From Alphaproteobacteria bacterium UBA3307 (GTDB lineage Bacteria; Pseudomonadota; Alphaproteobacteria; RF32; CAG-239): DNA of 50,038 bases. Each line of letters starts with the position of its first letter. Within the stretch, counting starts at the first letter, position 1. Location of the stretch: positions 1 to 50,038 of the forward strand of contig DEST01000090.1 of assembly GCA_002361365.1 (NCBI GenBank). Direction: 5' to 3'. The notes under the pieces were generated by a model, which saw only the letters and a program-made list of their open reading frames with translations, did not search any database and was not told the origin of the DNA. Made by a program: the position numbers and the translations under genes. This document shows, piece after piece, positions 1 through 50,038 of the stretch.

Positions 1-9287: not shown

Positions 9288-9713
9288 CTAGAACACCTTA
9301 ACACAGCATACAACAAATACGCCAAGTGCCATTACCTCAAACACCACGGCAAAATACAATGCGGCACGGGCAAACAAATATTGCCGTGCATACCTGAACG
9401 GAATATCTGCAAACCTAACAAGCGCTATTGTCAACAACACGGCAAATACCGCGTGTAACACAGTGTGAGCAAAAACAACCGCCGTATCCAGCCATGCCCA
9501 AACATAGACATCGCTCATTGCCGTCAGAAAAGTTGCCACAATCAGCAAATATGCCGGATAATAGGCATAGTGAGAAAATGTCTGCACTTTAAGCTGTTCG
9601 TAGTACTTGCTGTCGAGAATGCCGTTAAACAACACTAAAGACACGACAGCGAACAATTCCATAATGATAAGAAATGTAACCATAAGAATAAAATTAATAA
9701 ATAGAATTTGCAC
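9288..9713 (-). CDS. Small polytopic membrane protein (about 4 TM), unknown family; start uncertain (GTG 9713, ATG 9683 or ATG 9662)
   Basis: The ORF has four hydrophobic spans. No convincing RBS precedes any of the candidate starts. Confidence 0.55.
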   Translation of the reverse strand: MQILFINFILMVTFLIIMELFAVVSLVLFNGILDSKYYEQLKVQTFSHYAYYPAYLLIVATFLTAMSDVYVWAWLDTAVVFAHTVLHAVFAVLLTIALVRFADIPFRYARQYLFARAALYFAVVFEVMALGVFVVCCVKVF

Positions 9714-9815
9714 AGAATATATATCTTTTAGCAGCTTTTGTCAACAGGGTGTTTATAATTATTTGATATTTGTAATTTTCTTATTATAATAGAGCCAACA
9801 GAAAAGGAGAACCTT

Positions 9816-10277
9816 ATGTTTTCAGAAAAATGGAATTATCGCTTTTTGGAATTAGCTACGCTGATTTCTACTTGGTCAAAAGACCCATCGACCAAAACCG
9901 GAGCTGTTGTTGTGGGGCCGGATAAAGAAATTCGTGCCACCGGATATAACGGATTTGTGCGCGGCGTAACTGATGGCGTTCCGGAACGTTTGGAGCGGCC
10001 TACAAAATATGATTTTTTTGAGCACGCCGAGCGTAATGCCATTTTTAATGCCTGTTTGACCGGAACTTGCCTCAAAGGTTGCACCATTTTTTGCACATTA
10101 ACTCCGTGTACGGATTGCGCACGTGCTATTATTCAGGCCGGAATAAAAGAAGTGGTTACTTATGAATATACGGCCGATGTCAATGACCCTAAAAATACAT
10201 GGCGCGATAAACTGCGCTATTCGGCAGAAATGTTCAAAGAAGCCGGTGTCAACTATATAGAACTACCTAAAAAATAA
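9816..10277 (+). CDS. dCMP (deoxycytidylate) deaminase, ComEB-like
   Basis: Zinc-binding motifs HAERNAI and TLTPCTDCARAIIQAGI (the H-A-E ... P-C-x2-C pattern of CMP/dCMP deaminases). AAGGAGA RBS upstream. Confidence 0.88.
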   Translation: MFSEKWNYRFLELATLISTWSKDPSTKTGAVVVGPDKEIRATGYNGFVRGVTDGVPERLERPTKYDFFEHAERNAIFNACLTGTCLKGCTIFCTLTPCTDCARAIIQAGIKEVVTYEYTADVNDPKNTWRDKLRYSAEMFKEAGVNYIELPKK

Positions 10278-10315
10278 ATTAGAACTATTCTCTCGGACGT
10301 CTTTAAATGTACACA

Positions 10316-10339
10316 ATCGACAATATATAAAGTGTCGAT
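10316..10339 (+). promoter_or_regulatory. Inverted repeat ATCGACA-N10-TGTCGAT upstream of the orphan response regulator (possible operator or weak terminator)
   Basis: Perfect 7-bp arms at 10316-10322 and 10333-10339, in the 92-nt spacer between the dCMP deaminase and the response regulator. No T-run follows. Confidence 0.2.
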
Positions 10340-10369
10340 GAATTTGAATAAACGATAAGGAGATTAGGA

Positions 10370-10996
10370 ATGAAGATTCTGATTGCAGACGACCACGCTC
10401 TGTTTCGCGACGGTTTGGCGTTGCGTTTGGAAGAAATTGTGCCTGACGCTGTTATTTCACAAGCATCAAGTTACGCACAAGTGTTTAAAATTTTGAATGC
10501 CAAATCGGATATTGATGTTTTGATTTTAGATGTTGAAATGCCGGATATGCCGTGGCTTGATAGCTTAAAGCAATTCCGCCAAATTGCGCCGCAAATGAAA
10601 ATTATTGTAATTTCTGCCTCAGAGGATAGCCGCACCATCCGGACTATTCTGGCAACCGGAGTTAAAGGTTATATTCCGAAACGCTCGGAAATTAAGGTAT
10701 TAAACAATGCCTTAAAATTGATTATCGACGGTGGCAGTTATGTTCCGCCGGATTTGCTCGACAATACCTCGCAAAACAATTTAAGCGGACGTTCTATCGG
10801 GGTAAAAACACTCACCAATCGGCAATCACAAGTGTTGGATTTGATAGCTCAAGGCAAATCAAACAAGCAAATTGCGTATGATATGGGAGTTTCCGAATCG
10901 ACCGTAAAACTGCATATCAATGCCTTGTTGCGTTCATTGCACGTCAATAACCGTACACAAGCAGTAATTACGGCGCAAAAAATCGGGCTTATCTAG
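10370..10996 (+). CDS. NarL/FixJ (LuxR-type HTH) response regulator, with no adjacent histidine kinase
   Basis: Receiver domain (MKILIADDHALFRDGL ... DVLILDVEMPDM ... KGYIPK) plus a C-terminal LuxR HTH (LTNRQSQVLDLIAQGKSNKQIAYDMGVSESTVKLHI). Confidence 0.9.
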   Translation: MKILIADDHALFRDGLALRLEEIVPDAVISQASSYAQVFKILNAKSDIDVLILDVEMPDMPWLDSLKQFRQIAPQMKIIVISASEDSRTIRTILATGVKGYIPKRSEIKVLNNALKLIIDGGSYVPPDLLDNTSQNNLSGRSIGVKTLTNRQSQVLDLIAQGKSNKQIAYDMGVSESTVKLHINALLRSLHVNNRTQAVITAQKIGLI

Positions 10997-10998
10997 TT

Positions 10999-12075
10999 TT
11001 ATTTTGCGGTAATGTCCGCATCTTTTTTAGATTTTAACTGTCCGCAAGCTGCTAAAATATCTTGCCCGCGTGCAACTCTTACCGGTGCGGCAAAACCGGC
11101 TTTTTCAAGCTCGTGGGCAAAATTACGCACCCGATTATTCGGGCTCGGTTTAAAAGCACACCCCGGCCACGGATTAAACGGAATCAAATTAAAGCTGGCA
11201 CGCAAACCATATTTTTTCATCAAGTCAATAAGCTCGTGTGCGCATTCCGGCGAATCGTTAATGCCGTCAAGCATTAAATACTCAAATGTAATATAGCGGC
11301 TACCATCAGCAGACTGATATTCACGACACGCCGTAAGCACTTCTTCCAACGGATAGCGATTGTTAATCGGCATAATTTGCGAACGCAACGTATTGTTAGG
11401 CGCATGCAACGATACAGCCAGACGCACGCCGGTTGCATTGAGCGCTCGCACAATATTTGGTGCAATACCTGATGTAGACATTGTAACGCGACGCCGCGAA
11501 ATGGCAATTCCGTCACCATCTGTCAGAATATTTAATGCTTTTATGACATTGTCTATATTATGTAACGGTTCACCCATACCCATCACGACAATATTGGATA
11601 GATAGCGTGTTTCATTGGTCGGACTCGGCCATTCGCCATAAGTATCACGGGCTACCATAAATTGGCTGACAATTTCTCCGGCACTTAAATTGCGAGTAAG
11701 TTTTTGGCTTCCGGTATGACAAAAGCGACATCCCACCGCACACCCAACTTGGGTAGAAATACATACGGCACCGCGGTCTACTTCCGGAATATATACCATT
11801 TCGACTCGTTGTCCGTCAGCAAATTCCAACAACCACTTGCGTGTTTTATCGGAGGATAGTTGTTCTGCTACTATTTTCGGACGCGTTATAGTAAAGTTTT
11901 CTGCCAATTTAGCGCGTAAGACCTTAGAGAGATTAGTCATCTTTTCAAAGTCTGTTTCGCCAAAATAATACAGCCATTGCCATAATTGCTTGGCACGAAA
12001 AGGCTTTTCTCCAATACTGGTCAAAGCCTGCTGTAATTCTTCTTTACTAAGCCCGATAAGTTCTGTTTTTGCCAT
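10999..12075 (-). CDS. rlmN: 23S rRNA/tRNA (adenine-C2)-methyltransferase RlmN (radical SAM)
   Basis: CISTQVGCAVGCRFCHTG is the CxxxCxxC radical-SAM motif. MGMGEPLHN is present and the C-terminal ACGQL matches the conserved RlmN Cys. Confidence 0.93.
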   Translation of the reverse strand: MAKTELIGLSKEELQQALTSIGEKPFRAKQLWQWLYYFGETDFEKMTNLSKVLRAKLAENFTITRPKIVAEQLSSDKTRKWLLEFADGQRVEMVYIPEVDRGAVCISTQVGCAVGCRFCHTGSQKLTRNLSAGEIVSQFMVARDTYGEWPSPTNETRYLSNIVVMGMGEPLHNIDNVIKALNILTDGDGIAISRRRVTMSTSGIAPNIVRALNATGVRLAVSLHAPNNTLRSQIMPINNRYPLEEVLTACREYQSADGSRYITFEYLMLDGINDSPECAHELIDLMKKYGLRASFNLIPFNPWPGCAFKPSPNNRVRNFAHELEKAGFAAPVRVARGQDILAACGQLKSKKDADITAK

Positions 12076-12080
12076 TGTAT

Positions 12081-12587
12081 TTATTTCTTACATTTGGCGG
12101 AAATTGTCTGATAGGCGTTAGAAAAACCTTTAAGTGAATAAGTATCTTTGGTTGCGGTGCCACGGCTGGAACGACCATCAACAATCATCCGGTTGCCGCG
12201 TTTCATCGCCGCTACCAACTTTTGATCCTCGGCAGAGTTAATCATCCAACCTTTATCGCCTTCAGTAAAGGTATTTTTAAACGTCTGATTACCGATTTTG
12301 ACCAACAAAGGAGCTTTTTTCTGGAATGTATATCCGGCCACAAATGTTACCTCATCAAACGCTTTTTCCTTTGGACGATGAGTAACCATTGCATAAATAT
12401 CCCCGCGTTTTTTATATTTGCCCTCATCTTTTTTCGGAGTAGAAGCCATATAGCAAATCACATTGCCGCGGTCGTTATACGTCCAAGCTGTCCAATCCCC
12501 AAATTCACCTAACAATTGTGGTTGTTCAGCCGCCTGTGCCGATGTGGCAAAAAATAATCCGCAGATAACCAAAATATATTTCAACAT
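12081..12587 (-). CDS. Invasion-associated locus B (IalB) family periplasmic protein
   Basis: Signal peptide (ATSAQA-AE), then GDWTAW...VCYMAS and a C-terminal SLKGFSNAY..ISAKC, as in alphaproteobacterial IalB-family proteins. Confidence 0.75.
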   Translation of the reverse strand: MLKYILVICGLFFATSAQAAEQPQLLGEFGDWTAWTYNDRGNVICYMASTPKKDEGKYKKRGDIYAMVTHRPKEKAFDEVTFVAGYTFQKKAPLLVKIGNQTFKNTFTEGDKGWMINSAEDQKLVAAMKRGNRMIVDGRSSRGTATKDTYSLKGFSNAYQTISAKCKK

Positions 12588-12684
12588 TCTTTTTCCCTTT
12601 TTCTAAAAATTTGCTTGGATTATATAAAAAATGTGTATATAAATTATTAAAAATTTATAAAAATGACAAGAGGAATTTTTTACT

Positions 12685-13905
12685 ATGTTCAAATCTGAGT
12701 TTTTGGATATGTCCAAAATTGTGCAATCATGCAAAATAGCTCGTTTATTTGAGGCTGTTGAGAGTCACGGCGGCACAATCAGATTTGTTGGCGGCGCAGT
12801 ACGAGATACATTGGCCGGACTAAGCGGATTTGATTTAGACTTAGCTACAGACCTTTCTCCGGAAGAATTATCCGAAGCGTGTTTAGATAATGGCTTAAAA
12901 ACAATCCCCGTTGGCCTCAAAACGGCAACTGTCGGTGTAATAATTGATGGTAAGGTGCTTGAGGTAGCTTCTCTCAGACGTAGTATACGTACTGAAAACG
13001 GTAAACACAGTTTTGAATTTACTGACGATTGGAGTGCCGATGCCGCACGCCGCGATTTAACAATCAATGCCGTATATGCCGATTTGCGCGGTAATGTTTT
13101 TGATTATTACAATGGTATCAGCGATTTGGAAAAAGGTATTGTCCGTTTTATCGGCAATCCCGAAGACCGCATAAATGAAGACCCGCTTCGAATTATGCGC
13201 TTTTTTCGTTTTTATGCCCAATTTGGCAAAGCGCCGGTTGATGCGGCTTCTTTAAACGCGTGTATTCGGCTCAAAGATTTGCTCAGAAATTTGGCAATTG
13301 AGCGTGTTCGCGACGAGCTGTTCAAAATTTTGATAACCCCAAATGCAGCGGCGGCTATGAAATTGATTTATGAAAACGATATTTTAGCTTATTTTCTGCC
13401 CAGAGCCAAACATTTAGACGCATTGATACGTTTAAGCAAACTGGTAGAAGATGTGCAATATAAAGGCAATTTTTTACGACGTTTGTTTGTACTTTATCAA
13501 CCCAATACGGCACAGGCAGAAAATATGGCAAACTCATTGCGGTTTACCAAAAAACAGAAAGAAACATTCGTCCGTTGGGCTAAAATTGATGTTAAGCCGG
13601 AATATTTAAACACCTCTAAAACTCGTTTGCAATTTATATATCGCTACGGCAAGCAATTTTGTTTGGATAAGGTTTTACTCGGCGCTGCAATCTTTGGATA
13701 TCAAAACATTGATGTGCGTATGATTTTGCGACAAATTGAAGAAGCAATAGTGCCGATATTTCCGCTTATGGGGCGAGATATTTCTGCCAGAGGTATCTAT
13801 AATCCCAAGCAAATCGGTAAAATTATGGAGCGTCTGGAGCAACAATGGATTGATGCGGATTTTACTCTTACTCGTGAAGAGCTGCTGACAGAAATAAAAC
13901 GCTAA
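12685..13905 (+). CDS. cca: CCA-adding tRNA nucleotidyltransferase / poly(A) polymerase family protein
   Basis: RFVGGAVRDTLAG...DLDLAT nucleotidyltransferase motif, RRDLTINA, and the DPLRIMRFFRF motif. Confidence 0.88.
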   Translation: MFKSEFLDMSKIVQSCKIARLFEAVESHGGTIRFVGGAVRDTLAGLSGFDLDLATDLSPEELSEACLDNGLKTIPVGLKTATVGVIIDGKVLEVASLRRSIRTENGKHSFEFTDDWSADAARRDLTINAVYADLRGNVFDYYNGISDLEKGIVRFIGNPEDRINEDPLRIMRFFRFYAQFGKAPVDAASLNACIRLKDLLRNLAIERVRDELFKILITPNAAAAMKLIYENDILAYFLPRAKHLDALIRLSKLVEDVQYKGNFLRRLFVLYQPNTAQAENMANSLRFTKKQKETFVRWAKIDVKPEYLNTSKTRLQFIYRYGKQFCLDKVLLGAAIFGYQNIDVRMILRQIEEAIVPIFPLMGRDISARGIYNPKQIGKIMERLEQQWIDADFTLTREELLTEIKR

Positions 13906-13919
13906 GCGGCAATTTCAGC

Positions 13920-14498
13920 TTAAGACTTTGACAGCTCATACACATAATACACCGCATAGTCGCCTTCAAGCGAAACTTTTTGTAACGGCACCAAATCCTT
14001 AAACGGATAACGGTTTACATAAATTCGCACCGTTTTGCTGATATGACGCTGCAAATAAGGCAAAAGTTTCTGCATAATTGAGGCCAGCTGAAAACATAAA
14101 ATCACATCAACTTCAGCAAAATCCGCTGTAAAAAAATCTTGCCGATAAAAACGCACATTAGGCAAATTACGCGCTCGCAGACGGCTGATAAGATACGGTA
14201 AATACGCACATTCATAGCCGATAAATGTATGGTGCGGATACTTGATAGCCAACGGTAGCAACAACGAACCCCAACCGCTTCCTAAATCAATCACTGTGGC
14301 GTGTGCTTTGCCGGAAATATAGCTTTCAACCCCGGCAAGCATTCCTTTTTTTACGCCACCAACCGTGGGTACCGGCGGAGATGTGCGCATAAAGTGCGAA
14401 ACAAGTAAAAAATAGCTGAAAATTATACTGACCAGCACAATAAAGATAATATCAGCTATCAAAAATATGTAAAACAAATTCCACAAAATTTCTGACAT
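13920..14498 (-). CDS. Class I SAM-dependent methyltransferase with an N-terminal membrane anchor
   Basis: Motif I VIDLGSGWGS and the downstream methyltransferase fold pattern. N-terminal hydrophobic span. Confidence 0.7.
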   Translation of the reverse strand: MSEILWNLFYIFLIADIIFIVLVSIIFSYFLLVSHFMRTSPPVPTVGGVKKGMLAGVESYISGKAHATVIDLGSGWGSLLLPLAIKYPHHTFIGYECAYLPYLISRLRARNLPNVRFYRQDFFTADFAEVDVILCFQLASIMQKLLPYLQRHISKTVRIYVNRYPFKDLVPLQKVSLEGDYAVYYVYELSKS

Positions 14499-14515
14499 TT
14501 ATAAAGATTCTCCGT

Positions 14516-14911
14516 TTATGCTTCTATTATCACCACGGCAAAGGCAAAAGGCATATCATCACTCAGAGTCACAAAAAGATGCGGCGTTTGTGCAAGTTTG
14601 TGCAGGTATTTTTCTGCCATACCACTGATTTTAAGTTCCGGTTTGCCAAGTTCATTATGCAGAATCTGAATATCTTTGAAAAAAATACCATCGCGAAATC
14701 CGGTTCCGAGTGCTTTGACAAAAGCTTCTTTGGCGGCATAATATTTAGCCAACAACTCACGAAAACGAATGTCTTCTGCTGCTTTGTTTCGGCTGATTTC
14801 CGCCTGTTCGTCCGGTCCTAAAATCCGAGCGGCAAAATGCTGCAGATATTCCCGTGTGTTTTGAATTCTTTCAATATTGACAATATCATTACCCAATCCC
14901 AATATCATCAT
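14516..14911 (-). CDS. acpS: Holo-[acyl-carrier-protein] synthase
   Basis: ILGLGNDIVNIERI plus FAAKEAFVKALGTG are AcpS signatures. The start overlaps the stop of the upstream DUF2062 gene (ATGATGA). Confidence 0.9.
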   Translation of the reverse strand: MMILGLGNDIVNIERIQNTREYLQHFAARILGPDEQAEISRNKAAEDIRFRELLAKYYAAKEAFVKALGTGFRDGIFFKDIQILHNELGKPELKISGMAEKYLHKLAQTPHLFVTLSDDMPFAFAVVIIEA

Positions 14912-15432
14912 TTATTCTCCTGTTGTGCTAATCGTTTAGCGCGGCGAGCGGACAATTTTTCCAATGTAATTTTGATGAGTTTAAACGACATTATCCACGA
15001 AATGATATAATACGGAATACACCCAACCATCATCGGAAACACTATCGGCCACACATCACGTCCGAAGTTCTTAAACTCCAGAGTGAACAATGCTTTGCTT
15101 GCCTTTTCAAAGATTTTGATAAAATTTACATTATCAACCGAAGCTATATCTCCCAATAAAAAACGTCCTGTTGAAAGTACGGCAATCCAAATAAACGGAA
15201 AAGTCCACGGATTTCCGACAATAGTTCCCAACGCAGAAGATACTATATTACCCCGAATGAGCCACGCCGTTATTGCCGCCAAAATCAAATGAAAGCCGAT
15301 AAACGGCGTAAACGAAATTGCCACACCGCAGGCGAATCCTGCAGCTATCGAATACGGAGTACCTTTCAGCCGTTTGAGCTGCACCAAAAATTTTTTCATC
15401 CATCGATTATAATATTTTTTCAAGCTTTTCAC
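14908..15432 (-). CDS. DUF2062-family membrane protein
   Basis: LKGTPYSIAAGFACGVAISFTPFIGFH is typical of DUF2062. It sits between spoT and acpS, as in many alphaproteobacteria. Confidence 0.75.
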   Translation of the reverse strand: MKSLKKYYNRWMKKFLVQLKRLKGTPYSIAAGFACGVAISFTPFIGFHLILAAITAWLIRGNIVSSALGTIVGNPWTFPFIWIAVLSTGRFLLGDIASVDNVNFIKIFEKASKALFTLEFKNFGRDVWPIVFPMMVGCIPYYIISWIMSFKLIKITLEKLSARRAKRLAQQENK

Positions 15433-15443
15433 TGTTTGCCTCG

Positions 15444-17585
15444 CTATGTATTAGCACGTGCAACATAGCTGATTAACTTTTCAGCACGCATACTCAAAAT
15501 AAGATTATTCAACTGGTCAACATTTTTTATTTCTATATCAAGCAATATTTCAAAATAGCTTATTGTGCGGTATGTTATATTTAAATTAATAATATTTGCT
15601 CCGGCTTTAGCTACAATATTTGCCACTTCTGCCAATGCTCCCGGCTCGTTACTAAGCATAAGTTTAAGCCGCGCGACGTGCTTTTCCTGCTCAGCCTCAG
15701 GCCCCCAATCAACATCAAGCCAACGTTCGGGTTCTTGGTCATAATTGTGCAAAGACGGACATTCTACAGTGTGAATGGTAACCCCTTTGCCGGTAGTTAC
15801 AATTCCGACAATACGGTCCCCCGGAAGAGGGTGACAGCAACCGGCAAAATGCACAGCCATTCCATCTATCAGACCACGAATTTTGAGCGAATCTTTTTTA
15901 TTTTTTTCCTTTTTGTTAAATACCGGCAATTTGATGGCACTGACAACTTTTTCAAGCTTTGACTGACGATATGCCGGATGCATAATTCGCAACACATCCC
16001 AACCGGTAACTAAGCCTTCTCCGACTTTTGCATACACATCATCCACTGTTTCTGCCTCAAAATTAGAAAGATATTTTACCAATTCTTTTTCGGAAAATTC
16101 TTGGTCTTCCGCTTTAAATAGCTTATCTACAATTTCTTTACCCAATGCAATAAACTGTTCACGTTTATTTGTCCGTACATAGCGTCTGATAGCGGCTTTA
16201 GCTTTTCCGGTTACGACAAATCTATCCCATTCAAGCGACGGATGCTGATTTTTGGCAGTCAGCACTTCTACTTGGTCACCATTTTGTAAAATCGTACGCA
16301 ACGGCTTGATTTCACCGTTTATTTTTGCTCCCACGCAAGTATTGCCTACATTAGAGTGAATGGCGTACGCAAAGTCAACCGGAGTAGAACCCATCGGCAA
16401 ACCGATTAAATCCCCCTTTGGTGTAAAACAAAATACTTGGTCGTTATACATTTCCAGCTTGGTATTTTCCAAAAATTCGTCTGGATTCTGCGCCTGTTCC
16501 AAAATTTCCAATAATTCGCGTACCCAGCGAAAGTTTTTACCATCGGTATGCTGACCTTGTTTATACGCCCAATGTGCGGCCACACCTTTTTCGTTGACCT
16601 CATGCATTTCATAAGTGCGAATCTGAACTTCAATTCTGACATCCAGCGGACCGATGACTCCCGTGTGCAATGACTGATAACCATTTGGTTTCGGCGTTGA
16701 GATATAATCCTTAAAGCGCCGCGGCACCATATGATATTTGCTGTGAATTATACCCAGTGCCTGATAGCAGTCGGCTACGGTATCCACACATATACGAAAT
16801 GCCATTATATCAGACAATTGCTCAAACGATGCATTTTTCAGTTGCATCTTGCGCCAAATCGAATATGGCGATTTTTCACGACCGGTAATGGTGCAATGAA
16901 CACCATTTTCGCTCATATCTGTTTCCAACTGCTTTATAATCTTCGGGACAATATTATTGCCCTGCTCACGCAAAAAGTTAAGACGTGTTACAATAGAATC
17001 GTGGGCATCTTTATACAGTTCGGCAAATGCAATCTCATCCATTTCTTCTTTGATTTCATCCATACCGATACGTTCGGCCAAAGGAGCATAAATATCCAGA
17101 GTTTCTCGTGCAATACGAGCGCGTTTCTCCGGAGCACAAAAATGTAAAGTGCGCATATTATGAAGTCTATCGGCCAATTTTATCAGTAAAACGCGAATAT
17201 CTTCCGACATTGCCAATAACAATTTACGAAAATTCTCAGCCTGCTTGCTTGAACCTGATTTATGTTCCAGCATAGCCAATTTGGTCAGACCATCTACCAA
17301 TTGCGCCACTTGTTCACCAAACAAATCTTTTATTTCTTCAAGTGTAGTATCGGTATCTTCAACCGTATCATGCAACAATGCGGCAATAATTGAGGCCGAA
17401 TCGAGTTTATATTTGGTTAAAATACCGGCAACTTCAATCGGATGAGAGTAGTATGGATCACCAGATGTGCGAATTTGCGAGCCGTGTTTCTTGAGCGCAA
17501 AAACATAGGCACGGTTGAGAGCATCTTCGTCCGCGTATGGATCATAAGATTTTACCAAATCAACCAATTCGTATTGCCGCAACAT
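15444..17585 (-). CDS. spoT: Bifunctional (p)ppGpp synthetase/hydrolase (RelA/SpoT homologue)
   Basis: HD hydrolase domain (HPIEVA...LLHDTVEDT), synthetase domain (SIWRKM...YQSLHT), and TGS and ACT regions. The start is set at ATG 17585, preceded by GGAGAA; the track used a TTG six codons upstream. Confidence 0.93.
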   Translation of the reverse strand: MLRQYELVDLVKSYDPYADEDALNRAYVFALKKHGSQIRTSGDPYYSHPIEVAGILTKYKLDSASIIAALLHDTVEDTDTTLEEIKDLFGEQVAQLVDGLTKLAMLEHKSGSSKQAENFRKLLLAMSEDIRVLLIKLADRLHNMRTLHFCAPEKRARIARETLDIYAPLAERIGMDEIKEEMDEIAFAELYKDAHDSIVTRLNFLREQGNNIVPKIIKQLETDMSENGVHCTITGREKSPYSIWRKMQLKNASFEQLSDIMAFRICVDTVADCYQALGIIHSKYHMVPRRFKDYISTPKPNGYQSLHTGVIGPLDVRIEVQIRTYEMHEVNEKGVAAHWAYKQGQHTDGKNFRWVRELLEILEQAQNPDEFLENTKLEMYNDQVFCFTPKGDLIGLPMGSTPVDFAYAIHSNVGNTCVGAKINGEIKPLRTILQNGDQVEVLTAKNQHPSLEWDRFVVTGKAKAAIRRYVRTNKREQFIALGKEIVDKLFKAEDQEFSEKELVKYLSNFEAETVDDVYAKVGEGLVTGWDVLRIMHPAYRQSKLEKVVSAIKLPVFNKKEKNKKDSLKIRGLIDGMAVHFAGCCHPLPGDRIVGIVTTGKGVTIHTVECPSLHNYDQEPERWLDVDWGPEAEQEKHVARLKLMLSNEPGALAEVANIVAKAGANIINLNITYRTISYFEILLDIEIKNVDQLNNLILSMRAEKLISYVARANT

Positions 17586-17669
17586 ATCATTTTCTCCATA
17601 CAAAAAAGCAAAACACGCCTCTTAAAATAGTATGTTTTGCTTTAATAAAAGTTAATATAATAAATTTTA

Positions 17670-18134
17670 TTAGTCTAAATCATCAGTATCATCAAACGAA
17701 TCGTCGTCAAAATCCGCGCCATCATCAAAATCAATACCTTCATCGGAATCCAGTTCCAAATCATCATCTTCATCTTCGCCGTGGATTTGCATACTGTTGT
17801 TCAAATCTTCATCGCTAATCATATCGCTGGAGAATTGTTCGTCCAAAGCAGCCAGCTCTTTTTCTGCTGAAATAATCTCAACCTCTTCTTCTTCCGGCTC
17901 TTCGACCTCAACAAACTTCTGTTGTCCCATCACCAGTGAGCGTTGTAAATCTTCTATACTGACGCGATTTTCCGATATCTCACGCAAAGCAACCACCGAG
18001 TTCTTATCGTTATCGCGACTCACTTGAATCGGTGAACCGGACGAAATATCTTTTGCTCTTTGAGCGGCAATCAACACCAAATCATAACGATTCGGAATCT
18101 TGTCAATACAATCTTCAACCGTAACTCTAGCCAT
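17670..18134 (-). CDS. rpoZ: DNA-directed RNA polymerase subunit omega with an extended poly-acidic C-terminal tail
   Basis: MARVTVEDCIDKIPNRYDLVLIAAQRAKDI is the canonical omega N-terminus. It lies directly upstream of spoT (conserved rpoZ-spoT linkage). Confidence 0.93.
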   Translation of the reverse strand: MARVTVEDCIDKIPNRYDLVLIAAQRAKDISSGSPIQVSRDNDKNSVVALREISENRVSIEDLQRSLVMGQQKFVEVEEPEEEEVEIISAEKELAALDEQFSSDMISDEDLNNSMQIHGEDEDDDLELDSDEGIDFDDGADFDDDSFDDTDDLD

Positions 18135-18293
18135 TTTTATACCTTTTTAAAAACGTTTACCTCTGCTTGTGGGTTATACATAGAATCTTTTGTAAATGCA
18201 AGTGTTTTTTTCTAAAAAACTTCTATTTTTATGTGTTGGCATCATACAAAACTCACATAAGCATAAATTTGTATTATGAAATCATAATTGCGG

Positions 18294-18322
18294 TTGACAC
18301 AATCATAAAAGATGATTAGCAT
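18294..18322 (+). promoter_or_regulatory. Candidate sigma70 promoter of the CDF transporter gene, with an inverted repeat in the spacer
   Basis: TTGACA (18294-18299), a 17-nt spacer, then TAGCAT (18317-18322), about 30 nt before the ATG. The spacer contains AATCAT-N5-ATGATT (18301-18317), a possible metalloregulator operator. Confidence 0.35.
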
Positions 18323-18351
18323 TTATCGTAGTTTAATAACAAGAGTGAAAT

Positions 18352-19011
18352 ATGCATCATCATACGCACGACATAGCACACGATAACGAGCAAAAAACCT
18401 TGTGGGTAATAATTTTTACCGTAATTACAATGGCGGCAGAAATCGTATATGGATACCTGACAAACTCTATGTCTTTACTCGCTGACGGATACCATATGGG
18501 TACTCACGCTCTGGCCTTGGGGCTAACCTATGCGGCATATATTTTGATGCGCCGTTGTTCCGGTTCAAAAAAATTTCCGTGCGGAACCGAAAAAATCGGC
18601 ACTTTGGCAGCATACACCAGTGCTTTGTTTTTAGGTTTTACCGGTGTTTGGATTGTTTGGGAAGCTATACGTCGTTTTTTATATCCGCTGCCAATAGAAT
18701 TTAATGAAGCCATAGTGGTAGCGGTTATTGGACTTTTGGTTAATGCGGTTTGTATTTTTATTATGGAATCACATCATAAGTCTTATAAAGCAGATGAATC
18801 CGATTACAATTTTAAGGCCGCTTATTACCATATTTTAGCCGATGTACTAACCTCGTTAATGGCGATTGTCGCACTTATTTTAGGCAAATTTACCGGCACA
18901 GTCTATTTGGACTCTGCCATTGGAGCTTTGGGAGGAGTGCTGATTTTACGTTGGGCGTTCAAGTTACTCCGGCATACCGTAGCTATTTTGATTGATATGA
19001 AAACAAATTGA
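18352..19011 (+). CDS. Cation diffusion facilitator (CDF) family metal efflux transporter, transmembrane domain only
   Basis: His-rich N-terminus (MHHHTHDIAHD), the TM2 motif SLLADGYHMGTH and the TM5 motif HILADVLTS. The ORF ends right after TM6 at 219 aa. Confidence 0.85.
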   Translation: MHHHTHDIAHDNEQKTLWVIIFTVITMAAEIVYGYLTNSMSLLADGYHMGTHALALGLTYAAYILMRRCSGSKKFPCGTEKIGTLAAYTSALFLGFTGVWIVWEAIRRFLYPLPIEFNEAIVVAVIGLLVNAVCIFIMESHHKSYKADESDYNFKAAYYHILADVLTSLMAIVALILGKFTGTVYLDSAIGALGGVLILRWAFKLLRHTVAILIDMKTN

Positions 19012-19064
19012 AGTGTTCACGCACTAATTTTATGAACATAAAACTGTTGTCGTAAACTATGAAA

Positions 19065-19910
19065 TTATTGCAATTGCATAATACTTTGCGCAATCTGCAA
19101 ATATTGTTGCGGAGAAATATTTTCGGCTCTGGCAGTTGGTGAAATTTGCAATTTTGCACATATCTGTTCCAGATTTTTAACAGATTTAAGACTTTGACGA
19201 ATCATTTTGCGACGTTGCCCAAATGCAGCTTCAGTGAGTTTTTCCACCATCTGCAAAAGCACTAATTCCGGCACTTGCTCCTTAGGCATAAACAACAACA
19301 CGGTTGACCATATTTTTGGTGCCGGCGTAAAACAAGCGGGATGCAAATTCATCAAAGGCTTAATCTGACACATAAGTTGCGCCAGTACGGAAATTCGCCC
19401 ATAGACTTTGCTGTTGGGTATAGCCATTATGCGCTCCGCCACCTCTTTTTGAAACATCAGGGTCAGACTTTGGTACTCCTTAATTTGCCGTAGCCATTTA
19501 AGCAGCAACGGCACAGATATATTATATGGTAAATTACTGACAATATTTTTATTTGAAAGCTCGTCTGCCAAAAAATCGTACCGCAAAGCGTCACCCTCAA
19601 CGATTCGTAACTGAGGATAGCCGGAGTTTTTAAGATCTTGCATAATTTGTATGCAACGCGAATCCATTTCAATAACAGTCAAAGTCTGCGGTTTTGCTTG
19701 CAAAATAGCACGTGTCAAACCGCCGGGACCGGGGCCGATTTCATAAACCGACGCATTAGAAAAATCGGCTTGCCGCTGTGCCTCAAGCGAAAGTTTGATG
19801 ATTTTATCCGTAATATTTCGGTCGAGCAAAAAATTCTGTCCGAGAGACTTTTTCGCCATCAATCCATATTGGTCAACAACTTCACGTAAACTCGGCAATT
19901 TTATCATCAT
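19065..19910 (-). CDS. rsmA: 16S rRNA (adenine1518/1519-N6)-dimethyltransferase
   Basis: KSLGQNFLLD, VYEIGPGPGGLT and SNLPYNIS motifs. ATGA overlap with the surA stop. Confidence 0.93.
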   Translation of the reverse strand: MMIKLPSLREVVDQYGLMAKKSLGQNFLLDRNITDKIIKLSLEAQRQADFSNASVYEIGPGPGGLTRAILQAKPQTLTVIEMDSRCIQIMQDLKNSGYPQLRIVEGDALRYDFLADELSNKNIVSNLPYNISVPLLLKWLRQIKEYQSLTLMFQKEVAERIMAIPNSKVYGRISVLAQLMCQIKPLMNLHPACFTPAPKIWSTVLLFMPKEQVPELVLLQMVEKLTEAAFGQRRKMIRQSLKSVKNLEQICAKLQISPTARAENISPQQYLQIAQSIMQLQ

Positions 19911-21106
19911 ATTTTCTTTTCTATCAGGGCTTTATTGCGTAAATCTTTCATATATTTAATCGAAAATTCTTCCATTTTTTTGTTTTCCAAATATGTTTTA
20001 ACATCACGCTTGCTCGGTAATTTTCCGGCATCTGTTTGCGGATTGAAGATTTTTTCGAGCTTTAAAATATAATAATCATTACCGTATAAAATCGGGTTGG
20101 TTACTCCGCCTTCTTTGAGTTTAAGTACGGCATTTTCCAACGGTTGTGGCAAGCGCCCTTTGAGTACCCAGCCCAAATGTCCGCCGTTTGGTGCACTCGG
20201 ACTTTGCGAAAATTGCATTGCATAAAGTTCAAATCGAGGGTCCTGACGCAGCACTTCTGCCAATGGGGTTAAATCTTTGGCATCTTTTTTATTGACCACA
20301 ATTTCCGAAACCATATATTTTTGGGTTTTCATATCTTTGCGAATGTCTTCAAAAGCACGATTGATATCATTTTCGCCAACAACCGCATAGCTACGCCCTT
20401 TTTGCGCAACCAACTTGCGCCAAGCCAAATCTGACTCGATTTGTCCGGTCCAAACGCTCATCTGCACGTTACCTTGAGCCAGAATCTGCCGTAATTGTCC
20501 TTGTTTCATACCATTGGCTTTTTCAAAATTAGCTACGGCTTGATTGATTTCTTTACGCGAAACTATAATATTGTTCTTTTTTGCCTCTTGAAGTTTCAGC
20601 TTTTCATCAATAGCTCCTTGCAATACGCGATTGGTAATCATTGTCTTGGTTTTGGCATTATACGGAATTCCGGTTGTCAAAATAAAGGCATTGATACGGC
20701 TTTGCATATCCGTACTGGTAATCAGTTCACCGTTGACAAGTGCATAGATTTTAAGTTTTCCGCCATAAAGAGTAATAGGTTTAAGTTCTTCTGCACGTTT
20801 ACGAGCGGCTTCTTCTTCGGCGCGACGTTGTGCTTCCATTTGCGCCTGATAACGCTCGTATTCAGCCTTTTTGCGGGCGTATTCTTCGGCTTTTCTGCGC
20901 ATTTCTTCTCGTTGACGTTCTATCTCTGCTTTTTGCTCGGCACTCAAACTGCGATACTCATTAGCATTGCGGCGATACATAATTGAATTTGTGCTTGGCT
21001 GTGCCGCACGGATTGCCGAATCCAACTGCTGCATATTTACTCCTTCTGCTGCCGCCAATGGAGCATACCCCAACCAAAGTGCAATCAATAAAACTGCTTT
21101 TTTCAT
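19907..21106 (-). CDS. surA: SurA-like periplasmic chaperone / parvulin PPIase, with an N-terminal charged coiled-coil insertion
   Basis: Signal peptide, SurA_N-like region (ALVNGELITSTDMQSRI), and a C-terminal parvulin segment (GGHLGWV...LKEGGVTNPI). It sits between lptD and rsmA, as is usual. Confidence 0.8.
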   Translation of the reverse strand: MKKAVLLIALWLGYAPLAAAEGVNMQQLDSAIRAAQPSTNSIMYRRNANEYRSLSAEQKAEIERQREEMRRKAEEYARKKAEYERYQAQMEAQRRAEEEAARKRAEELKPITLYGGKLKIYALVNGELITSTDMQSRINAFILTTGIPYNAKTKTMITNRVLQGAIDEKLKLQEAKKNNIIVSRKEINQAVANFEKANGMKQGQLRQILAQGNVQMSVWTGQIESDLAWRKLVAQKGRSYAVVGENDINRAFEDIRKDMKTQKYMVSEIVVNKKDAKDLTPLAEVLRQDPRFELYAMQFSQSPSAPNGGHLGWVLKGRLPQPLENAVLKLKEGGVTNPILYGNDYYILKLEKIFNPQTDAGKLPSKRDVKTYLENKKMEEFSIKYMKDLRNKALIEKKI

Positions 21107-21123
21107 TTTTTCTCCTTTAATTT

Positions 21124-23397
21124 TTATGAGCCGAAACTACCGATTGTCTTCAAATAAAATGTCATACCATATTCGTAATCATTGTCAAGATTTGGATTAC
21201 TTGTGTTATATTTTTTAAAATTCAAATCCCATTTAAAGCACTCATCTTCATAAATCACGCTTCCGCCGTGTTCCAATTTACCTTTGCGCTTTTTAGTCAA
21301 GTCTTTCAGATTATATAGCGAAAACGCCCAATTTTCCGAAACTGCAACCTTTACCGCCGTATATATCTCTTTACGCTCGGAATACAAGTCATTATAATGA
21401 GTATTGCCTTGCAGAAAGATATATGAGGTATTAAATTTCAAAAATGACGGACCGACATTAAATCCCAATTCACTATACTTGGCATCAAAACTTTTGCGGT
21501 CAAGCCGGAAACGATAGTTTAAATCTAAATACTGATTCGGAGAGGCGCTGATTCGACCGACCAAATCACTGAAATGCGACTTTTCATCGGCATCTAGCCC
21601 TTGTAAAAAGTCTGATTTATCATCTTGTTCCAATGTTTGCGCAATAAAAGCAGATGTCTTACCGAAAATGTTACCATACGAATTCCAGCGTAAGCCATAG
21701 CTGACTCTGCTTCCGGAATCATTACGGTCGTAACCGACATAGCGATCTAAATCCAAAACGTTAGTATCATCAAAATAAACATCTTCGCTGTCTTCATTAG
21801 GAATCTTATCGGTCTTATTCCCTCCATTTGGCGAAGCCACAGCTACCACCACCGGTTCAATAATCTGCCGCGAAGATTCAGTTGCGCGAACAAACGGCAA
21901 TCGCCACTCAACCCCGACCTGTGGAAAAACCCGTGCTGTGGTACCTGTATAAGTGTCTTTTGGGGAGTACGCATAGCGGTTAACATAGTATGCATCAGAT
22001 TTTAACGAAGCTACAAAACGATATTTTTCACCAAAAGGAGTGGTCAACGGTAATTCCCACGCATTTATTGATGTCACTCGCTGAGTTTCTGCTCCGTTTT
22101 TATGATAAATCGAGGCGGTATTAAATTCATTGCGAATATGCGAACCTAAAAACAGCGGGTCAGAATAAAATTCTGCATCAATCAAAGGAGCTACCGTCGG
22201 TTTTTTGCTATTAAGTGTCCTAAATTGATTAACATTGCGGCGATGCAAATTATAACTCAAAATCTTGTAATAATAAGCATCTACCGAAACATAATCTCTG
22301 CCGGAAAAACGTTCTAACTTTATGTTTGAATTCAACCACGCATCATCTTGATTGGGTAAACCTATATCTTTGAGATATATGTAATCCGAAACATAGCGCC
22401 AATCATAAGTCATACGCCAATCATTATTGATATCGTGCCGACCGCGCAAAATGAAATTACCGCGGTTTTGCGGTCGCTTAGCTTCGTTATCTTTCAAATA
22501 CGAACCGCTTAATGAAACATAGCTATTATAAAAGTAGTGTGATATTTCACCATTCCATACCGGATTTTTAGAGGATGAAAAAATCGGAGCAAACAGCACA
22601 TTCGTTTGGTCATCAACCGCCCAAAAGTATCGAGGTTGAAAGTAAGCGTCTAAATAATTTGAACTGCCAAGAGTCGGTGCCAACAGACCGGAACGACGTT
22701 TTACCGACGGGTCCGGATGTGTCATAAACGGCGTATAAAACACCGGCACACCTTTAATATAGATAAACGCGTGGTTATAATACACATTTTGTGTTTCCTC
22801 CTGATGTTGCACTTTGAGTGCCTTAACTTGCCAAAGAGGATTTTTACCTTCACAAACATCACAAGCGGTATAGGTTGCGTGACGCATCAGTTTAGTATTA
22901 TTATTTTTCTTGCGGAAAAATTTGGCGGTGACAAACGATTCATCTTTTAGCAATGCCTTTATATTATTCATATCTCCGATGCTCATATTATCGGATAATA
23001 CAACTTTATCACCCCACACTACAGAGCCATCTGCAGAATATAGTTTGACATTGCCGATAGCTGTAACGGTATCGGCATTTTGGTCATAAATCAGCTCATC
23101 AGTCAAAAGTCGCATACCGGCATACAAAATTTCGACATTACCGGTTGCCGTGATTACTTTCGTAGTATCATCATTTATTACCTCATCAGCCCCAAAGTCT
23201 ATCGGTTCAGATTCAGCGGTGCTTGTGTCTGCATTGTGGACATTAGAAAAATCAACAATATTGTTTGTAACATACATATTGGCCTTTGGATGTCTTTCTT
23301 CTTTTTTTTGCAGTTCGCCGGCTTCGCTGACGGCAAATGCCGACCGACATTGCAGAGCCACAAATAAAACAGATAATATCAAAAACTTAATTTTCAT
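21124..23397 (-). CDS. lptD: LPS-assembly outer-membrane protein LptD (OstA)
   Basis: 757 aa with a signal peptide. An OstA N-terminal domain (ITATGNVEILYAGMRLLTDELIYDQNADTVTAIGNVKL) is followed by a large C-terminal beta-barrel region. Neighbours are lptF/G and surA. Confidence 0.9.
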   Translation of the reverse strand: MKIKFLILSVLFVALQCRSAFAVSEAGELQKKEERHPKANMYVTNNIVDFSNVHNADTSTAESEPIDFGADEVINDDTTKVITATGNVEILYAGMRLLTDELIYDQNADTVTAIGNVKLYSADGSVVWGDKVVLSDNMSIGDMNNIKALLKDESFVTAKFFRKKNNNTKLMRHATYTACDVCEGKNPLWQVKALKVQHQEETQNVYYNHAFIYIKGVPVFYTPFMTHPDPSVKRRSGLLAPTLGSSNYLDAYFQPRYFWAVDDQTNVLFAPIFSSSKNPVWNGEISHYFYNSYVSLSGSYLKDNEAKRPQNRGNFILRGRHDINNDWRMTYDWRYVSDYIYLKDIGLPNQDDAWLNSNIKLERFSGRDYVSVDAYYYKILSYNLHRRNVNQFRTLNSKKPTVAPLIDAEFYSDPLFLGSHIRNEFNTASIYHKNGAETQRVTSINAWELPLTTPFGEKYRFVASLKSDAYYVNRYAYSPKDTYTGTTARVFPQVGVEWRLPFVRATESSRQIIEPVVVAVASPNGGNKTDKIPNEDSEDVYFDDTNVLDLDRYVGYDRNDSGSRVSYGLRWNSYGNIFGKTSAFIAQTLEQDDKSDFLQGLDADEKSHFSDLVGRISASPNQYLDLNYRFRLDRKSFDAKYSELGFNVGPSFLKFNTSYIFLQGNTHYNDLYSERKEIYTAVKVAVSENWAFSLYNLKDLTKKRKGKLEHGGSVIYEDECFKWDLNFKKYNTSNPNLDNDYEYGMTFYLKTIGSFGS

Positions 23398-24517
23398 ATT
23401 GCAAGTCCCTATTGCGTTTAACGCGGTGAAAATAAAACGGATTATAAAACAGCAGCAGATAAATACATATCAGCAACGGTAGAATACAATTCAGATACAT
23501 TAACGGTAAAAACCAAATAAAGCGACCGGCTAAGTTGGCCAAAGCCAAATCAGTTCCTACTACCAAAATCATACAAATTACTTCTATGGCGATAATTTTG
23601 GTTTGTCCGCGCCGATTAAAATTACAAATAAGCAAACCGGTGCAAGCAATCATAGCCAGCACTAAATTTAAGAATGGATATAAAATTCGGCGATGACCTT
23701 CCACTATATTTTTACGCATTTCCGGCGGAGTAAGAGAGGCATCATCAGCAGCATTTATCAGTTCCCAAAAACTCTTTTCGCGCACCGATTGTTCCTTTTG
23801 TTTTGCTCCGCCGCCGGAATTAAACTCTGCCGAATAGCGGCTGAAAGCTAGCATACTGAATTTGTTATTCTGTTTATTGATTTCTTGACGCACGCCATTG
23901 ATAAATAGAATACGTGAGCCTTTATCTGTTTGAAACAAGCGTCCTTTTTCAGCCGTCAGAGTAACTTTCAAATCCGGCTTACTCTCATCTGAAACAAAAA
24001 TTCCCGTTACCGAACCATCGTTTTCATGCTTATCAATAAAAACCGTCAATCCGTTGCGCAGAGTAGTAAATTCGCCTTCACGAAAAACCGCCTGAGTCAA
24101 GTTATTTTGCACCTGCCACTCAAGCTCACGAAATTTTTGTTCTGCCACCGGAATGCCAATATTCATTACATATACGTTGAACAAGGATAAAACAATTCCT
24201 ATCATCAACGGAGCACGAGCGTTTTTCCACGGGCTGATTCCGGCAGATTGCATAATCACTAATTCGCGGTCGACAATAAGTCGATTATATACAAAAAATA
24301 CCGCCACAAACAAGGCAATCGGTGACAAAACATTAAAAATTCTCGGCATTAACAGTGAAGTCATTTGCGCAAATAAATAAACCGGCAATCCCTGCCTTGT
24401 CACCATTTCGACAAAGCGCAAAGATTGTGTCAGCCATAGCATAGCCAGCAATGAGCACGAAATCAGAATAAAGCCGACAACAATTTGTTTGGCTATATAT
24501 GCGTTTAATATTTTCAT
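23387..24517 (-). CDS. LptF/LptG-family LPS export permease (YjgP/YjgQ)
   Basis: Six-TM topology with a periplasmic beta-jellyroll insert. N-terminus MKILNAYIAKQIVVGF. It overlaps the lptD start by 11 nt. I cannot tell F from G by eye. Confidence 0.85.
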   Translation of the reverse strand: MKILNAYIAKQIVVGFILISCSLLAMLWLTQSLRFVEMVTRQGLPVYLFAQMTSLLMPRIFNVLSPIALFVAVFFVYNRLIVDRELVIMQSAGISPWKNARAPLMIGIVLSLFNVYVMNIGIPVAEQKFRELEWQVQNNLTQAVFREGEFTTLRNGLTVFIDKHENDGSVTGIFVSDESKPDLKVTLTAEKGRLFQTDKGSRILFINGVRQEINKQNNKFSMLAFSRYSAEFNSGGGAKQKEQSVREKSFWELINAADDASLTPPEMRKNIVEGHRRILYPFLNLVLAMIACTGLLICNFNRRGQTKIIAIEVICMILVVGTDLALANLAGRFIWFLPLMYLNCILPLLICIYLLLFYNPFYFHRVKRNRDLQYEN

Positions 24518-24966
24518 AAGCGCGATTATAGCGGCATAATTTGCTTAAATAAATAAATATTTGCAAGATATACCCCCATTTTTGATATTATGGCAATTTA
24601 TAAAGATTTATTATTGCCGAATCTATCTTTTTGCTTTCTTAAATTCCAGAATCATCATTGTAGCATCGTCGAACTGTTCAGCTTCTTAACAAATTTGCCG
24701 ATTTCAAAGGTTAATTTTGGACTTAATACTCTTAAGCATACATTATTTCCTTGACGGCAATTTTATTATTATTTTTACAACATTAAATACCTTTATGCAA
24801 ATTATGAATATAAACTCAAAAGCACAAAACCGCTCCTTTAAATTGACCGGTTTGTTACTTTGTAAGATACTGATTTTACTATGTTTAATTGTTGAAAGTT
24901 CGATAAATTTTGCAGGGTTGATGTTTGTAAAATAAACAATTGAATTTTTTATAATTTAGCTCAGAC

Positions 24967-24998
24967 AAAAAAAGAATCCGATAAAAATATCGGACTCT
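24967..24998 (-). terminator. Rho-independent terminator of grpE
   Basis: On the minus strand the hairpin is TCCGAT-ATTTTT-ATCGGA (plus-strand 24978-24983 and 24990-24995). A T8 run follows (plus-strand A-run 24967-24974), about 25 nt after the grpE stop. Confidence 0.7.
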
Positions 24999-25022
24999 TC
25001 GGTATACCTTGGTTTATGATTT

Positions 25023-25604
25023 TTATTTTTCTCCGCCTTTGGTAACAATCACCATTGCCTCACGCAAAATACGGTCGTTTATTAAGTATGCCGATTGCAA
25101 CTCTGCTACAACCGTACCTGCCGGCTTTTGAGCATCTTCAACTTCTTGCACAACACGCTCAATATTCGGGTCAAAAATCTTATCTAAACTGTCAACTTTA
25201 CGAATTCCGAACTTATTAAACACCTTGGTGAGTTCCTTTTGCGTCATTTTAACTCCGTCAAGCAAGGCCTTAAAATGTTCCTTATGGTCTTCGTGGGCGG
25301 AAGTTATTGCGCGGTGCAGATTATCCGCTACCGGTAACAATTCTTTAGCAAACGAAGACAGGGCAAATTTAGCATTTTTTTCCATTTCTGCCTGACAGCG
25401 TTTTTTAGCGTTTTCTACCTCGGCATAAGCTCGCAAACACGAATCTTTTAGGCTGGCATTTTCTTCTCTTAGTTGTTCCAACTCTGAATTAAGCTCAGGA
25501 CTTTTCTCGGAAGTAGTAAAATGCTGAGTTGTTTCTGAGGCCGTTTCCTCCGTAATTTCTTCCAAATTATCATCAGGTAATGTTGTTTCTTTTTGTGTAG
25601 TCAT
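25023..25604 (-). CDS. grpE: Nucleotide exchange factor GrpE
   Basis: Acidic N-terminus, coiled coil (LRAYAEVENAKKR), and a C-terminal beta domain (FDPNIERVV...GYLINDRILREAMVIV). Confidence 0.92.
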   Translation of the reverse strand: MTTQKETTLPDDNLEEITEETASETTQHFTTSEKSPELNSELEQLREENASLKDSCLRAYAEVENAKKRCQAEMEKNAKFALSSFAKELLPVADNLHRAITSAHEDHKEHFKALLDGVKMTQKELTKVFNKFGIRKVDSLDKIFDPNIERVVQEVEDAQKPAGTVVAELQSAYLINDRILREAMVIVTKGGEK

Positions 25605-25656
25605 TTTATCCTCTTTATAAATACGAAACAGTTGATGTATTTGTTCTTTGCATAGA

Positions 25657-25685
25657 ACTTAGTGTTTTCTGTTTTAGAAGTCAAG
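25657..25685 (-). promoter_or_regulatory. Candidate heat-shock/housekeeping promoter upstream of grpE
   Basis: Read on the minus strand: CTTGAC (25685-25680), a 17-nt spacer, then CTAAGT (25662-25657). This loosely resembles the alphaproteobacterial sigma32 pattern CTTG-N17-CYTATNT. It lies about 50 nt upstream of the ATG. Confidence 0.3.
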
Positions 25686-25766
25686 ACCTCTTTTTTTTGT
25701 TGAAGGTTATAAATAAAAGGATTATATTATATTTATTGATAATTATTTTTGGCGGGAGTTATTTGT

Positions 25767-27800
25767 ATGTGTGCGGTTGTTATTGGTGCAGGTCAAAAAA
25801 TTTTTGAGTTTTTACCGACGAGTTTTAATAAGAAAAAATTTATAATTAATTATGCCGTACCGCAAAATGATTTACTCGGTCAAATGCAGATGATGTCTAA
25901 ACAACAATGTTTCGGTAATACTGAGTGGCCGAACATAAATACCATCAACGCGTGGATGATTAGTGCCGAAACCGCAACCTTTATGAAATGCGGCGGACTG
26001 GGTATGGTTGCCTCCGAATTGCCGGAAAATTTTAATGCGGTATTTGGCAAAAATCAGCACAAAATTTCTATTATTACGCCTATGTATTTAGGTAATACCG
26101 GACGTAAAAAAGCAGAGTTTAAAAATAATATTTACGTTGGGGCAGAAGGCAAATCTACTCCGGTAAATAAAATCAAAACCATCAAAATCCGCTTTGCCGG
26201 ACGACAAAAATTACGCACTTTTGAAGTAGAAATTTATGCAGGAAAACTTAATGACGTGACTTATTATTTTGTACGTTGTGATTACTTTTTCAGCATAAAT
26301 CCGGCAGAGCAGAATCCTTCCGGTCAAACCGGTTGCTATGTTTGGAATGTCAACGGAGTTGATGAAGTTGAGCGCTTTGCGTTTTTTTCTAAAGCTGTGT
26401 ACATCTTGCTCGAAGAATTGGTGGAAAAACCAAATCCGGATTTTACAACTCCAAATATTTTGTTGGCTAATGATTGGCATAGCGGTGCACTTTCAGGACT
26501 GACAAAATATCTGACTCTGGCAAAAGTATTTGTAGGACAAATGAATGCTCAAATCGCTGAAAAAATCAAGAATATACCGATTATTCATATTGCGCATCAC
26601 ATGGGATATCAAGGCTGGGATTATAATAATACTTCGCGTATCCTTAATTCTTTGTATGAAGATTTAGCTACTCTGGTGCTGAAAAATGCAAAAGCCGTAA
26701 AAAACAGCAATCCGCGAACACAAAATGCACTGATGGTGAGCGATACTTACAATCAGGCATCTGCCAATATGCTCCTAGCCGACAGAATAATCACTGTTTC
26801 CAAAAACTATATGGAAGAAGTTTCTTCCAACAAAAGTTTTGGGTTTGATTTTAGAAATATTCTGAAAATTCGCAAAGACCACCGCAACTTTTTTGGAATA
26901 ATTAACGGCTATGAAAAACGGCTAATTTCGCCAAATGCAAAAAAAATCCGTGAAATCAATGAATATTTCAAAATTACCGACTTTAAGTTTTATGATGAAA
27001 ATAGCTTGAATATTAAGCAGCATAATAAATGCGAATGCTTTAAGCTACTATCTCGTTTGGCTACCGATGAGAATTATAAACAGCAGATGATTCCGTTGAT
27101 TGATTTGTATCAGTTTGATGATATTTCAACTTTGGTGTCTGAAGTTGAGCATATTCCGGTAATTTGTATGACCAGCAGAATGGTGGAACAAAAAGGTTAT
27201 GATATGGCAATTCATGCGATTTTGCACGTTATCGACCGCTATAAAAACGCACCGCAAAACTTTCCTATTTTCATTTTAGGCGGTGCCGGAAATAAAGATT
27301 TATACAGTGATTTAATGATGCTTAAAGATACGGCAAAGCAAATGTTCCGTGAATTTGCCAAGCGTATTTTTGTGTTTCGCGGATATAAAGACGAATTTGC
27401 CTATTCCGTTCAATTGGCTGCGGATTTTTATATGATGCCGTCATATTTTGAACCGTGCGGTTTGACACAAATGGAAGCGATGGCCAAAGGAACACTGCCG
27501 ATTGCCACTTCTACCGGCGGTTTGGTGGATACAATAGAAGACGGAGTTGATGGTTTCAGAACTGAAGCATTTTTTGCCGGCGGAGAAAAAATATATGGCA
27601 CCAATGCGGCGGCACAAAGACTGCAAAATAACCTTAATGCTTATGAATCCGCTCTTGAAAAAGCATTGCGTTGCTTTTACGCCGCGCCCGAAAAAATGCG
27701 ACAAATGCAACAACAAGCTATGCGGGACGATTTCAGTTGGTCATCACCGGAAGGTTCGGTTTATAAGTATTATAATCTGTTCAAAACCGGTACGATTTAG
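25767..27800 (+). CDS. Glycogen/starch-synthase-like GT5 glycosyltransferase, unusually long (about 640-680 aa); start uncertain (ATG 25767, or the Met cluster near 25884-25893)
   Basis: The N-terminal KCGGLGMV matches the GlgA K-x-GGL motif. The C-terminal EPCGLTQMEAMAKGTLPIATSTGGLVDT matches the GT-B sugar-nucleotide binding motif of glycogen synthases. GGGAG lies upstream of ATG 25767. Confidence 0.8.
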   Translation: MCAVVIGAGQKIFEFLPTSFNKKKFIINYAVPQNDLLGQMQMMSKQQCFGNTEWPNINTINAWMISAETATFMKCGGLGMVASELPENFNAVFGKNQHKISIITPMYLGNTGRKKAEFKNNIYVGAEGKSTPVNKIKTIKIRFAGRQKLRTFEVEIYAGKLNDVTYYFVRCDYFFSINPAEQNPSGQTGCYVWNVNGVDEVERFAFFSKAVYILLEELVEKPNPDFTTPNILLANDWHSGALSGLTKYLTLAKVFVGQMNAQIAEKIKNIPIIHIAHHMGYQGWDYNNTSRILNSLYEDLATLVLKNAKAVKNSNPRTQNALMVSDTYNQASANMLLADRIITVSKNYMEEVSSNKSFGFDFRNILKIRKDHRNFFGIINGYEKRLISPNAKKIREINEYFKITDFKFYDENSLNIKQHNKCECFKLLSRLATDENYKQQMIPLIDLYQFDDISTLVSEVEHIPVICMTSRMVEQKGYDMAIHAILHVIDRYKNAPQNFPIFILGGAGNKDLYSDLMMLKDTAKQMFREFAKRIFVFRGYKDEFAYSVQLAADFYMMPSYFEPCGLTQMEAMAKGTLPIATSTGGLVDTIEDGVDGFRTEAFFAGGEKIYGTNAAAQRLQNNLNAYESALEKALRCFYAAPEKMRQMQQQAMRDDFSWSSPEGSVYKYYNLFKTGTI

Positions 27801-28321
27801 AATTTAATCAGCGAATAAACATCGGCAAAGCGGGAAAGTTTATCGCGCCCTTTGAGTGCGGTCAGCTCAATAGCAAATGCAAACGAATCAATAGTAGCAC
27901 CGAGTTTTTGCACAAGTTTTGCCGCGGCTTCAGCCGTGCCGCCGATAGCCACCAAATCATCAACAATGATTACACGGTCACCTTTATGTAAGGCATCTTT
28001 ATGAATTTCCAATTTGTCCTTGCCGTATTCCAACGCGTATTCTTCGGCAATGGTATCAGCCGGTAATTTTCCCGGTTTGCGCACCGGCACAAATCCGCAA
28101 CCGAGTTTATATGCCAAAGCACCACCCAAAATAAACCCTCGCGCATCAATACCGACCACATAATCGATTTTTTTATCGCCGAAATATTCGGTCATCGTAT
28201 CAATGATTTCCCGAAAAATTTGCGGATTCTTCATTGCAGTGGTAATATCTTTGAACTGAACCCCCGGTTTTGGATAATCGGGAACGTTGCGAATTGATTT
28301 TTTGATGTTGGCCAAACTCAT
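27797..28321 (-). CDS. apt: Adenine phosphoribosyltransferase
   Basis: MSLANIKKSIRNVPDYPKPGVQFKDIT and VIIVDDLVAIGGTAEA (PRPP-binding motif). The start is set at ATG 28321 instead of the track start at 28444. Confidence 0.93.
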   Translation of the reverse strand: MSLANIKKSIRNVPDYPKPGVQFKDITTAMKNPQIFREIIDTMTEYFGDKKIDYVVGIDARGFILGGALAYKLGCGFVPVRKPGKLPADTIAEEYALEYGKDKLEIHKDALHKGDRVIIVDDLVAIGGTAEAAAKLVQKLGATIDSFAFAIELTALKGRDKLSRFADVYSLIKF

Positions 28322-28486
28322 TTGCTTTCTCCGCTCTGTTGAATACAGATTGTTTATAAAACATTTGCGGAAAAATTCAAGCGGATATTTATATTTTAAA
28401 GTATAGCATAAAAATATAGAATTTTTTTCATAAAATACTTGCATTTATCTATATATTATGGTAATTTTGACAAAAGAGAGGGCAAA

Positions 28487-30124
28487 ATGGATTTCGGGTA
28501 TAAAACTTTTTTGGCTTTGACTTTGGCTACTGCTGCTTGTTGGCGTGCCAAAGCGCAGGTTGATTCAGAAAATTTAAACGCTAAGATTATCACTCAAACT
28601 ACTCCGAAAGAGCATAATGATTCCGACTATGCTATACCATTTAATGAAGCATTTGATAGGTCTGTGGCGGTTTCAAATTATCAGCAAACCGAAAAAGAAA
28701 TTGCAAAACCGGAACAACATACAGCAAATCTTTCGTCCTCTCAAAAAGACAGTATTTTGCAAGAGCAAATTTTTCAGTCAATATTAGATATTGAATATGA
28801 TTTAATTCGCTATATGTCGCTTTCTGAAGATATAAAGTTTGTTTCTTATTGGGACAGAGCAGGTCGCAAACAAACAATCGGTCCGGGGTTGACAACGCTT
28901 GGTGGGCGCAGAGTCAGAAGAGGCGACTGCTTAAGAAGCGAAACTCAGATGCTTAAAGAATTCCGTTTAAAAGCCAAACAAGATATTGTTCCGACTATTG
29001 CAAAATATATACCACATTGGACGGAACTTGAAAATCGTGAAAAAATAGTATTGTTTGATATGTTTTGGAATAATGGAGCAGGAGCCGGTGTTTTAACCAA
29101 TAAAGCCTCCAAAAATACGTTTTATAATTCTTTGTCCGAATCACAAAAGCAAGAAATTGCCGATAGCATTAAAAATAATAACAAGAAAATAGTTCTGGGC
29201 GGCACAACTTGGTCAATGACTGATTTGCCGGAATGGAGAAATTTGAGCGTACGAGAGCGAGCCGCATTGAATCCGCTCTACTCAAATAAATGTATTGTTA
29301 AAGCAGACGAACAGAATCCTACATATTCTCAAAATTTCCGTATTTTACCACACGAAAAACGCCAAGAAATTGCCAAATTAGTTTCGACACAACGAGGGCA
29401 GCCCGCATTTGCAATACCGGAATATAGTTCTGCTTGGCAATCCAAAGACAGCACAATTCATTATCGTGATTTTGTGATAGAGGCTGATTATACTTCGTCT
29501 GATGTTAATGTTTGGTATAGGCAAACAGAAGAGAAGCAACTTGAAATCGCGCAAAAATTAGCAGAAAAAAATAAAACCACTACATATAATGGACATTTAG
29601 TTTCAGCCAGAGAGATTCCTGCGTGGTATTTTTTAAGTCAGCAAGAACGAAATAAATTACAATCGGAAGTTTTTAAGGGACGCAATTTGTTCAGGCAAAA
29701 TTCAAAAACTAAAAAACAACAGCCGATACTTTCCGGCTTATGTTGTGAACTCAACCTTTATTTGGCAGATAAAACACCGGAAAATAAGGAAAGAGTTGCA
29801 GCAAGAATTGCCTCTTTCGTACACGCGGGAGATAAGGTTTTAAGCGGTTTGCTCAAGCGAGCTAATCTTAGAGCGCAAATCTTTCTGGGTAATATTACTT
29901 TTGGCAAAGGTAAAAATCAGATTGATTTAGATGAAGTGCATCTTGGTGCAACATCGGAAATTAAAATTGCAGATTTGAATAACCCTCAAGCTATTTGTGA
30001 CAGCTTGCATAATTGCAAAGCCGGCTTAAATTATCAGGACACAATCCTCCGTCAAGAAAATTTGGTCAATAAAGGTCGCATAATAAAGCAAGCCAGAATT
30101 CGTACCGGTACACGCGGACGATGA
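28487..30124 (+). CDS. Secreted GH24 (phage-type) lysozyme-like protein with a large internal repeat-bearing insertion
   Basis: Signal peptide MDFGYKTFLALTLATAACWRAKAQ, with a GAGAGGG RBS before ATG 28487. The segment SLSEDIKFVSYWDRAGRKQTIGPG...LFDMFWNNGAGAG resembles the E-x8-D-x6-T core and the FN.G motif of GH24. The segment HAGDKVLSGLLKRANLRAQIF resembles the C-terminal G..L.GL..RR..E..LF of GH24. Confidence 0.65.
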   Translation: MDFGYKTFLALTLATAACWRAKAQVDSENLNAKIITQTTPKEHNDSDYAIPFNEAFDRSVAVSNYQQTEKEIAKPEQHTANLSSSQKDSILQEQIFQSILDIEYDLIRYMSLSEDIKFVSYWDRAGRKQTIGPGLTTLGGRRVRRGDCLRSETQMLKEFRLKAKQDIVPTIAKYIPHWTELENREKIVLFDMFWNNGAGAGVLTNKASKNTFYNSLSESQKQEIADSIKNNNKKIVLGGTTWSMTDLPEWRNLSVRERAALNPLYSNKCIVKADEQNPTYSQNFRILPHEKRQEIAKLVSTQRGQPAFAIPEYSSAWQSKDSTIHYRDFVIEADYTSSDVNVWYRQTEEKQLEIAQKLAEKNKTTTYNGHLVSAREIPAWYFLSQQERNKLQSEVFKGRNLFRQNSKTKKQQPILSGLCCELNLYLADKTPENKERVAARIASFVHAGDKVLSGLLKRANLRAQIFLGNITFGKGKNQIDLDEVHLGATSEIKIADLNNPQAICDSLHNCKAGLNYQDTILRQENLVNKGRIIKQARIRTGTRGR

Positions 30125-30194
30125 AATTTCTTGAAAATATACAATTCCGTATTATATCTTTTTGTACCATCATTTTTTACAGAAAGGAGTTGTT

Positions 30195-30410
30195 ATGAAA
30201 AGAGCGTATGTTAATCCGGATTTGTGTATCGGTTGCGGTTTGTGTGTCAGCACTGTACCTGAGGTTTTTCAGCTTAATGCTGAAGGAATTTCCGAAGTGT
30301 ATGCCCCTACGCCTGAAGATAAATGGGACGATGTTTATGATGCGGTAGATTCGTGTCCGGTCAAAGCCATTTCGGTGATAGACGAAGATTTGCCGAAAGA
30401 TGAACAATAG
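30195..30410 (+). CDS. Small single-cluster [4Fe-4S]/[3Fe-4S] ferredoxin
   Basis: CIGCGLC ... CP cluster-binding pattern, 71 aa. AAAGGAG RBS 6 nt before ATG 30195; the track start at 30162 is over-extended. Confidence 0.85.
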   Translation: MKRAYVNPDLCIGCGLCVSTVPEVFQLNAEGISEVYAPTPEDKWDDVYDAVDSCPVKAISVIDEDLPKDEQ

Positions 30411-30438
30411 TTACTTGAAAAATTTTTGTATGGTTAAT

Positions 30439-31518
30439 TTAAATCTTTAGAAAATATCGCCAAGAGGCAACAAGTTCCGAGTCGTCAAAATAACTCTGCA
30501 ACAGACGTTGATTGTTGTGTGCGTCATTTTTATCCATATAAATAAATTCTTCAAAATTCATATTTTTAATTTTGTTACTATCAAAAATTTTGTAGCCTTT
30601 ATTTATAAAACCGCGATATGTAGTAATTTCACTGCGGATATAAACCTTATGACCGAGATACAAATTGCATCTGATATTACCGACTCCTTGTTGTCTGCTT
30701 TGATTTAAAATCAAAATATCAATATTTTTGATATGATTTGCATATTCTTCAGGCTCTAAATAATCGGTTACAGCAAAAAATTTATCTCCAAACAATTCCG
30801 TTCCTTTTTTTATAATTTCTTCATTAAACTGCGTCTGAGCATAAGATAAAATGGTAGTAATTCTTAAATTTTTTGAGCTAAATTTTGCTAAAATATCCAG
30901 CATTTCCAATGTACTGCCATCTGCAGAATTATTGATTTGAACTGTAATAGGTGCCGGATTTTTTATAGCTGAATCCAAATATTTTTTGGAAACAACACTG
31001 GGATAAAAAGGCAATTCATAAATCGTCTTATCTTTATGGTATTTATTCAAATATGTAGTTTTATCAAAATTAGTTATCACCGCCTTTACGTTTTCTTTAA
31101 CAAATCTGCTTTGCTCGTTTTCCGGTCCATAAATATCGTATCCCCAAACAATCCAATAACAGCGTTTAAGCAAAGATTTATTATCATAAAACCAATTTAC
31201 AGCCGTAGCAGACAAAGAATGAATAAATATTTTTTTGACTTTTTGCAAGTTAATATCTATGCTCTGTAACTGGCAGACAACCACGTTTTCATATTGTGTG
31301 GGAATTACAAATTTAGAATTTGAATTGTAAAAAATAAAACAATGCTTTCGAGCATCAAAATGTTCATTTATAAATGTTACAAATGGTGCTGAGAACTTAT
31401 CATTAACCATTAAATGCACATATCTGTACTTTTTTTTAGTGCAAAGAAGCTTGGTTCTGAAACTTTTCCATAATTCTAAGAAAACACTATTTTTCATCAT
31501 CAAAAATTTTTTCGCCAT
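30439..31518 (-). CDS. WecF-like glycosyltransferase (GT56, TDP-Fuc4NAc:lipid 4-alpha-fucosaminyltransferase family); start may be 31518, 31500 or 31497
   Basis: The N-terminal region YVHLMVNDKFSAPFVTFINEHF parallels the WecF N-terminus (IHVLGSDIPHHN.TVLRFF). Length is about 350 aa. All candidate starts overlap the 3' end of the upstream BKACE gene. Very AT-rich. Confidence 0.6.
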   Translation of the reverse strand: MAKKFLMMKNSVFLELWKSFRTKLLCTKKKYRYVHLMVNDKFSAPFVTFINEHFDARKHCFIFYNSNSKFVIPTQYENVVVCQLQSIDINLQKVKKIFIHSLSATAVNWFYDNKSLLKRCYWIVWGYDIYGPENEQSRFVKENVKAVITNFDKTTYLNKYHKDKTIYELPFYPSVVSKKYLDSAIKNPAPITVQINNSADGSTLEMLDILAKFSSKNLRITTILSYAQTQFNEEIIKKGTELFGDKFFAVTDYLEPEEYANHIKNIDILILNQSRQQGVGNIRCNLYLGHKVYIRSEITTYRGFINKGYKIFDSNKIKNMNFEEFIYMDKNDAHNNQRLLQSYFDDSELVASWRYFLKI

Positions 31519-32365
31519 AAAGACCGTTTCCCGGTTGCAGATTGAGTATTTTTCTAAAATCTTTGGAAGCCATAACTTTTTTACCTTGAGCTTCCATAAT
31601 TCTCTTAATACGTTTCAGTAATTCGGCGTTGCTGGCCGGCTCTGTCTTGTTCTGATCAAAAAAGATATTATCTTCAAGCCCCACTCTGACACCTGCATCT
31701 GTAGCTATGGCCAGAGCATTCATTTCAAGTTGGTATTTTCCCAAGCCACCGAGTGTATAAAAAGAATTTTCCGGCAAATCATTTATCATTATGGCTGTAT
31801 GTAGCAAATTTGCCTGTGCCGAAGCTATATTTCCCAAAATTAAATTAAAAAAATACGGCGGACGAATATATCCCTTTTTAGAAAGATATTTTGCATAATT
31901 AATCATTCCCAAATCAAATACCTCCAATTCCGGCTTTATTGTTAATTTTTTCAACAAAGAGGCAATATCCATAACAGTTTGCGGAGAATTTATACTTGCT
32001 TGATTATTAAAATTGAGCGAACTTAAGGTCAGGCTACCCATATCAGGCTTTAAGTCACCTTGTAAATAAAGCGGAGCTGTCCTTTGGTTAAGTTCATAAA
32101 CATTTCTGCCGCTTAGTGAAACGCAAATAACAAGTTCTTTAAGGTATTTACGTATTTTTTCGATTATTTCTGCATATTTCTCTGCTGAATGTGCCGGAGT
32201 GCCATCAAAATTTCTGGCGTGCAAATGCACTGAGGTAATACCTATTTCGGCAGCTTCAAAAACATTATCTGCAATTTCATTTGCGCTTATGGGCACATTG
32301 GGGTTTTGGCTTTTAGTCGGAATAATGCCTGTTGGCGTAAAATTCACTATTATATCATTGGTCAT
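31487..32365 (-). CDS. BKACE-family enzyme (3-keto-5-aminohexanoate cleavage enzyme-like, DUF849)
   Basis: IIVNFTPTGIIPT...PISANEIADNVFEAAEIGITSVHLHARNFDGTP matches the BKACE TIM-barrel N-terminal signature, including the HxH-type metal ligands. ATGA overlap with the upstream gene. Confidence 0.75.
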   Translation of the reverse strand: MTNDIIVNFTPTGIIPTKSQNPNVPISANEIADNVFEAAEIGITSVHLHARNFDGTPAHSAEKYAEIIEKIRKYLKELVICVSLSGRNVYELNQRTAPLYLQGDLKPDMGSLTLSSLNFNNQASINSPQTVMDIASLLKKLTIKPELEVFDLGMINYAKYLSKKGYIRPPYFFNLILGNIASAQANLLHTAIMINDLPENSFYTLGGLGKYQLEMNALAIATDAGVRVGLEDNIFFDQNKTEPASNAELLKRIKRIMEAQGKKVMASKDFRKILNLQPGNGLYGEKIFDDEK

Positions 32366-33021
32366 AATAATATCCCCGTTTGTTTATGGCTTTTAATTTT
32401 TACCGCCGGAATACCGATATACTGACTAAAAGGTTCTGTGTCTTTTGTGACCAGACTTGCGGCTCCGATTAAGGTTTCTGTTTTAATATTCCGATGTTCG
32501 ATAATGGTTGCGCCAATTCCTATAAACGACAAATCCTCTATGGTCGTATATCCGGCAATACTGCAATTTGGTGCTATATAAACACCATTATGAATGTCGA
32601 AATTATGCCCGACATAGGTATTAGGGCGGATTATATTGCAATTTCCCATTTTTCCGAAATAATCAAGATACGTACCGGCAAAAACAATATTGTTTTCTCC
32701 TATTATAATATCATTTGCCACAATCGCATCTTTGCTGATATAATTGATGAAATTATATCCTTTGTTTTTCAGTTGCAAATAAGACGCGTATCTTTCGCGC
32801 ATTGATGAGTAAACACCGGTAGATATAACTCTTATACTGTTTGGAGTAAAAATTTTTTCTATTTCAGATGTTTTATAAATCGGTTTTCCCAAATAAGAAT
32901 CTTCTTGATAGTATTTATCATCGCAGACAATTGCCCTCACTGCATAACGAATATCCGCAAAAATTTCCGCCAACAAAAGTTTTCCCGTAGTTCCCAATCC
33001 ATGCAGTAATATATCTTCCAT
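32362..33021 (-). CDS. NeuD/PglD-family sugar N/O-acyltransferase (left-handed beta-helix, hexapeptide repeats)
   Basis: N-terminal Rossmann-like GLGTTGKLL segment, then hexapeptide repeats (IIGENNIVFAGTYL...IAPNCSIAGYTTIEDLSFIGIGATI) and the C-terminal YIGIPAVKI typical of NeuD/PglD. Confidence 0.8.
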   Translation of the reverse strand: MEDILLHGLGTTGKLLLAEIFADIRYAVRAIVCDDKYYQEDSYLGKPIYKTSEIEKIFTPNSIRVISTGVYSSMRERYASYLQLKNKGYNFINYISKDAIVANDIIIGENNIVFAGTYLDYFGKMGNCNIIRPNTYVGHNFDIHNGVYIAPNCSIAGYTTIEDLSFIGIGATIIEHRNIKTETLIGAASLVTKDTEPFSQYIGIPAVKIKSHKQTGILL

Positions 33022-33040
33022 ATAAGCCAGTCCTTACTAC

Positions 33041-35041
33041 TTAAATATCCAAATTATCCACAAACTTTGCCCGCTCAATAATAAAACGAAAACGCGGTTC
33101 TGGGTCTTTACCCATCAGGCGTTCAACTTGTCGCCGTGTTTCAAAATCTTCGGCACGACCTTCCTCAGTATCAGTGCTTGGAATCATCACTCTGAGCAAA
33201 ATGCGATTATTTTTATCCATTGTTGTTTCTTTAAGCTGTGTCGGGCTCATCTCTCCCAAACCTTTAAAGCGGCTTATATCCGGCTTTGTATTTCCTTTAG
33301 TTACCTTTGACAGAATTTTATCCTTTTCATCATCATCCAGCGCATAATAGTTTTTCCCGCCGGCCACAATTTTATACAACGGCGGAGTAGCAATAAACAA
33401 GTGTCCGTTTTCAATCAGTTTCGGCATATGCTGATAGAAAAATGTCATCAACAACGATGTAATATGTGCGCCATCAACATCGGCATCGGTCATAATGATG
33501 ATTTTCTCGTAGCGTAATGCATCTTCATTATAATTATCCTTTACGCCGCAACCGAGAGCCTCTATCATATCTTTAATTTCCTGATTCTGCGCAATTCGCT
33601 CGACTGAGGCACTGGCCACATTCAGAATCTTTCCTCGTAAAGGCAAAATGGCTTGCGTAACTCTGTCACGTCCCTGTTTTGCCGAACCACCGGCGGAATC
33701 TCCCTCAACAATAAATATTTCCGTATTTTCCGCCGCGGCTTGTGAACAATCGGCGAGTTTCCCCGGCAAGCGTAATTTTTTAGTCGGAGACTTACGTGCT
33801 TGTGCCTTTTCTTCCTTCTTTTTGCGACGCGCCTCCGCGCGCTCCAGAACGTACTCTATCAGCGCTTTAGCATTTTCAGCATCGCTTGAAAGCCAATGAT
33901 CAAACGAATCCTTAACTGCCGTTTCCACCAGATGAATCGCTTTGGTTGAGGTCAGTTTGTCTTTGGTTTGTCCCTGAAATTGCGGGTCTGTGATAAATAC
34001 CGAAAGCATCAGACAAGCATCGCTTAACAAATCATCAGGGGTAATAGCAGAAATCTTTTTATAATTTGCCATTTCCCCATATTCTCTAAGTCCGCGAGCC
34101 AGAGCTGAACGAAATCCGGTTTCGTGTGTTCCGCCTTCCGGCGTAATTACCGTATTACAATAAGAATAGGAAAACCCTTTTTCATCAAGCGGCCAAGTAA
34201 TGGCCCATTCAACGCGACCTTCATTGTTGGCCAGTTCTGATTCACCGGTAAAAGCCTCACGGTTAACGGTTGCGCGTTCGCCGATTTGTATATTCAAAAA
34301 GTCCGACAAACCGTTCGGATAGTGCAATTCAGCTTCGGTCGGTGTGGTATCGCCCTCGGTAATCAGTTCCGACGCACATTTCCAGTTAATCAGCACACCT
34401 TTAAACAAAAATGCCTTTGAGCGCGCCATTCGGTAAACGCGATTAGCGATAAATTGATTATTACCTTCAAAAATCTCAGCATCCGGTTTAAATGTAATCG
34501 ACGTACCGCGGCGATTCGGGCAGTTACCGACCAACGTCAGCGGAGTCTGCGGTTTGCCGCGGGAATATTCTTGCCGCCAAAGTTTTTTATCGCGGGCAAC
34601 TTCCACCACCAATGTTTCTGATAAAGCATTAACGACTGATAAACCAACGCCGTGCAATCCGCCGGAAACCTTATAAGCACCGCCGCCAAATTTGCCGCCG
34701 GAGTGCAATGTTGTCAAAATAACCTCAAGAGCCGATACTCCCGGATATTTCGGATGTTCATCAACCGGAATACCGCGCCCGTTGTCGGCGATTGTTACGG
34801 TTCCGTCGGCATTCATTGTCACATCAATATGGTTGGCAAACCCGGCAACTGCCTCATCCATAGAGTTATCCAAAATTTCTGCCACCAAATGATGCATAGC
34901 CTGAATGTCGGTGCCGCCGATATACATTCCAGGGCGATGCCGCACCGGTTCCAGACCTTCCAAAACCTCAATATCGGTTGCCGTATATTCGGCTTTGCTT
35001 TGTGTTGATAATGATGTGTTTGCTTCAAATAAATCGGACAT
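33041..35041 (-). CDS. parE: DNA topoisomerase IV subunit B
   Basis: GHKL ATPase motifs (LEGLEPVRHRPGMYIGGT, EILDNSMDE, GGLHGVG), Toprim (EIFIVEGDSAGGSAKQGRDR), and PLRGKILNV. At 666 aa it lacks the long GyrB insertion, which favours ParE. Start set at ATG 35041. Confidence 0.88.
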   Translation of the reverse strand: MSDLFEANTSLSTQSKAEYTATDIEVLEGLEPVRHRPGMYIGGTDIQAMHHLVAEILDNSMDEAVAGFANHIDVTMNADGTVTIADNGRGIPVDEHPKYPGVSALEVILTTLHSGGKFGGGAYKVSGGLHGVGLSVVNALSETLVVEVARDKKLWRQEYSRGKPQTPLTLVGNCPNRRGTSITFKPDAEIFEGNNQFIANRVYRMARSKAFLFKGVLINWKCASELITEGDTTPTEAELHYPNGLSDFLNIQIGERATVNREAFTGESELANNEGRVEWAITWPLDEKGFSYSYCNTVITPEGGTHETGFRSALARGLREYGEMANYKKISAITPDDLLSDACLMLSVFITDPQFQGQTKDKLTSTKAIHLVETAVKDSFDHWLSSDAENAKALIEYVLERAEARRKKKEEKAQARKSPTKKLRLPGKLADCSQAAAENTEIFIVEGDSAGGSAKQGRDRVTQAILPLRGKILNVASASVERIAQNQEIKDMIEALGCGVKDNYNEDALRYEKIIIMTDADVDGAHITSLLMTFFYQHMPKLIENGHLFIATPPLYKIVAGGKNYYALDDDEKDKILSKVTKGNTKPDISRFKGLGEMSPTQLKETTMDKNNRILLRVMIPSTDTEEGRAEDFETRRQVERLMGKDPEPRFRFIIERAKFVDNLDI

Positions 35042-35148
35042 TTTTCCCTCAAAAACTCTCAAATTACTGGTAAAATTAGCCGATTTATGTGGTAAATTCA
35101 AGCAAAAACCGGCATTCATAAACAAAAATATAAAGTAGAATTTTTTTG

Positions 35149-35177
35149 TTGACTTATCAAATTTATGCCGTTATAAG
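35149..35177 (+). promoter_or_regulatory. Strong candidate sigma70 promoter of the rpmH-rnpA-yidD-yidC-engB operon
   Basis: TTGACT (35149-35154), a 17-nt spacer, then TATAAG (35172-35177), about 75 nt upstream of the rpmH ATG. Confidence 0.55.
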
Positions 35178-35252
35178 AATAACGAAAAATTAACCGAGAA
35201 TCTGCCTTTGTGTGCGGATTTTAAATAACTAATAACTAACCGGAGAATTGAA

Positions 35253-35387
35253 ATGAAAAGAACATATCAACCAAGTAAGATTGTGCGTGCGCGCCGCCAC
35301 GGCTTTAGAGCGCGTATGGCAACCGCCAACGGTCGCAAGGTTTTGTCCGCCCGCAGAGCGAGAGGTCGTAAAAGAATTTCTGCTTAA
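35253..35387 (+). CDS. rpmH: 50S ribosomal protein L34 (too short to appear in the ORF track)
   Basis: My translation is [44 protein letters not shown], the canonical L34 sequence. GGAGA RBS upstream, and rnpA follows. Confidence 0.95.
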
Positions 35388-35396
35388 TGGTTTGCC

Positions 35397-35816
35397 ATGA
35401 GCAACTTTCCGATAATCAAAAAACGAAAAGATTTTTTAAGAGCCGCTAAAGCTGAAACCGTTATTTTTCATAACGTCTTATTGCAAGCGGCTCGCAATTT
35501 TTCCGTAGACAAGTCGAAACCGGCGCGAATCGGTTTTACCGCCACCAAAAGGCTCGGCAAAGCACATATCCGCAACCGCACCAAACGACGTCTGCGTGCT
35601 GTTGTGCGCGAAATTTATGACAAATATGCCCAGCCGAATACTGATTATGTTTTGGTCGGAAGATATGATACTTATTGTTGCCCGTTTGCAAATTTGCGCT
35701 CTGATATTATTCGCGCATTTAAAAAAGTTAACAATGCTTTTGCCACAGTCCGTAGTGATAATTCCGAATCCGAAAGCGAATCGTCTGATGAAAAAATTGC
35801 CAATTGCATTGATTAG
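35397..35816 (+). CDS. rnpA: Ribonuclease P protein component
   Basis: It sits directly after rpmH. Basic protein with [24 protein letters not shown], the RNR motif of RnpA. Confidence 0.88.
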
Positions 35817-36024
35817 ATTATACCAAATTTTTATCTCGCCGTTATTTCCGGGAGTATGCCGCTTTCAACCGACGTGTTCACAATATATGATTGAGGCGAT
35901 AAAAATACACGGCATTATTAAAGGAATTTGGCTGGGATTTAAGCGAATCTGCCGTTGTCACCCGTGGGGAGGCTCCGGATACGATGCGGTTCCGCCTAAA
36001 GAAATACGGCATAAGTCAAGTTAA
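35788..36024 (+). CDS. yidD: Membrane protein insertion efficiency factor YidD
   Basis: [35 protein letters not shown]...[17 protein letters not shown] is the YidD signature. Start set at ATG 35788, which overlaps the end of rnpA. The upstream part of track ORF 35596.. is out-of-frame overlap with rnpA. Confidence 0.88.
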
Positions 36025-36091
36025 TTGCTTGATTTTTGTAGCATTATAATTTAGAAAGTATAAAAATTTGAAGCAAAGGGAGTCTTAGTTT

Positions 36092-37765
36092 ATGAATGAA
36101 GATTTAAAAGGTTTATATGCCGCAATCGTACTTTCTGCATTTGTGGTTTTGGGCATGAATTATTTTTTTCCGAAACCAACAAAGCAAACTACAACAACCG
36201 CAGAAGAAGTTGTAATTACTCCGGCGATTGATGCAAATAGTGTTGACGAAACTGCCGATAAGGCCGAAGAAAAATCACTTCTCACCGCAGAAATTTTGCC
36301 ACAAGACGCGCGTTTACCCATTAAAAATGCGGTTTTACAAGGTTCTGTACGCCTTAAAGGAGCGCGTTTAGATAACCTGTTGCTGACAAAATATCACGAA
36401 ACAATAGAACCGGAAAGTCAGAATGTTACTTTATTTGCTCCTTCTAAAACGGCGGAGGCATATTTTGCCGAATACGGTTGGCTCAGTACGGATAAATCAC
36501 TTAATTTACCAAACGCCGATACTTTATGGAAAGCGGAAGGTAATACCGAGTTGACGCCTCAGACACCGGTTACCCTTGTATGGGAAAACGGGCAAGGTTT
36601 GAAATTTGTAAATAAATTGACGCTTGATGAAAATTATTTGTTTGGACTTGAGCAAACGGTTGAAAATAATTCCGGCAGAGCTGTAACATTGTTGCCATAC
36701 GGTTTATTTTCTAAATCCATTGATGAAAGTTCAAAATCTCGCGGAGTGGTTCACGAAGGCTTTGTCGGAGTTCTTAATGGCAAACTCAAGGAAATTCGCT
36801 ATAGCGATATGAAAGAAAATCCGCAAGAGTTTACAACTACCGGTGGGTGGGTTTCTTTTGCCGACAAATATTGGTTCGGTTCGTTTGTGTTTGCAGATAA
36901 CGCAGATACAAGAGTCAATTTGCGCAAAGTCAAAAACGGAGTGTATCAACTCGATTATAAAGGCACACCATTACAATTGCAAACAGGTGAAAGCACAACC
37001 ATAAATACAAAACTTTATGCCGGTGCCAAAGAAATAAAACTACTGGATAAATATGCCGAAAATATTAAAAAGTTTGACCTTAACATCGATTTTGGCTGGT
37101 ATTATTTTCTGACTAAGCCGTTTTTCTATATTTTGGATTTTCTGTATGGTTTAATCGGAAATATGGGCTGGGCAATTCTGCTGTTTGCGGCAATTTTGCG
37201 ACTTTCTATGTTTCCACTGGCTCACAAATCATACGATAATATGTCAAAGATGAAGAAAGTACAGCCGAAAATTATGGCCTTGCAAGCAATGTATAAAGAT
37301 GATAAAATGGCGTTGCAACGTGCCACAATGGAGCTTTATAAGCGCGAAAAAGTTAATCCGGCTGCCGGTTGTTTGCCGATGTTTTTGCAAATTCCTATTT
37401 TCTTTTCGTTGTTTAAGGTGTTAAATATTGCCATAGAAATTCGTCATGCACCGTTTATCGGTTGGGTTAAAGACCTTTCCGCACCGGACCCGCTGACGAT
37501 TTCTACTTGGGCGCATATTTATATCCCTTCGGCAATAGATATCGGTGTATGGCCGCTGATTTATGGATTGACTATGTTTATTCAAAATCAGCTTAATCCT
37601 AAACCGGCCAACAAAGACCAAGCTCGGATGTTTGCGCTGATGCCGATTTTATTTACAATTATGTTTGCACATTTTGCTGTCGGATTAGTGATTTACTGGA
37701 TTTTAAACAACATTCTGTCGCTTATTCAGCAAAAAATCATAATGTATAAAAACGGAGTAAAATAA
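36092..37765 (+). CDS. yidC: Membrane protein insertase YidC
   Basis: N-terminal TM, a large periplasmic domain, then the conserved 60-kDa IMP core (GWAILLFAAILRLSMFPLAHKSY...AAGCLPMFLQIPIFFSLF). Confidence 0.93.
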   Translation: MNEDLKGLYAAIVLSAFVVLGMNYFFPKPTKQTTTTAEEVVITPAIDANSVDETADKAEEKSLLTAEILPQDARLPIKNAVLQGSVRLKGARLDNLLLTKYHETIEPESQNVTLFAPSKTAEAYFAEYGWLSTDKSLNLPNADTLWKAEGNTELTPQTPVTLVWENGQGLKFVNKLTLDENYLFGLEQTVENNSGRAVTLLPYGLFSKSIDESSKSRGVVHEGFVGVLNGKLKEIRYSDMKENPQEFTTTGGWVSFADKYWFGSFVFADNADTRVNLRKVKNGVYQLDYKGTPLQLQTGESTTINTKLYAGAKEIKLLDKYAENIKKFDLNIDFGWYYFLTKPFFYILDFLYGLIGNMGWAILLFAAILRLSMFPLAHKSYDNMSKMKKVQPKIMALQAMYKDDKMALQRATMELYKREKVNPAAGCLPMFLQIPIFFSLFKVLNIAIEIRHAPFIGWVKDLSAPDPLTISTWAHIYIPSAIDIGVWPLIYGLTMFIQNQLNPKPANKDQARMFALMPILFTIMFAHFAVGLVIYWILNNILSLIQQKIIMYKNGVK

Positions 37766-38415
37766 TGGCAGAAAAATTCAGCACAGAAGAAATTAAAATC
37801 GCTGAGAAGCAGTTTACGCGCCCGATAAATTTTATGCTGAGTGTAGCACATTTAGAACAATTGCCTGATGATAGATATCCTGAAATTGCGTTTGCCGGAC
37901 GTTCCAATGTGGGAAAATCCAGCCTTATAAATGCACTGTTTAATCAAAAAAAACTGGCAAAAACATCTTCCACTCCTGGACGTACGCAACAACTAAATTT
38001 TTTTAATTTTGATGACAAGCTGTTTTTGGTTGATATGCCGGGGTATGGATATGCCGAAGCACCGGAAAAACTCGTAAAACAATGGCAAGCCATTTTAAAA
38101 ACCTATTTGCGCGGACGACCGAATTTACGTCGGGTTTTTGTGCTGATTGATGCTCGACACGGTATAAAAAAAGAAGATTTAGAAATTATGAAATTGCTTG
38201 ATGAATCGGCAGTTTCGTACCAAATTATCCTAACCAAGATTGATAAGATTTCCGGTATGGAATTAAATAAAACAGTGACAAAAATTGCCGTAGAGATTGC
38301 CAAACACGCGGCTGCTTTACCGGATATGATTGTCACCAGTTCGGAACAAAAAATCGGGCTGGAATTACTTAAAGCTGAAATCTGTTCGTTTATGCAAATT
38401 ACTAAATGTTCTTAA
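37765..38415 (+). CDS. engB: Ribosome-biogenesis GTPase EngB/YihA
   Basis: G1 GRSNVGKSS, G3 DMPGYG, G4 TKIDK. The start overlaps the yidC stop by 1 nt. Confidence 0.92.
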   Translation: MAEKFSTEEIKIAEKQFTRPINFMLSVAHLEQLPDDRYPEIAFAGRSNVGKSSLINALFNQKKLAKTSSTPGRTQQLNFFNFDDKLFLVDMPGYGYAEAPEKLVKQWQAILKTYLRGRPNLRRVFVLIDARHGIKKEDLEIMKLLDESAVSYQIILTKIDKISGMELNKTVTKIAVEIAKHAAALPDMIVTSSEQKIGLELLKAEICSFMQITKCS

Positions 38416-39560
38416 ATAGAGCACTTTGTCGAAGCATTATTGTTTCCGCGGCTATCAAGCACAACATCTATTATGGCAAAAATAGAATAAATCTGACTGA
38501 CGACATCTCGTATTTTGTGATAACTTAGTGCAGGTGTAAACAATGAGGTGGTTTCAAACATATCTTTGCGAGTATGAATTGCAATCAGGAGTTTGTTGTC
38601 CCAGAAACTGAAATCAATATGTTTACCGTGAAACAAGCGTTTTATCTCCAGCATTTTTTCCATAAACAATGGCGTCAAAATATAGCGAGCCTCAACCTGA
38701 TTATCGGTTAGAACTTTCCATTTTTTTATAAATAGCAATCCCTCAAGCTTTACTTTTTGGGTTGCTTTTTTGGGGTTATAGCGGCGATAAACCAAATATA
38801 TTACACCGATAATAAACAGAGGAAATAATATCGGAACCCACGCAAACAGCAAACTAAAAGGCACTCCCGGTTCCGTAAAATAGTAATAATATATCAAAAA
38901 TGACGGACTTAACAAAAAAACTAAAACCATCATCAATAGCGGATTATTCCATAATAAATTAAGGTTTCTGCCACGATTTAAGGCGATTGTTTTACCTCGA
39001 TTTTTTTGAGGCAGTTCCAGCATTATCATTACTCCGCTAAAAATATTGGTTTCACCGCGATTGCCGTGAATTTTAAGATTCTGCTCCGATATTTTTATAT
39101 TGGTGCCGCGATATTCTCCCTTAAACGAATCGTCAACGTCAGAACGATTAAAATACGAAAATAATTCTGCCCGCTTGATGGTATCCGGTCCGATTATATC
39201 AGAGCCGCAATAAGTAAACTTACCCCAAAAAGATATAAGCTTTTTCATTACTTTGCACTTGGTCGTGTTACGGTATTGTAAAAACGGCATATACAACATA
39301 ATTACAAAAAATATTACAGCTACTGTAGAAATTAGGGAAAACCATTGTTCATATGTGTTATCCGCTGTAAGAATATTAAATTGAAACAACAGTAGCACAA
39401 TCAGAATCGTTGCAAACAGAGCAAATAATGTTTTGAATAATTGGCGCAAACAGGTGTGCCGTTCTTGTTCTAATTCTTGATATAATGATTGCAAACTTGT
39501 TTTATAAAAGTCGTAAAACTTTTGTTGTGTTGAGGCCAGTTCTACATTAACTTTTTTCAT
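38412..39560 (-). CDS. Multi-pass membrane protein, tentatively DUF3137-like; last gene of the VirB10/VirB11 operon
   Basis: 382 aa with two pairs of TM helices flanking soluble segments. My assignment of motif-level resemblance to DUF3137 (FSGVMIMLELP...; LLIAIHTRKDMFE) is from memory only. It begins 18 nt after the virB11 stop. No Walker motifs, so it is not VirD4. Confidence 0.5.
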   Translation of the reverse strand: MKKVNVELASTQQKFYDFYKTSLQSLYQELEQERHTCLRQLFKTLFALFATILIVLLLFQFNILTADNTYEQWFSLISTVAVIFFVIMLYMPFLQYRNTTKCKVMKKLISFWGKFTYCGSDIIGPDTIKRAELFSYFNRSDVDDSFKGEYRGTNIKISEQNLKIHGNRGETNIFSGVMIMLELPQKNRGKTIALNRGRNLNLLWNNPLLMMVLVFLLSPSFLIYYYYFTEPGVPFSLLFAWVPILFPLFIIGVIYLVYRRYNPKKATQKVKLEGLLFIKKWKVLTDNQVEARYILTPLFMEKMLEIKRLFHGKHIDFSFWDNKLLIAIHTRKDMFETTSLFTPALSYHKIRDVVSQIYSIFAIIDVVLDSRGNNNASTKCSI

Positions 39561-39578
39561 ACAAGCAGTCCTTTATAA

Positions 39579-40553
39579 TCACGTTACTTCCGTTATGGCG
39601 CGTTGGTTTCCCAAACGTTGAATCTGCACCACATGCAACTTGCGCCGCATCTCATCGAGTGTTTGCTCAACGTTTACAGCACCGTTGGTAGAAGCCATAA
39701 TACGTTTTATAAATTGCAGATAGGCCTCTTGCGAACTTTCCGCGTGAATGGTGGCAAAACAGTTGTCATGGCCGGAACCCATAAGCTGCCAAATACCGCT
39801 GGCGTTACTGGTTGAAATTTCGCCGCCGATAATTGCATCCGGCGTAAAACGTACGACCAAGTCGATGATGCCGGAGTAGCTAATGTCGTTGGTTTGATTG
39901 GTACGTGACATCACGAGGTGAACACGATTCGGATGCGGAACAATCAACTCTCGTGTATCTTCAACCGTAATAATTCGTTTATGAATATCCAAAATTTTCA
40001 GCAAATTATTTAAAAAAGTTGTTTTACCGGTTGATGTTGCGCCGGACACCAAAATGTGTTCACCTCGCTTTATATACAGAAGCAGACGTTCATAAGCATC
40101 ATCCGGAACCTTAATATCCTTAAGCGGATTCAGCTTTTGGAGCGCTTGCCCCTGTTTCATTCCGTAATCTTCGAGACCGAAAGCAACGTCATCGGAATGC
40201 AGACGAATTGCCAGAGCGATACCGCCTGTCAAATCTTCTTCATCATACATAACGTTTTTCCCGCAGATTGCGGAAAATCGATGGTCTCCCGGTATGGTGG
40301 CATACACAAACGGAGACCCCTGAATCGGATCAAACTCTAACTCATAGGTATTTGCAATTATGTAGAGTAAATCCGTCAGATATTCTTTAGAAAGTTTTTC
40401 GTCTTTATACATAACCCACGGATAAGCACGTTTACCACGCATTCGGAGCCAAATTTGGCCCGCACGATTGATGGCGACCTCTTCGAGGTTATCTTGATTA
40501 TACCAATAGGATAAAGGTCTTAATACTGATTCCAATACTGAAAAATCACTCAT
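39579..40553 (-). CDS. virB11: VirB11-type type IV secretion traffic ATPase
   Basis: Walker A GATSTGKTT, Asp box RIITVEDTRELIV, RFTPDAIIGGEIS (compare the RPDRIIvGEvR motif), and His box GHDNCFATIHAESSQEA. Start set at ATG 40553 with a GGAGGAAGG RBS, 10 nt after the stop of the upstream gene. Confidence 0.88.
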   Translation of the reverse strand: MSDFSVLESVLRPLSYWYNQDNLEEVAINRAGQIWLRMRGKRAYPWVMYKDEKLSKEYLTDLLYIIANTYELEFDPIQGSPFVYATIPGDHRFSAICGKNVMYDEEDLTGGIALAIRLHSDDVAFGLEDYGMKQGQALQKLNPLKDIKVPDDAYERLLLYIKRGEHILVSGATSTGKTTFLNNLLKILDIHKRIITVEDTRELIVPHPNRVHLVMSRTNQTNDISYSGIIDLVVRFTPDAIIGGEISTSNASGIWQLMGSGHDNCFATIHAESSQEAYLQFIKRIMASTNGAVNVEQTLDEMRRKLHVVQIQRLGNQRAITEVT

Positions 40554-40563
40554 CGCCTTCCTC

Positions 40564-43500
40564 CTATAACAACTCCGGCACATCACTCGATTCACCGCCG
40601 TCCATAGATGGTAACGGTTGGTCCGAGCTTGGAGCAACATAGCCTGCCGGATTTTGGTTTACATTACTTGTCGGCGCCGGTGTACGTGTCGGTACGGCAG
40701 CCGGATTACCTTGCGGAGCGCTCGCCGGTTGAACATTTTGATAATTACCGTTATAAGTAACACCTCCGCTGTCTGATGGGCTTCTGCTTTCTTCATCAGG
40801 ATCCAATAATCCGCCTTTTCCATCAAAATCTCTGCCACCGGAACCTGAACTGCTGATTCGTTTTGAGCGCTCACGGCTGTTGAGCCACAAATCTTCATTA
40901 GGATAGATAATAATGCGTGTACCGGCCGGAACATAAGTTACCGAGCGAATTTTTTCTTTATCTTCTATCATTTCCTTTAAAATTTCTTTCATTTGCTCAT
41001 TAAAATTCTTACGCCCGTCCGACATTGCCTGACTACGAGCATCGGCTGTGGTAGTACTGGTACCATCGCTACTTACTGAAGTTGTAGAGTTTCCTCCTGA
41101 AGCTAAAAGCCAGTTGGCAGCAGTTTGCAAGGTAGTTGTAACCAGCGGTAACGAATATTTTTTAAGCAATTGCTGGTCCAAATAACCGATAGCGCCGGCA
41201 CGACCTTGAGCATCGGCTGTTTGAGCATCACTAAAGCGCCATTGTGAACCATCCGGACGAATAAGTCTGGTCCAAGTGATACCGATTTTGGCAGCTCCGC
41301 CGTTATTGGCATTGACACCGCCGCCGGAATCGACTTCACCAATAACACGTGAACCTGCCGGAATTATCACGTTTCGACCTTCTTCGGCATAAACGTTGCG
41401 TTCCACAATAGCAGTAACCGGAATTTTCTGGCTCAGACTATCCGAAGCATAAACCGAGCGTGCCAAAACTGCCGGAATACCCTTATCTTGTAAAATCATC
41501 TCGCTCATATCTACACGCCATGAAGATATCTGATTAGGACTTGGTCCACCATCCCAACCATCTTTTTCGTATCCGGTAAAAGCGGCGACTTCCGCATCAT
41601 TATTACTAGGGTCTGCCGGTAGCTCTCCCATTCCGAGAGAATTACGCCTATTGTTTTGCGCCGCCATCAATGCCTGAGCTCGCAGTGGGTCATAGCGTTC
41701 ACCCTGACCATACCCGCCACCGGCTCCGACATTGGTCGGACGCTCGCCATGTCCATACGGATTACCCGTACCGTATGCATTTGGCGGAATAAACATTTCG
41801 CTTGCAGATGGTCGTCTTATTTCTTCAAAACCTATGAGATTATGGTTTACATCGACAACATTACCATCTTGGTCAACATAACCTTTTAAATCTCCATTAT
41901 CATCACGAACTGTACCATCATCATAAATATTTCCTATAATATCACCTTCCGGATTAAGAGCAATTCCGACAATTCTATTGCCAAGTTTTTGACGTTTAAC
42001 TTTAGTTTCACTAACCGTTGATGGTTGGGTAGTTTGAGTTTGAGGTTGAGATTGCTCCGTTTCAGCATCTGCAATCGTAGGACGTCGGCGTGGTTTATAT
42101 TCCGGTTCAGCTTCGGCAGTGGTTTTCGGCACATAAATATAATATTGATATGGGGTGGCCAAGGCAATTTCGTTGCCGTCAGCATTGCGAATAATTCCGG
42201 TTTCCGTTAAATATCCGATGTTTTGTCCCTCAAAATCTGTAACAGTACCGTCTAACTGCAACACGCCAACCGGATTTTGACTGACATCACGGACAATGTA
42301 ATCGCGGTTACCTCGTGCAATTACCTGTCCGCTACGGTCGGTTACAAAACCGCGGTCAAGTTGCCCCAATCTGCTACCGACAGGGCTCAGAACGGTGCCA
42401 TCTTTAGTCAGGTATCCGTATGTGGAAAAGTTTTCGTCATACACATAAAAATCATAAAGTGCGTAACCGATATTTTCTCCATTAGCCTGAACGCTACCAT
42501 CAAAATTAACCTCACCGACAGGTTTGCCGGCTTCGTTAATCACCATACCGCCGGCACTGACCATACCCAAAAACTTGTTGGCATCGGTGTACGCTACCTG
42601 ATAACGCATAACATTACCCAGCACTTTTTTAGATTTAGAAACAACGTTTCCATTCGGCTGCATATATCCGACAAGCTGGCTATCTGCTCCGAAAACTTGT
42701 CCGTTTGCCGCCACATTACCAATGATTTTATTTTCAAAATCAATTACCGGAGCCGGAATTATAACACCATATTGTTGAGCTTTTGTTTGGTTTAAAATCA
42801 GACCTTCACGGTTGACGCAACCCAATGATTTTCCTTCAAAATCCGTACCAAATCCGGCGTTTACCGTACCAACATAATTACCATTAAAATCTATCAGCCC
42901 GTTTCCTTGCACGGCATAACCGATATAATTACCGGCATCTGATATTGCTTGTCCGTTCGGTAAAAGACGACCGATTATTACATCTCGACTGTTTACAATA
43001 TCTCCTTTACCGTTAACAACACCGATTACTGAGCATTTTTCGTTAACAACCGGTGCAAATGTTATTAGTTTGCCGTTTATTGCGCGATTATTATCAATAA
43101 TATATTCGTTATACACTACCTTACCGTAAATATTGCCATTTAGCCCGATTACAGTGCCGGTCGAATCAGCATAACCAATTAAATCTCCGCCGATATTCAG
43201 TGCTATCATTTTATTGTCGGCAAAACCTTTTAGCGGGCTCATTGCAGCAGATGCTGCATCGTTTGTTTCTACCGCATATCCCGCCGGAACAATTTTATAT
43301 GCAATAGCGTTAGATTTATTCAAAATCAGGTTACTATTGGCAAATCTACCTAATGGATTGCCCTCAAAATCAAGTGCATACATCGGAGTAATCAAAGCTC
43401 CGGCATAACCTTTAGACTCAAGCAATATCCCTGATGGAGTCAGTTTTGCTCCGGTACCTTGACGATAAAGTTCGCCGTTAGGATTGATATACGAATAAAG

Positions 43501-44841
43501 CGTTCCTTCCAAACCATACGCGGCAGAAAGCGGATATCCGCCGCCAAAAACTTTACCATCCGCATTAAATAGATATCCAAACGGTGATATTTTACCACCA
43601 CCGGAGCCGGAAGCAACAGTTGCATCAATATTGTTCATTCCCAAAGGTTGCAATGTGTTATTTATGGCAATCATGCCGCTAGCTACACCGCCGATAAGAG
43701 TTCTGTTATCATCAAATGCATAACGACCTCTGGCATAACCGATTTCACCACCGCTTGTAGATATAATACGCCCATTAGGCAAACTTTGACCTTTAAGATG
43801 AGCCAAAGCATCATAAACCGGTCCGGTTTGTACCAAGGCACCGATTTTATTATTTTGTTCATCATAAACATAGCCTTTTGCACCGATATGGCCTATAATT
43901 TGTCCGCCACGTACAATATTGCCGCCGGGAACAATATAGCCTAAGTATCTGCCAAAATTATCATTCGCAGTAGCTGCTATATTAACGGCAAAACCGACCA
44001 CATCTCCATTGGCACGTACCAAACTGCCGTCTGCCCGATAGCGAGCTACAACACGTTCACCTTGTTTAACTTCGCCATTGTAACTGACAATTCCGATATA
44101 TTTACCTATTTGATCAAAAGCATAACCGGTGGCAATTACACTGCCTATAATCCTGTTTGCCGAATTATAAGCATAACCGTTAGCGTGAATTTTCCCGATT
44201 TCTTTACCTTCAAAATCGACTATTTTTCCACTTGGGGCAATACTGCCTAAAAAGCGCCCGTCTACAGAAACCACCATTTTAGAAGACATCAATCTGCCGT
44301 CTAAAATATACTCATCTCCGGAACGGCGATAAGCATACCCGTTAGCGGAAACAAAGCCGATACGTTGTCCTTCCAATTTGGTATATTCTCCGCCGCCGGT
44401 TAAACGTCCGAGTGCATCACCTTTAGGGGAGTATATCAGCCCCGGATACAAAATAGCACCGATAACTTCTGCAGAATCATCTATTACCAATCCATTTGGT
44501 AAGGCCTTGCCTAAAGTACGTCCGCTCAAGCTACGTACAAAACCGTCAGTATGAACTTTACCGAGTAAGCGGTTGTCCATTCCAATAGCAATACCTTGCG
44601 GCACTACCCCACCGATGACCGCGCCATCTTCATTTATAATCAAGCTGTCTGCTGTAATTGTGCCGATATTATTACCATCTGCGCTTATAACCATACCGGT
44701 TGAAATCACTTGACCGATGATATTGCCGGAAAAATCGATTGCGGTAATTTCTGCGGCCTGAGCCACAGCAACCAAAGATAATAAAATCGCCCAACAAAGC
44801 ACCCACACTTTTTTAATATATCGACTTATGCTGCATCTCAT
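40564..44841 (-). CDS. Giant (1425 aa) VirB10/TrbI-domain protein. Architecture: N-terminal anchor or signal sequence, about 870 aa of 17-residue repeats, a Pro/Gln-rich linker, a VirB10 beta-barrel domain, and a Pro/Ser-rich tail.
   Basis: C-terminal aa ~1105-1320 (nt 40882-41529) read IPAVLARSVYASD...VTAIVERNVYAEEGRNVIIPAGSRVIGEV...ITWTRLIRPDGSQWRF...DAQGRAGAIGYLDQQLL...VTYVPAGTRIIIYPNEDLWL, the classic VirB10/TrbI pattern. The N-terminus is MRCSISRYIKKVWVLCWAILLSLVAVAQA. There is a 2-nt gap to the upstream gene and a 10-nt gap to virB11. Confidence 0.88.
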   Translation of the reverse strand: MRCSISRYIKKVWVLCWAILLSLVAVAQAAEITAIDFSGNIIGQVISTGMVISADGNNIGTITADSLIINEDGAVIGGVVPQGIAIGMDNRLLGKVHTDGFVRSLSGRTLGKALPNGLVIDDSAEVIGAILYPGLIYSPKGDALGRLTGGGEYTKLEGQRIGFVSANGYAYRRSGDEYILDGRLMSSKMVVSVDGRFLGSIAPSGKIVDFEGKEIGKIHANGYAYNSANRIIGSVIATGYAFDQIGKYIGIVSYNGEVKQGERVVARYRADGSLVRANGDVVGFAVNIAATANDNFGRYLGYIVPGGNIVRGGQIIGHIGAKGYVYDEQNNKIGALVQTGPVYDALAHLKGQSLPNGRIISTSGGEIGYARGRYAFDDNRTLIGGVASGMIAINNTLQPLGMNNIDATVASGSGGGKISPFGYLFNADGKVFGGGYPLSAAYGLEGTLYSYINPNGELYRQGTGAKLTPSGILLESKGYAGALITPMYALDFEGNPLGRFANSNLILNKSNAIAYKIVPAGYAVETNDAASAAMSPLKGFADNKMIALNIGGDLIGYADSTGTVIGLNGNIYGKVVYNEYIIDNNRAINGKLITFAPVVNEKCSVIGVVNGKGDIVNSRDVIIGRLLPNGQAISDAGNYIGYAVQGNGLIDFNGNYVGTVNAGFGTDFEGKSLGCVNREGLILNQTKAQQYGVIIPAPVIDFENKIIGNVAANGQVFGADSQLVGYMQPNGNVVSKSKKVLGNVMRYQVAYTDANKFLGMVSAGGMVINEAGKPVGEVNFDGSVQANGENIGYALYDFYVYDENFSTYGYLTKDGTVLSPVGSRLGQLDRGFVTDRSGQVIARGNRDYIVRDVSQNPVGVLQLDGTVTDFEGQNIGYLTETGIIRNADGNEIALATPYQYYIYVPKTTAEAEPEYKPRRRPTIADAETEQSQPQTQTTQPSTVSETKVKRQKLGNRIVGIALNPEGDIIGNIYDDGTVRDDNGDLKGYVDQDGNVVDVNHNLIGFEEIRRPSASEMFIPPNAYGTGNPYGHGERPTNVGAGGGYGQGERYDPLRAQALMAAQNNRRNSLGMGELPADPSNNDAEVAAFTGYEKDGWDGGPSPNQISSWRVDMSEMILQDKGIPAVLARSVYASDSLSQKIPVTAIVERNVYAEEGRNVIIPAGSRVIGEVDSGGGVNANNGGAAKIGITWTRLIRPDGSQWRFSDAQTADAQGRAGAIGYLDQQLLKKYSLPLVTTTLQTAANWLLASGGNSTTSVSSDGTSTTTADARSQAMSDGRKNFNEQMKEILKEMIEDKEKIRSVTYVPAGTRIIIYPNEDLWLNSRERSKRISSSGSGGRDFDGKGGLLDPDEESRSPSDSGGVTYNGNYQNVQPASAPQGNPAAVPTRTPAPTSNVNQNPAGYVAPSSDQPLPSMDGGESSDVPELL
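42142..44751 (-). repeat. Coding tandem array of roughly 50 degenerate 17-residue units (x-G-x-x-[IL]-G-x-[VI]-x3-G-x-[VI]-x3) inside the VirB10-domain gene
   Basis: The first units have an exact 17-aa register: G39, G56, G73, N90, G107, A124 of the protein. The pattern persists with indels to about aa 900. Confidence 0.8.
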
Positions 44842-44843
44842 CT

Positions 44844-47800
44844 TTAATTCCTCCGGTTGCGCGCCACTTCAGGCAAACTGTAGCCCGAAACATTTTTATC
44901 TGCATCTACAAACGAACCGTTGCTCTTTATGTAGCCGATTTCCTGATTTTCGCCGGAAACAACGCGTCCATTTGCTGACAAGCGTCCTAAATAATCTCCG
45001 TTATTAGAAAGAACTGTATTGCCGATTGTATAAATATGACCTATGATATTATTTTGCTTATCTACAGCAAAACCATCAGTTAATATATGCCCGATAACAC
45101 TACCATTGCGATATACCTTACCATCAAATCCTACCACGCCCTTAACCGTGTCATCATTGCCTATAACAATATCACCGCTCACAACTTCTCCTAAAAACTG
45201 TCCGTCAGTGCTGATGACTTTGCCGTCTGATAACACACGACCTGCATACAGATGCTTGGTATCTGCAAATGTTCCGTCCGGTAAAACAGTTCCGATGATT
45301 TCTCCGGCAGAATCAATTACTATACCGGTTTGTAGCGCCACCAAATTGTTACTGTTACCACCTCCCGGTAGCAAAATCGACAGTATCGCGCCATCGGCAC
45401 CGATGACTGCACCGACATCGTTAGATATTCCGACCGGATTACCAAACACATCAACCATCACACTTTGTGGTAAAACCTCACCCACAACGCGATTTTCATT
45501 CAGCACCAAACCATCAGGAGCTGTGTATCCGGTAACTTCTCCAGCGTTGTATTGTTTACCTTCCGCATTGATTTGCGGTTCAGGTTCAATCACCTCTCCG
45601 GTCGGTACGGCATAACCTAAATATGTGCCGTCATATCCGCGAACTCCTCCCTGACGCACGACTGAGGCAATCAAACGTCCTTGCTCATCAAACATCTGTC
45701 CTTTTACATTGACCTTACCCACATACGTACCTTTATAATCCAACACTCTTAAATCATAGTTTATCTGACCGATGCGTTGTCCGCCAGTATCCACAATATG
45801 TGCCGGACGCACAAATTTTGCCGCCATACCGCCGTAAATTCCAACTTCTCCGCCGTTTATAACATCTACCGGCATACCATTTTCGTCATATACTTTACCG
45901 TCAGGAAACAAATGCCCGATTTTTTGACCGGCTGAATTATATAAAATATTTATCTCCGGAACAGCATAACCTACGATTTTACGATTTTTATCCGCCACAA
46001 GATTACCAAATATCACATGCGCTCCGCTAACATTTTTCAGTTGCGGATTTCCATATTTATCAAAAGTGCCAAGCGGTTTACCATCAAAGCTAAAGGCATA
46101 TTTTGCCGTAGAAATAGAGCCGATATATGCAGAATTTTTATCATATACATCACCATAAGCATTTGCACAGCCTATATAGTCTCCTTTAGAATTTCGCAAC
46201 ATACCGCCAGCCTCTAAAATGCCGAGCGGTTTCCAGCTACGACGCGAAATTACTACTTTTTTGTTGACTAAATGACCTTTAATGCGCGGTTGTTCCAAAT
46301 CTAAGACCGTGCCGTCCGGATTTAAGCAACCAACCTCTTGTCCGTCTGAATCACGCACATACCCATCGGCATTGGCCTCTCCTACATACGAGCATTCTTC
46401 ATCGTATACACTACCTGTTGGCATCACCCGACCGGCAAAAGCACCTTGTCCGGTCCAAACAGTACCATCAGCATAAATGCGATAATCCGTTTCAACGCCA
46501 TCGCGACGAATCACACCGTCTGCATCCAACTTAGTACTGAAATCACAACCCCAGTTGACAATATATCCATAGCGTACGCCTACTGCCAAAATTTTAGCTC
46601 CTGACACATCGGTTACCAACCCGTCCGGTCGCATTTTACCAACAACTTTTTGCTGATTTATGACTTCTCCTCGATTGTTGACTGTTCCTAAAACCGTACC
46701 GGCCGGAGTAATCGGCAACAAACTTTTATCAATCGCAGAGCCGATAATTTTGCGACCAAACGAACGAATATTGCCATTTACGTCTATCAGACCGATAATT
46801 TCTCCCTTAGCATTACGAACCACGCCCTTTGCATCTGCAAAGCCCAAAATTTTTCCGTTTTCATCAAGTCCCAATCTGGCTTTTTCTCCAACTTTGCCAA
46901 TAACGTTGCCATCTTCGTCTACAATATTACCATTCTCATCTACTTTACCGATTCGATTACCATTAAAATCATAAACATTACCGTCTTCGTCAACATAACC
47001 GATTACATTGCCGTCTTCATCTAACGCCAAACGGACGTTACGGCCGACTGTGCCTATAACATTGCCGGCACGGTCTTCAGTAATAACATTTCCGTTTTCA
47101 TCTACCTTGCCGATAACATTACCGTCAAAATCATGAGCAATTCCAAACTTATCAACATATCCGATAGGTTTTCCGTTTTCATCTAATACTACCCTATTTC
47201 CTGTACCGCGATGACCGATAATATTGCCATTAGCATCTACAATGTTGCCATTGGCATCTACACGGCCTATTACATTGCCTTTAAAGTCACGCACAATACC
47301 ATTTTCACCGATAATACCGATAGCATTGCCGTTTTCATCTACTGCAACGGAATCTCCTCCATAACCGATAATATTACCGTTGGTATCGCGAACAATGCCG
47401 TTTTCATCCATCGTTCCGATAATATTGCCATTTAAATCACGCACAACACCATTTTCGTCAACATAACCAATTACATTGCCGTTTTTATCATAAACTCTGT
47501 TATCTGACGAAGCGGCAGTACCTATCACCTTGCCGTCTTTATCTACCACATTTCCGTTTTTATCGACATAGCCGATAATATTGCCGTCTTTATCTCTTAC
47601 TACTTTACCCCCGGCGCCTCGATGGCCGATTACTTTGCCATTGACGTCTAATACTTGGCCGCTCGCGTCTACTCTGCCTATTACATTACCATCAAAGTCG
47701 CGTACTATTCCATCTTCTCCTATAAGACCTATTACTTTGCCATTTTCATCTACAGCTACTGCATCTCCGCTGTAACCGATTATCTTGCCGCTCGCATCTC

Positions 47801-49553
47801 TAACTACGCCGTTTTCATCTGCTCGGCCGATGATGTTACCTTCAAAGTCACGTACTGTCCCGTCTTCTTCTACATACCCAATTACATTGCCGTTCTCGTC
47901 ATACACCAATTTTTTACCATCGGTAAATCCTATTATTTTTCCGTTTTTATCTAACGCCAATTCTGTATCCTTACCGACAGAACCAACAATTTTTTGATTT
48001 GCTGTATTGCCTATAATGTTGCCGTCTTTATCAACATAACCTATGATATTGCCATTAGAATCGTGCACTAAACCATCTTCATCTATATAGCCGATTACAT
48101 TGCCGTTTTCATCTAAGGCCAAATCGTGCCATTCATCACTGACATGGCCGATAATATTGCCGTTTGTATCTACAACATTGCCATCTTTATCTACTTTACC
48201 GATAACATTACCGTTAAAATCGCGAACATTACCGTCTTCATCTACGTAGCCTATAATATTGCCGTTTTCATCATGAACAATCCGTGCTGCCGAACCGCGT
48301 TTGCCTATAATCTGCTTGTCTACCACCGTACCATCTGCGGCAACTTGCCCCACAATATTGCCATCGGCGTCAACCACATCTCCATTTGGCAATACAATAC
48401 CGACGACCTCGCCGTTTTCATTCAAAATCGCCTCACCGGCTTTGGCTACACGGCCAATAACATTTCCGTTTGCATCTACCACTTTTCCGTCTTTATCTAA
48501 TCTGCCGATAATATTGCCATTTAAATCAGTTACCGAGCCATCTTGATTAACCCTACCGATAATATTGCCGCTTGCATCGTACACATAGCCATAATCAGCC
48601 GCTTTGCCGATTACCTGACCATTTTCATCAACTACCGTTCCATCTGCCAGCATTGTACCGATAACATTGCCCTCCATATCATGAGCAACACCGTTTTCAT
48701 CAACATAGCCTATAACATTGCCGCTTTCATCCAAAATCAACTTACCATTACCGGCGACACCGATAATGTTGCCGTCCATATCGACAATCATACCATCATC
48801 ACGCAAACGACCGATTTCTCTGCCCTGAAAATCGCGTACAATACCATTTTCATCCACAATGCCAATAATTTCACCGTTAGGACCATATGCATAACGAGTT
48901 TTACCCTGTGGAGTGGCAGATATACTGTTTTTGCCGCCGTTGGTTTCGCAATAATTACAATCAGAAGGATTAAGTGCCGTACCATAAATTGAAACTTCAT
49001 CGTGCTTAGCACTCGAATCCTGCACGTTAGTTTCGTGCCACACAATTTTAAAGTTACTCTGAACACTTCCCGGCATAGACGGATTCCATTTAATTTTTAC
49101 GCTGCAAGTATTTTTACCGCGTAAATCGCGTTCTTTACAATCAGATTCATAATCAAATTCTGCCGATGCCGGAGCATCTTCAAGCTCTACCGATAAAACA
49201 CGAATTTCTTTGTGTCCATTGGTGCCGATTGTTAAAACACCGGTTGCCTCATTGCCGACAAAAATATTTCCTAGGTGAATTTCTTGAGGAATCATCGTAA
49301 TCGGACGTTCTACCGTACTTGGAGAATCAAACACAATTTCCGATGAATTATCTTGAACATCTTGTACGCCGGTTTTCAGCTCGTCTTGTGTATCGGTTTC
49401 CGGTATATAATGTTCAACCGGCTTTTCTTCTTCCGAGCCGAGCAAAAGCAAGCTGAACAAAAATACGCCCAACGTTACCAAACCGAAAATCATTATGATT
49501 CGGTTGGTTTTGCGTACATATCTGTCAGAATGGGTTAACGGCTCTTTACTCAT
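44844..49553 (-). CDS. Giant (1569 aa) membrane-anchored repeat protein. Architecture: short cytoplasmic N-terminus, TM helix, Ig-like (choice-of-anchor-D/ASH-like) domain, then about 1340 aa of 17-residue G-N-V-I-G-x-V-D-x-D-G-x-V-x-D-x-N repeats.
   Basis: An uninterrupted 4.7-kb ORF. TM helix at aa 18-39 (IIMIFGLVTLGVFLFSLLLLG). Aa 85-195 (HLGNIFVGNEATGVLTIGTNGHKEIRVLSVEL...CSVKIKWNPSMPGSVQSNFKIVW) look like an Ig-like beta-sandwich. The repeats run from aa ~222 to ~1560. It is 3 nt from the upstream gene and 2 nt from the downstream gene. Confidence 0.9.
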   Translation of the reverse strand: MSKEPLTHSDRYVRKTNRIIMIFGLVTLGVFLFSLLLLGSEEEKPVEHYIPETDTQDELKTGVQDVQDNSSEIVFDSPSTVERPITMIPQEIHLGNIFVGNEATGVLTIGTNGHKEIRVLSVELEDAPASAEFDYESDCKERDLRGKNTCSVKIKWNPSMPGSVQSNFKIVWHETNVQDSSAKHDEVSIYGTALNPSDCNYCETNGGKNSISATPQGKTRYAYGPNGEIIGIVDENGIVRDFQGREIGRLRDDGMIVDMDGNIIGVAGNGKLILDESGNVIGYVDENGVAHDMEGNVIGTMLADGTVVDENGQVIGKAADYGYVYDASGNIIGRVNQDGSVTDLNGNIIGRLDKDGKVVDANGNVIGRVAKAGEAILNENGEVVGIVLPNGDVVDADGNIVGQVAADGTVVDKQIIGKRGSAARIVHDENGNIIGYVDEDGNVRDFNGNVIGKVDKDGNVVDTNGNIIGHVSDEWHDLALDENGNVIGYIDEDGLVHDSNGNIIGYVDKDGNIIGNTANQKIVGSVGKDTELALDKNGKIIGFTDGKKLVYDENGNVIGYVEEDGTVRDFEGNIIGRADENGVVRDASGKIIGYSGDAVAVDENGKVIGLIGEDGIVRDFDGNVIGRVDASGQVLDVNGKVIGHRGAGGKVVRDKDGNIIGYVDKNGNVVDKDGKVIGTAASSDNRVYDKNGNVIGYVDENGVVRDLNGNIIGTMDENGIVRDTNGNIIGYGGDSVAVDENGNAIGIIGENGIVRDFKGNVIGRVDANGNIVDANGNIIGHRGTGNRVVLDENGKPIGYVDKFGIAHDFDGNVIGKVDENGNVITEDRAGNVIGTVGRNVRLALDEDGNVIGYVDEDGNVYDFNGNRIGKVDENGNIVDEDGNVIGKVGEKARLGLDENGKILGFADAKGVVRNAKGEIIGLIDVNGNIRSFGRKIIGSAIDKSLLPITPAGTVLGTVNNRGEVINQQKVVGKMRPDGLVTDVSGAKILAVGVRYGYIVNWGCDFSTKLDADGVIRRDGVETDYRIYADGTVWTGQGAFAGRVMPTGSVYDEECSYVGEANADGYVRDSDGQEVGCLNPDGTVLDLEQPRIKGHLVNKKVVISRRSWKPLGILEAGGMLRNSKGDYIGCANAYGDVYDKNSAYIGSISTAKYAFSFDGKPLGTFDKYGNPQLKNVSGAHVIFGNLVADKNRKIVGYAVPEINILYNSAGQKIGHLFPDGKVYDENGMPVDVINGGEVGIYGGMAAKFVRPAHIVDTGGQRIGQINYDLRVLDYKGTYVGKVNVKGQMFDEQGRLIASVVRQGGVRGYDGTYLGYAVPTGEVIEPEPQINAEGKQYNAGEVTGYTAPDGLVLNENRVVGEVLPQSVMVDVFGNPVGISNDVGAVIGADGAILSILLPGGGNSNNLVALQTGIVIDSAGEIIGTVLPDGTFADTKHLYAGRVLSDGKVISTDGQFLGEVVSGDIVIGNDDTVKGVVGFDGKVYRNGSVIGHILTDGFAVDKQNNIIGHIYTIGNTVLSNNGDYLGRLSANGRVVSGENQEIGYIKSNGSFVDADKNVSGYSLPEVARNRRN
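46734..48890 (-). repeat. Highly regular coding repeat array with a 51-nt (17-aa) period; about 43 G-x-[VI]-[IVL]-G cores by my count, with nested higher-order duplications
   Basis: Protein aa 222-940. Core spacing is exactly 17 aa in long stretches (for example G278, G295, G312). A 137-aa super-repeat (aa 550-686 versus 687-823) shares idiosyncratic elements at the same offsets (IGY[SG]GD[AS]VAVDENG; IGHRG[AT]G). Confidence 0.85.
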
Positions 49554-49556
49554 ATT

Positions 49557-50038
49557 CTATTGCGTCCTCACAACACTACAAAACACCCCGCCACGCCCGA
49601 GCTGACCGCAGATAGAATCTCCGGCTTCTAAATTTTGTATCGGGCCTACACGCAGATGAAACAATTCTTTACCCTGCCCGTCTGCCGGTGCGTCGACTGA
49701 ATAAAATGGCTCATATCCGCCTAAAATTCCGGAATACCTTCCTGATAAATCTTTCCACAGTTTTTCCAAATTATTTACACTGTCGTCCGTGCCCAGCTCT
49801 ATTGACAAACTTTCTCCCGATTGGCCGCTAAAGCCGGAGCCGTATTTATATTGTGGATACGGATTGGCAATATTTTTGCCTCCGGTAATATTACAATTAT
49901 TTCCGCTACAATTCATTGCCGGTAATTCAGACATTGCACTATTATCTGAGGTGATATTCATACTCATCAGACTGTTTTGTGCCGCATTGGGTACAATCAA
50001 TCCGCCATTAGGACCTTTGATATATCCGCCATTGCCGG
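49557..50038 (-). CDS. C-terminal part of a SPOR-domain (peptidoglycan-binding) protein; the ORF stays open to the window edge
   Basis: The last ~80 aa read SLSIELGTDDSVNNLEKLWKDLSGRYSGILGGYEPFYSVDAPADGQGKELFHLRVGPIQNLEAGDSICGQLGRGGVFCSVV. This fits the SPOR pattern: a beta-alpha-beta-beta-alpha-beta fold with the signature ...lyRlrvGP....A..lC..L...G..C.vv. The codons upstream of the track TTG start continue without a stop (…GNGGYIKGPNGG…). The stop is 3 nt before the giant repeat gene. Confidence 0.7.
   Translation of the reverse strand, partial: GNGGYIKGPNGGLIVPNAAQNSLMSMNITSDNSAMSELPAMNCSGNNCNITGGKNIANPYPQYKYGSGFSGQSGESLSIELGTDDSVNNLEKLWKDLSGRYSGILGGYEPFYSVDAPADGQGKELFHLRVGPIQNLEAGDSICGQLGRGGVFCSVVRTQ

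Follow-up and report, generated by a model that had tools for sequence, protein, structure and literature searches.

A cluster of minus-strand genes at the end of a 50,038-nt stretch of DNA from Alphaproteobacteria bacterium UBA3307 (the window) is probably the distal end of a VirB/rvh-like type IV secretion system (T4SS) locus that uncultured gut and rumen Alphaproteobacteria carry on the chromosome and inherit vertically, with its two giant proteins being the halves of one split VirB10. VirB10 is regarded as the only T4SS subunit to cross both membranes, passing ATP-driven changes to the outer-membrane gate. A lineage with VirB10 divided into one part for the inner membrane and one for the outer membrane would be a natural experiment on how this coupling works. 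The giant proteins are built largely of recently named beta-flower hairpin repeats, and this would be the first clear genomic link between these repeats and a molecular machine. Also, a conserved chromosomal T4SS is a hallmark of these abundant, uncultured bacteria.

Gene order and conservation of the locus

The cluster has five open reading frames (ORFs), all on the minus strand. From the upstream end, these are the 3' end of virB9/cagX (49557..50038, a partial ORF that runs to the end of the window and encodes residues ~366–524 of 524), a gene for a giant protein of 1569 amino acids (44844–49553), a gene for a fusion of repeats to VirB10 with 1425 amino acids (40564–44841), virB11 (39579–40553, 324 amino acids), with which the conserved operon ends, and a DUF3137 gene (38412–39560, 382 amino acids). 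We recomputed the coordinates and found gaps of exactly 3, 2, 10, and 18 nt, as reported in a preliminary description of this DNA, and there is a GGAGG-like motif before each start codon of the cluster. Scans of the region for promoters and terminators gave background levels only.

The preliminary description viewed the first ORF as a separate SPOR-domain protein. The SPOR match stands: 32 of 34 VirB9 orthologs match Pfam's SPOR family (best E = 8.6e-7), and the domain, which is the last ~85 amino acids of VirB9, is nearly invariant in the family. The window's copy scores 19.7–20.4 bits, just below the 21-bit cutoff of this ~76-residue profile. But the protein is not separate, since the fragment is residues 366–524 of a 524-residue VirB9/CagX and is 100% identical to L002:3555–5129. 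This full-length ortholog matches CagX (PF03524; 51 bits, E = 2e-13, cutoff 34.2) and carries a signal peptide. The window's contig stops ~100 nt past the window, and the upstream genes were read from a second contig of the same sample; NODE_30, from this sample, ends at residue 361 of VirB9.

Directly upstream of virB9 are two virB8 genes and a gene for a VirB7-like lipoprotein, and virB4 is farther up. The full order is virB4, five coiled-coil proteins with Sec signals, virB8a, the VirB7-like lipoprotein, virB8b, virB9-SPOR, the giant, the repeat-VirB10 fusion, and virB11. The 4.7-kb repeat gene had been placed in the VirB9 slot, but virB9 itself is directly upstream of it. The paralogs VirB8a and VirB8b are 30% identical, and VirB8a has no sequence match in the PDB. 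No VirB6 array lies directly after VirB4; secreted coiled-coil proteins are found there instead, with no transmembrane (TM) helix beyond the leader. In the sequence read, from virB4 to the genes after virB11, VirB2, VirB3, VirB6, and VirD4 did not appear. In all, the locus has five or six conserved Sec-signal proteins, and the five coiled-coil proteins have no family in Pfam or NCBIfam. The sequences of one upstream secreted family (1491 amino acids) are highly variable in alignment. For this family, a profile search of the PDB gave only coiled-coil noise, scanning the genome's contigs with a 549-residue fragment gave no match, and a homolog search with this fragment gave a single uninformative hit.

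About 70 species-level metagenome-assembled genomes (MAGs) from gut and rumen Alphaproteobacteria keep the order of the locus. From the upstream secreted protein to VirB11, this order is the same in all GTDB loci whose flanks are long enough. In each of the 71 related loci with both genes (71/71), the giant immediately precedes the VirB10 fusion, which bears out the earlier view that the giants belong together and to a T4SS. Where the flank extends far enough, the giant also lies between virB9 and virB10, separated by 2 nt from its neighbors or overlapping them. Among the 71 loci, the ORF is intact in 71 for the giant and in 70 for the VirB10 fusion. Linkage of VirB4 to the locus was observed in five genomes, and in some genomes the T4SS locus is broken into islands. 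Because the neighbors are housekeeping genes (yidC, engB, gyrB, lptD, and relA), we consider the locus to be chromosomal. The window also contains comEC. All of the T4SS components score well under the equivalog cutoffs of NCBIfam, so functions cannot be transferred to them with confidence.

VirB11 is the most conserved gene in the locus (75–99% identity across the family). It matches T2SSE (PF00437; 84 bits, cutoff 24.9) and TIGR02788 (E = 1e-42; 146 bits, which is under the equivalog cutoff of 250), and it has the motifs GATSTGKT (Walker A), IITVEDTRE, and GHDNCFATIHA, all in agreement with its description as a VirB11 ATPase. The best matches in the PDB are the VirB11-like protein 6bge and HP0525. 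The model for DotB gives E = 0.0017, versus E = 1e-42 for the VirB11 model.

The fifth protein had been described as a polytopic membrane protein of the operon. It does have four TM helices, and it matches Pfam's DUF3137 (E = 1e-26), but it does not belong to the conserved operon: the gene is found only in the strain of the window and L002 and in a few close relatives (L009, L010, and L012). In the other relatives, convergent, unrelated genes are directly after virB11. DUF3137 is a sporadic passenger, outside the conserved operon, and we rejected it as a substitute for VirB6 or VirD4 because most relatives lack it. None of the loci that we examined has a VirD4 gene after virB11, and in this respect the arrangement is indeed unlike textbook virB loci.

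The two giant proteins

The giant protein begins with a cytoplasmic tail and one TM helix (residues 1–41; 49431..49553, minus strand, as for all of the features below). The hydropathy peak at residues 19–37 fits with the TM anchor in the preliminary description. The conserved tail has 18 amino acids (LTHSDRYVRKTNR). The tail and the TM helix are found in all sampled orthologs as well as in the unsplit homologs P0286, P0310, P0332, and P0338, and together they are a predicted inner-membrane anchor, as expected at the N terminus of VirB10. Residues ~85–170 (49044..49301) are a putative Ig-like beta-sandwich of the ASH or choice-of-anchor-D type, with weak matches to ASH from Pfam (E = 0.003) and choice_anch_D from NCBIfam (E = 0.002). 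Tandem copies of this unit of ~100 amino acids are also found in numerous large proteins that are unrelated. Residues 226–960 (46674..48878) are a length-variable array of ~43 near-ideal beta-hairpin repeats of 17 residues (xDxNGNVIGYVDEDGxV). The rest of the protein (residues 961–1569 plus the stop codon; 44844..46673) is a domain of degenerate hairpins whose length is conserved: tblastn matches to it are ~1.82–1.86 kb at all loci.

The VirB10 fusion begins with a Sec signal peptide (residues 1–29; 44755..44841), with the predicted site between VAVAQA and AEITAIDF. All 24 of the orthologs examined have an n-region, a hydrophobic core of 12–18 residues, and a small-x-small site. Right after the signal peptide, all 24 have the conserved motif EIT(A/T)(I/V)(D/N)F, in which E, I, T, and F are invariant. 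A signal peptide of the predicted cleavable type takes the place of the usual cytoplasmic tail and TM helix of VirB10. Next are ~50 degenerate 17-residue hairpins (residues 30–~905; 42127..44754). An AlphaFold2 (AF2) model of this domain, from an alignment of 33 sequences, has ~100 short strands, a pLDDT of 88.5, and a pTM of 0.84, and the domain is predicted to form one rigid, continuous all-beta body. It is followed by a disordered linker that is rich in Pro, Thr, and Gln (residues ~906–955; 41977..42126), with pLDDT below 50 at residues 880–927 of the model.

As the preliminary description noted, the fusion ends with a VirB10 barrel. This TrbI/VirB10 domain (residues 1116–1320; 40882..41496) is an outer-membrane barrel with a helix-loop-helix stretch, and it matches PF03743 with 110 bits (cutoff 35) and NCBIfam's ComB10 with E = 1e-32. 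In the PDB, the best match is ComB10 (2bhv, E = 3e-19), then TrwE, CagY, and VirB10 from Xanthomonas. Past the barrel is a low-complexity tail that is rich in Pro and Ser (residues 1321–1425 plus the stop codon; 40564..40881), and the C termini of the 24 orthologs usually read (D/N)VPxL(L/F/I). The length of the fusion is nearly constant across the family (1386–1506 amino acids).

Several analyses agree with the original view that the 17-residue repeats of both proteins form one family. BLOSUM-based autocorrelation peaks at lags of 17, 34, and 51 in both, and reaches 0.97 at lag 17 for residues 215–960 of the giant. The giant matches Pfam's Bflower_2 (PF21785; 5-fold) in 17 stretches with 351 bits, and the VirB10 fusion matches it with 164 bits (cutoff 38). 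Also, the C-terminal domain of the giant aligns with residues 30–900 of the VirB10 fusion (23% identity over 726 amino acids, E = 2e-23); by this alignment, it is a paralog of the fusion's N-terminal domain. A single-sequence AF2 model of the giant is all-beta, with confident blocks of ~90–100 amino acids and a pTM of 0.40.

The giant orthologs range from 1100 to 2446 amino acids, so the giant is a poor fit for a scaffold that bridges a fixed periplasmic distance. Compared with a strain that has 98% identity in the VirB10 fusion, the giant's array has in-frame indels of 17 and 35 amino acids and a mosaic patch. At the DNA level, the repeat units are just 60–77% identical (by Tandem Repeats Finder and a direct-repeat search), and for this reason we gave up the view that the array is highly recombinogenic.

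The repeats are like the beta-flower families (PF21784 and PF21785, clan CL0395) in that they match Bflower_2 strongly and have a semi-conserved [DNEQ]xxG at the hairpin tip. The described beta-flowers are single closed, shallow barrels of ~96 residues and 10 strands, of unknown function (PMC10584680), whereas 40–80 hairpins are chained here. The giant also matches the YD/Rhs repeats, more weakly than Bflower_2 yet above threshold (RHS_repeat, 50 bits, cutoff 22; YD_repeat_2x, TIGR01643, 58.6 bits, cutoff 15.8). The best Foldseek matches of the repeat models are to the shells of Rhs, teneurin, and Tc BC proteins (E down to 1e-24), but the global TM-scores to the Rhs shells are 0.07–0.14, with no sign of a cocoon, and neither model had a structural match at the global level. 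In Pfam and NCBIfam searches, neither giant has an Rhs core, a protease, or a toxin tip. With core and toxin domains missing and no fit at the global level, we rejected an Rhs-like toxin cocoon. A sequence search gave no solved structure related to the repeats.

Unsplit homologs and the proposed split of VirB10

Three more distant lineages have unsplit homologs of 1930–2363 amino acids. In these, one chain has the N-terminal tail, the TM helix, and the Ig-like module of the giant, Bflower repeats, and a C-terminal TrbI barrel. P0286 aligns with the giant over residues 1–1600 (E = 8e-129) and with the VirB10 fusion over residues 780–2064 (E = 3e-120). We looked up three of the unsplit genes (P0286, P0338, and P0310), and each is flanked by virB9 and virB11. 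The tail and TM helix of VirB10 and its barrel are on separate polypeptides in the window but in the same chain in P0286 and the other unsplit homologs; therefore, the two giant genes appear to be a giant VirB10 that underwent fission. The direction of this event, fission and not fusion, is proposed on grounds of parsimony. The window alone could not reveal the 1569-residue protein as the N-terminal half of a fissioned VirB10.

We propose that VirB10 first acquired a very large region of beta-hairpin (beta-flower or YD-like) repeats, and that this protein was later split into two genes. The first half would have retained the inner-membrane anchor, and it would add the Ig-like domain, the variable hairpin array, and the conserved hairpin domain of 610 amino acids. 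The second half would have gained a cleavable signal peptide and retained the outer-membrane barrel, and it would also carry the paralogous hairpin domain (~870 amino acids) and the disordered linker. The barrel may form an outer-membrane core with VirB9 and the lipoprotein, which the SPOR domain of VirB9 may anchor to peptidoglycan. The two paralogous hairpin domains might then pair non-covalently, and this pairing would restore the bridge between the inner and outer membranes that is used by the VirB4 and VirB11 ATPases. The outcome would be an enlarged periplasmic scaffold, similar in spirit to the expansions of CagY or DotG/DotF.

More speculatively, signals for gating or energy would cross the non-covalent interface between the hairpin domains, and the tunable beta-flower array would give a larger conduit, across the periplasm or from cell to cell, with which metabolically reduced gut Alphaproteobacteria bind to partner cells and exchange material. 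We consider this full scenario unlikely, but if true, it would give the beta-flower fold its first functional context and add a new architectural class of T4SS core.

A different location for the array is possible, though we doubt it: the variable hairpins might be exposed at the surface, as the sheath or adhesin of a T4SS filament touching a partner or host cell, and might recombine under selection, as with the middle repeats of CagY or the surface components of Bartonella Trw. This concerns only the place and role of the array, and it fits with a split VirB10. The giant varies in length while the VirB10 half is constant, the array differs between close strains by in-frame indels and a mosaic patch, and the repeats of CagY are reported to be surface-exposed and to recombine (PMC2194252, PMC5954226). 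Also, Rs-D84, which is a related lineage and one of two possible orders for the relative MAG-R073, has reduced genomes and is proposed to depend on partner cells (PMC12306168). On the other hand, the giant is predicted to be anchored in the inner membrane with its N terminus inside, no crossing of the outer membrane is predicted, and repeats with so little identity at the DNA level are poor substrates for recombination.

We think it unlikely that the apparatus is not an effector translocator but a VirD4-independent machine, for DNA uptake as in ComB or for exporting Sec-delivered periplasmic proteins as in Ptl. The absence of VirD4 after virB11 at the loci examined, the barrel's best matches to ComB10 in NCBIfam and the PDB, the conserved Sec-signal proteins within the locus, and comEC in the window are all consistent with such a machine, and under a Ptl-like exporter the five secreted proteins between virB4 and virB8a would be cargo or pilus parts. 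But those proteins do not belong to a recognizable family, and VirD4 could be encoded elsewhere, as the locus is in islands in some genomes. Also, the locus has a VirB11 gene, its most conserved, and the Helicobacter ComB system is not known to have a VirB11. The preliminary description favored a bare VirB10/VirB11 module in an operon of envelope repeat proteins, which would no longer be a T4SS, with a repeat gene in place of VirB9 and a membrane protein in place of VirD4. The window by itself does lack VirB8 and VirB4 and has VirB9 only as a C-terminal SPOR fragment. However, VirB9, two VirB8 proteins, the VirB7-like lipoprotein, and VirB4 are encoded directly upstream, both in this sample and in its relatives, and most relatives lack DUF3137, so this proposal is now very improbable. 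It is scarcely credible that the giant is an unrelated envelope or cell-wall-binding repeat protein that is next to T4SS genes by chance. Beta-flower, DUF3659, and YD-type hairpin repeats are common outside of T4SS loci, and by Foldseek the repeats locally resemble choline-binding repeats and Rhs, but the giant adjoins the VirB10 fusion at every locus with both genes, with 2-nt gaps or overlaps, and in other lineages its N-terminal module is fused to the VirB10 barrel.

Comparison with known secretion systems

In the literature that we searched, we found no description of this T4SS or of a split giant VirB10. The rvh system of the Rickettsiales is also alphaproteobacterial and chromosomal and can also be scattered in islands, and the VirB11-like protein 6bge is the best PDB match of VirB11. 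RvhB10 is of ordinary size. In the Rickettsiales, rvhD4 is directly after rvhB11, whereas no VirD4 is found there in this system, and rvh has a virB3-virB4-virB6 array, whereas secreted coiled-coil proteins follow VirB4 here. In rvh, VirB4 and VirB9 are duplicated, too. The VirB8 paralogs are 30% identical here versus at most 19% in rvh. The likeness is in gene order: Rickettsia typhi has rvhB8-II, rvhB7, rvhB8-I, rvhB9-II, rvhB10, and rvhB11, and here, VirB8 is also duplicated, with the divergent copy first, then VirB7, the conserved VirB8, and B9-B10-B11 (PMC4676284).

The preliminary description cited DotG (IcmE) as the sole comparable precedent. It was right that the repeat type and the context differ, but it missed CagY from Helicobacter pylori. 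Most of the canonical set of virB genes does lie upstream; the giants are not bona fide DotG/DotF or CagY. DotF (IcmG) is a bitopic inner-membrane partner whose gene adjoins that of DotG. In Legionella and Coxiella, DotG has a TrbI/VirB10-like C terminus behind a variable repeat region, as here, and its length differs between species, from 1000 to over 1500 amino acids (PMC6761968). But the repeat period is 17 here, not 5, and there is no match to the pentapeptide families of Pfam. The ATPase is of the VirB11 type, not DotB, and the neighbors (VirB4, VirB8, and VirB9) are of type IVA. Also, the partner here would be a true VirB10 fragment, while DotF is a separate family.

CagY (1927 amino acids) also has a VirB10 barrel at the C terminus of a very large protein that is mostly repeats, its gene also comes after a CagX/VirB9 of ~520 amino acids, and strains also differ by in-frame changes in repeat number (PMC5954226, PMC2194252). 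In contrast to the 17-residue beta-hairpins here, which AF2 models as all-beta, the repeats of CagY are alpha-helical modules (PMC2581425), and the match to CagY is confined to the barrel. We saw no homologs of Cag3, CagM, or CagT in this system, which is in the chromosomal core of a gut alphaproteobacterium, whereas cag is a pathogenicity island. CagY is one polypeptide, whereas here there are two genes, with a signal peptide on the half that bears the barrel. CagY and DotG are the closest precedents for the split giant VirB10.

The secretion locus and its upstream genes

The preliminary description recognized five closely packed minus-strand ORFs at the end of the window, and our reading of the ORFs and the public gene calls agree with it. 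They are the 3' end of virB9/cagX (49557 to the window end); a giant repeat protein of 1569 amino acids (44844–49553); a repeat protein of 1425 amino acids with a TrbI/VirB10 domain at residues 1116–1320 (40564–44841), which we will call the VirB10 fusion; virB11 (324 amino acids; 39579–40553); and a DUF3137 protein of 382 amino acids with four transmembrane helices (38412–39560). The public record's gene caller gives identical ORFs for all five. The gaps between them are 3, 2, 10, and 18 nt, and a GGAGG-like motif precedes every start codon. Pfam and NCBIfam also bear out most of the proposed annotations (TrbI/VirB10, a VirB11-type ATPase, a weak SPOR match in the partial ORF, and DUF3137).

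These genes had been taken for a bare VirB10/VirB11 module with a repeat gene in the VirB9 slot. Instead, they belong to a near-complete type IV secretion system (T4SS) locus, with VirB9, two VirB8 proteins, a lipoprotein, and VirB4 upstream. In a closely related strain (locus L002), whose VirB10 fusion is 98% identical to that of the window, the giant is preceded by VirB8, a 62-amino-acid lipoprotein (lipobox LSAC), a second VirB8, and a CagX/VirB9 protein of 524 amino acids. The partial "SPOR protein" of the window matches residues 366–524 of this VirB9 at 100% identity. Therefore, the VirB9 slot is occupied, with the SPOR domain as an extension at the C-terminus of VirB9. This domain (window 49557–50036; L002:4737–5126), which is of the peptidoglycan-binding type, is the most conserved portion of VirB9/CagX across the family: it is near-invariant, and 32/34 orthologs have a Pfam SPOR match. 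Our literature search found no paper that pairs SPOR with VirB9.

The window is nearly all of one 50,140-bp metagenome contig. Its missing upstream neighbor is NODE_30, a 209-kb contig from the same sample (ERZ12302852), which stops at VirB9 residue 361. NODE_802 and NODE_30 from this sample have coverage of 7.5 and 7.9, and both break inside virB9, near residues 361–366. The rest of the locus had been concealed by this assembly break, which falls in virB9's low-complexity middle. NODE_30 encodes VirB4 (809 amino acids; TIGR00929, E = 2e-83, scored on an ortholog), then proteins of 320, 507, 425, 427, and 1491 amino acids, and then VirB8a. Each of the five intervening proteins has a Sec signal peptide and coiled-coil or low-complexity sequence, and none has a transmembrane helix beyond the leader or a family match. 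This arrangement is repeated in four other genomes.

Across these loci (L085:338–9970 on NODE_30, as well as L086, L088, L090, and L091), virB4 and virB8a are separated by five or six successive genes. Their products are Sec-signal proteins with coiled-coil or glycine-rich sequence, of about 240–560 amino acids plus one of 1090–1706 amino acids. These proteins are conserved yet fast-evolving (23–50% identity) and have no match in Pfam, NCBIfam, or PDB; they could be parts of a pilus or adhesin, or cargo. In one relative (L090:5644–9985), the large secreted protein upstream of virB8a is present as two genes (348 and 1090 amino acids). In another (L015:1–4248), the ORF upstream of a gene of ~1100 amino acids is similar to the N-terminus of the large secreted family, which suggests a partial duplication or another fission of this protein.

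The two repeat proteins and their single-chain homologs

The VirB10 fusion does not begin like a VirB10: it has a typical cleavable signal peptide in 24/24 orthologs examined, followed by the motif EIT(A/T)(I/V)(D/N)F, where the residues E, I, T, and F do not vary. At its other end is a proline/serine-rich tail of ~100 amino acids (window 40564–40881), which usually closes with a conserved motif, (D/N)VPxL(L/F/I), or with …QLF in remoter relatives. The giant begins with a conserved 18-residue tail, predicted to be cytoplasmic, and one transmembrane helix; a VirB10 N-terminus is expected to have this topology.

We compared the giant's first 215 residues to 1.84 billion representative proteins and found about 30 clusters that match from residue 1. 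The four longest and most distant matches (1930–2363 amino acids; P0286, P0310, P0332, and P0338) all contain beta-flower repeats and a C-terminal TrbI domain on one chain. All three of these unsplit homologs that we looked up are flanked by CagX/VirB9 and VirB11 genes; ahead of these are a small ORF and VirB8, in one or two copies. Residues 1–1600 of P0286 align to the window's giant (E = 8e-129) and residues 780–2064 align to the VirB10 fusion (E = 3e-120). The unsplit homologs and these two alignments show that the window genes encode two halves of one giant VirB10. The earlier proposal, in which the repeat giants cooperate with VirB10, was thus right and can be sharpened: the giants are VirB10 itself, split in two.

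The giant's length-conserved C-terminal domain (residues 961–1569) and the N-terminal domain of the VirB10 fusion (residues 30–905) are paralogs, two copies of one repeat region. The single-chain form is found in ordinary VirB10 proteins and in three separate lineages. On grounds of parsimony rather than a rooted tree, the simplest history would be that an internal duplication came first and that the gene then underwent fission in the gut clade, where its downstream half acquired a signal peptide.

The repeats of both proteins belong to the beta-flower families of Pfam (Bflower_2; 351 bits for the giant and 164 bits for the VirB10 fusion), with weaker matches to YD/RHS and DUF3659. The beta-flower families, which date from a 2023 definition based on AlphaFold models, are built of beta-hairpin "petals" tipped by [DNEQ]xxG and have no known function (PMC10584680). 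Autocorrelation with a substitution matrix peaks at lags of 17, 34, and 51 in both proteins; within residues 215–960 of the giant, the value at lag 17 is as high as 0.97. For residues 28–1000 of the VirB10 fusion, AlphaFold2 (with a 33-sequence alignment) predicted about 100 short strands (mean pLDDT 88.5, pTM 0.84), which indicates that the hairpin region would be a single defined body, not beads on a string. A disordered linker of ~50 residues follows this body in the model. When 375 residues from the ideal array of the giant were modeled from a single sequence, the prediction was also all-beta (pTM 0.40) and had confident blocks of ~90–100 residues, which is consistent with chained five-hairpin modules.

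For both models, the top Foldseek matches are YD-repeat shells from Rhs proteins, teneurin, and Tc toxins, with choline-binding and CROP hairpin repeats further down. TM-scores are only 0.07–0.14, so a cocoon fold is not evidenced; the resemblance to YD-repeat shells is local. We found no solved structure that is related to the repeats by sequence. The VirB10 barrel does have matches in PDB (ComB10, E = 3e-19; TrwE; CagY; and Xanthomonas VirB10), as does VirB11 (the VirB11-like protein 6bge, HP0525, and Brucella VirB11).

The giant varies between the window's strain and L002 (L002:5133–9998) by in-frame indels of 17 and 35 amino acids and a mosaic patch. This variation lies at window ~46900–47600 (residues ~650–850), and the remainder is about 97–99% identical. 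The differences suggest gene conversion or recombination among repeats; the repeat units are only 60–77% identical to each other at the DNA level. Between species, the length of the middle array differs more than twofold.

Distribution and genomic setting

The VirB10 fusion has more than 100 full-length relatives of ~1400 amino acids. Where the source names them, they are "TrbI/VirB10 family protein" from uncultured Alphaproteobacteria and nothing further. In a scan of one genome per GTDB species, relatives were present in 383 genomes. The best 80 of these 383 are all metagenome-assembled genomes, from the gut or rumen of human, goat, sheep, deer, yak, or horse. By tblastn, every locus with enough flanking sequence has the same order: upstream secreted protein, VirB8a, lipoprotein, VirB8b, VirB9, giant, VirB10 fusion, VirB11. 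The giant is an intact ORF in 71/71 loci, with lengths from 1100 to 2446 amino acids, while the VirB10 fusion is steady at 1386–1506 amino acids. VirB11 (window 39579–40553) is under unusually strong constraint, with 75–99% identity across the set; the other T4SS components fall to about 40–65% in remoter relatives.

The genes 3' of virB11 are convergent and unrelated, so no VirD4 follows, and we found none after virB11 in the loci examined. The DUF3137 membrane protein that had been assigned to the VirD4 position is a passenger and does not stand in for VirD4: the gene is limited to the window's strain and three relatives (L009, L010, and L012). It starts 18 nt past virB11, its stop codon overlaps that of the convergent engB, and it looks like a recent insertion.

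The flanks of the locus are housekeeping genes (engB, yidC, rnpA, rpmH, gyrB, lptD, lptFG, surA, relA/spoT, and comEC) that recur in many relatives. The system is chromosomal and vertically inherited, not a mobile element. The authors of MAG-R073, one of the relatives, assigned this genome to Rs-D84 or RF32, both orders of Alphaproteobacteria (PMC8992543). A study of the strongly reduced Rs-D84 genomes proposed dependence on a partner and makes no reference to a T4SS (PMC12306168).

In some genomes, the T4SS genes lie in separate islands (L088:10001–20759, L092:1–6800, and L094:1–7280), which is reminiscent of the scattered rvh loci. In L088, unrelated genes follow the virB4…virB8a stretch, and in L092 and L094, housekeeping genes are immediately upstream of the virB8 or virB7 genes. 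Elsewhere in the window are two large plus-strand ORFs with TTG starts (7662–9221, 519 amino acids; 28439–30124, 561 amino acids) and no Pfam match at E ≤ 1e-5. Their neighbors are ordinary housekeeping genes (comEC, relA/spoT, lptD, lptFG, surA, cca, rlmN, and a glycosyltransferase).

A proposed assembly and its relation to known systems

Starting from the homologies, synteny, fission, and topology signals, we infer the rest of the assembly as follows. As other type IVA systems do, this one would have an outer-membrane core made up of the VirB10 barrel, VirB9, and the small lipoprotein, and the SPOR domain of VirB9 would fasten this core to peptidoglycan. The hairpin body of ~870 residues would be suspended beneath the barrel. 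The giant would be anchored in the inner membrane via its transmembrane helix, with its conserved cytoplasmic tail within reach of the ATPases VirB4 and VirB11. The C-terminal hairpin domain of the giant may pair with the paralogous domain of the barrel half, which would re-create the link from inner to outer membrane that a normal VirB10 makes as a single polypeptide. The adjustable part would be the giant's middle array of ideal repeats.

The variability of this array, both in indels between strains and in length between species, speaks against a strictly distance-matched strut in the periplasm. It leaves room for the alternative of an array exposed on the cell exterior, which is what has been reported for the repeats of CagY (PMC2194252, PMC5954226). 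Because VirB11 has no adjoining VirD4 and the locus encodes five secreted proteins, a VirD4-independent machine, similar to Ptl or ComB, is possible. On the other hand, since the locus is split in some genomes, VirD4 may sit on another island.

A repeat-expanded VirB10 is a known kind of protein. We found no description of this system in the literature that we searched (the lineage with secretion systems, beta-flower, and SPOR with VirB9), nor of a T4SS core protein with beta-flower hairpin repeats, a VirB10 that has undergone a conserved fission, or a VirB9-SPOR fusion. The locus shares the order of the Rickettsia typhi rvh islet, namely a divergent VirB8, a small VirB7-like ORF, VirB8, VirB9, VirB10, and VirB11 (PMC4676284). 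The likeness to the rvh systems of the Rickettsiales is one of gene order: here, no rvhD4 follows VirB11 and we saw no VirB6 array. DotG also has a TrbI-like C-terminus behind repeats, but these are pentapeptide repeats, in a protein of 1000 to more than 1500 amino acids (PMC6761968), and DotG belongs to a type IVB gene set. The closest analog is CagY, whose VirB10 barrel follows a huge repeat region that varies between strains and which adjoins a CagX of ~520 amino acids. However, CagY is one chain with alpha-helical repeats (PMC2581425), whereas here the protein is split and the repeats are beta-hairpins.

What the first reader, a model, noticed from the sequence alone, without database searches (positions are those of the whole stretch)
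40564..44841. VirB10 with an ~870-residue repeat insertion between the inner-membrane anchor and the proline-rich linker and barrel
Typical VirB10 proteins are about 380-480 aa: a short cytoplasmic tail, a TM helix, a Pro-rich linker and a C-terminal beta-barrel. This ORF keeps each element in order:
- the hydrophobic N-terminus, aa 13-28;
- the Pro/Gln-rich stretch PKTTAEAEPEYKPRRRPTIADAETEQSQPQTQTTQP at aa ~905-940;
- the barrel at aa ~1105-1320.

Between anchor and linker it inserts roughly 50 units of a 17-residue repeat. It adds three near-consensus units (aa 955-1005), a Gly/Tyr/Pro-rich segment, and a ~100-aa Pro/Ser-rich C-terminal tail.

That is far more polypeptide than is needed to span a periplasm. 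It suggests a large cage or ring, or a surface-exposed structure. The N-terminus could also be a cleavable signal peptide (AQA-AE), which would detach VirB10 from the inner membrane and change its energy-sensing role.
Basis: partly seen in the sequence, partly recalled or inferred. Interest (0 to 1): 0.8.

Follow-up and report, generated by a model that had tools for sequence, protein, structure and literature searches.

The report
Split giant VirB10 secretion-channel protein
This gene encodes the outer-membrane half of a giant type IV secretion channel protein (VirB10) that, in a group of uncultured gut bacteria, has been split into two genes: this half has swapped its membrane anchor for an export signal, and the anchor now sits on the gene just upstream.

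Summary
The ORF is real. It lies on the minus strand (40564..44841) and encodes 1425 aa. Its C-terminus is a true VirB10/TrbI barrel with the two-helix antenna. Residues 29-900 form about 49 seventeen-residue beta-hairpins (beta-flower/YD-like). AlphaFold2 predicts this region as one rigid all-beta body (pLDDT 93, pTM 0.91).

It is not an assembly artefact. More than 120 orthologues from independent gut and rumen metagenomes are 1382-1572 aa long. The repeat body has no indels across 49 of them.

The N-terminal hydrophobic segment is a Sec signal peptide, not the inner-membrane anchor. Its h-core has a median of 11 residues, it ends in an AxA site, and the mature end "AEITAIDF" is nearly invariant.

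The canonical VirB10 N-terminus sits on the adjacent upstream ORF (44844..49553, 1569 aa). That ORF has a conserved cytoplasmic tail, a TM helix and an Ig-like domain, followed by about 78 hairpins, and is translationally coupled. Sister lineages encode both halves as one protein (878-2363 aa) in the same virB8-B7-B8-B9-B10-B11 operon.

The window therefore holds a split giant VirB10 of about 3000 aa in total. It belongs to a chromosomal, Rickettsiales-vir-homolog/ComB-like T4SS of uncultured Alphaproteobacteria. This is a new variant of a known kind. I found no description of it in the literature I searched.

The parts
44758..44841 (-). VirB10-C aa 1-28: Sec-type signal peptide (MRCSISRYIKK / VWVLCWAILLSLVAVAQA | AEITAIDF)
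   Evidence: This is the only hydrophobic segment in the protein; KD19 is 2.2, against 2.8-3.1 for true anchors. In 120 orthologues the hydrophobic core has a median of 11 residues. In the 110 N-termini scored, position -1 is Ala in 78 and position -3 is A/V/S/G in 94. The mature N-terminus is nearly invariant. Cleavage is inferred; it was not predicted with SignalP or measured.
42142..44757 (-). VirB10-C aa 29-900: rigid all-beta repeat body of about 49 seventeen-residue beta-hairpins (beta-flower / YD-like)
   Evidence: Pfam Bflower_2 1e-48, Bflower and DUF3659. AF2 with 60 orthologues gives pLDDT 92.9, pTM 0.91, 98 strands and no helices of 4 or more residues. There are no indels among 49 orthologues at 52-98% identity. 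Foldseek finds only local similarity to RHS/teneurin shells (E 4.6e-37, TM 0.10).
41986..42141 (-). aa 901-952: Thr/Pro/Glu/Gln-rich flexible linker
   Evidence: Composition. pLDDT <50 over most of aa 900-951 in the AF2 model.
41818..41985 (-). aa 953-1008: three near-consensus hairpins
   Evidence: Six strands with pLDDT >90. Matched by the hairpin-unit HMM.
41530..41817 (-). aa 1009-1104: Gly/Ala/Pro-rich segment with one conserved helix (ERYDP..., aa 1052-1068)
   Evidence: Composition. Mostly low pLDDT, with one helix at model residues 172-188. The G/ERYDP columns are conserved.
40876..41529 (-). aa 1105-1322: VirB10/TrbI beta-barrel domain
   Evidence: Pfam TrbI 110 bits. PDB ComB10 2.4e-19. 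Foldseek matches to TrwE, CagY, Xanthomonas VirB10, TraF, ComB10, TraB and DotG with TMt 0.55-0.70.
40951..41175 (-). aa 1223-1297: two long helices joined by a Ser/Thr-rich loop, the VirB10 antenna projection (outer-membrane pore element)
   Evidence: AF2 helices at model residues 343-367 and 388-417. This region aligns with the same part of ComB10.
40564..40875 (-). aa 1323-1425 plus stop codon: disordered Ser/Gly/Pro-rich tail ending in the conserved VPxLL motif
   Evidence: pLDDT <50. Composition. The terminal motif is conserved in alignment A1.
44849..44854 (-). GGAGGA Shine-Dalgarno for VirB10-C, embedded in the last codons (NRRN*) of the upstream ORF; the gap from stop to ATG is 2 nt
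   Evidence: Junction sequences of the window and L001-L006. The frame offset differs between loci, so there is no conserved frameshift fusion.
44844..49553 (-). VirB10-N (1569 aa): the upstream, translationally coupled ORF that carries the canonical VirB10 N-terminal module followed by a long array of near-consensus hairpins
   Evidence: Pfam Bflower_2 1e-106 over 17 stretches; no VirB9 or TrbI domain. Its aa 1-230 align with the N-termini of one-piece VirB10s: P0079 and P0274, P0287, P0303, P0318, P0326 and P0369. It is conserved between virB9 and virB10 in L001-L006, L008 and L009.
49434..49553 (-). VirB10-N aa 1-40: conserved cytoplasmic tail MSKEPLTHSDRYVRKTN plus a 21-residue TM helix (the real inner-membrane anchor)
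   Evidence: KD19 is 2.77 at aa 19. The tail is conserved in all loci and as SSSEQY(I/V)KKSNR in one-piece proteins.
48954..49331 (-). VirB10-N aa ~75-200: periplasmic Ig-like (ASH / choice-of-anchor-D-like) domain
   Evidence: Weak Pfam ASH hit (0.0029) and NCBIfam choice_anch_D hit (0.0023). Many multi-Ig proteins match aa 65-200.
44889..48878 (-). VirB10-N aa 226-1555: about 78 hairpin units by length (59 detected by a unit HMM); the array length varies between genomes
   Evidence: The ORF is 1102-1576 aa in related loci.
49557..50038 (-). C-terminal end of VirB9 (cut by the window edge), with a SPOR-like domain
   Evidence: SPOR 9e-4. Full-length orthologues have CagX plus SPOR.
39579..40640 (-). 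VirB11 ATPase; its start overlaps the end of VirB10-C
   Evidence: Pfam T2SSE 1.2e-23 and NCBIfam VirB11 1.5e-42.

Best explanation
ORF 40564..44841 (minus strand) encodes the C-terminal, outer-membrane half ('VirB10-C') of a naturally split giant VirB10. It belongs to a chromosomal type IV secretion system related to the Rickettsiales vir homolog (rvh)/ComB systems, in uncultured gut and rumen Alphaproteobacteria.

What is shown:
- The C-terminal domain is a true VirB10 barrel with an antenna.
- Residues 29-900 are about 49 beta-hairpins predicted to form one rigid all-beta body of fixed length.
- The gene lies between virB9 and virB11.
- The ORF directly upstream ('VirB10-N') carries the cytoplasmic tail, TM helix and Ig-like domain. 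In sister lineages that module forms the N-terminus of a single 878-2363-aa VirB10 in the same operon position.
- In a barrel-domain tree the split forms one clade, sister to the one-piece giants.

What is inferred:
1. An ancestral one-piece giant VirB10 underwent gene fission inside its hairpin array.
2. The downstream half acquired a Sec signal peptide. It is exported and cleaved, so it is not anchored in the inner membrane.
3. Its barrel and antenna join VirB9/VirB7 at the outer membrane.
4. VirB10-N stays anchored in the inner membrane, where the conserved tail can contact the ATPases.
5. The two halves are made in coupled amounts (the SD lies inside the upstream stop region, with a gap of at most 3 nt between the genes, or a start overlapping the stop). 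They reconnect non-covalently through their hairpin bodies.
6. Together they restore the inner- to outer-membrane bridge and build an enlarged periplasmic scaffold, a third type of 'expanded' T4SS beside Cag and Dot/Icm.
For: VirB10 identity.

Repeat body. Fixed architecture with no indels.

Reproducibility: six GTDB genome loci carry VirB10 ORFs of 1385-1582 aa, and 120 full-length orthologues are 1382-1572 aa. There are no high-identity DNA repeats.

Signal peptide.

Upstream ORF homologous to the VirB10 N-terminus:
- P0079 aa 7-215 aligns with VirB10-N aa 6-230 (E 7e-30). Its C-terminus aligns with this barrel at 42% identity (E 5e-55).
- Six further one-piece proteins have the same N-module plus a barrel.
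- The P0274 cluster has 141 members.

Synteny: L007 and L011 have virB9 then a one-piece virB10 then virB11, with no extra gene. The split loci have virB9, VirB10-N, VirB10-C, virB11.

Other support:
- NJ tree of the barrel domain.
- Junction, SD and variable frame offset.
- The system is rvh/ComB-like. It has duplicated virB8 flanking a lipoprotein with the KKSP-Cys motif that PMC2653234 describes for Rickettsia VirB7/ComB7. ComB10 is the best PDB and NCBIfam hit.
Against: - Signal-peptide cleavage was not predicted with a dedicated tool or measured. The window's own h-region (19 uncharged residues) is the longest in the family and could be borderline for a signal anchor.
- No evidence shows that VirB10-N and VirB10-C bind each other.
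- The fission point could not be mapped, because repeat-level similarity swamps positional signal.
- The tree is a single NJ tree without support values.
- All sequences are from metagenomes, and expression is unproven.
Confidence: 0.7

Rival explanations
1. The N-terminal hydrophobic segment is an uncleaved signal anchor, so the protein is a canonical bitopic VirB10 with a repeat insertion. The upstream ORF is then just an accessory paralogue.
For: All characterised VirB10 proteins are anchored in the inner membrane (established knowledge; reviews PMC9371333 and PMC6362355, listed). In the window's own copy the uncharged run VWVLCWAILLSLVAVAQAA is 19 residues, with KD19 of 2.2.
Against: - Across orthologues the hydrophobic core has a median of 11 residues. 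It often contains Pro and is followed by Glu, Lys or Arg before an AxA site, for example ILLLAALLLPFEAQA|AE and ILFLAGVLLPLKGYA|AE.
- The segment is poorly conserved, whereas the next residues are nearly invariant.
- True anchors in the same family score KD19 2.8-3.1.
- The conserved cytoplasmic tail motif is absent here and present on the upstream ORF.
Confidence: 0.1
2. The fission is real but the halves no longer work as one VirB10. VirB10-C acts only as an outer-membrane/periplasmic core component, so energy coupling from the inner membrane is lost or taken over by other subunits. VirB10-N is an independent inner-membrane scaffold, analogous to DotF.
For: The two arrays evolve differently. 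VirB10-N is made of near-consensus units and varies from 1102 to 1576 aa. VirB10-C is degenerate and has a fixed length. Dot/Icm core complexes can assemble without DotG, as summarised in PMC9371333.
Against: The two genes are strictly adjacent, translationally coupled and co-conserved in every split locus examined. Both halves retain the same hairpin repeat type, which would suit hairpin-to-hairpin docking (inference).
Confidence: 0.17
3. The repeat region is a surface-exposed or immune-exposed variable module like the CagY repeats, used for adhesion or antigenic tuning.
For: CagY is the known precedent of a giant repeat-bearing VirB10 (PMC9371333).
Against: - There are no indels, and identity is 45-75% per 50-residue window, across 49 orthologues.
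- The gene has no DNA repeats above 77% identity that could drive recombination.
- In all solved VirB10 structures the region N-terminal to the barrel is periplasmic (established knowledge).
- The repeats here are beta-hairpins, not CagY's alpha-helical modules (Delahay 2008 as cited in PMC9371333).
Confidence: 0.02
4. The ORF length or the split is an assembly or sequencing artefact: collapsed or expanded repeats, or a spurious stop or frameshift.
For: Many metagenomic homologues are truncated at contig ends or at scaffold N-gaps inside the repeats.
Against: - More than 120 full-length orthologues of near-identical length come from independent assemblies, including one at 98% identity and the same 1425 aa.
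- Every split locus has its own signal peptide and SD.
- The DNA repeats are diverged.
Confidence: 0.01

Closest known systems
Helicobacter pylori CagY (Cag T4SS VirB10 homologue, 1927 aa)
   Same: A giant VirB10 with a very large repeat region N-terminal to a C-terminal VirB10 barrel and antenna, belonging to an 'expanded' T4SS. The barrel here matches CagY structurally (6x6k/6odi, TMt 0.67-0.70).
   Different: - CagY is one polypeptide. Its repeats are alpha-helical modules and vary by recombination (PMC9371333 and abstract 10.64898/2026.08.07.743500).
- Here the repeats are 17-residue beta-hairpins with a fixed length and no indels.
- Here the protein is split into two genes, and the barrel-bearing half has a signal peptide instead of an anchor.
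Legionella DotG/IcmE (with DotF) of the Dot/Icm T4SS
   Same: An enlarged VirB10 homologue with an internal repeat region. The system also has a second inner-membrane-anchored periplasmic partner (DotF) in the core complex (PMC9371333). The DotG dome matches the barrel (9ngw/7muq, TMt 0.55-0.61).
   Different: DotG keeps its own N-terminal anchor and has pentapeptide repeats (my recollection, not tested here). I did not test whether DotF is related to the VirB10 N-terminal module, whereas VirB10-N here is homologous to that module.
Rickettsiales vir homolog (rvh) T4SS and Helicobacter ComB system
   Same: - Operon order virB8 - small VirB7 lipoprotein - virB8 - virB9 - virB10 - virB11 in related loci.
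- The VirB7 candidate carries the '[KI]KSP'-Cys motif reported for Rickettsia VirB7 and ComB7.
- ComB10 is the best PDB and NCBIfam match.
- The locus is chromosomal, among housekeeping genes.
   Different: RvhB10 and ComB10 are not known to carry such repeat arrays and are one-piece anchored proteins (my recollection, not tested here). No virD4 follows virB11 here. VirB9 carries an extra SPOR-like domain.
Beta-flower fold families (Pfam PF21784/PF21785, clan CL0395; Durairaj et al. 2023, PMC10584680)
   Same: The repeats score far above the Pfam gathering thresholds. They have the hairpin unit with a [DNEQ]xxG tip described in the paper.
   Different: The described beta-flowers are small closed 4-, 5- or 6-petal barrels of about 100 residues, known only from predictions. 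Here 49 hairpins, plus about 78 in the partner, form very long arrays inside a T4SS subunit.
RHS / YD-repeat shells (Rhs effectors, Tc toxin BC, teneurins)
   Same: These are the best structural hits for the repeat body (8qjd_B E 4.6e-37, probability 0.99). The partner ORF hits RHS_repeat and YD-repeat HMMs.
   Different: Global TM is only about 0.10. The strands are 3-5 residues long. Pfam and NCBIfam reported no toxin, protease or other RHS-associated domain.

Membership tests
VirB10 / TrbI family (PF03743) | C-terminal TrbI beta-barrel domain | tested here: met
   Pfam 110 bits against a 35-bit cutoff, aa 1116-1320. PDB ComB10 at 2.4e-19. Foldseek probability 1.0 and TMt 0.55-0.70 to TrwE, CagY, Xanthomonas VirB10, TraF, ComB10, TraB and DotG.
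VirB10 / TrbI family (PF03743) | Two-helix antenna projection within the barrel (outer-membrane pore element) | tested here: met
   AF2 helices at aa 1223-1247 and 1268-1297 joined by a Ser/Thr-rich loop. This is a prediction only.
VirB10 / TrbI family (PF03743) | N-terminal cytoplasmic tail plus a single inner-membrane TM helix on the same polypeptide | tested here: not met
   The N-terminus has the features of a cleavable Sec signal peptide across 120 orthologues. The tail and TM helix are on the upstream ORF 44844..49553. No dedicated predictor was available.
VirB10 / TrbI family (PF03743) | Proline-rich region following the TM helix | tested here: inconclusive
   A disordered T/P/E/Q-rich linker (11% Pro) lies at aa 901-952, before the barrel and after the repeats. 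It is not adjacent to a TM helix.
VirB10 / TrbI family (PF03743) | Encoded between virB9 and virB11 in a virB-type operon | tested here: met
   VirB11 lies downstream. The C-terminal end of VirB9 (SPOR) lies upstream of VirB10-N. The full operon is present in L001-L011.
NCBIfam equivalogs T4SS_ComB10 (NF038092) / T4SS_VirB10 (NF038091) | Score above the curated cutoff | tested here: not met
   113 bits against 300, and 83.5 bits against 220. It is a divergent subfamily, not an equivalog of either.
Beta-flower families PF21785 / PF21784 | HMM score above the gathering threshold | tested here: met
   Bflower_2 scores 164 bits against 38, and Bflower 44 bits against 25.
Beta-flower families PF21785 / PF21784 | Hairpins close into discrete 4-, 5- or 6-fold shallow barrels | not testable with these tools
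   Only DSSP, pLDDT and pTM are returned for the model, without coordinates. Irregular tight hairpins recur at intervals of roughly 30-130 residues in the DSSP string. That may reflect a modular build but does not establish one.
RHS / YD-repeat shell proteins | Hairpin strip spirals into a closed cocoon that encloses a C-terminal toxin, with plug and protease elements | tested here: not met
   Similarity is local only (TM about 0.10). No RHS core or toxin domains were found by Pfam or NCBIfam.
CagY-type variable-repeat VirB10 | Alpha-helical repeat modules encoded by near-identical DNA repeats that recombine | tested here: not met
   The model is all-beta. No DNA repeats exceed 77% identity. 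There are no indels among orthologues.
Rickettsiales vir homolog (rvh)-type T4SS | Duplicated virB8 flanking a VirB7 lipoprotein with the [KI]KSP-Cys motif, followed by virB9-virB10-virB11 | tested here: met
   Seen in related loci L007, L008, L009 and L011, compared with PMC2653234. The window itself ends inside virB9, so this is not visible in the window. Other rvh hallmarks (multiple virB6, duplicated virB4 and virB9, absence of virB5) were not tested.

The most novel reading that the evidence does not exclude
A natural two-piece VirB10. In this reading the inner-membrane energy-sensing module (tail, TM helix, Ig-like domain) and the outer-membrane gate (barrel and antenna) are separate polypeptides. 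Each is extended by a very long beta-hairpin (beta-flower-type) array. The two dock non-covalently in the periplasm to form a multi-megadalton scaffold: about 3000 residues per VirB10 unit, multiplied by the roughly 14 copies seen in other T4SSs. This would be a third, independently evolved architecture of 'expanded' T4SS. It would also give the so-far prediction-only beta-flower repeat its first cellular role, as a structural building block of a secretion machine.
Probability: 0.45. Interest if true: 0.8.

Novelty: new variant of a known kind. Interest (0 to 1): 0.66.

Why it matters
VirB10 is the only T4SS subunit thought to span both membranes. It is held to carry ATP-dependent conformational signals from the inner-membrane ATPases to the outer-membrane pore.

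A conserved lineage in which this protein is cut in two offers a natural experiment on whether a covalent link between the membranes is needed. In that lineage the barrel half is exported by Sec without an anchor.

It would also add a beta-hairpin-based 'expanded' T4SS to the two studied ones, Cag (alpha-helical repeats) and Dot/Icm.

It would place the beta-flower repeat, so far described only from predictions, in a defined machine. The family is large, with 909 database hits at E<1e-5.

Finally, it points to a chromosomal T4SS of rvh/ComB type in uncultured Alphaproteobacteria from rumen samples and a human (Hadza) gut sample, whose biology is essentially unknown.

Tried and rejected
1. **Translation on the plus strand.** It gave only stops, so the ORF is on the minus strand.

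2. **Upstream 1569-aa ORF as a repeat-bearing VirB9.** Rejected. It has no CagX domain. VirB9 is the gene before it.

3. **Word-indexed search with the VirB10-N N-terminus.** It returned only contig-end fragments. The exhaustive representative search was needed to find the one-piece proteins.

4. **Mapping the fission point in one-piece proteins.** I used motifs and junction-flank HMMs. It failed because every hairpin block matches everywhere.

5. **Programmed frameshift or readthrough fusing the two ORFs.** Rejected. The frame offset differs among loci, and each downstream ORF has its own signal peptide and SD.

6. **Broken VirB10 calls in L008 and L009.** These are explained by scaffold N-gaps, not by further splits.

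7. **Global structural analogue for the repeat body.** None was found in the PDB (TM at most 0.11) or in BFVD (probability below 0.2).

8. **Unit HMM built from the partner's consensus repeats.** It detects only 26 of the roughly 49 units in VirB10-C, because those units are degenerate. The strand count from the model is the better estimate.

9. **Literature searches.** I searched for giant or split VirB10, rumen Alphaproteobacteria T4SS, and RF32 T4SS. I found no description.

10. **Other T4SS genes elsewhere in the window.** Pfam scans of 30 further ORFs in 545..35125 plus YidC and EngB found none; the ORFs at 32362..33021 and 35397..36024 were not scanned.

Full report
**1. The observation**

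The ORF at 40564..44841 is real. It lies on the minus strand and encodes 1425 aa; the plus-strand translation is full of stops.

- **Barrel.** Pfam places a TrbI/VirB10 domain at aa 1116-1320 (E 1.5e-31, 110 bits against a 35-bit cutoff). NCBIfam ComB10 and VirB10 models match the same region, but below their equivalog cutoffs.
- **Solved structures.** The closest PDB sequences are ComB10 (2bhv, 2.4e-19), TrwE, CagY and Xanthomonas VirB10.
- **C-terminal model.** An AlphaFold2 model of aa 881-1425 was built with 92 homologues. It shows the barrel and two long helices, aa 1223-1247 and 1268-1297, which are the antenna. It also shows three well-ordered hairpins at aa 957-1008. The linker (aa 900-951) and the tail (aa 1336-1425) are disordered.
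- **Structural matches.** This model matches the VirB10 domains of R388, Cag, Xanthomonas, pKM101, ComB, F and Dot/Icm. Target-normalised TM is 0.55-0.70 at probability 1.0.
- **Repeats.** The 17-residue periodicity is clear: sequence identity autocorrelates at lags 17, 34 and 51.

**2. The repeats**

The repeats belong to the beta-flower families: Bflower_2 at 1e-48, plus Bflower and DUF3659. Durairaj et al. 2023 defined this fold from AlphaFold models only. It is built from short hairpins with a [DNEQ]xxG tip and placed in the Tubby clan (PMC10584680).

An AF2 model of aa 29-900, built with 60 orthologues, is very confident (mean pLDDT 92.9, pTM 0.91). It is entirely beta, with 98 strands, which is about 49 hairpins alternating 5- and 3-residue strands.

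- Such a high pTM for 872 residues argues for one rigid body, not beads on a string.
- Foldseek finds strong local similarity to RHS/YD shells and teneurins (E 4.6e-37), but TM is only about 0.10. Nothing in BFVD matches.
- I had no access to the coordinates, so the global shape is unresolved. The 29 Å rmsd to compact RHS cores argues weakly against a fully extended ribbon; this is an inference.

**3. Not an artefact, and not a variable array**

- Six loci from the GTDB species-representative genome collection are all 'MAG: Alphaproteobacteria bacterium'. They come from sheep, goat, yak and roe-deer rumen or forestomach and from Hadza human gut. Five of them carry VirB10 ORFs of 1385-1582 aa.
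- A search with aa 1-900 found 909 hits. The best 120 are all full-length at 1382-1572 aa. One is 98% identical and also 1425 aa, annotated by NCBI as 'TrbI/VirB10 family protein'.
- Among 49 orthologues at 52-98% identity, the 872-residue body has no indels and many invariant Gly positions.
- At the DNA level the gene has no repeats above 77% identity.
- This is the opposite of CagY, whose repeats recombine.

**4. The N-terminus is a signal peptide**

In all orthologues the first 25-36 residues share one pattern:

- basic residues at the start;
- a short, poorly conserved hydrophobic core (median 11 residues), often with Pro;
- frequently a charged residue next, then small residues at -3 and -1. 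In the 110 N-termini scored, Ala is at -1 in 78.

Directly after this comes a nearly invariant (A)EITAIDF, which is the first strand of the repeat body.

True anchors in the same family score KD19 2.8-3.1, against 2.2 here. The protein has no other hydrophobic segment. Cleavage is inferred, because no SignalP-type tool was available.

**5. Where the anchor went**

The ORF directly upstream (44844..49553, 1569 aa) ends 2 nt before the VirB10 ATG. Its last codons (NRRN*) contain the GGAGGA Shine-Dalgarno for VirB10. Its domains, in order:

- a conserved cytoplasmic tail, MSKEPLTHSDRYVRKTN;
- a 21-residue TM helix;
- an Ig-like domain;
- about 78 near-consensus hairpins by length, 59 of them detected by a unit HMM.

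It has no VirB9 domain. VirB9 (CagX plus a C-terminal SPOR-like domain) is the gene before it and is cut by the window edge.

The same tail-TM-Ig module forms the N-terminus of one-piece VirB10 proteins:

- **P0079 (878 aa).** Its N-terminal 200 residues align with the upstream ORF (E 7e-30). Its C-terminus aligns with the window's barrel at 42% identity (E 5e-55).
- **P0274, P0287, P0303, P0318, P0326 and P0369 (1498-2363 aa).** All have the same N-module and a barrel near the C-terminus. The P0274 cluster has 141 members on many contigs.
- **Operon position.** In L007 and L011 the order is virB8 - virB7 - virB8 - virB9 - one-piece virB10 - virB11, with no extra gene.
- **Split loci.** These have virB9 - VirB10-N - VirB10-C - virB11.

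In an NJ tree of the barrel domain the split proteins form one clade. That clade is sister to the one-piece giants. One-piece P0287 and the shorter VirB10 homologues with an N-terminal TM helix (380-745 aa) branch outside. The tree has no support values.

The simplest reading is a single gene fission inside the hairpin array of an already giant VirB10. The downstream half then gained a signal peptide. The frame offset at the junction differs among loci, so a programmed frameshift fusion is unlikely. The exact fission point could not be mapped.

**6. The system**

Related loci show duplicated virB8 genes flanking a 58-65-aa lipoprotein. It has a lipobox and the motif ELK(K/L)SPCAC. This is the [KI]KSP-Cys signature that Gillespie et al. 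2009 reported for Rickettsia VirB7 and ComB7. They also found Rickettsia virB7 directly upstream of virB8b (PMC2653234).

The operon is chromosomal:

- It lies beside engB-yidC(-rnpA-rpmH ... dnaN-dnaA) in several genomes.
- In the window, the 32 scanned ORFs outside the T4SS cluster are mostly housekeeping and outer-membrane biogenesis genes: LpxI, LpxB, LptD, LptF/G, SurA, RelA/SpoT and GyrB.
- No virB4, virB6 or virD4 is in the window.

**7. Mechanism**

Shown:

- VirB10 barrel identity and operon position.
- The hairpin body is predicted rigid, and its length is conserved among orthologues.
- Signal-peptide-like N-terminus.
- Homology of the upstream ORF to the VirB10 N-terminal module, and the coupled gene arrangement.

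Inferred:

- VirB10-C is exported by Sec and cleaved. Its barrel and antenna join VirB9/VirB7 at the outer membrane.
- VirB10-N remains in the inner membrane, where its conserved tail can contact the ATPases.
- The two hairpin bodies dock non-covalently. This rebuilds the envelope-spanning VirB10 and enlarges the periplasmic part of the machine.

The two arrays behave differently. VirB10-N is consensus-like and varies in length (1102-1576 aa). VirB10-C is degenerate and fixed in length. This suggests an adjustable inner-membrane-proximal stalk and a specialised outer-membrane-proximal body, but that is speculation.

**8. Comparison and novelty**

The closest known cases are CagY and DotG, which are giant repeat-bearing VirB10s of expanded T4SSs (PMC9371333). 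CagY is one polypeptide with alpha-helical repeats; DotG, from my recollection, is also one-piece with pentapeptide repeats.

The barrel half here fails one feature common to characterised VirB10 proteins: an inner-membrane anchor on the same chain. The pair of ORFs together meets it.

The proteins are already in databases as 'TrbI/VirB10 family protein'. I found no paper describing the giant beta-hairpin VirB10 or its split.

**Verdict**

- This is a new variant of a known kind.
- Interest is about 0.66.

Noticed in passing
window 49557..50038 (-); L002 990..2678; L005 1007..2752: The VirB9 homologues of this clade are about twice the usual size (538-594 aa). They carry a C-terminal SPOR-like (peptidoglycan-binding) domain after the CagX domain. 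The window contains only that C-terminal end.
   Followed up: partly
L007 4508..4684; L008 1187..1375; L009 607..798; L011 5491..5688: A 58-65-aa ORF sits between two virB8 genes. In the three copies read (L007, L008, L009) it is a lipoprotein with a lipobox and the motif ELK(K/L)SPCAC. This matches the [KI]KSP-Cys signature reported for Rickettsia VirB7 and Helicobacter/Campylobacter ComB7. The L011 copy was placed by position only.
   Followed up: partly
window 44844..49553 (-) compared with L001-L006, L008, L009: The anchor-bearing partner (VirB10-N) varies from 1102 to 1576 aa between genomes. It is made of near-consensus hairpins, with DNA repeats of 60-77% identity. The VirB10-C repeat body has a fixed length. 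The two arrays seem to be under different constraints.
   Followed up: partly
window 40564..40590 (-), last residues of VirB10: The disordered C-terminal tail ends in a conserved short motif: VPxLL in the split clade, and ...R(L/M)F or ...ELF in one-piece relatives. This may be a docking or targeting signal.
   Followed up: no
window 49503..49553 (-), VirB10-N aa 1-17: The cytoplasmic tail MSKEPLTHSDRYVRKTN is strongly conserved. In one-piece giants it appears as SSSEQY(I/V)KKSNR. It is a candidate contact site for the T4SS ATPases.
   Followed up: no
window 38412..39560 (-): A DUF3137 membrane protein follows virB11 where Rickettsiales have virD4. L001 also has an ORF of similar size (403 aa) downstream of virB11; it was not scanned. 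L002 has a 1355-aa autotransporter there instead (L002 12185..16252).
   Followed up: no
L007 7353..9989 (P0079): One member of the one-piece giant clade is only 878 aa. This implies that the hairpin array can contract as well as expand.
   Followed up: partly
window 36092..38415 (+); L009, L010: The T4SS operon keeps the same chromosomal neighbours (engB, yidC, then rnpA, rpmH, dnaN and dnaA in L010) in different genomes. This suggests vertical inheritance near the replication origin rather than a mobile element.
   Followed up: partly
window 12081..12587 (-); 7662..9221 (+); 28439..30124 (+): An IalB-like (invasion-associated locus B) protein is present. Two ORFs of 519 and 561 aa have no Pfam match at E<=1e-5.
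   Followed up: no
window 4553..5521 (-) and 5439..6443 (-): The listed DUF805 ORF start overlaps the end of the EF-Ts ORF by about 80 nt. The DUF805 start is probably further downstream.
   Followed up: no

Follow-up and report, generated by a model that had tools for sequence, protein, structure and literature searches.

A beta-flower repeat protein encoded between virB9 and virB10 is probably the membrane-anchored half of a split VirB10 in uncultured gut Alphaproteobacteria

Canonical VirB10 proteins are ~380–450 aa long, and VirB10 is believed to pass conformational changes driven by ATP on to the gate in the outer membrane. Repeat-carrying forms include CagY, whose repeats are Cys-containing and helical rather than beta-flower hairpins, and Legionella pneumophila DotG, whose repeats are of the pentapeptide type. 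VirB10 is regarded as the sole T4SS subunit bridging both membranes (PMC9371333). The Helicobacter pylori homologue CagY is much enlarged by internal repeats that minimised systems lack, and Legionella DotG/IcmE is an expanded VirB10 with central repeats, accompanied in the core complex by a separate bitopic inner-membrane partner, DotF (PMC9371333). A similar gene order is known from the Rickettsiales rvh T4SS, a chromosomal P-type system in which two virB8 copies flank a small virB7-like lipoprotein gene, with virB9, virB10, and virB11 following (PMC2653234). Beta-flower proteins were described separately as Pfam families PF21784, PF21785, and PF21786 plus DUF3659 within clan CL0395 (Durairaj et al. 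2023, PMC10584680), and their hairpin tips, like those of Tubby proteins, carry a semi-conserved [DNEQ]xxG motif (PMC10584680).

Our window is a 50,038-nucleotide stretch of a contig from Alphaproteobacteria bacterium UBA3307, and the features discussed below are collected in Table 1. A sequence-only reading of this DNA had claimed a 1569-aa ORF with a membrane anchor, an Ig-like domain, and a 17-residue repeat, and all of these proved real by ORF calling, AF2 modelling, and lag-17 identity. The ORF opens with ATG and closes with TAA, and its proposed membership in a T4SS locus was borne out by synteny with virB9, virB10, and virB11. The truncated virB9 encodes a weak SPOR-like C-terminal domain, and a full-length VirB9 orthologue from another locus (L005) has 538 aa with CagX and SPOR domains; no virD4 was found after virB11 in this window. 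The order virB8, 62-aa lipoprotein, virB8, virB9, this gene, virB10, virB11 recurred in loci L002 and L003 and in essentially all 82 loci. This arrangement resembles rvh in the duplicated virB8 flanking a small lipoprotein gene and in the virB9-virB11 order, but no split or repeat-expanded VirB10 has been described there, and the hosts here are gut and rumen MAGs rather than Rickettsiales. The repeat-protein gene was present in 109 species-representative genomes. Its hosts are uncultured gut, rumen, and faecal Alphaproteobacteria (~80 genomes in which the locus was seen), and it always lies between virB9 and a virB10 that encodes a signal peptide. Our literature search found no paper on a T4SS in the RF32 group, nor on a split VirB10.

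Table 1. Features of the repeat-protein gene and its neighbours in the window (aa numbering refers to the protein encoded by each gene)
Feature	Coordinates	Strand	Evidence
Whole ORF, 1569 aa, proposed VirB10-N	44844..49553	(-)	ORF calling, synteny, single-chain homologues
Basic cytoplasmic tail, aa 1-18 (MSKEPLTHSDRYVRKTNR)	49500..49553	(-)	Alignment of 18 orthologues
Single TM helix, signal anchor, N-in, aa 19-39	49437..49499	(-)	AF2 and visible hydrophobic stretch
Acidic disordered linker, aa 40-84, poorly conserved	49302..49436	(-)	pLDDT, composition
ASH/PapD-like Ig beta-sandwich, aa 85-194	48972..49301	(-)	AF2, Foldseek, Pfam ASH
Linker, aa 195-221, with conserved C-x-x-C at aa 198-201	48891..48971	(-)	Orthologue alignment
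Regular 17-residue beta-hairpin (beta-flower) repeats, aa 222-940	46734..48890	(-)	Period, HMM, AF2
Degenerate beta-flower repeats, aa 941-1569, more hydrophobic/aromatic	44847..46733	(-)	Bflower_2 fragments, lag-17, composition
Most conserved segment, aa 1450-1569	44847..45206	(-)	Column identity, alignments
virB9 (CagX-family) 3' end, cut by window end	49557..50038	(-)	Pfam
VirB10-C, partner gene, 1425 aa	40564..44841	(-)	Pfam, signal peptide
virB11 ATPase	39579..40553	(-)	Pfam
Proposed fission junction	44839..44854	(-)	SD GGAGG 44850-44854, TAA 44844-44846, 2-nt spacer, virB10 ATG 44839-44841

The protein begins with a cytoplasmic tail that carries 5 Lys/Arg in residues 1–18 and is nearly invariant across 18 orthologues. 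Residues 19–39 are hydrophobic, and the AF2 model contains a helix at residues 8–39 with pLDDT up to 93. The tail and single TM helix anchor the protein N-in, with the remainder beyond the membrane. The linker that follows is acidic (12 Asp/Glu vs. 2 Lys/Arg) and has pLDDT <50 at aa 41–80, whereas aa 85–194 were modelled as a 9-strand beta-sandwich at pLDDT 80–91, with Cys138 and Cys149 conserved; low pLDDT returns in the linker at aa 195–221. The best Foldseek matches of this Ig-like domain in the PDB were the ASH/PapD-like Ig domains of CEP192 (6fvi) and HYDIN (2ys4 and 2e6j) and VesB/VesC (4lk4), all at probability 1.0, and its TMt of 0.57–0.64 against 6fvi, 2ys4, and 2e6j places it among PapD/MSP-type beta-sandwiches. 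Sequence HMMs for ASH/PapD-like families (PF15780, PF22544) gave 22.7 bits, below the threshold of 27, and sub-threshold Pfam ASH matches appeared in 14 of the 18 orthologues. A PDB sequence-profile search with the N-terminal alignment returned no match at E ≤ 10.

This anchor and Ig-like domain had been judged not to be a known T4SS subunit architecture. By contrast, we found the same module at the N-terminus of single-chain VirB10 proteins in relatives, and canonical VirB10 proteins, such as Agrobacterium tumefaciens VirB10, pKM101 TraF, and R388 TrwE, begin with a short cytoplasmic tail and one TM helix. Our profile search recovered 11 cluster representatives at ≤50% identity, 1498–2406 aa long, with the N-terminal module at residues 1 to ~200 and TrbI at the C-terminal end; all 11 matched the N-terminal profile from residues 1–14 onward, with E values from 1e-14 to 4e-48. 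These proteins combine the tail, TM helix, and Ig module with beta-flower repeats and a VirB10 (TrbI) domain in one polypeptide, and the tail motif L[TS]SS[DE]xYx[RK]K[ST]NR is retained in the single-chain VirB10s P0163 and P0172. Where single-chain genes were checked on their contigs (L084, L087, and L088), each was one gene between virB9 and virB11.

The ORF in our window likewise has the tail and single TM helix, the virB9-virB11 position, and homology to the N-terminus of TrbI-domain proteins. It is not a complete VirB10 by itself because the TrbI domain lies in the next gene, and PF03743 (TrbI) gave no match in the 1569-aa ORF. The downstream TrbI protein, in turn, lacks a cytoplasmic tail and TM helix and has a signal peptide instead. 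We consider it probable that this gene encodes the N-terminal, inner-membrane half of a giant repeat-expanded VirB10, which a clade of uncultured Alphaproteobacteria from gut, rumen, and faeces encodes as two translationally coupled genes. Taken with the downstream gene, the pair would supply the Pro-rich linker and TrbI barrel of canonical VirB10/TrbI proteins. It would differ from them in being encoded by two genes, in the cleavable signal peptide of the TrbI half, and in carrying an Ig-like domain and ~130 predicted beta-hairpins between anchor and barrel, for a combined ~3000 aa. CagY is likewise a VirB10 homologue enlarged by repeats, but it is one polypeptide, and CagY and the split VirB10 are probably unrelated outside the TrbI domain. 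DotG and DotF also pair an expanded VirB10 with a separate bitopic inner-membrane protein; however, DotF has no homology to the VirB10 N-terminus, which the present protein demonstrably has. When split and single-chain forms were compared by BLAST, only the N-terminal module, the junction region, and TrbI mapped cleanly, and repeat placements were ambiguous; in 6–7 single-chain proteins, the best position for the junction region was directly behind the Ig domain. Because the repeat regions could not be aligned collinearly between the two forms, the history may be either a simple fission or a fission with partial duplication.

The two genes meet within a repeat. VirB10-C starts with a cleavable signal peptide (aa 1–29, ...VAVAQA/AEITAIDF, with the slash marking cleavage), and ~55 degenerate beta-flower hairpins follow; a Pro-rich linker then leads to the TrbI/VirB10 domain at aa 1116–1320 (PF03743, 110 bits). 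In the orthologous VirB10 halves, signal peptides end in A-x-A and are followed by the invariant mature start EITA[IV]DF, and conservation of the first 200 aa of VirB10-C equals that of the TrbI core. On the other side of the junction, aa 1450–1569 of the repeat protein have a column identity of 0.60–0.77 and terminate in NVSGYSLPE, half of a repeat unit, and then the tail VARNRRN. The break thus lies inside one 17-residue unit, of which 9 residues end this protein and the other 8 begin mature VirB10, and a chimera of the C-terminus minus its tail and mature VirB10 could be aligned with single-chain VirB10s straight through the junction, at the cost of a gap of one residue. The C-terminal 330 aa of the repeat protein also resemble the first 350 aa of VirB10-C. 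At the nucleotide level, the Shine-Dalgarno GGAGG sits within the final Arg-Arg codons (CGG AGG) and is conserved across loci, many of which have a TAATG or TGATG stop/start overlap. The basic C-terminal NRRN is kept even where the Shine-Dalgarno has moved (L078), and so the conserved tail may have a function of its own. A conserved programmed frameshift rejoining the ORFs was considered and rejected, as frame relation and spacing vary and each VirB10-C has its own start codon and signal peptide.

These junction features also bear on whether the protein became, after fission, an independent accessory periplasmic scaffold uncoupled from VirB10-C, such as a cell-wall/peptidoglycan anchor or spacer for the T4SS. 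The weak SPOR-like domain of VirB9 would suit such a role, as would the wide differences in repeat number between species: orthologues range from 1138 to 2734 aa in length, which tracks the number of canonical units (r = 0.88). Legionella core complexes can also assemble without DotG, so VirB10 continuity is not always essential (PMC9371333). Still, we regard an accessory scaffold as unlikely, given a break within a single repeat unit, conserved translational coupling, the loss of VirB10-C's own membrane anchor, and conservation peaks on either side of the break, which rank with the best-conserved stretches of the two proteins.

The split could alternatively reflect a decaying remnant, with a VirB10 gene broken by a nonsense mutation or frameshift, or faulty assembly of a repeat array. 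Assemblies are often interrupted at such arrays, and all of the protein-database hits (18/18 N-terminal and 12/12 C-terminal) are fragments. However, the gene was intact and separate from a signal-peptide virB10 in 69 of the 69 loci informative for both, in different species, and an exactly identical protein occurs on three contigs (the fetched contig being recorded in 2 samples). The ORF was also intact in independent assemblies, where a disruption would have pointed to a pseudogene. The repeats are diverged at the DNA level, as TRF reported a sole 51-bp array with 2.6 copies at 71% match. Together with the junction and the strong conservation of both ends, the 69/69 loci effectively refute the remnant or artefact explanation.

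Between the anchor and the junction, nearly the whole protein is repeat. Lag-17 identity was 0.313 in aa 222–940 vs. 0.100 ± 0.011 in shuffles (z = 19.8), and 0.150 vs. 0.074 (z = 7.5) in aa 941–1569. Within the regular array, conservation reaches its minimum at aa 500–850. The consensus of 22 exact 17-mers, G-N-[VI]-I-G-[YR]-V-D-[EK]-[DN]-G-x-V-[RV]-D-x-[ND], was identical to that from 1060 orthologue units and reproduced the G-N-[VI]-I-G-x-V-D-x-[DN]-G-x-V-x-D-x-N first proposed by eye. Two further observations of the sequence-only reading held up under measurement: the repeats degenerate after aa 940, with aromatics at 7.8% vs. 4.2% in the regular half and Pro also enriched, and the repeat region matches the downstream VirB10 fusion over ~1000 aa (26% identity, E = 1e-79). 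D-x-[DN]-G occurs 47 times in the 1569-aa protein and only 4 times in the VirB10-C repeats.

The number of units, put earlier at about 80, is harder to fix. A unit HMM detected ~35 canonical units in aa 222–940 and only 9 recognisable ones beyond aa 940; such a 17-column HMM, even when iterated, cannot count degenerate units (44 in this protein and 15 in VirB10-C), and we therefore estimated the total from AF2 strand density, at one hairpin per ~17.5 aa (33 strands in 288 aa). Because of this spacing and a Bflower_2 match in every fragment tested, ~77 hairpins in the array are plausible, although the figure is an extrapolation and the HMM-recognisable units are fewer.

In contrast to the earlier statement that the repeat could not be placed in a named family, it scored far above the Pfam cut-offs for Bflower_2 (PF21785; 350.8 bits, E = 1.2e-106, cut-off 38, 17 stretches), Bflower (PF21784; 175.8 bits, E = 4.4e-52, cut-off 25), and DUF3659 (PF12396; 125.1 bits, E = 1e-36, cut-off 24.8). 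Bflower_2 was matched by all six isolated 140–170-aa fragments taken along the array. Four of these came from the degenerate half (E values of 4e-9 to 3e-14, except for aa 1251–1400 at 9e-5), and three of the four score at or below the PF21785 cut-off. Relatives carry the NCBI name “5-fold beta-flower protein.” By these profile matches, the 17-residue repeat is a member of a named but uncharacterised beta-flower hairpin family. Because that family has no characterised function, the placement does not tie the repeat to an established role unrelated to secretion, and our literature search on DUF3659 function found nothing relevant. The only NCBIfam match was to the YD-repeat. RHS/YD repeats are similar in being ~20-residue beta-hairpin repeats with D-x-x-G turns and in the local Foldseek matches to Rhs shells. 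However, the weak to moderate RHS-type scores (RHS_repeat 50 bits, TIGR01643 58.6 bits) included 0 individually significant stretches, TM-scores to Rhs shells were ≤0.14, and there was no Rhs core, toxin, or cocoon context. We rejected a YD/RHS identity, as the repeat-level resemblance is overlapped by the much stronger Bflower_2 matches.

The AF2 model of aa 532–819 is all beta-hairpin (pLDDT 82), and DSSP assigned 33 alternating strands of 3–5 residues and no helix of ≥4 residues, in line with the expectation of one beta-hairpin per unit with two Gly turns. In the consensus unit, each of the two turns reads D-x-[DN]-G, and the [DNEQ]xxG motif occurs 128 times. Confident blocks of ~90 aa are parted by ~50 aa of lower confidence, and pTM is only 0.43; this pattern is compatible with separate modules, and the hairpins may be arranged either as closed flowers, the shallow 4-, 5-, or 6-fold barrels of this fold, or as a ribbon. 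Foldseek searches of the repeat model against the PDB returned only local, hairpin-level matches with TM-scores ≤0.2 (Rhs shells, designed propellers, beta-trefoils, and choline-binding repeats), indicating no solved structure with the same global fold, and a search against viral models was uninformative. The array thus resembles beta-flower proteins in its HMM scores, its [DNEQ]xxG tips, its short antiparallel hairpins, and its want of a global PDB match. Described beta-flowers, by contrast, are small single domains of 8–12 strands, many of which enclose a C-terminal helix or carry a lipoprotein signal, whereas here ~77 predicted tandem hairpins without helices would lie inside a T4SS subunit.

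The recurrent D-x-[DN]-G element had also been likened to the calcium-binding loops of DxDxDG, RTX, or thrombospondin-type repeats, an analogy that found no support at the motif level. Neither D-x-[DN]-x-[DN]-G motifs nor GGxGxD nonapeptides occur in the 1569-aa protein or in VirB10-C (0 in each), and there was no match at E ≤ 0.01 to Pfam HemolysinCabind (RTX), TSP_3, or EF-hand. Calcium binding is unsupported: the two turns in every unit are hairpin turns of four residues, D-x-[DN]-G, which belong to the [DNEQ]xxG hairpin-tip kind, and no DxDxDG or RTX motif is present. In degenerate repeats of the same family, the first Asp of the turn is largely lost. These motif searches suggest that the arrays are not a Ca2+-dependent fibre.

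A Ca2+-stabilised fibre or adhesin of DxDG loops, possibly surface-exposed or secreted by the T4SS with the basic C-terminal tail as a signal, nevertheless has some points in its favor. The regular half is very acidic (net charge −55, 12% Asp), the basic C-terminus (...EVARNRRN) is like some T4SS substrate signals, and the CagY repeats are thought to be surface-exposed. Yet the N-terminal signal anchor, with its positive charges inside, fixes the protein in the inner membrane, the Arg-Arg codons of the supposed signal form the Shine-Dalgarno of the next gene, and in homologues this module forms the N-terminal part of a structural subunit. Combined with the missing motifs and the unconserved first Asp, this leaves such a fibre very improbable.

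Returning to a split VirB10, we propose that the protein fissioned into two genes, one encoding an anchored repeat half and the other a TrbI half. The downstream gene supplies the signal peptide, further beta-flower hairpins, the Pro-rich linker, and the TrbI barrel, from which the outer-membrane core complex is built. Each half would be exported separately by Sec and would then re-associate in the periplasm, either because a beta-strand or hairpin of one half completes the broken unit of the other or through packing of the paralogous degenerate modules, and this could restore the VirB10 connection from the inner to the outer membrane. By analogy with the repeat regions of CagY and DotG, the hairpin arrays may act as a bulky, length-variable periplasmic scaffold. 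A “spacer” cannot be the whole story because ~1350 plus 1000 repeat residues per protomer far exceed what is needed to span the periplasm. The beta-flower repeat also occurs in other periplasm-spanning connectors: a Dot/Icm locus (L085) encodes a DotG-like protein with it, and Tad pilus loci encode CpaB/RcpC with it. More tentatively, it is possible that this is a stable natural split of VirB10 in which the halves rejoin via the broken hairpin repeat and covalent continuity is dispensable, with beta-flower arrays forming a very large periplasmic cage or ring and serving as a general connector module of envelope-spanning machines (VirB10, DotG, and CpaB) in gut Alphaproteobacteria that are abundant yet uncultured.

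A conserved natural split in at least 69 species-level genomes offers a test of whether the relay through VirB10 needs a continuous chain, and it defines a compact candidate interface, in which the last 120 aa of the repeat protein would face the first 200 aa of VirB10-C. The beta-flower fold, described in 2023 without a function, is now found in subunits that serve as periplasmic connectors in T4SS-A, T4SS-B, and Tad pili. Our finding also flags a previously undescribed expanded T4SS in widespread gut and rumen commensals. If the proposal is true, covalent continuity of VirB10 from the inner to the outer membrane would be unnecessary for T4SS function.

Canonical VirB10 is thought to bridge the inner and outer membranes (PMC9371333); its parts are a cytoplasmic tail, a single TM helix, a Pro-rich linker and the TrbI barrel. 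In this lineage, these elements are distributed over two adjacent genes. The tail and TM helix belong to the study protein, and the gene downstream encodes a 1425-aa protein (VirB10-C) in which a typical, cleavable signal peptide (…VAVAQA|AEITAIDF) replaces the anchor; after it come degenerate beta-flower repeats over about 900 aa, then a Pro-rich linker and the TrbI/VirB10 domain. VirB11 comes next, and upstream of the study gene lies the C-terminus of a CagX/VirB9 homologue, truncated by the window end. With the anchor in one protein and TrbI plus a signal peptide in the other, this arrangement suggested a split. The TM-anchored, Ig-like architecture proposed in the sequence-only reading was borne out by the TM helix and by a modelled beta-sandwich whose best PDB matches were ASH/PapD-like Ig domains of CEP192, HYDIN and Vibrio VesB/VesC (Foldseek probability 1.0); Pfam ASH matched 14 of 18 orthologues, below the gathering threshold every time. 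The periplasmic part of this N-terminal module (basic tail, TM helix and Ig-like domain) also carries conserved cysteines, an Ig-internal pair (C138, C149) and a C-x-x-C motif just past the Ig domain, which are likely to be disulfide-bonded or to make up a redox or metal site.

Features of the study protein, its partner and related loci (nt positions refer to the window unless a locus is named)
Feature	Position, nt (strand)	Residues	Property
Study gene	44844..49553 (-)	1-1569	intact ORF
Basic tail		1-18	almost invariant among orthologues
TM helix		19-39	
Acidic disordered linker		40-84	
Nine-strand beta-sandwich		85-194	pLDDT 80-91
Conserved cysteines	48950-49142 (-)	138-201	C-x-x-C at 198-201
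Super-repeats	46734-47960 (-)	532-940	
Variable middle		501-800	column identity 0.16-0.31
C-terminal edge		1451-1569	column identity 0.60-0.77
virB10 Shine-Dalgarno	44839-44870 (-)		
VirB10-C gene	40564..44841 (-)	1-1425	
VirB10-C N-terminal edge		31-230	column identity 0.64-0.67
VirB10-C TrbI core			column identity 0.57-0.69
VirB9/CagX homologue	49557-50038 (-)		truncated
DUF3137 gene	38412-39560 (-)		
rnpA, yidC, GyrB-family gene	35397-37765 (+), 33041-35125 (-)		adjoin T4SS operon
VirB9 with SPOR-like end	L005 8381-9997		
Two genes upstream of virB8	L005 550-6498		
Long orthologues	L030 10001-18205; L076; L028	2227-2734 aa long	up to 67 canonical units
DotG-like gene	L085 8001-9359		
CpaB/RcpC gene	L086 6001-7461		beside secretin

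A profile of the N-terminal module, searched against 1.84 billion representative proteins, returned 958 matches, many of them unrelated multi-Ig proteins. Eleven representatives that are distant from one another (1498-2406 aa; P0132, P0149, P0163, P0171, P0172, P0173, P0177, P0194, P0205, P0209 and P0221) match from residues 1-14 onwards, contain beta-flower repeats and end in a TrbI domain 33-47% identical to that of the window VirB10. At the three single-chain loci checked (L084, L087 and L088), one gene occupies the interval between virB9 and virB11, and the first two have a duplicated virB8 pair upstream, like split loci. Split and single-chain forms also have the cytoplasmic motif L[TS]SS[DE]xYx[RK]K[ST]NR in common. 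Since these relatives carry the N-terminal module and TrbI on one chain, the study protein is homologous to the N-terminal region of a giant VirB10 made as a single chain. Ordinary VirB10s have their anchor at the N-terminus of one continuous chain, which would make fission in the lineage of the window the parsimonious direction. Fission with partial duplication is possible, because the last 330 aa of the study protein are similar to the N-terminal 350 aa of VirB10-C. The repeat regions of split and single-chain forms gave no collinear alignment.

The break itself falls within a repeat unit. The study protein ends in …GSFVDADK-NVSGYSLPE-VARNRRN(stop) and mature VirB10-C begins with (A)EITAIDFS-GNIIGQV…, such that NVSGYSLPE (9 residues) and EITAIDFS (8 residues) together make up exactly one unit of 17 residues. 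With the tail and signal peptide left out, a chimera of the two proteins aligned with single-chain VirB10s straight across the junction, with a gap of one residue (in P0132, …NIIGSVMPSG-TVVDYLGRVLG…), and in 6-7 of these VirB10s the best placement of its junction was immediately behind the Ig domain. In both proteins, the edges of the break rank among the best-conserved parts (see table). The virB10 Shine-Dalgarno, GGAGG, is embedded in the final Arg-Arg codons (CGG AGG) of the study gene and is conserved at the nucleotide level in most loci, and in many the stop and start overlap as TAATG or TGATG. These features indicate that the two halves are translationally coupled. In L078, a related locus, the codons are now CGT CGG with a new AAGGAA downstream, and the peptide tail NRRN is retained; its persistence where the Shine-Dalgarno has moved suggests that this basic tail may have a role of its own.

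The repeat array is unlikely to have collapsed during assembly, because its units are well diverged at the DNA level: TRF recovered a single array (51 bp, 2.6 copies, 71% match). An identical protein occurs on three contigs, and the one fetched, a 50-kb metagenome contig, is recorded in two samples. The period of 17 residues greatly exceeds chance expectation, with a lag-17 identity of 0.313 at aa 222-940 compared to 0.100±0.011 in shuffles (z≈20) and of 0.150 compared to 0.074 at aa 941-1569 (z≈7.5). The consensus, G-N-[VI]-I-G-[YR]-V-D-[EK]-[DN]-G-x-V-[RV]-D-x-[ND], was recovered again from 1060 orthologue units. About 35 canonical units lie in aa 222-940, and the remaining ones are degenerate. 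As modelled by AF2, aa 532-819 (pLDDT 82.4, pTM 0.43) consist of beta-hairpins throughout, with 33 strands in 288 aa and a hairpin about every 17.5 aa, which extrapolates to about 77 hairpins in the study protein. The array also contains super-repeats of three units (about 52 aa) and of eight units (137 aa; aa 555→692), the latter in agreement with the AF2 pLDDT periodicity, and the first turn is degenerate in every third unit.

The sequence-only reading could not place this repeat in a named family. Pfam, by contrast, assigned the entire array to Bflower_2 (PF21785; 350.8 bits, cut-off 38, E=1e-106), Bflower (PF21784; 175.8 bits, cut-off 25, E=4.4e-52) and DUF3659 (PF12396; 125.1 bits, cut-off 24.8, E=1e-36). 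All 140-170-aa fragments tested matched Bflower_2, including four from the degenerate half, and NCBI labels one relative a '5-fold beta-flower protein'. The family is thus already named but uncharacterised: AlphaFold models were the basis for describing the beta-flower fold, a small barrel with 4-6 'petals', which are beta-hairpins carrying a semi-conserved [DNEQ]xxG at their tips (Durairaj et al. 2023, PMC10584680). In the study protein, the hairpins may close into such flowers or form a ribbon. Against the PDB, Foldseek gave the repeat model only local, hairpin-level matches (Rhs shells, designed propellers, beta-trefoils and choline-binding repeats), none with a TM-score above 0.2. RHS/YD identity was rejected, as its weaker scores lie under stronger Bflower_2 matches and reflect repeat-level resemblance. 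The proposed analogy to Ca2+-binding loops was likewise not supported. Both turns of the unit are a 4-residue D-x-[DN]-G, which is the beta-flower [DNEQ]xxG motif; motif searches found neither D-x-[DN]-x-[DN]-G nor GGxGxD in the study protein or the VirB10 repeats, and the Pfam search gave no RTX, TSP3 or EF-hand match. Moreover, D-x-[DN]-G occurs 47 times in the study protein vs. 4 in the VirB10 repeats, which belong to the same family, so the first Asp is dispensable for the fold. Since the regular half is strongly acidic (net charge -55), it could still bind cations non-specifically.

We found the N-terminal module in 109 genomes in a scan of one genome per species, nearly all of them rumen, gut or faecal MAGs carrying an Alphaproteobacteria label, with a few records labelled otherwise (e.g., Bacteroidaceae or Eubacteriales). 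In all 69 loci showing both genes, the orthologue was intact (1138-2734 aa) and separate from virB10, and its length followed the number of canonical units (r=0.88). This identifies a conserved, copy-number-variable component, and a pseudogene reading was rejected. Repeat count is highly variable among species, and both protein ends are conserved.

Essentially all 82 related loci keep a fixed gene order: a 485-aa protein, a roughly 1000-1500-aa protein, VirB8, a 62-aa VirB7-like lipoprotein (LSAC lipobox), VirB8, VirB9, the study gene, VirB10 and VirB11. The duplication of virB8 around virB7 resembles the Rickettsiales rvh system (PMC2653234). The first two genes, in the same position in about 40-65 loci, had no Pfam match; the 485-aa product looks coiled-coil-rich by eye, and both may be T4SS components specific to the lineage, possibly VirB6-like. 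In this clade, the VirB9/CagX homologue (about 490-600 aa) has a weak SPOR-like C-terminal domain (Pfam SPOR E=9e-4 and 5.5e-3), an unusual ending for a VirB9 that could bind peptidoglycan. After virB11, the window contains no virD4; a DUF3137 membrane protein gene there recurs in only 1 of the 82 loci and is therefore not part of the conserved operon. The surroundings are chromosomal (lpxI, lpxB, tsf, rpsB, relA/spoT, lptD, lptF/G, a GyrB-family type II topoisomerase B subunit gene, rnpA, yidC and engB), with rpmH also called beside rnpA. This housekeeping neighbourhood indicates that the T4SS is a stable chromosomal feature rather than borne on a mobile element.

We propose that both halves are exported by Sec, the study protein signal-anchored and VirB10-C cleaved, and would re-associate in the periplasm at their conserved edges, possibly completing the broken hairpin. 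This would restore an inner-to-outer-membrane VirB10 whose cytoplasmic tail could still contact the inner-membrane machinery. The hairpin arrays, about 130 per pair, would form a bulky, length-variable periplasmic scaffold, an amount of periplasmic protein far above the need of a simple spacer. Repeat-expanded VirB10s are already known, with CagY and DotG as precedents (PMC9371333). Searchable literature outside subscription journals yielded neither a stably split VirB10 broken within a repeat unit nor a T4SS built with beta-flower arrays. A type IVB (Dot/Icm) locus encodes a DotG/IcmE-like TrbI protein that also has beta-flower repeats, and 22 CpaB/RcpC proteins encoded in Tad pilus loci contain them too. 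Thus, several envelope-spanning machines have such arrays in their periplasmic connector subunits, which suggests a general periplasmic connector role for the arrays.
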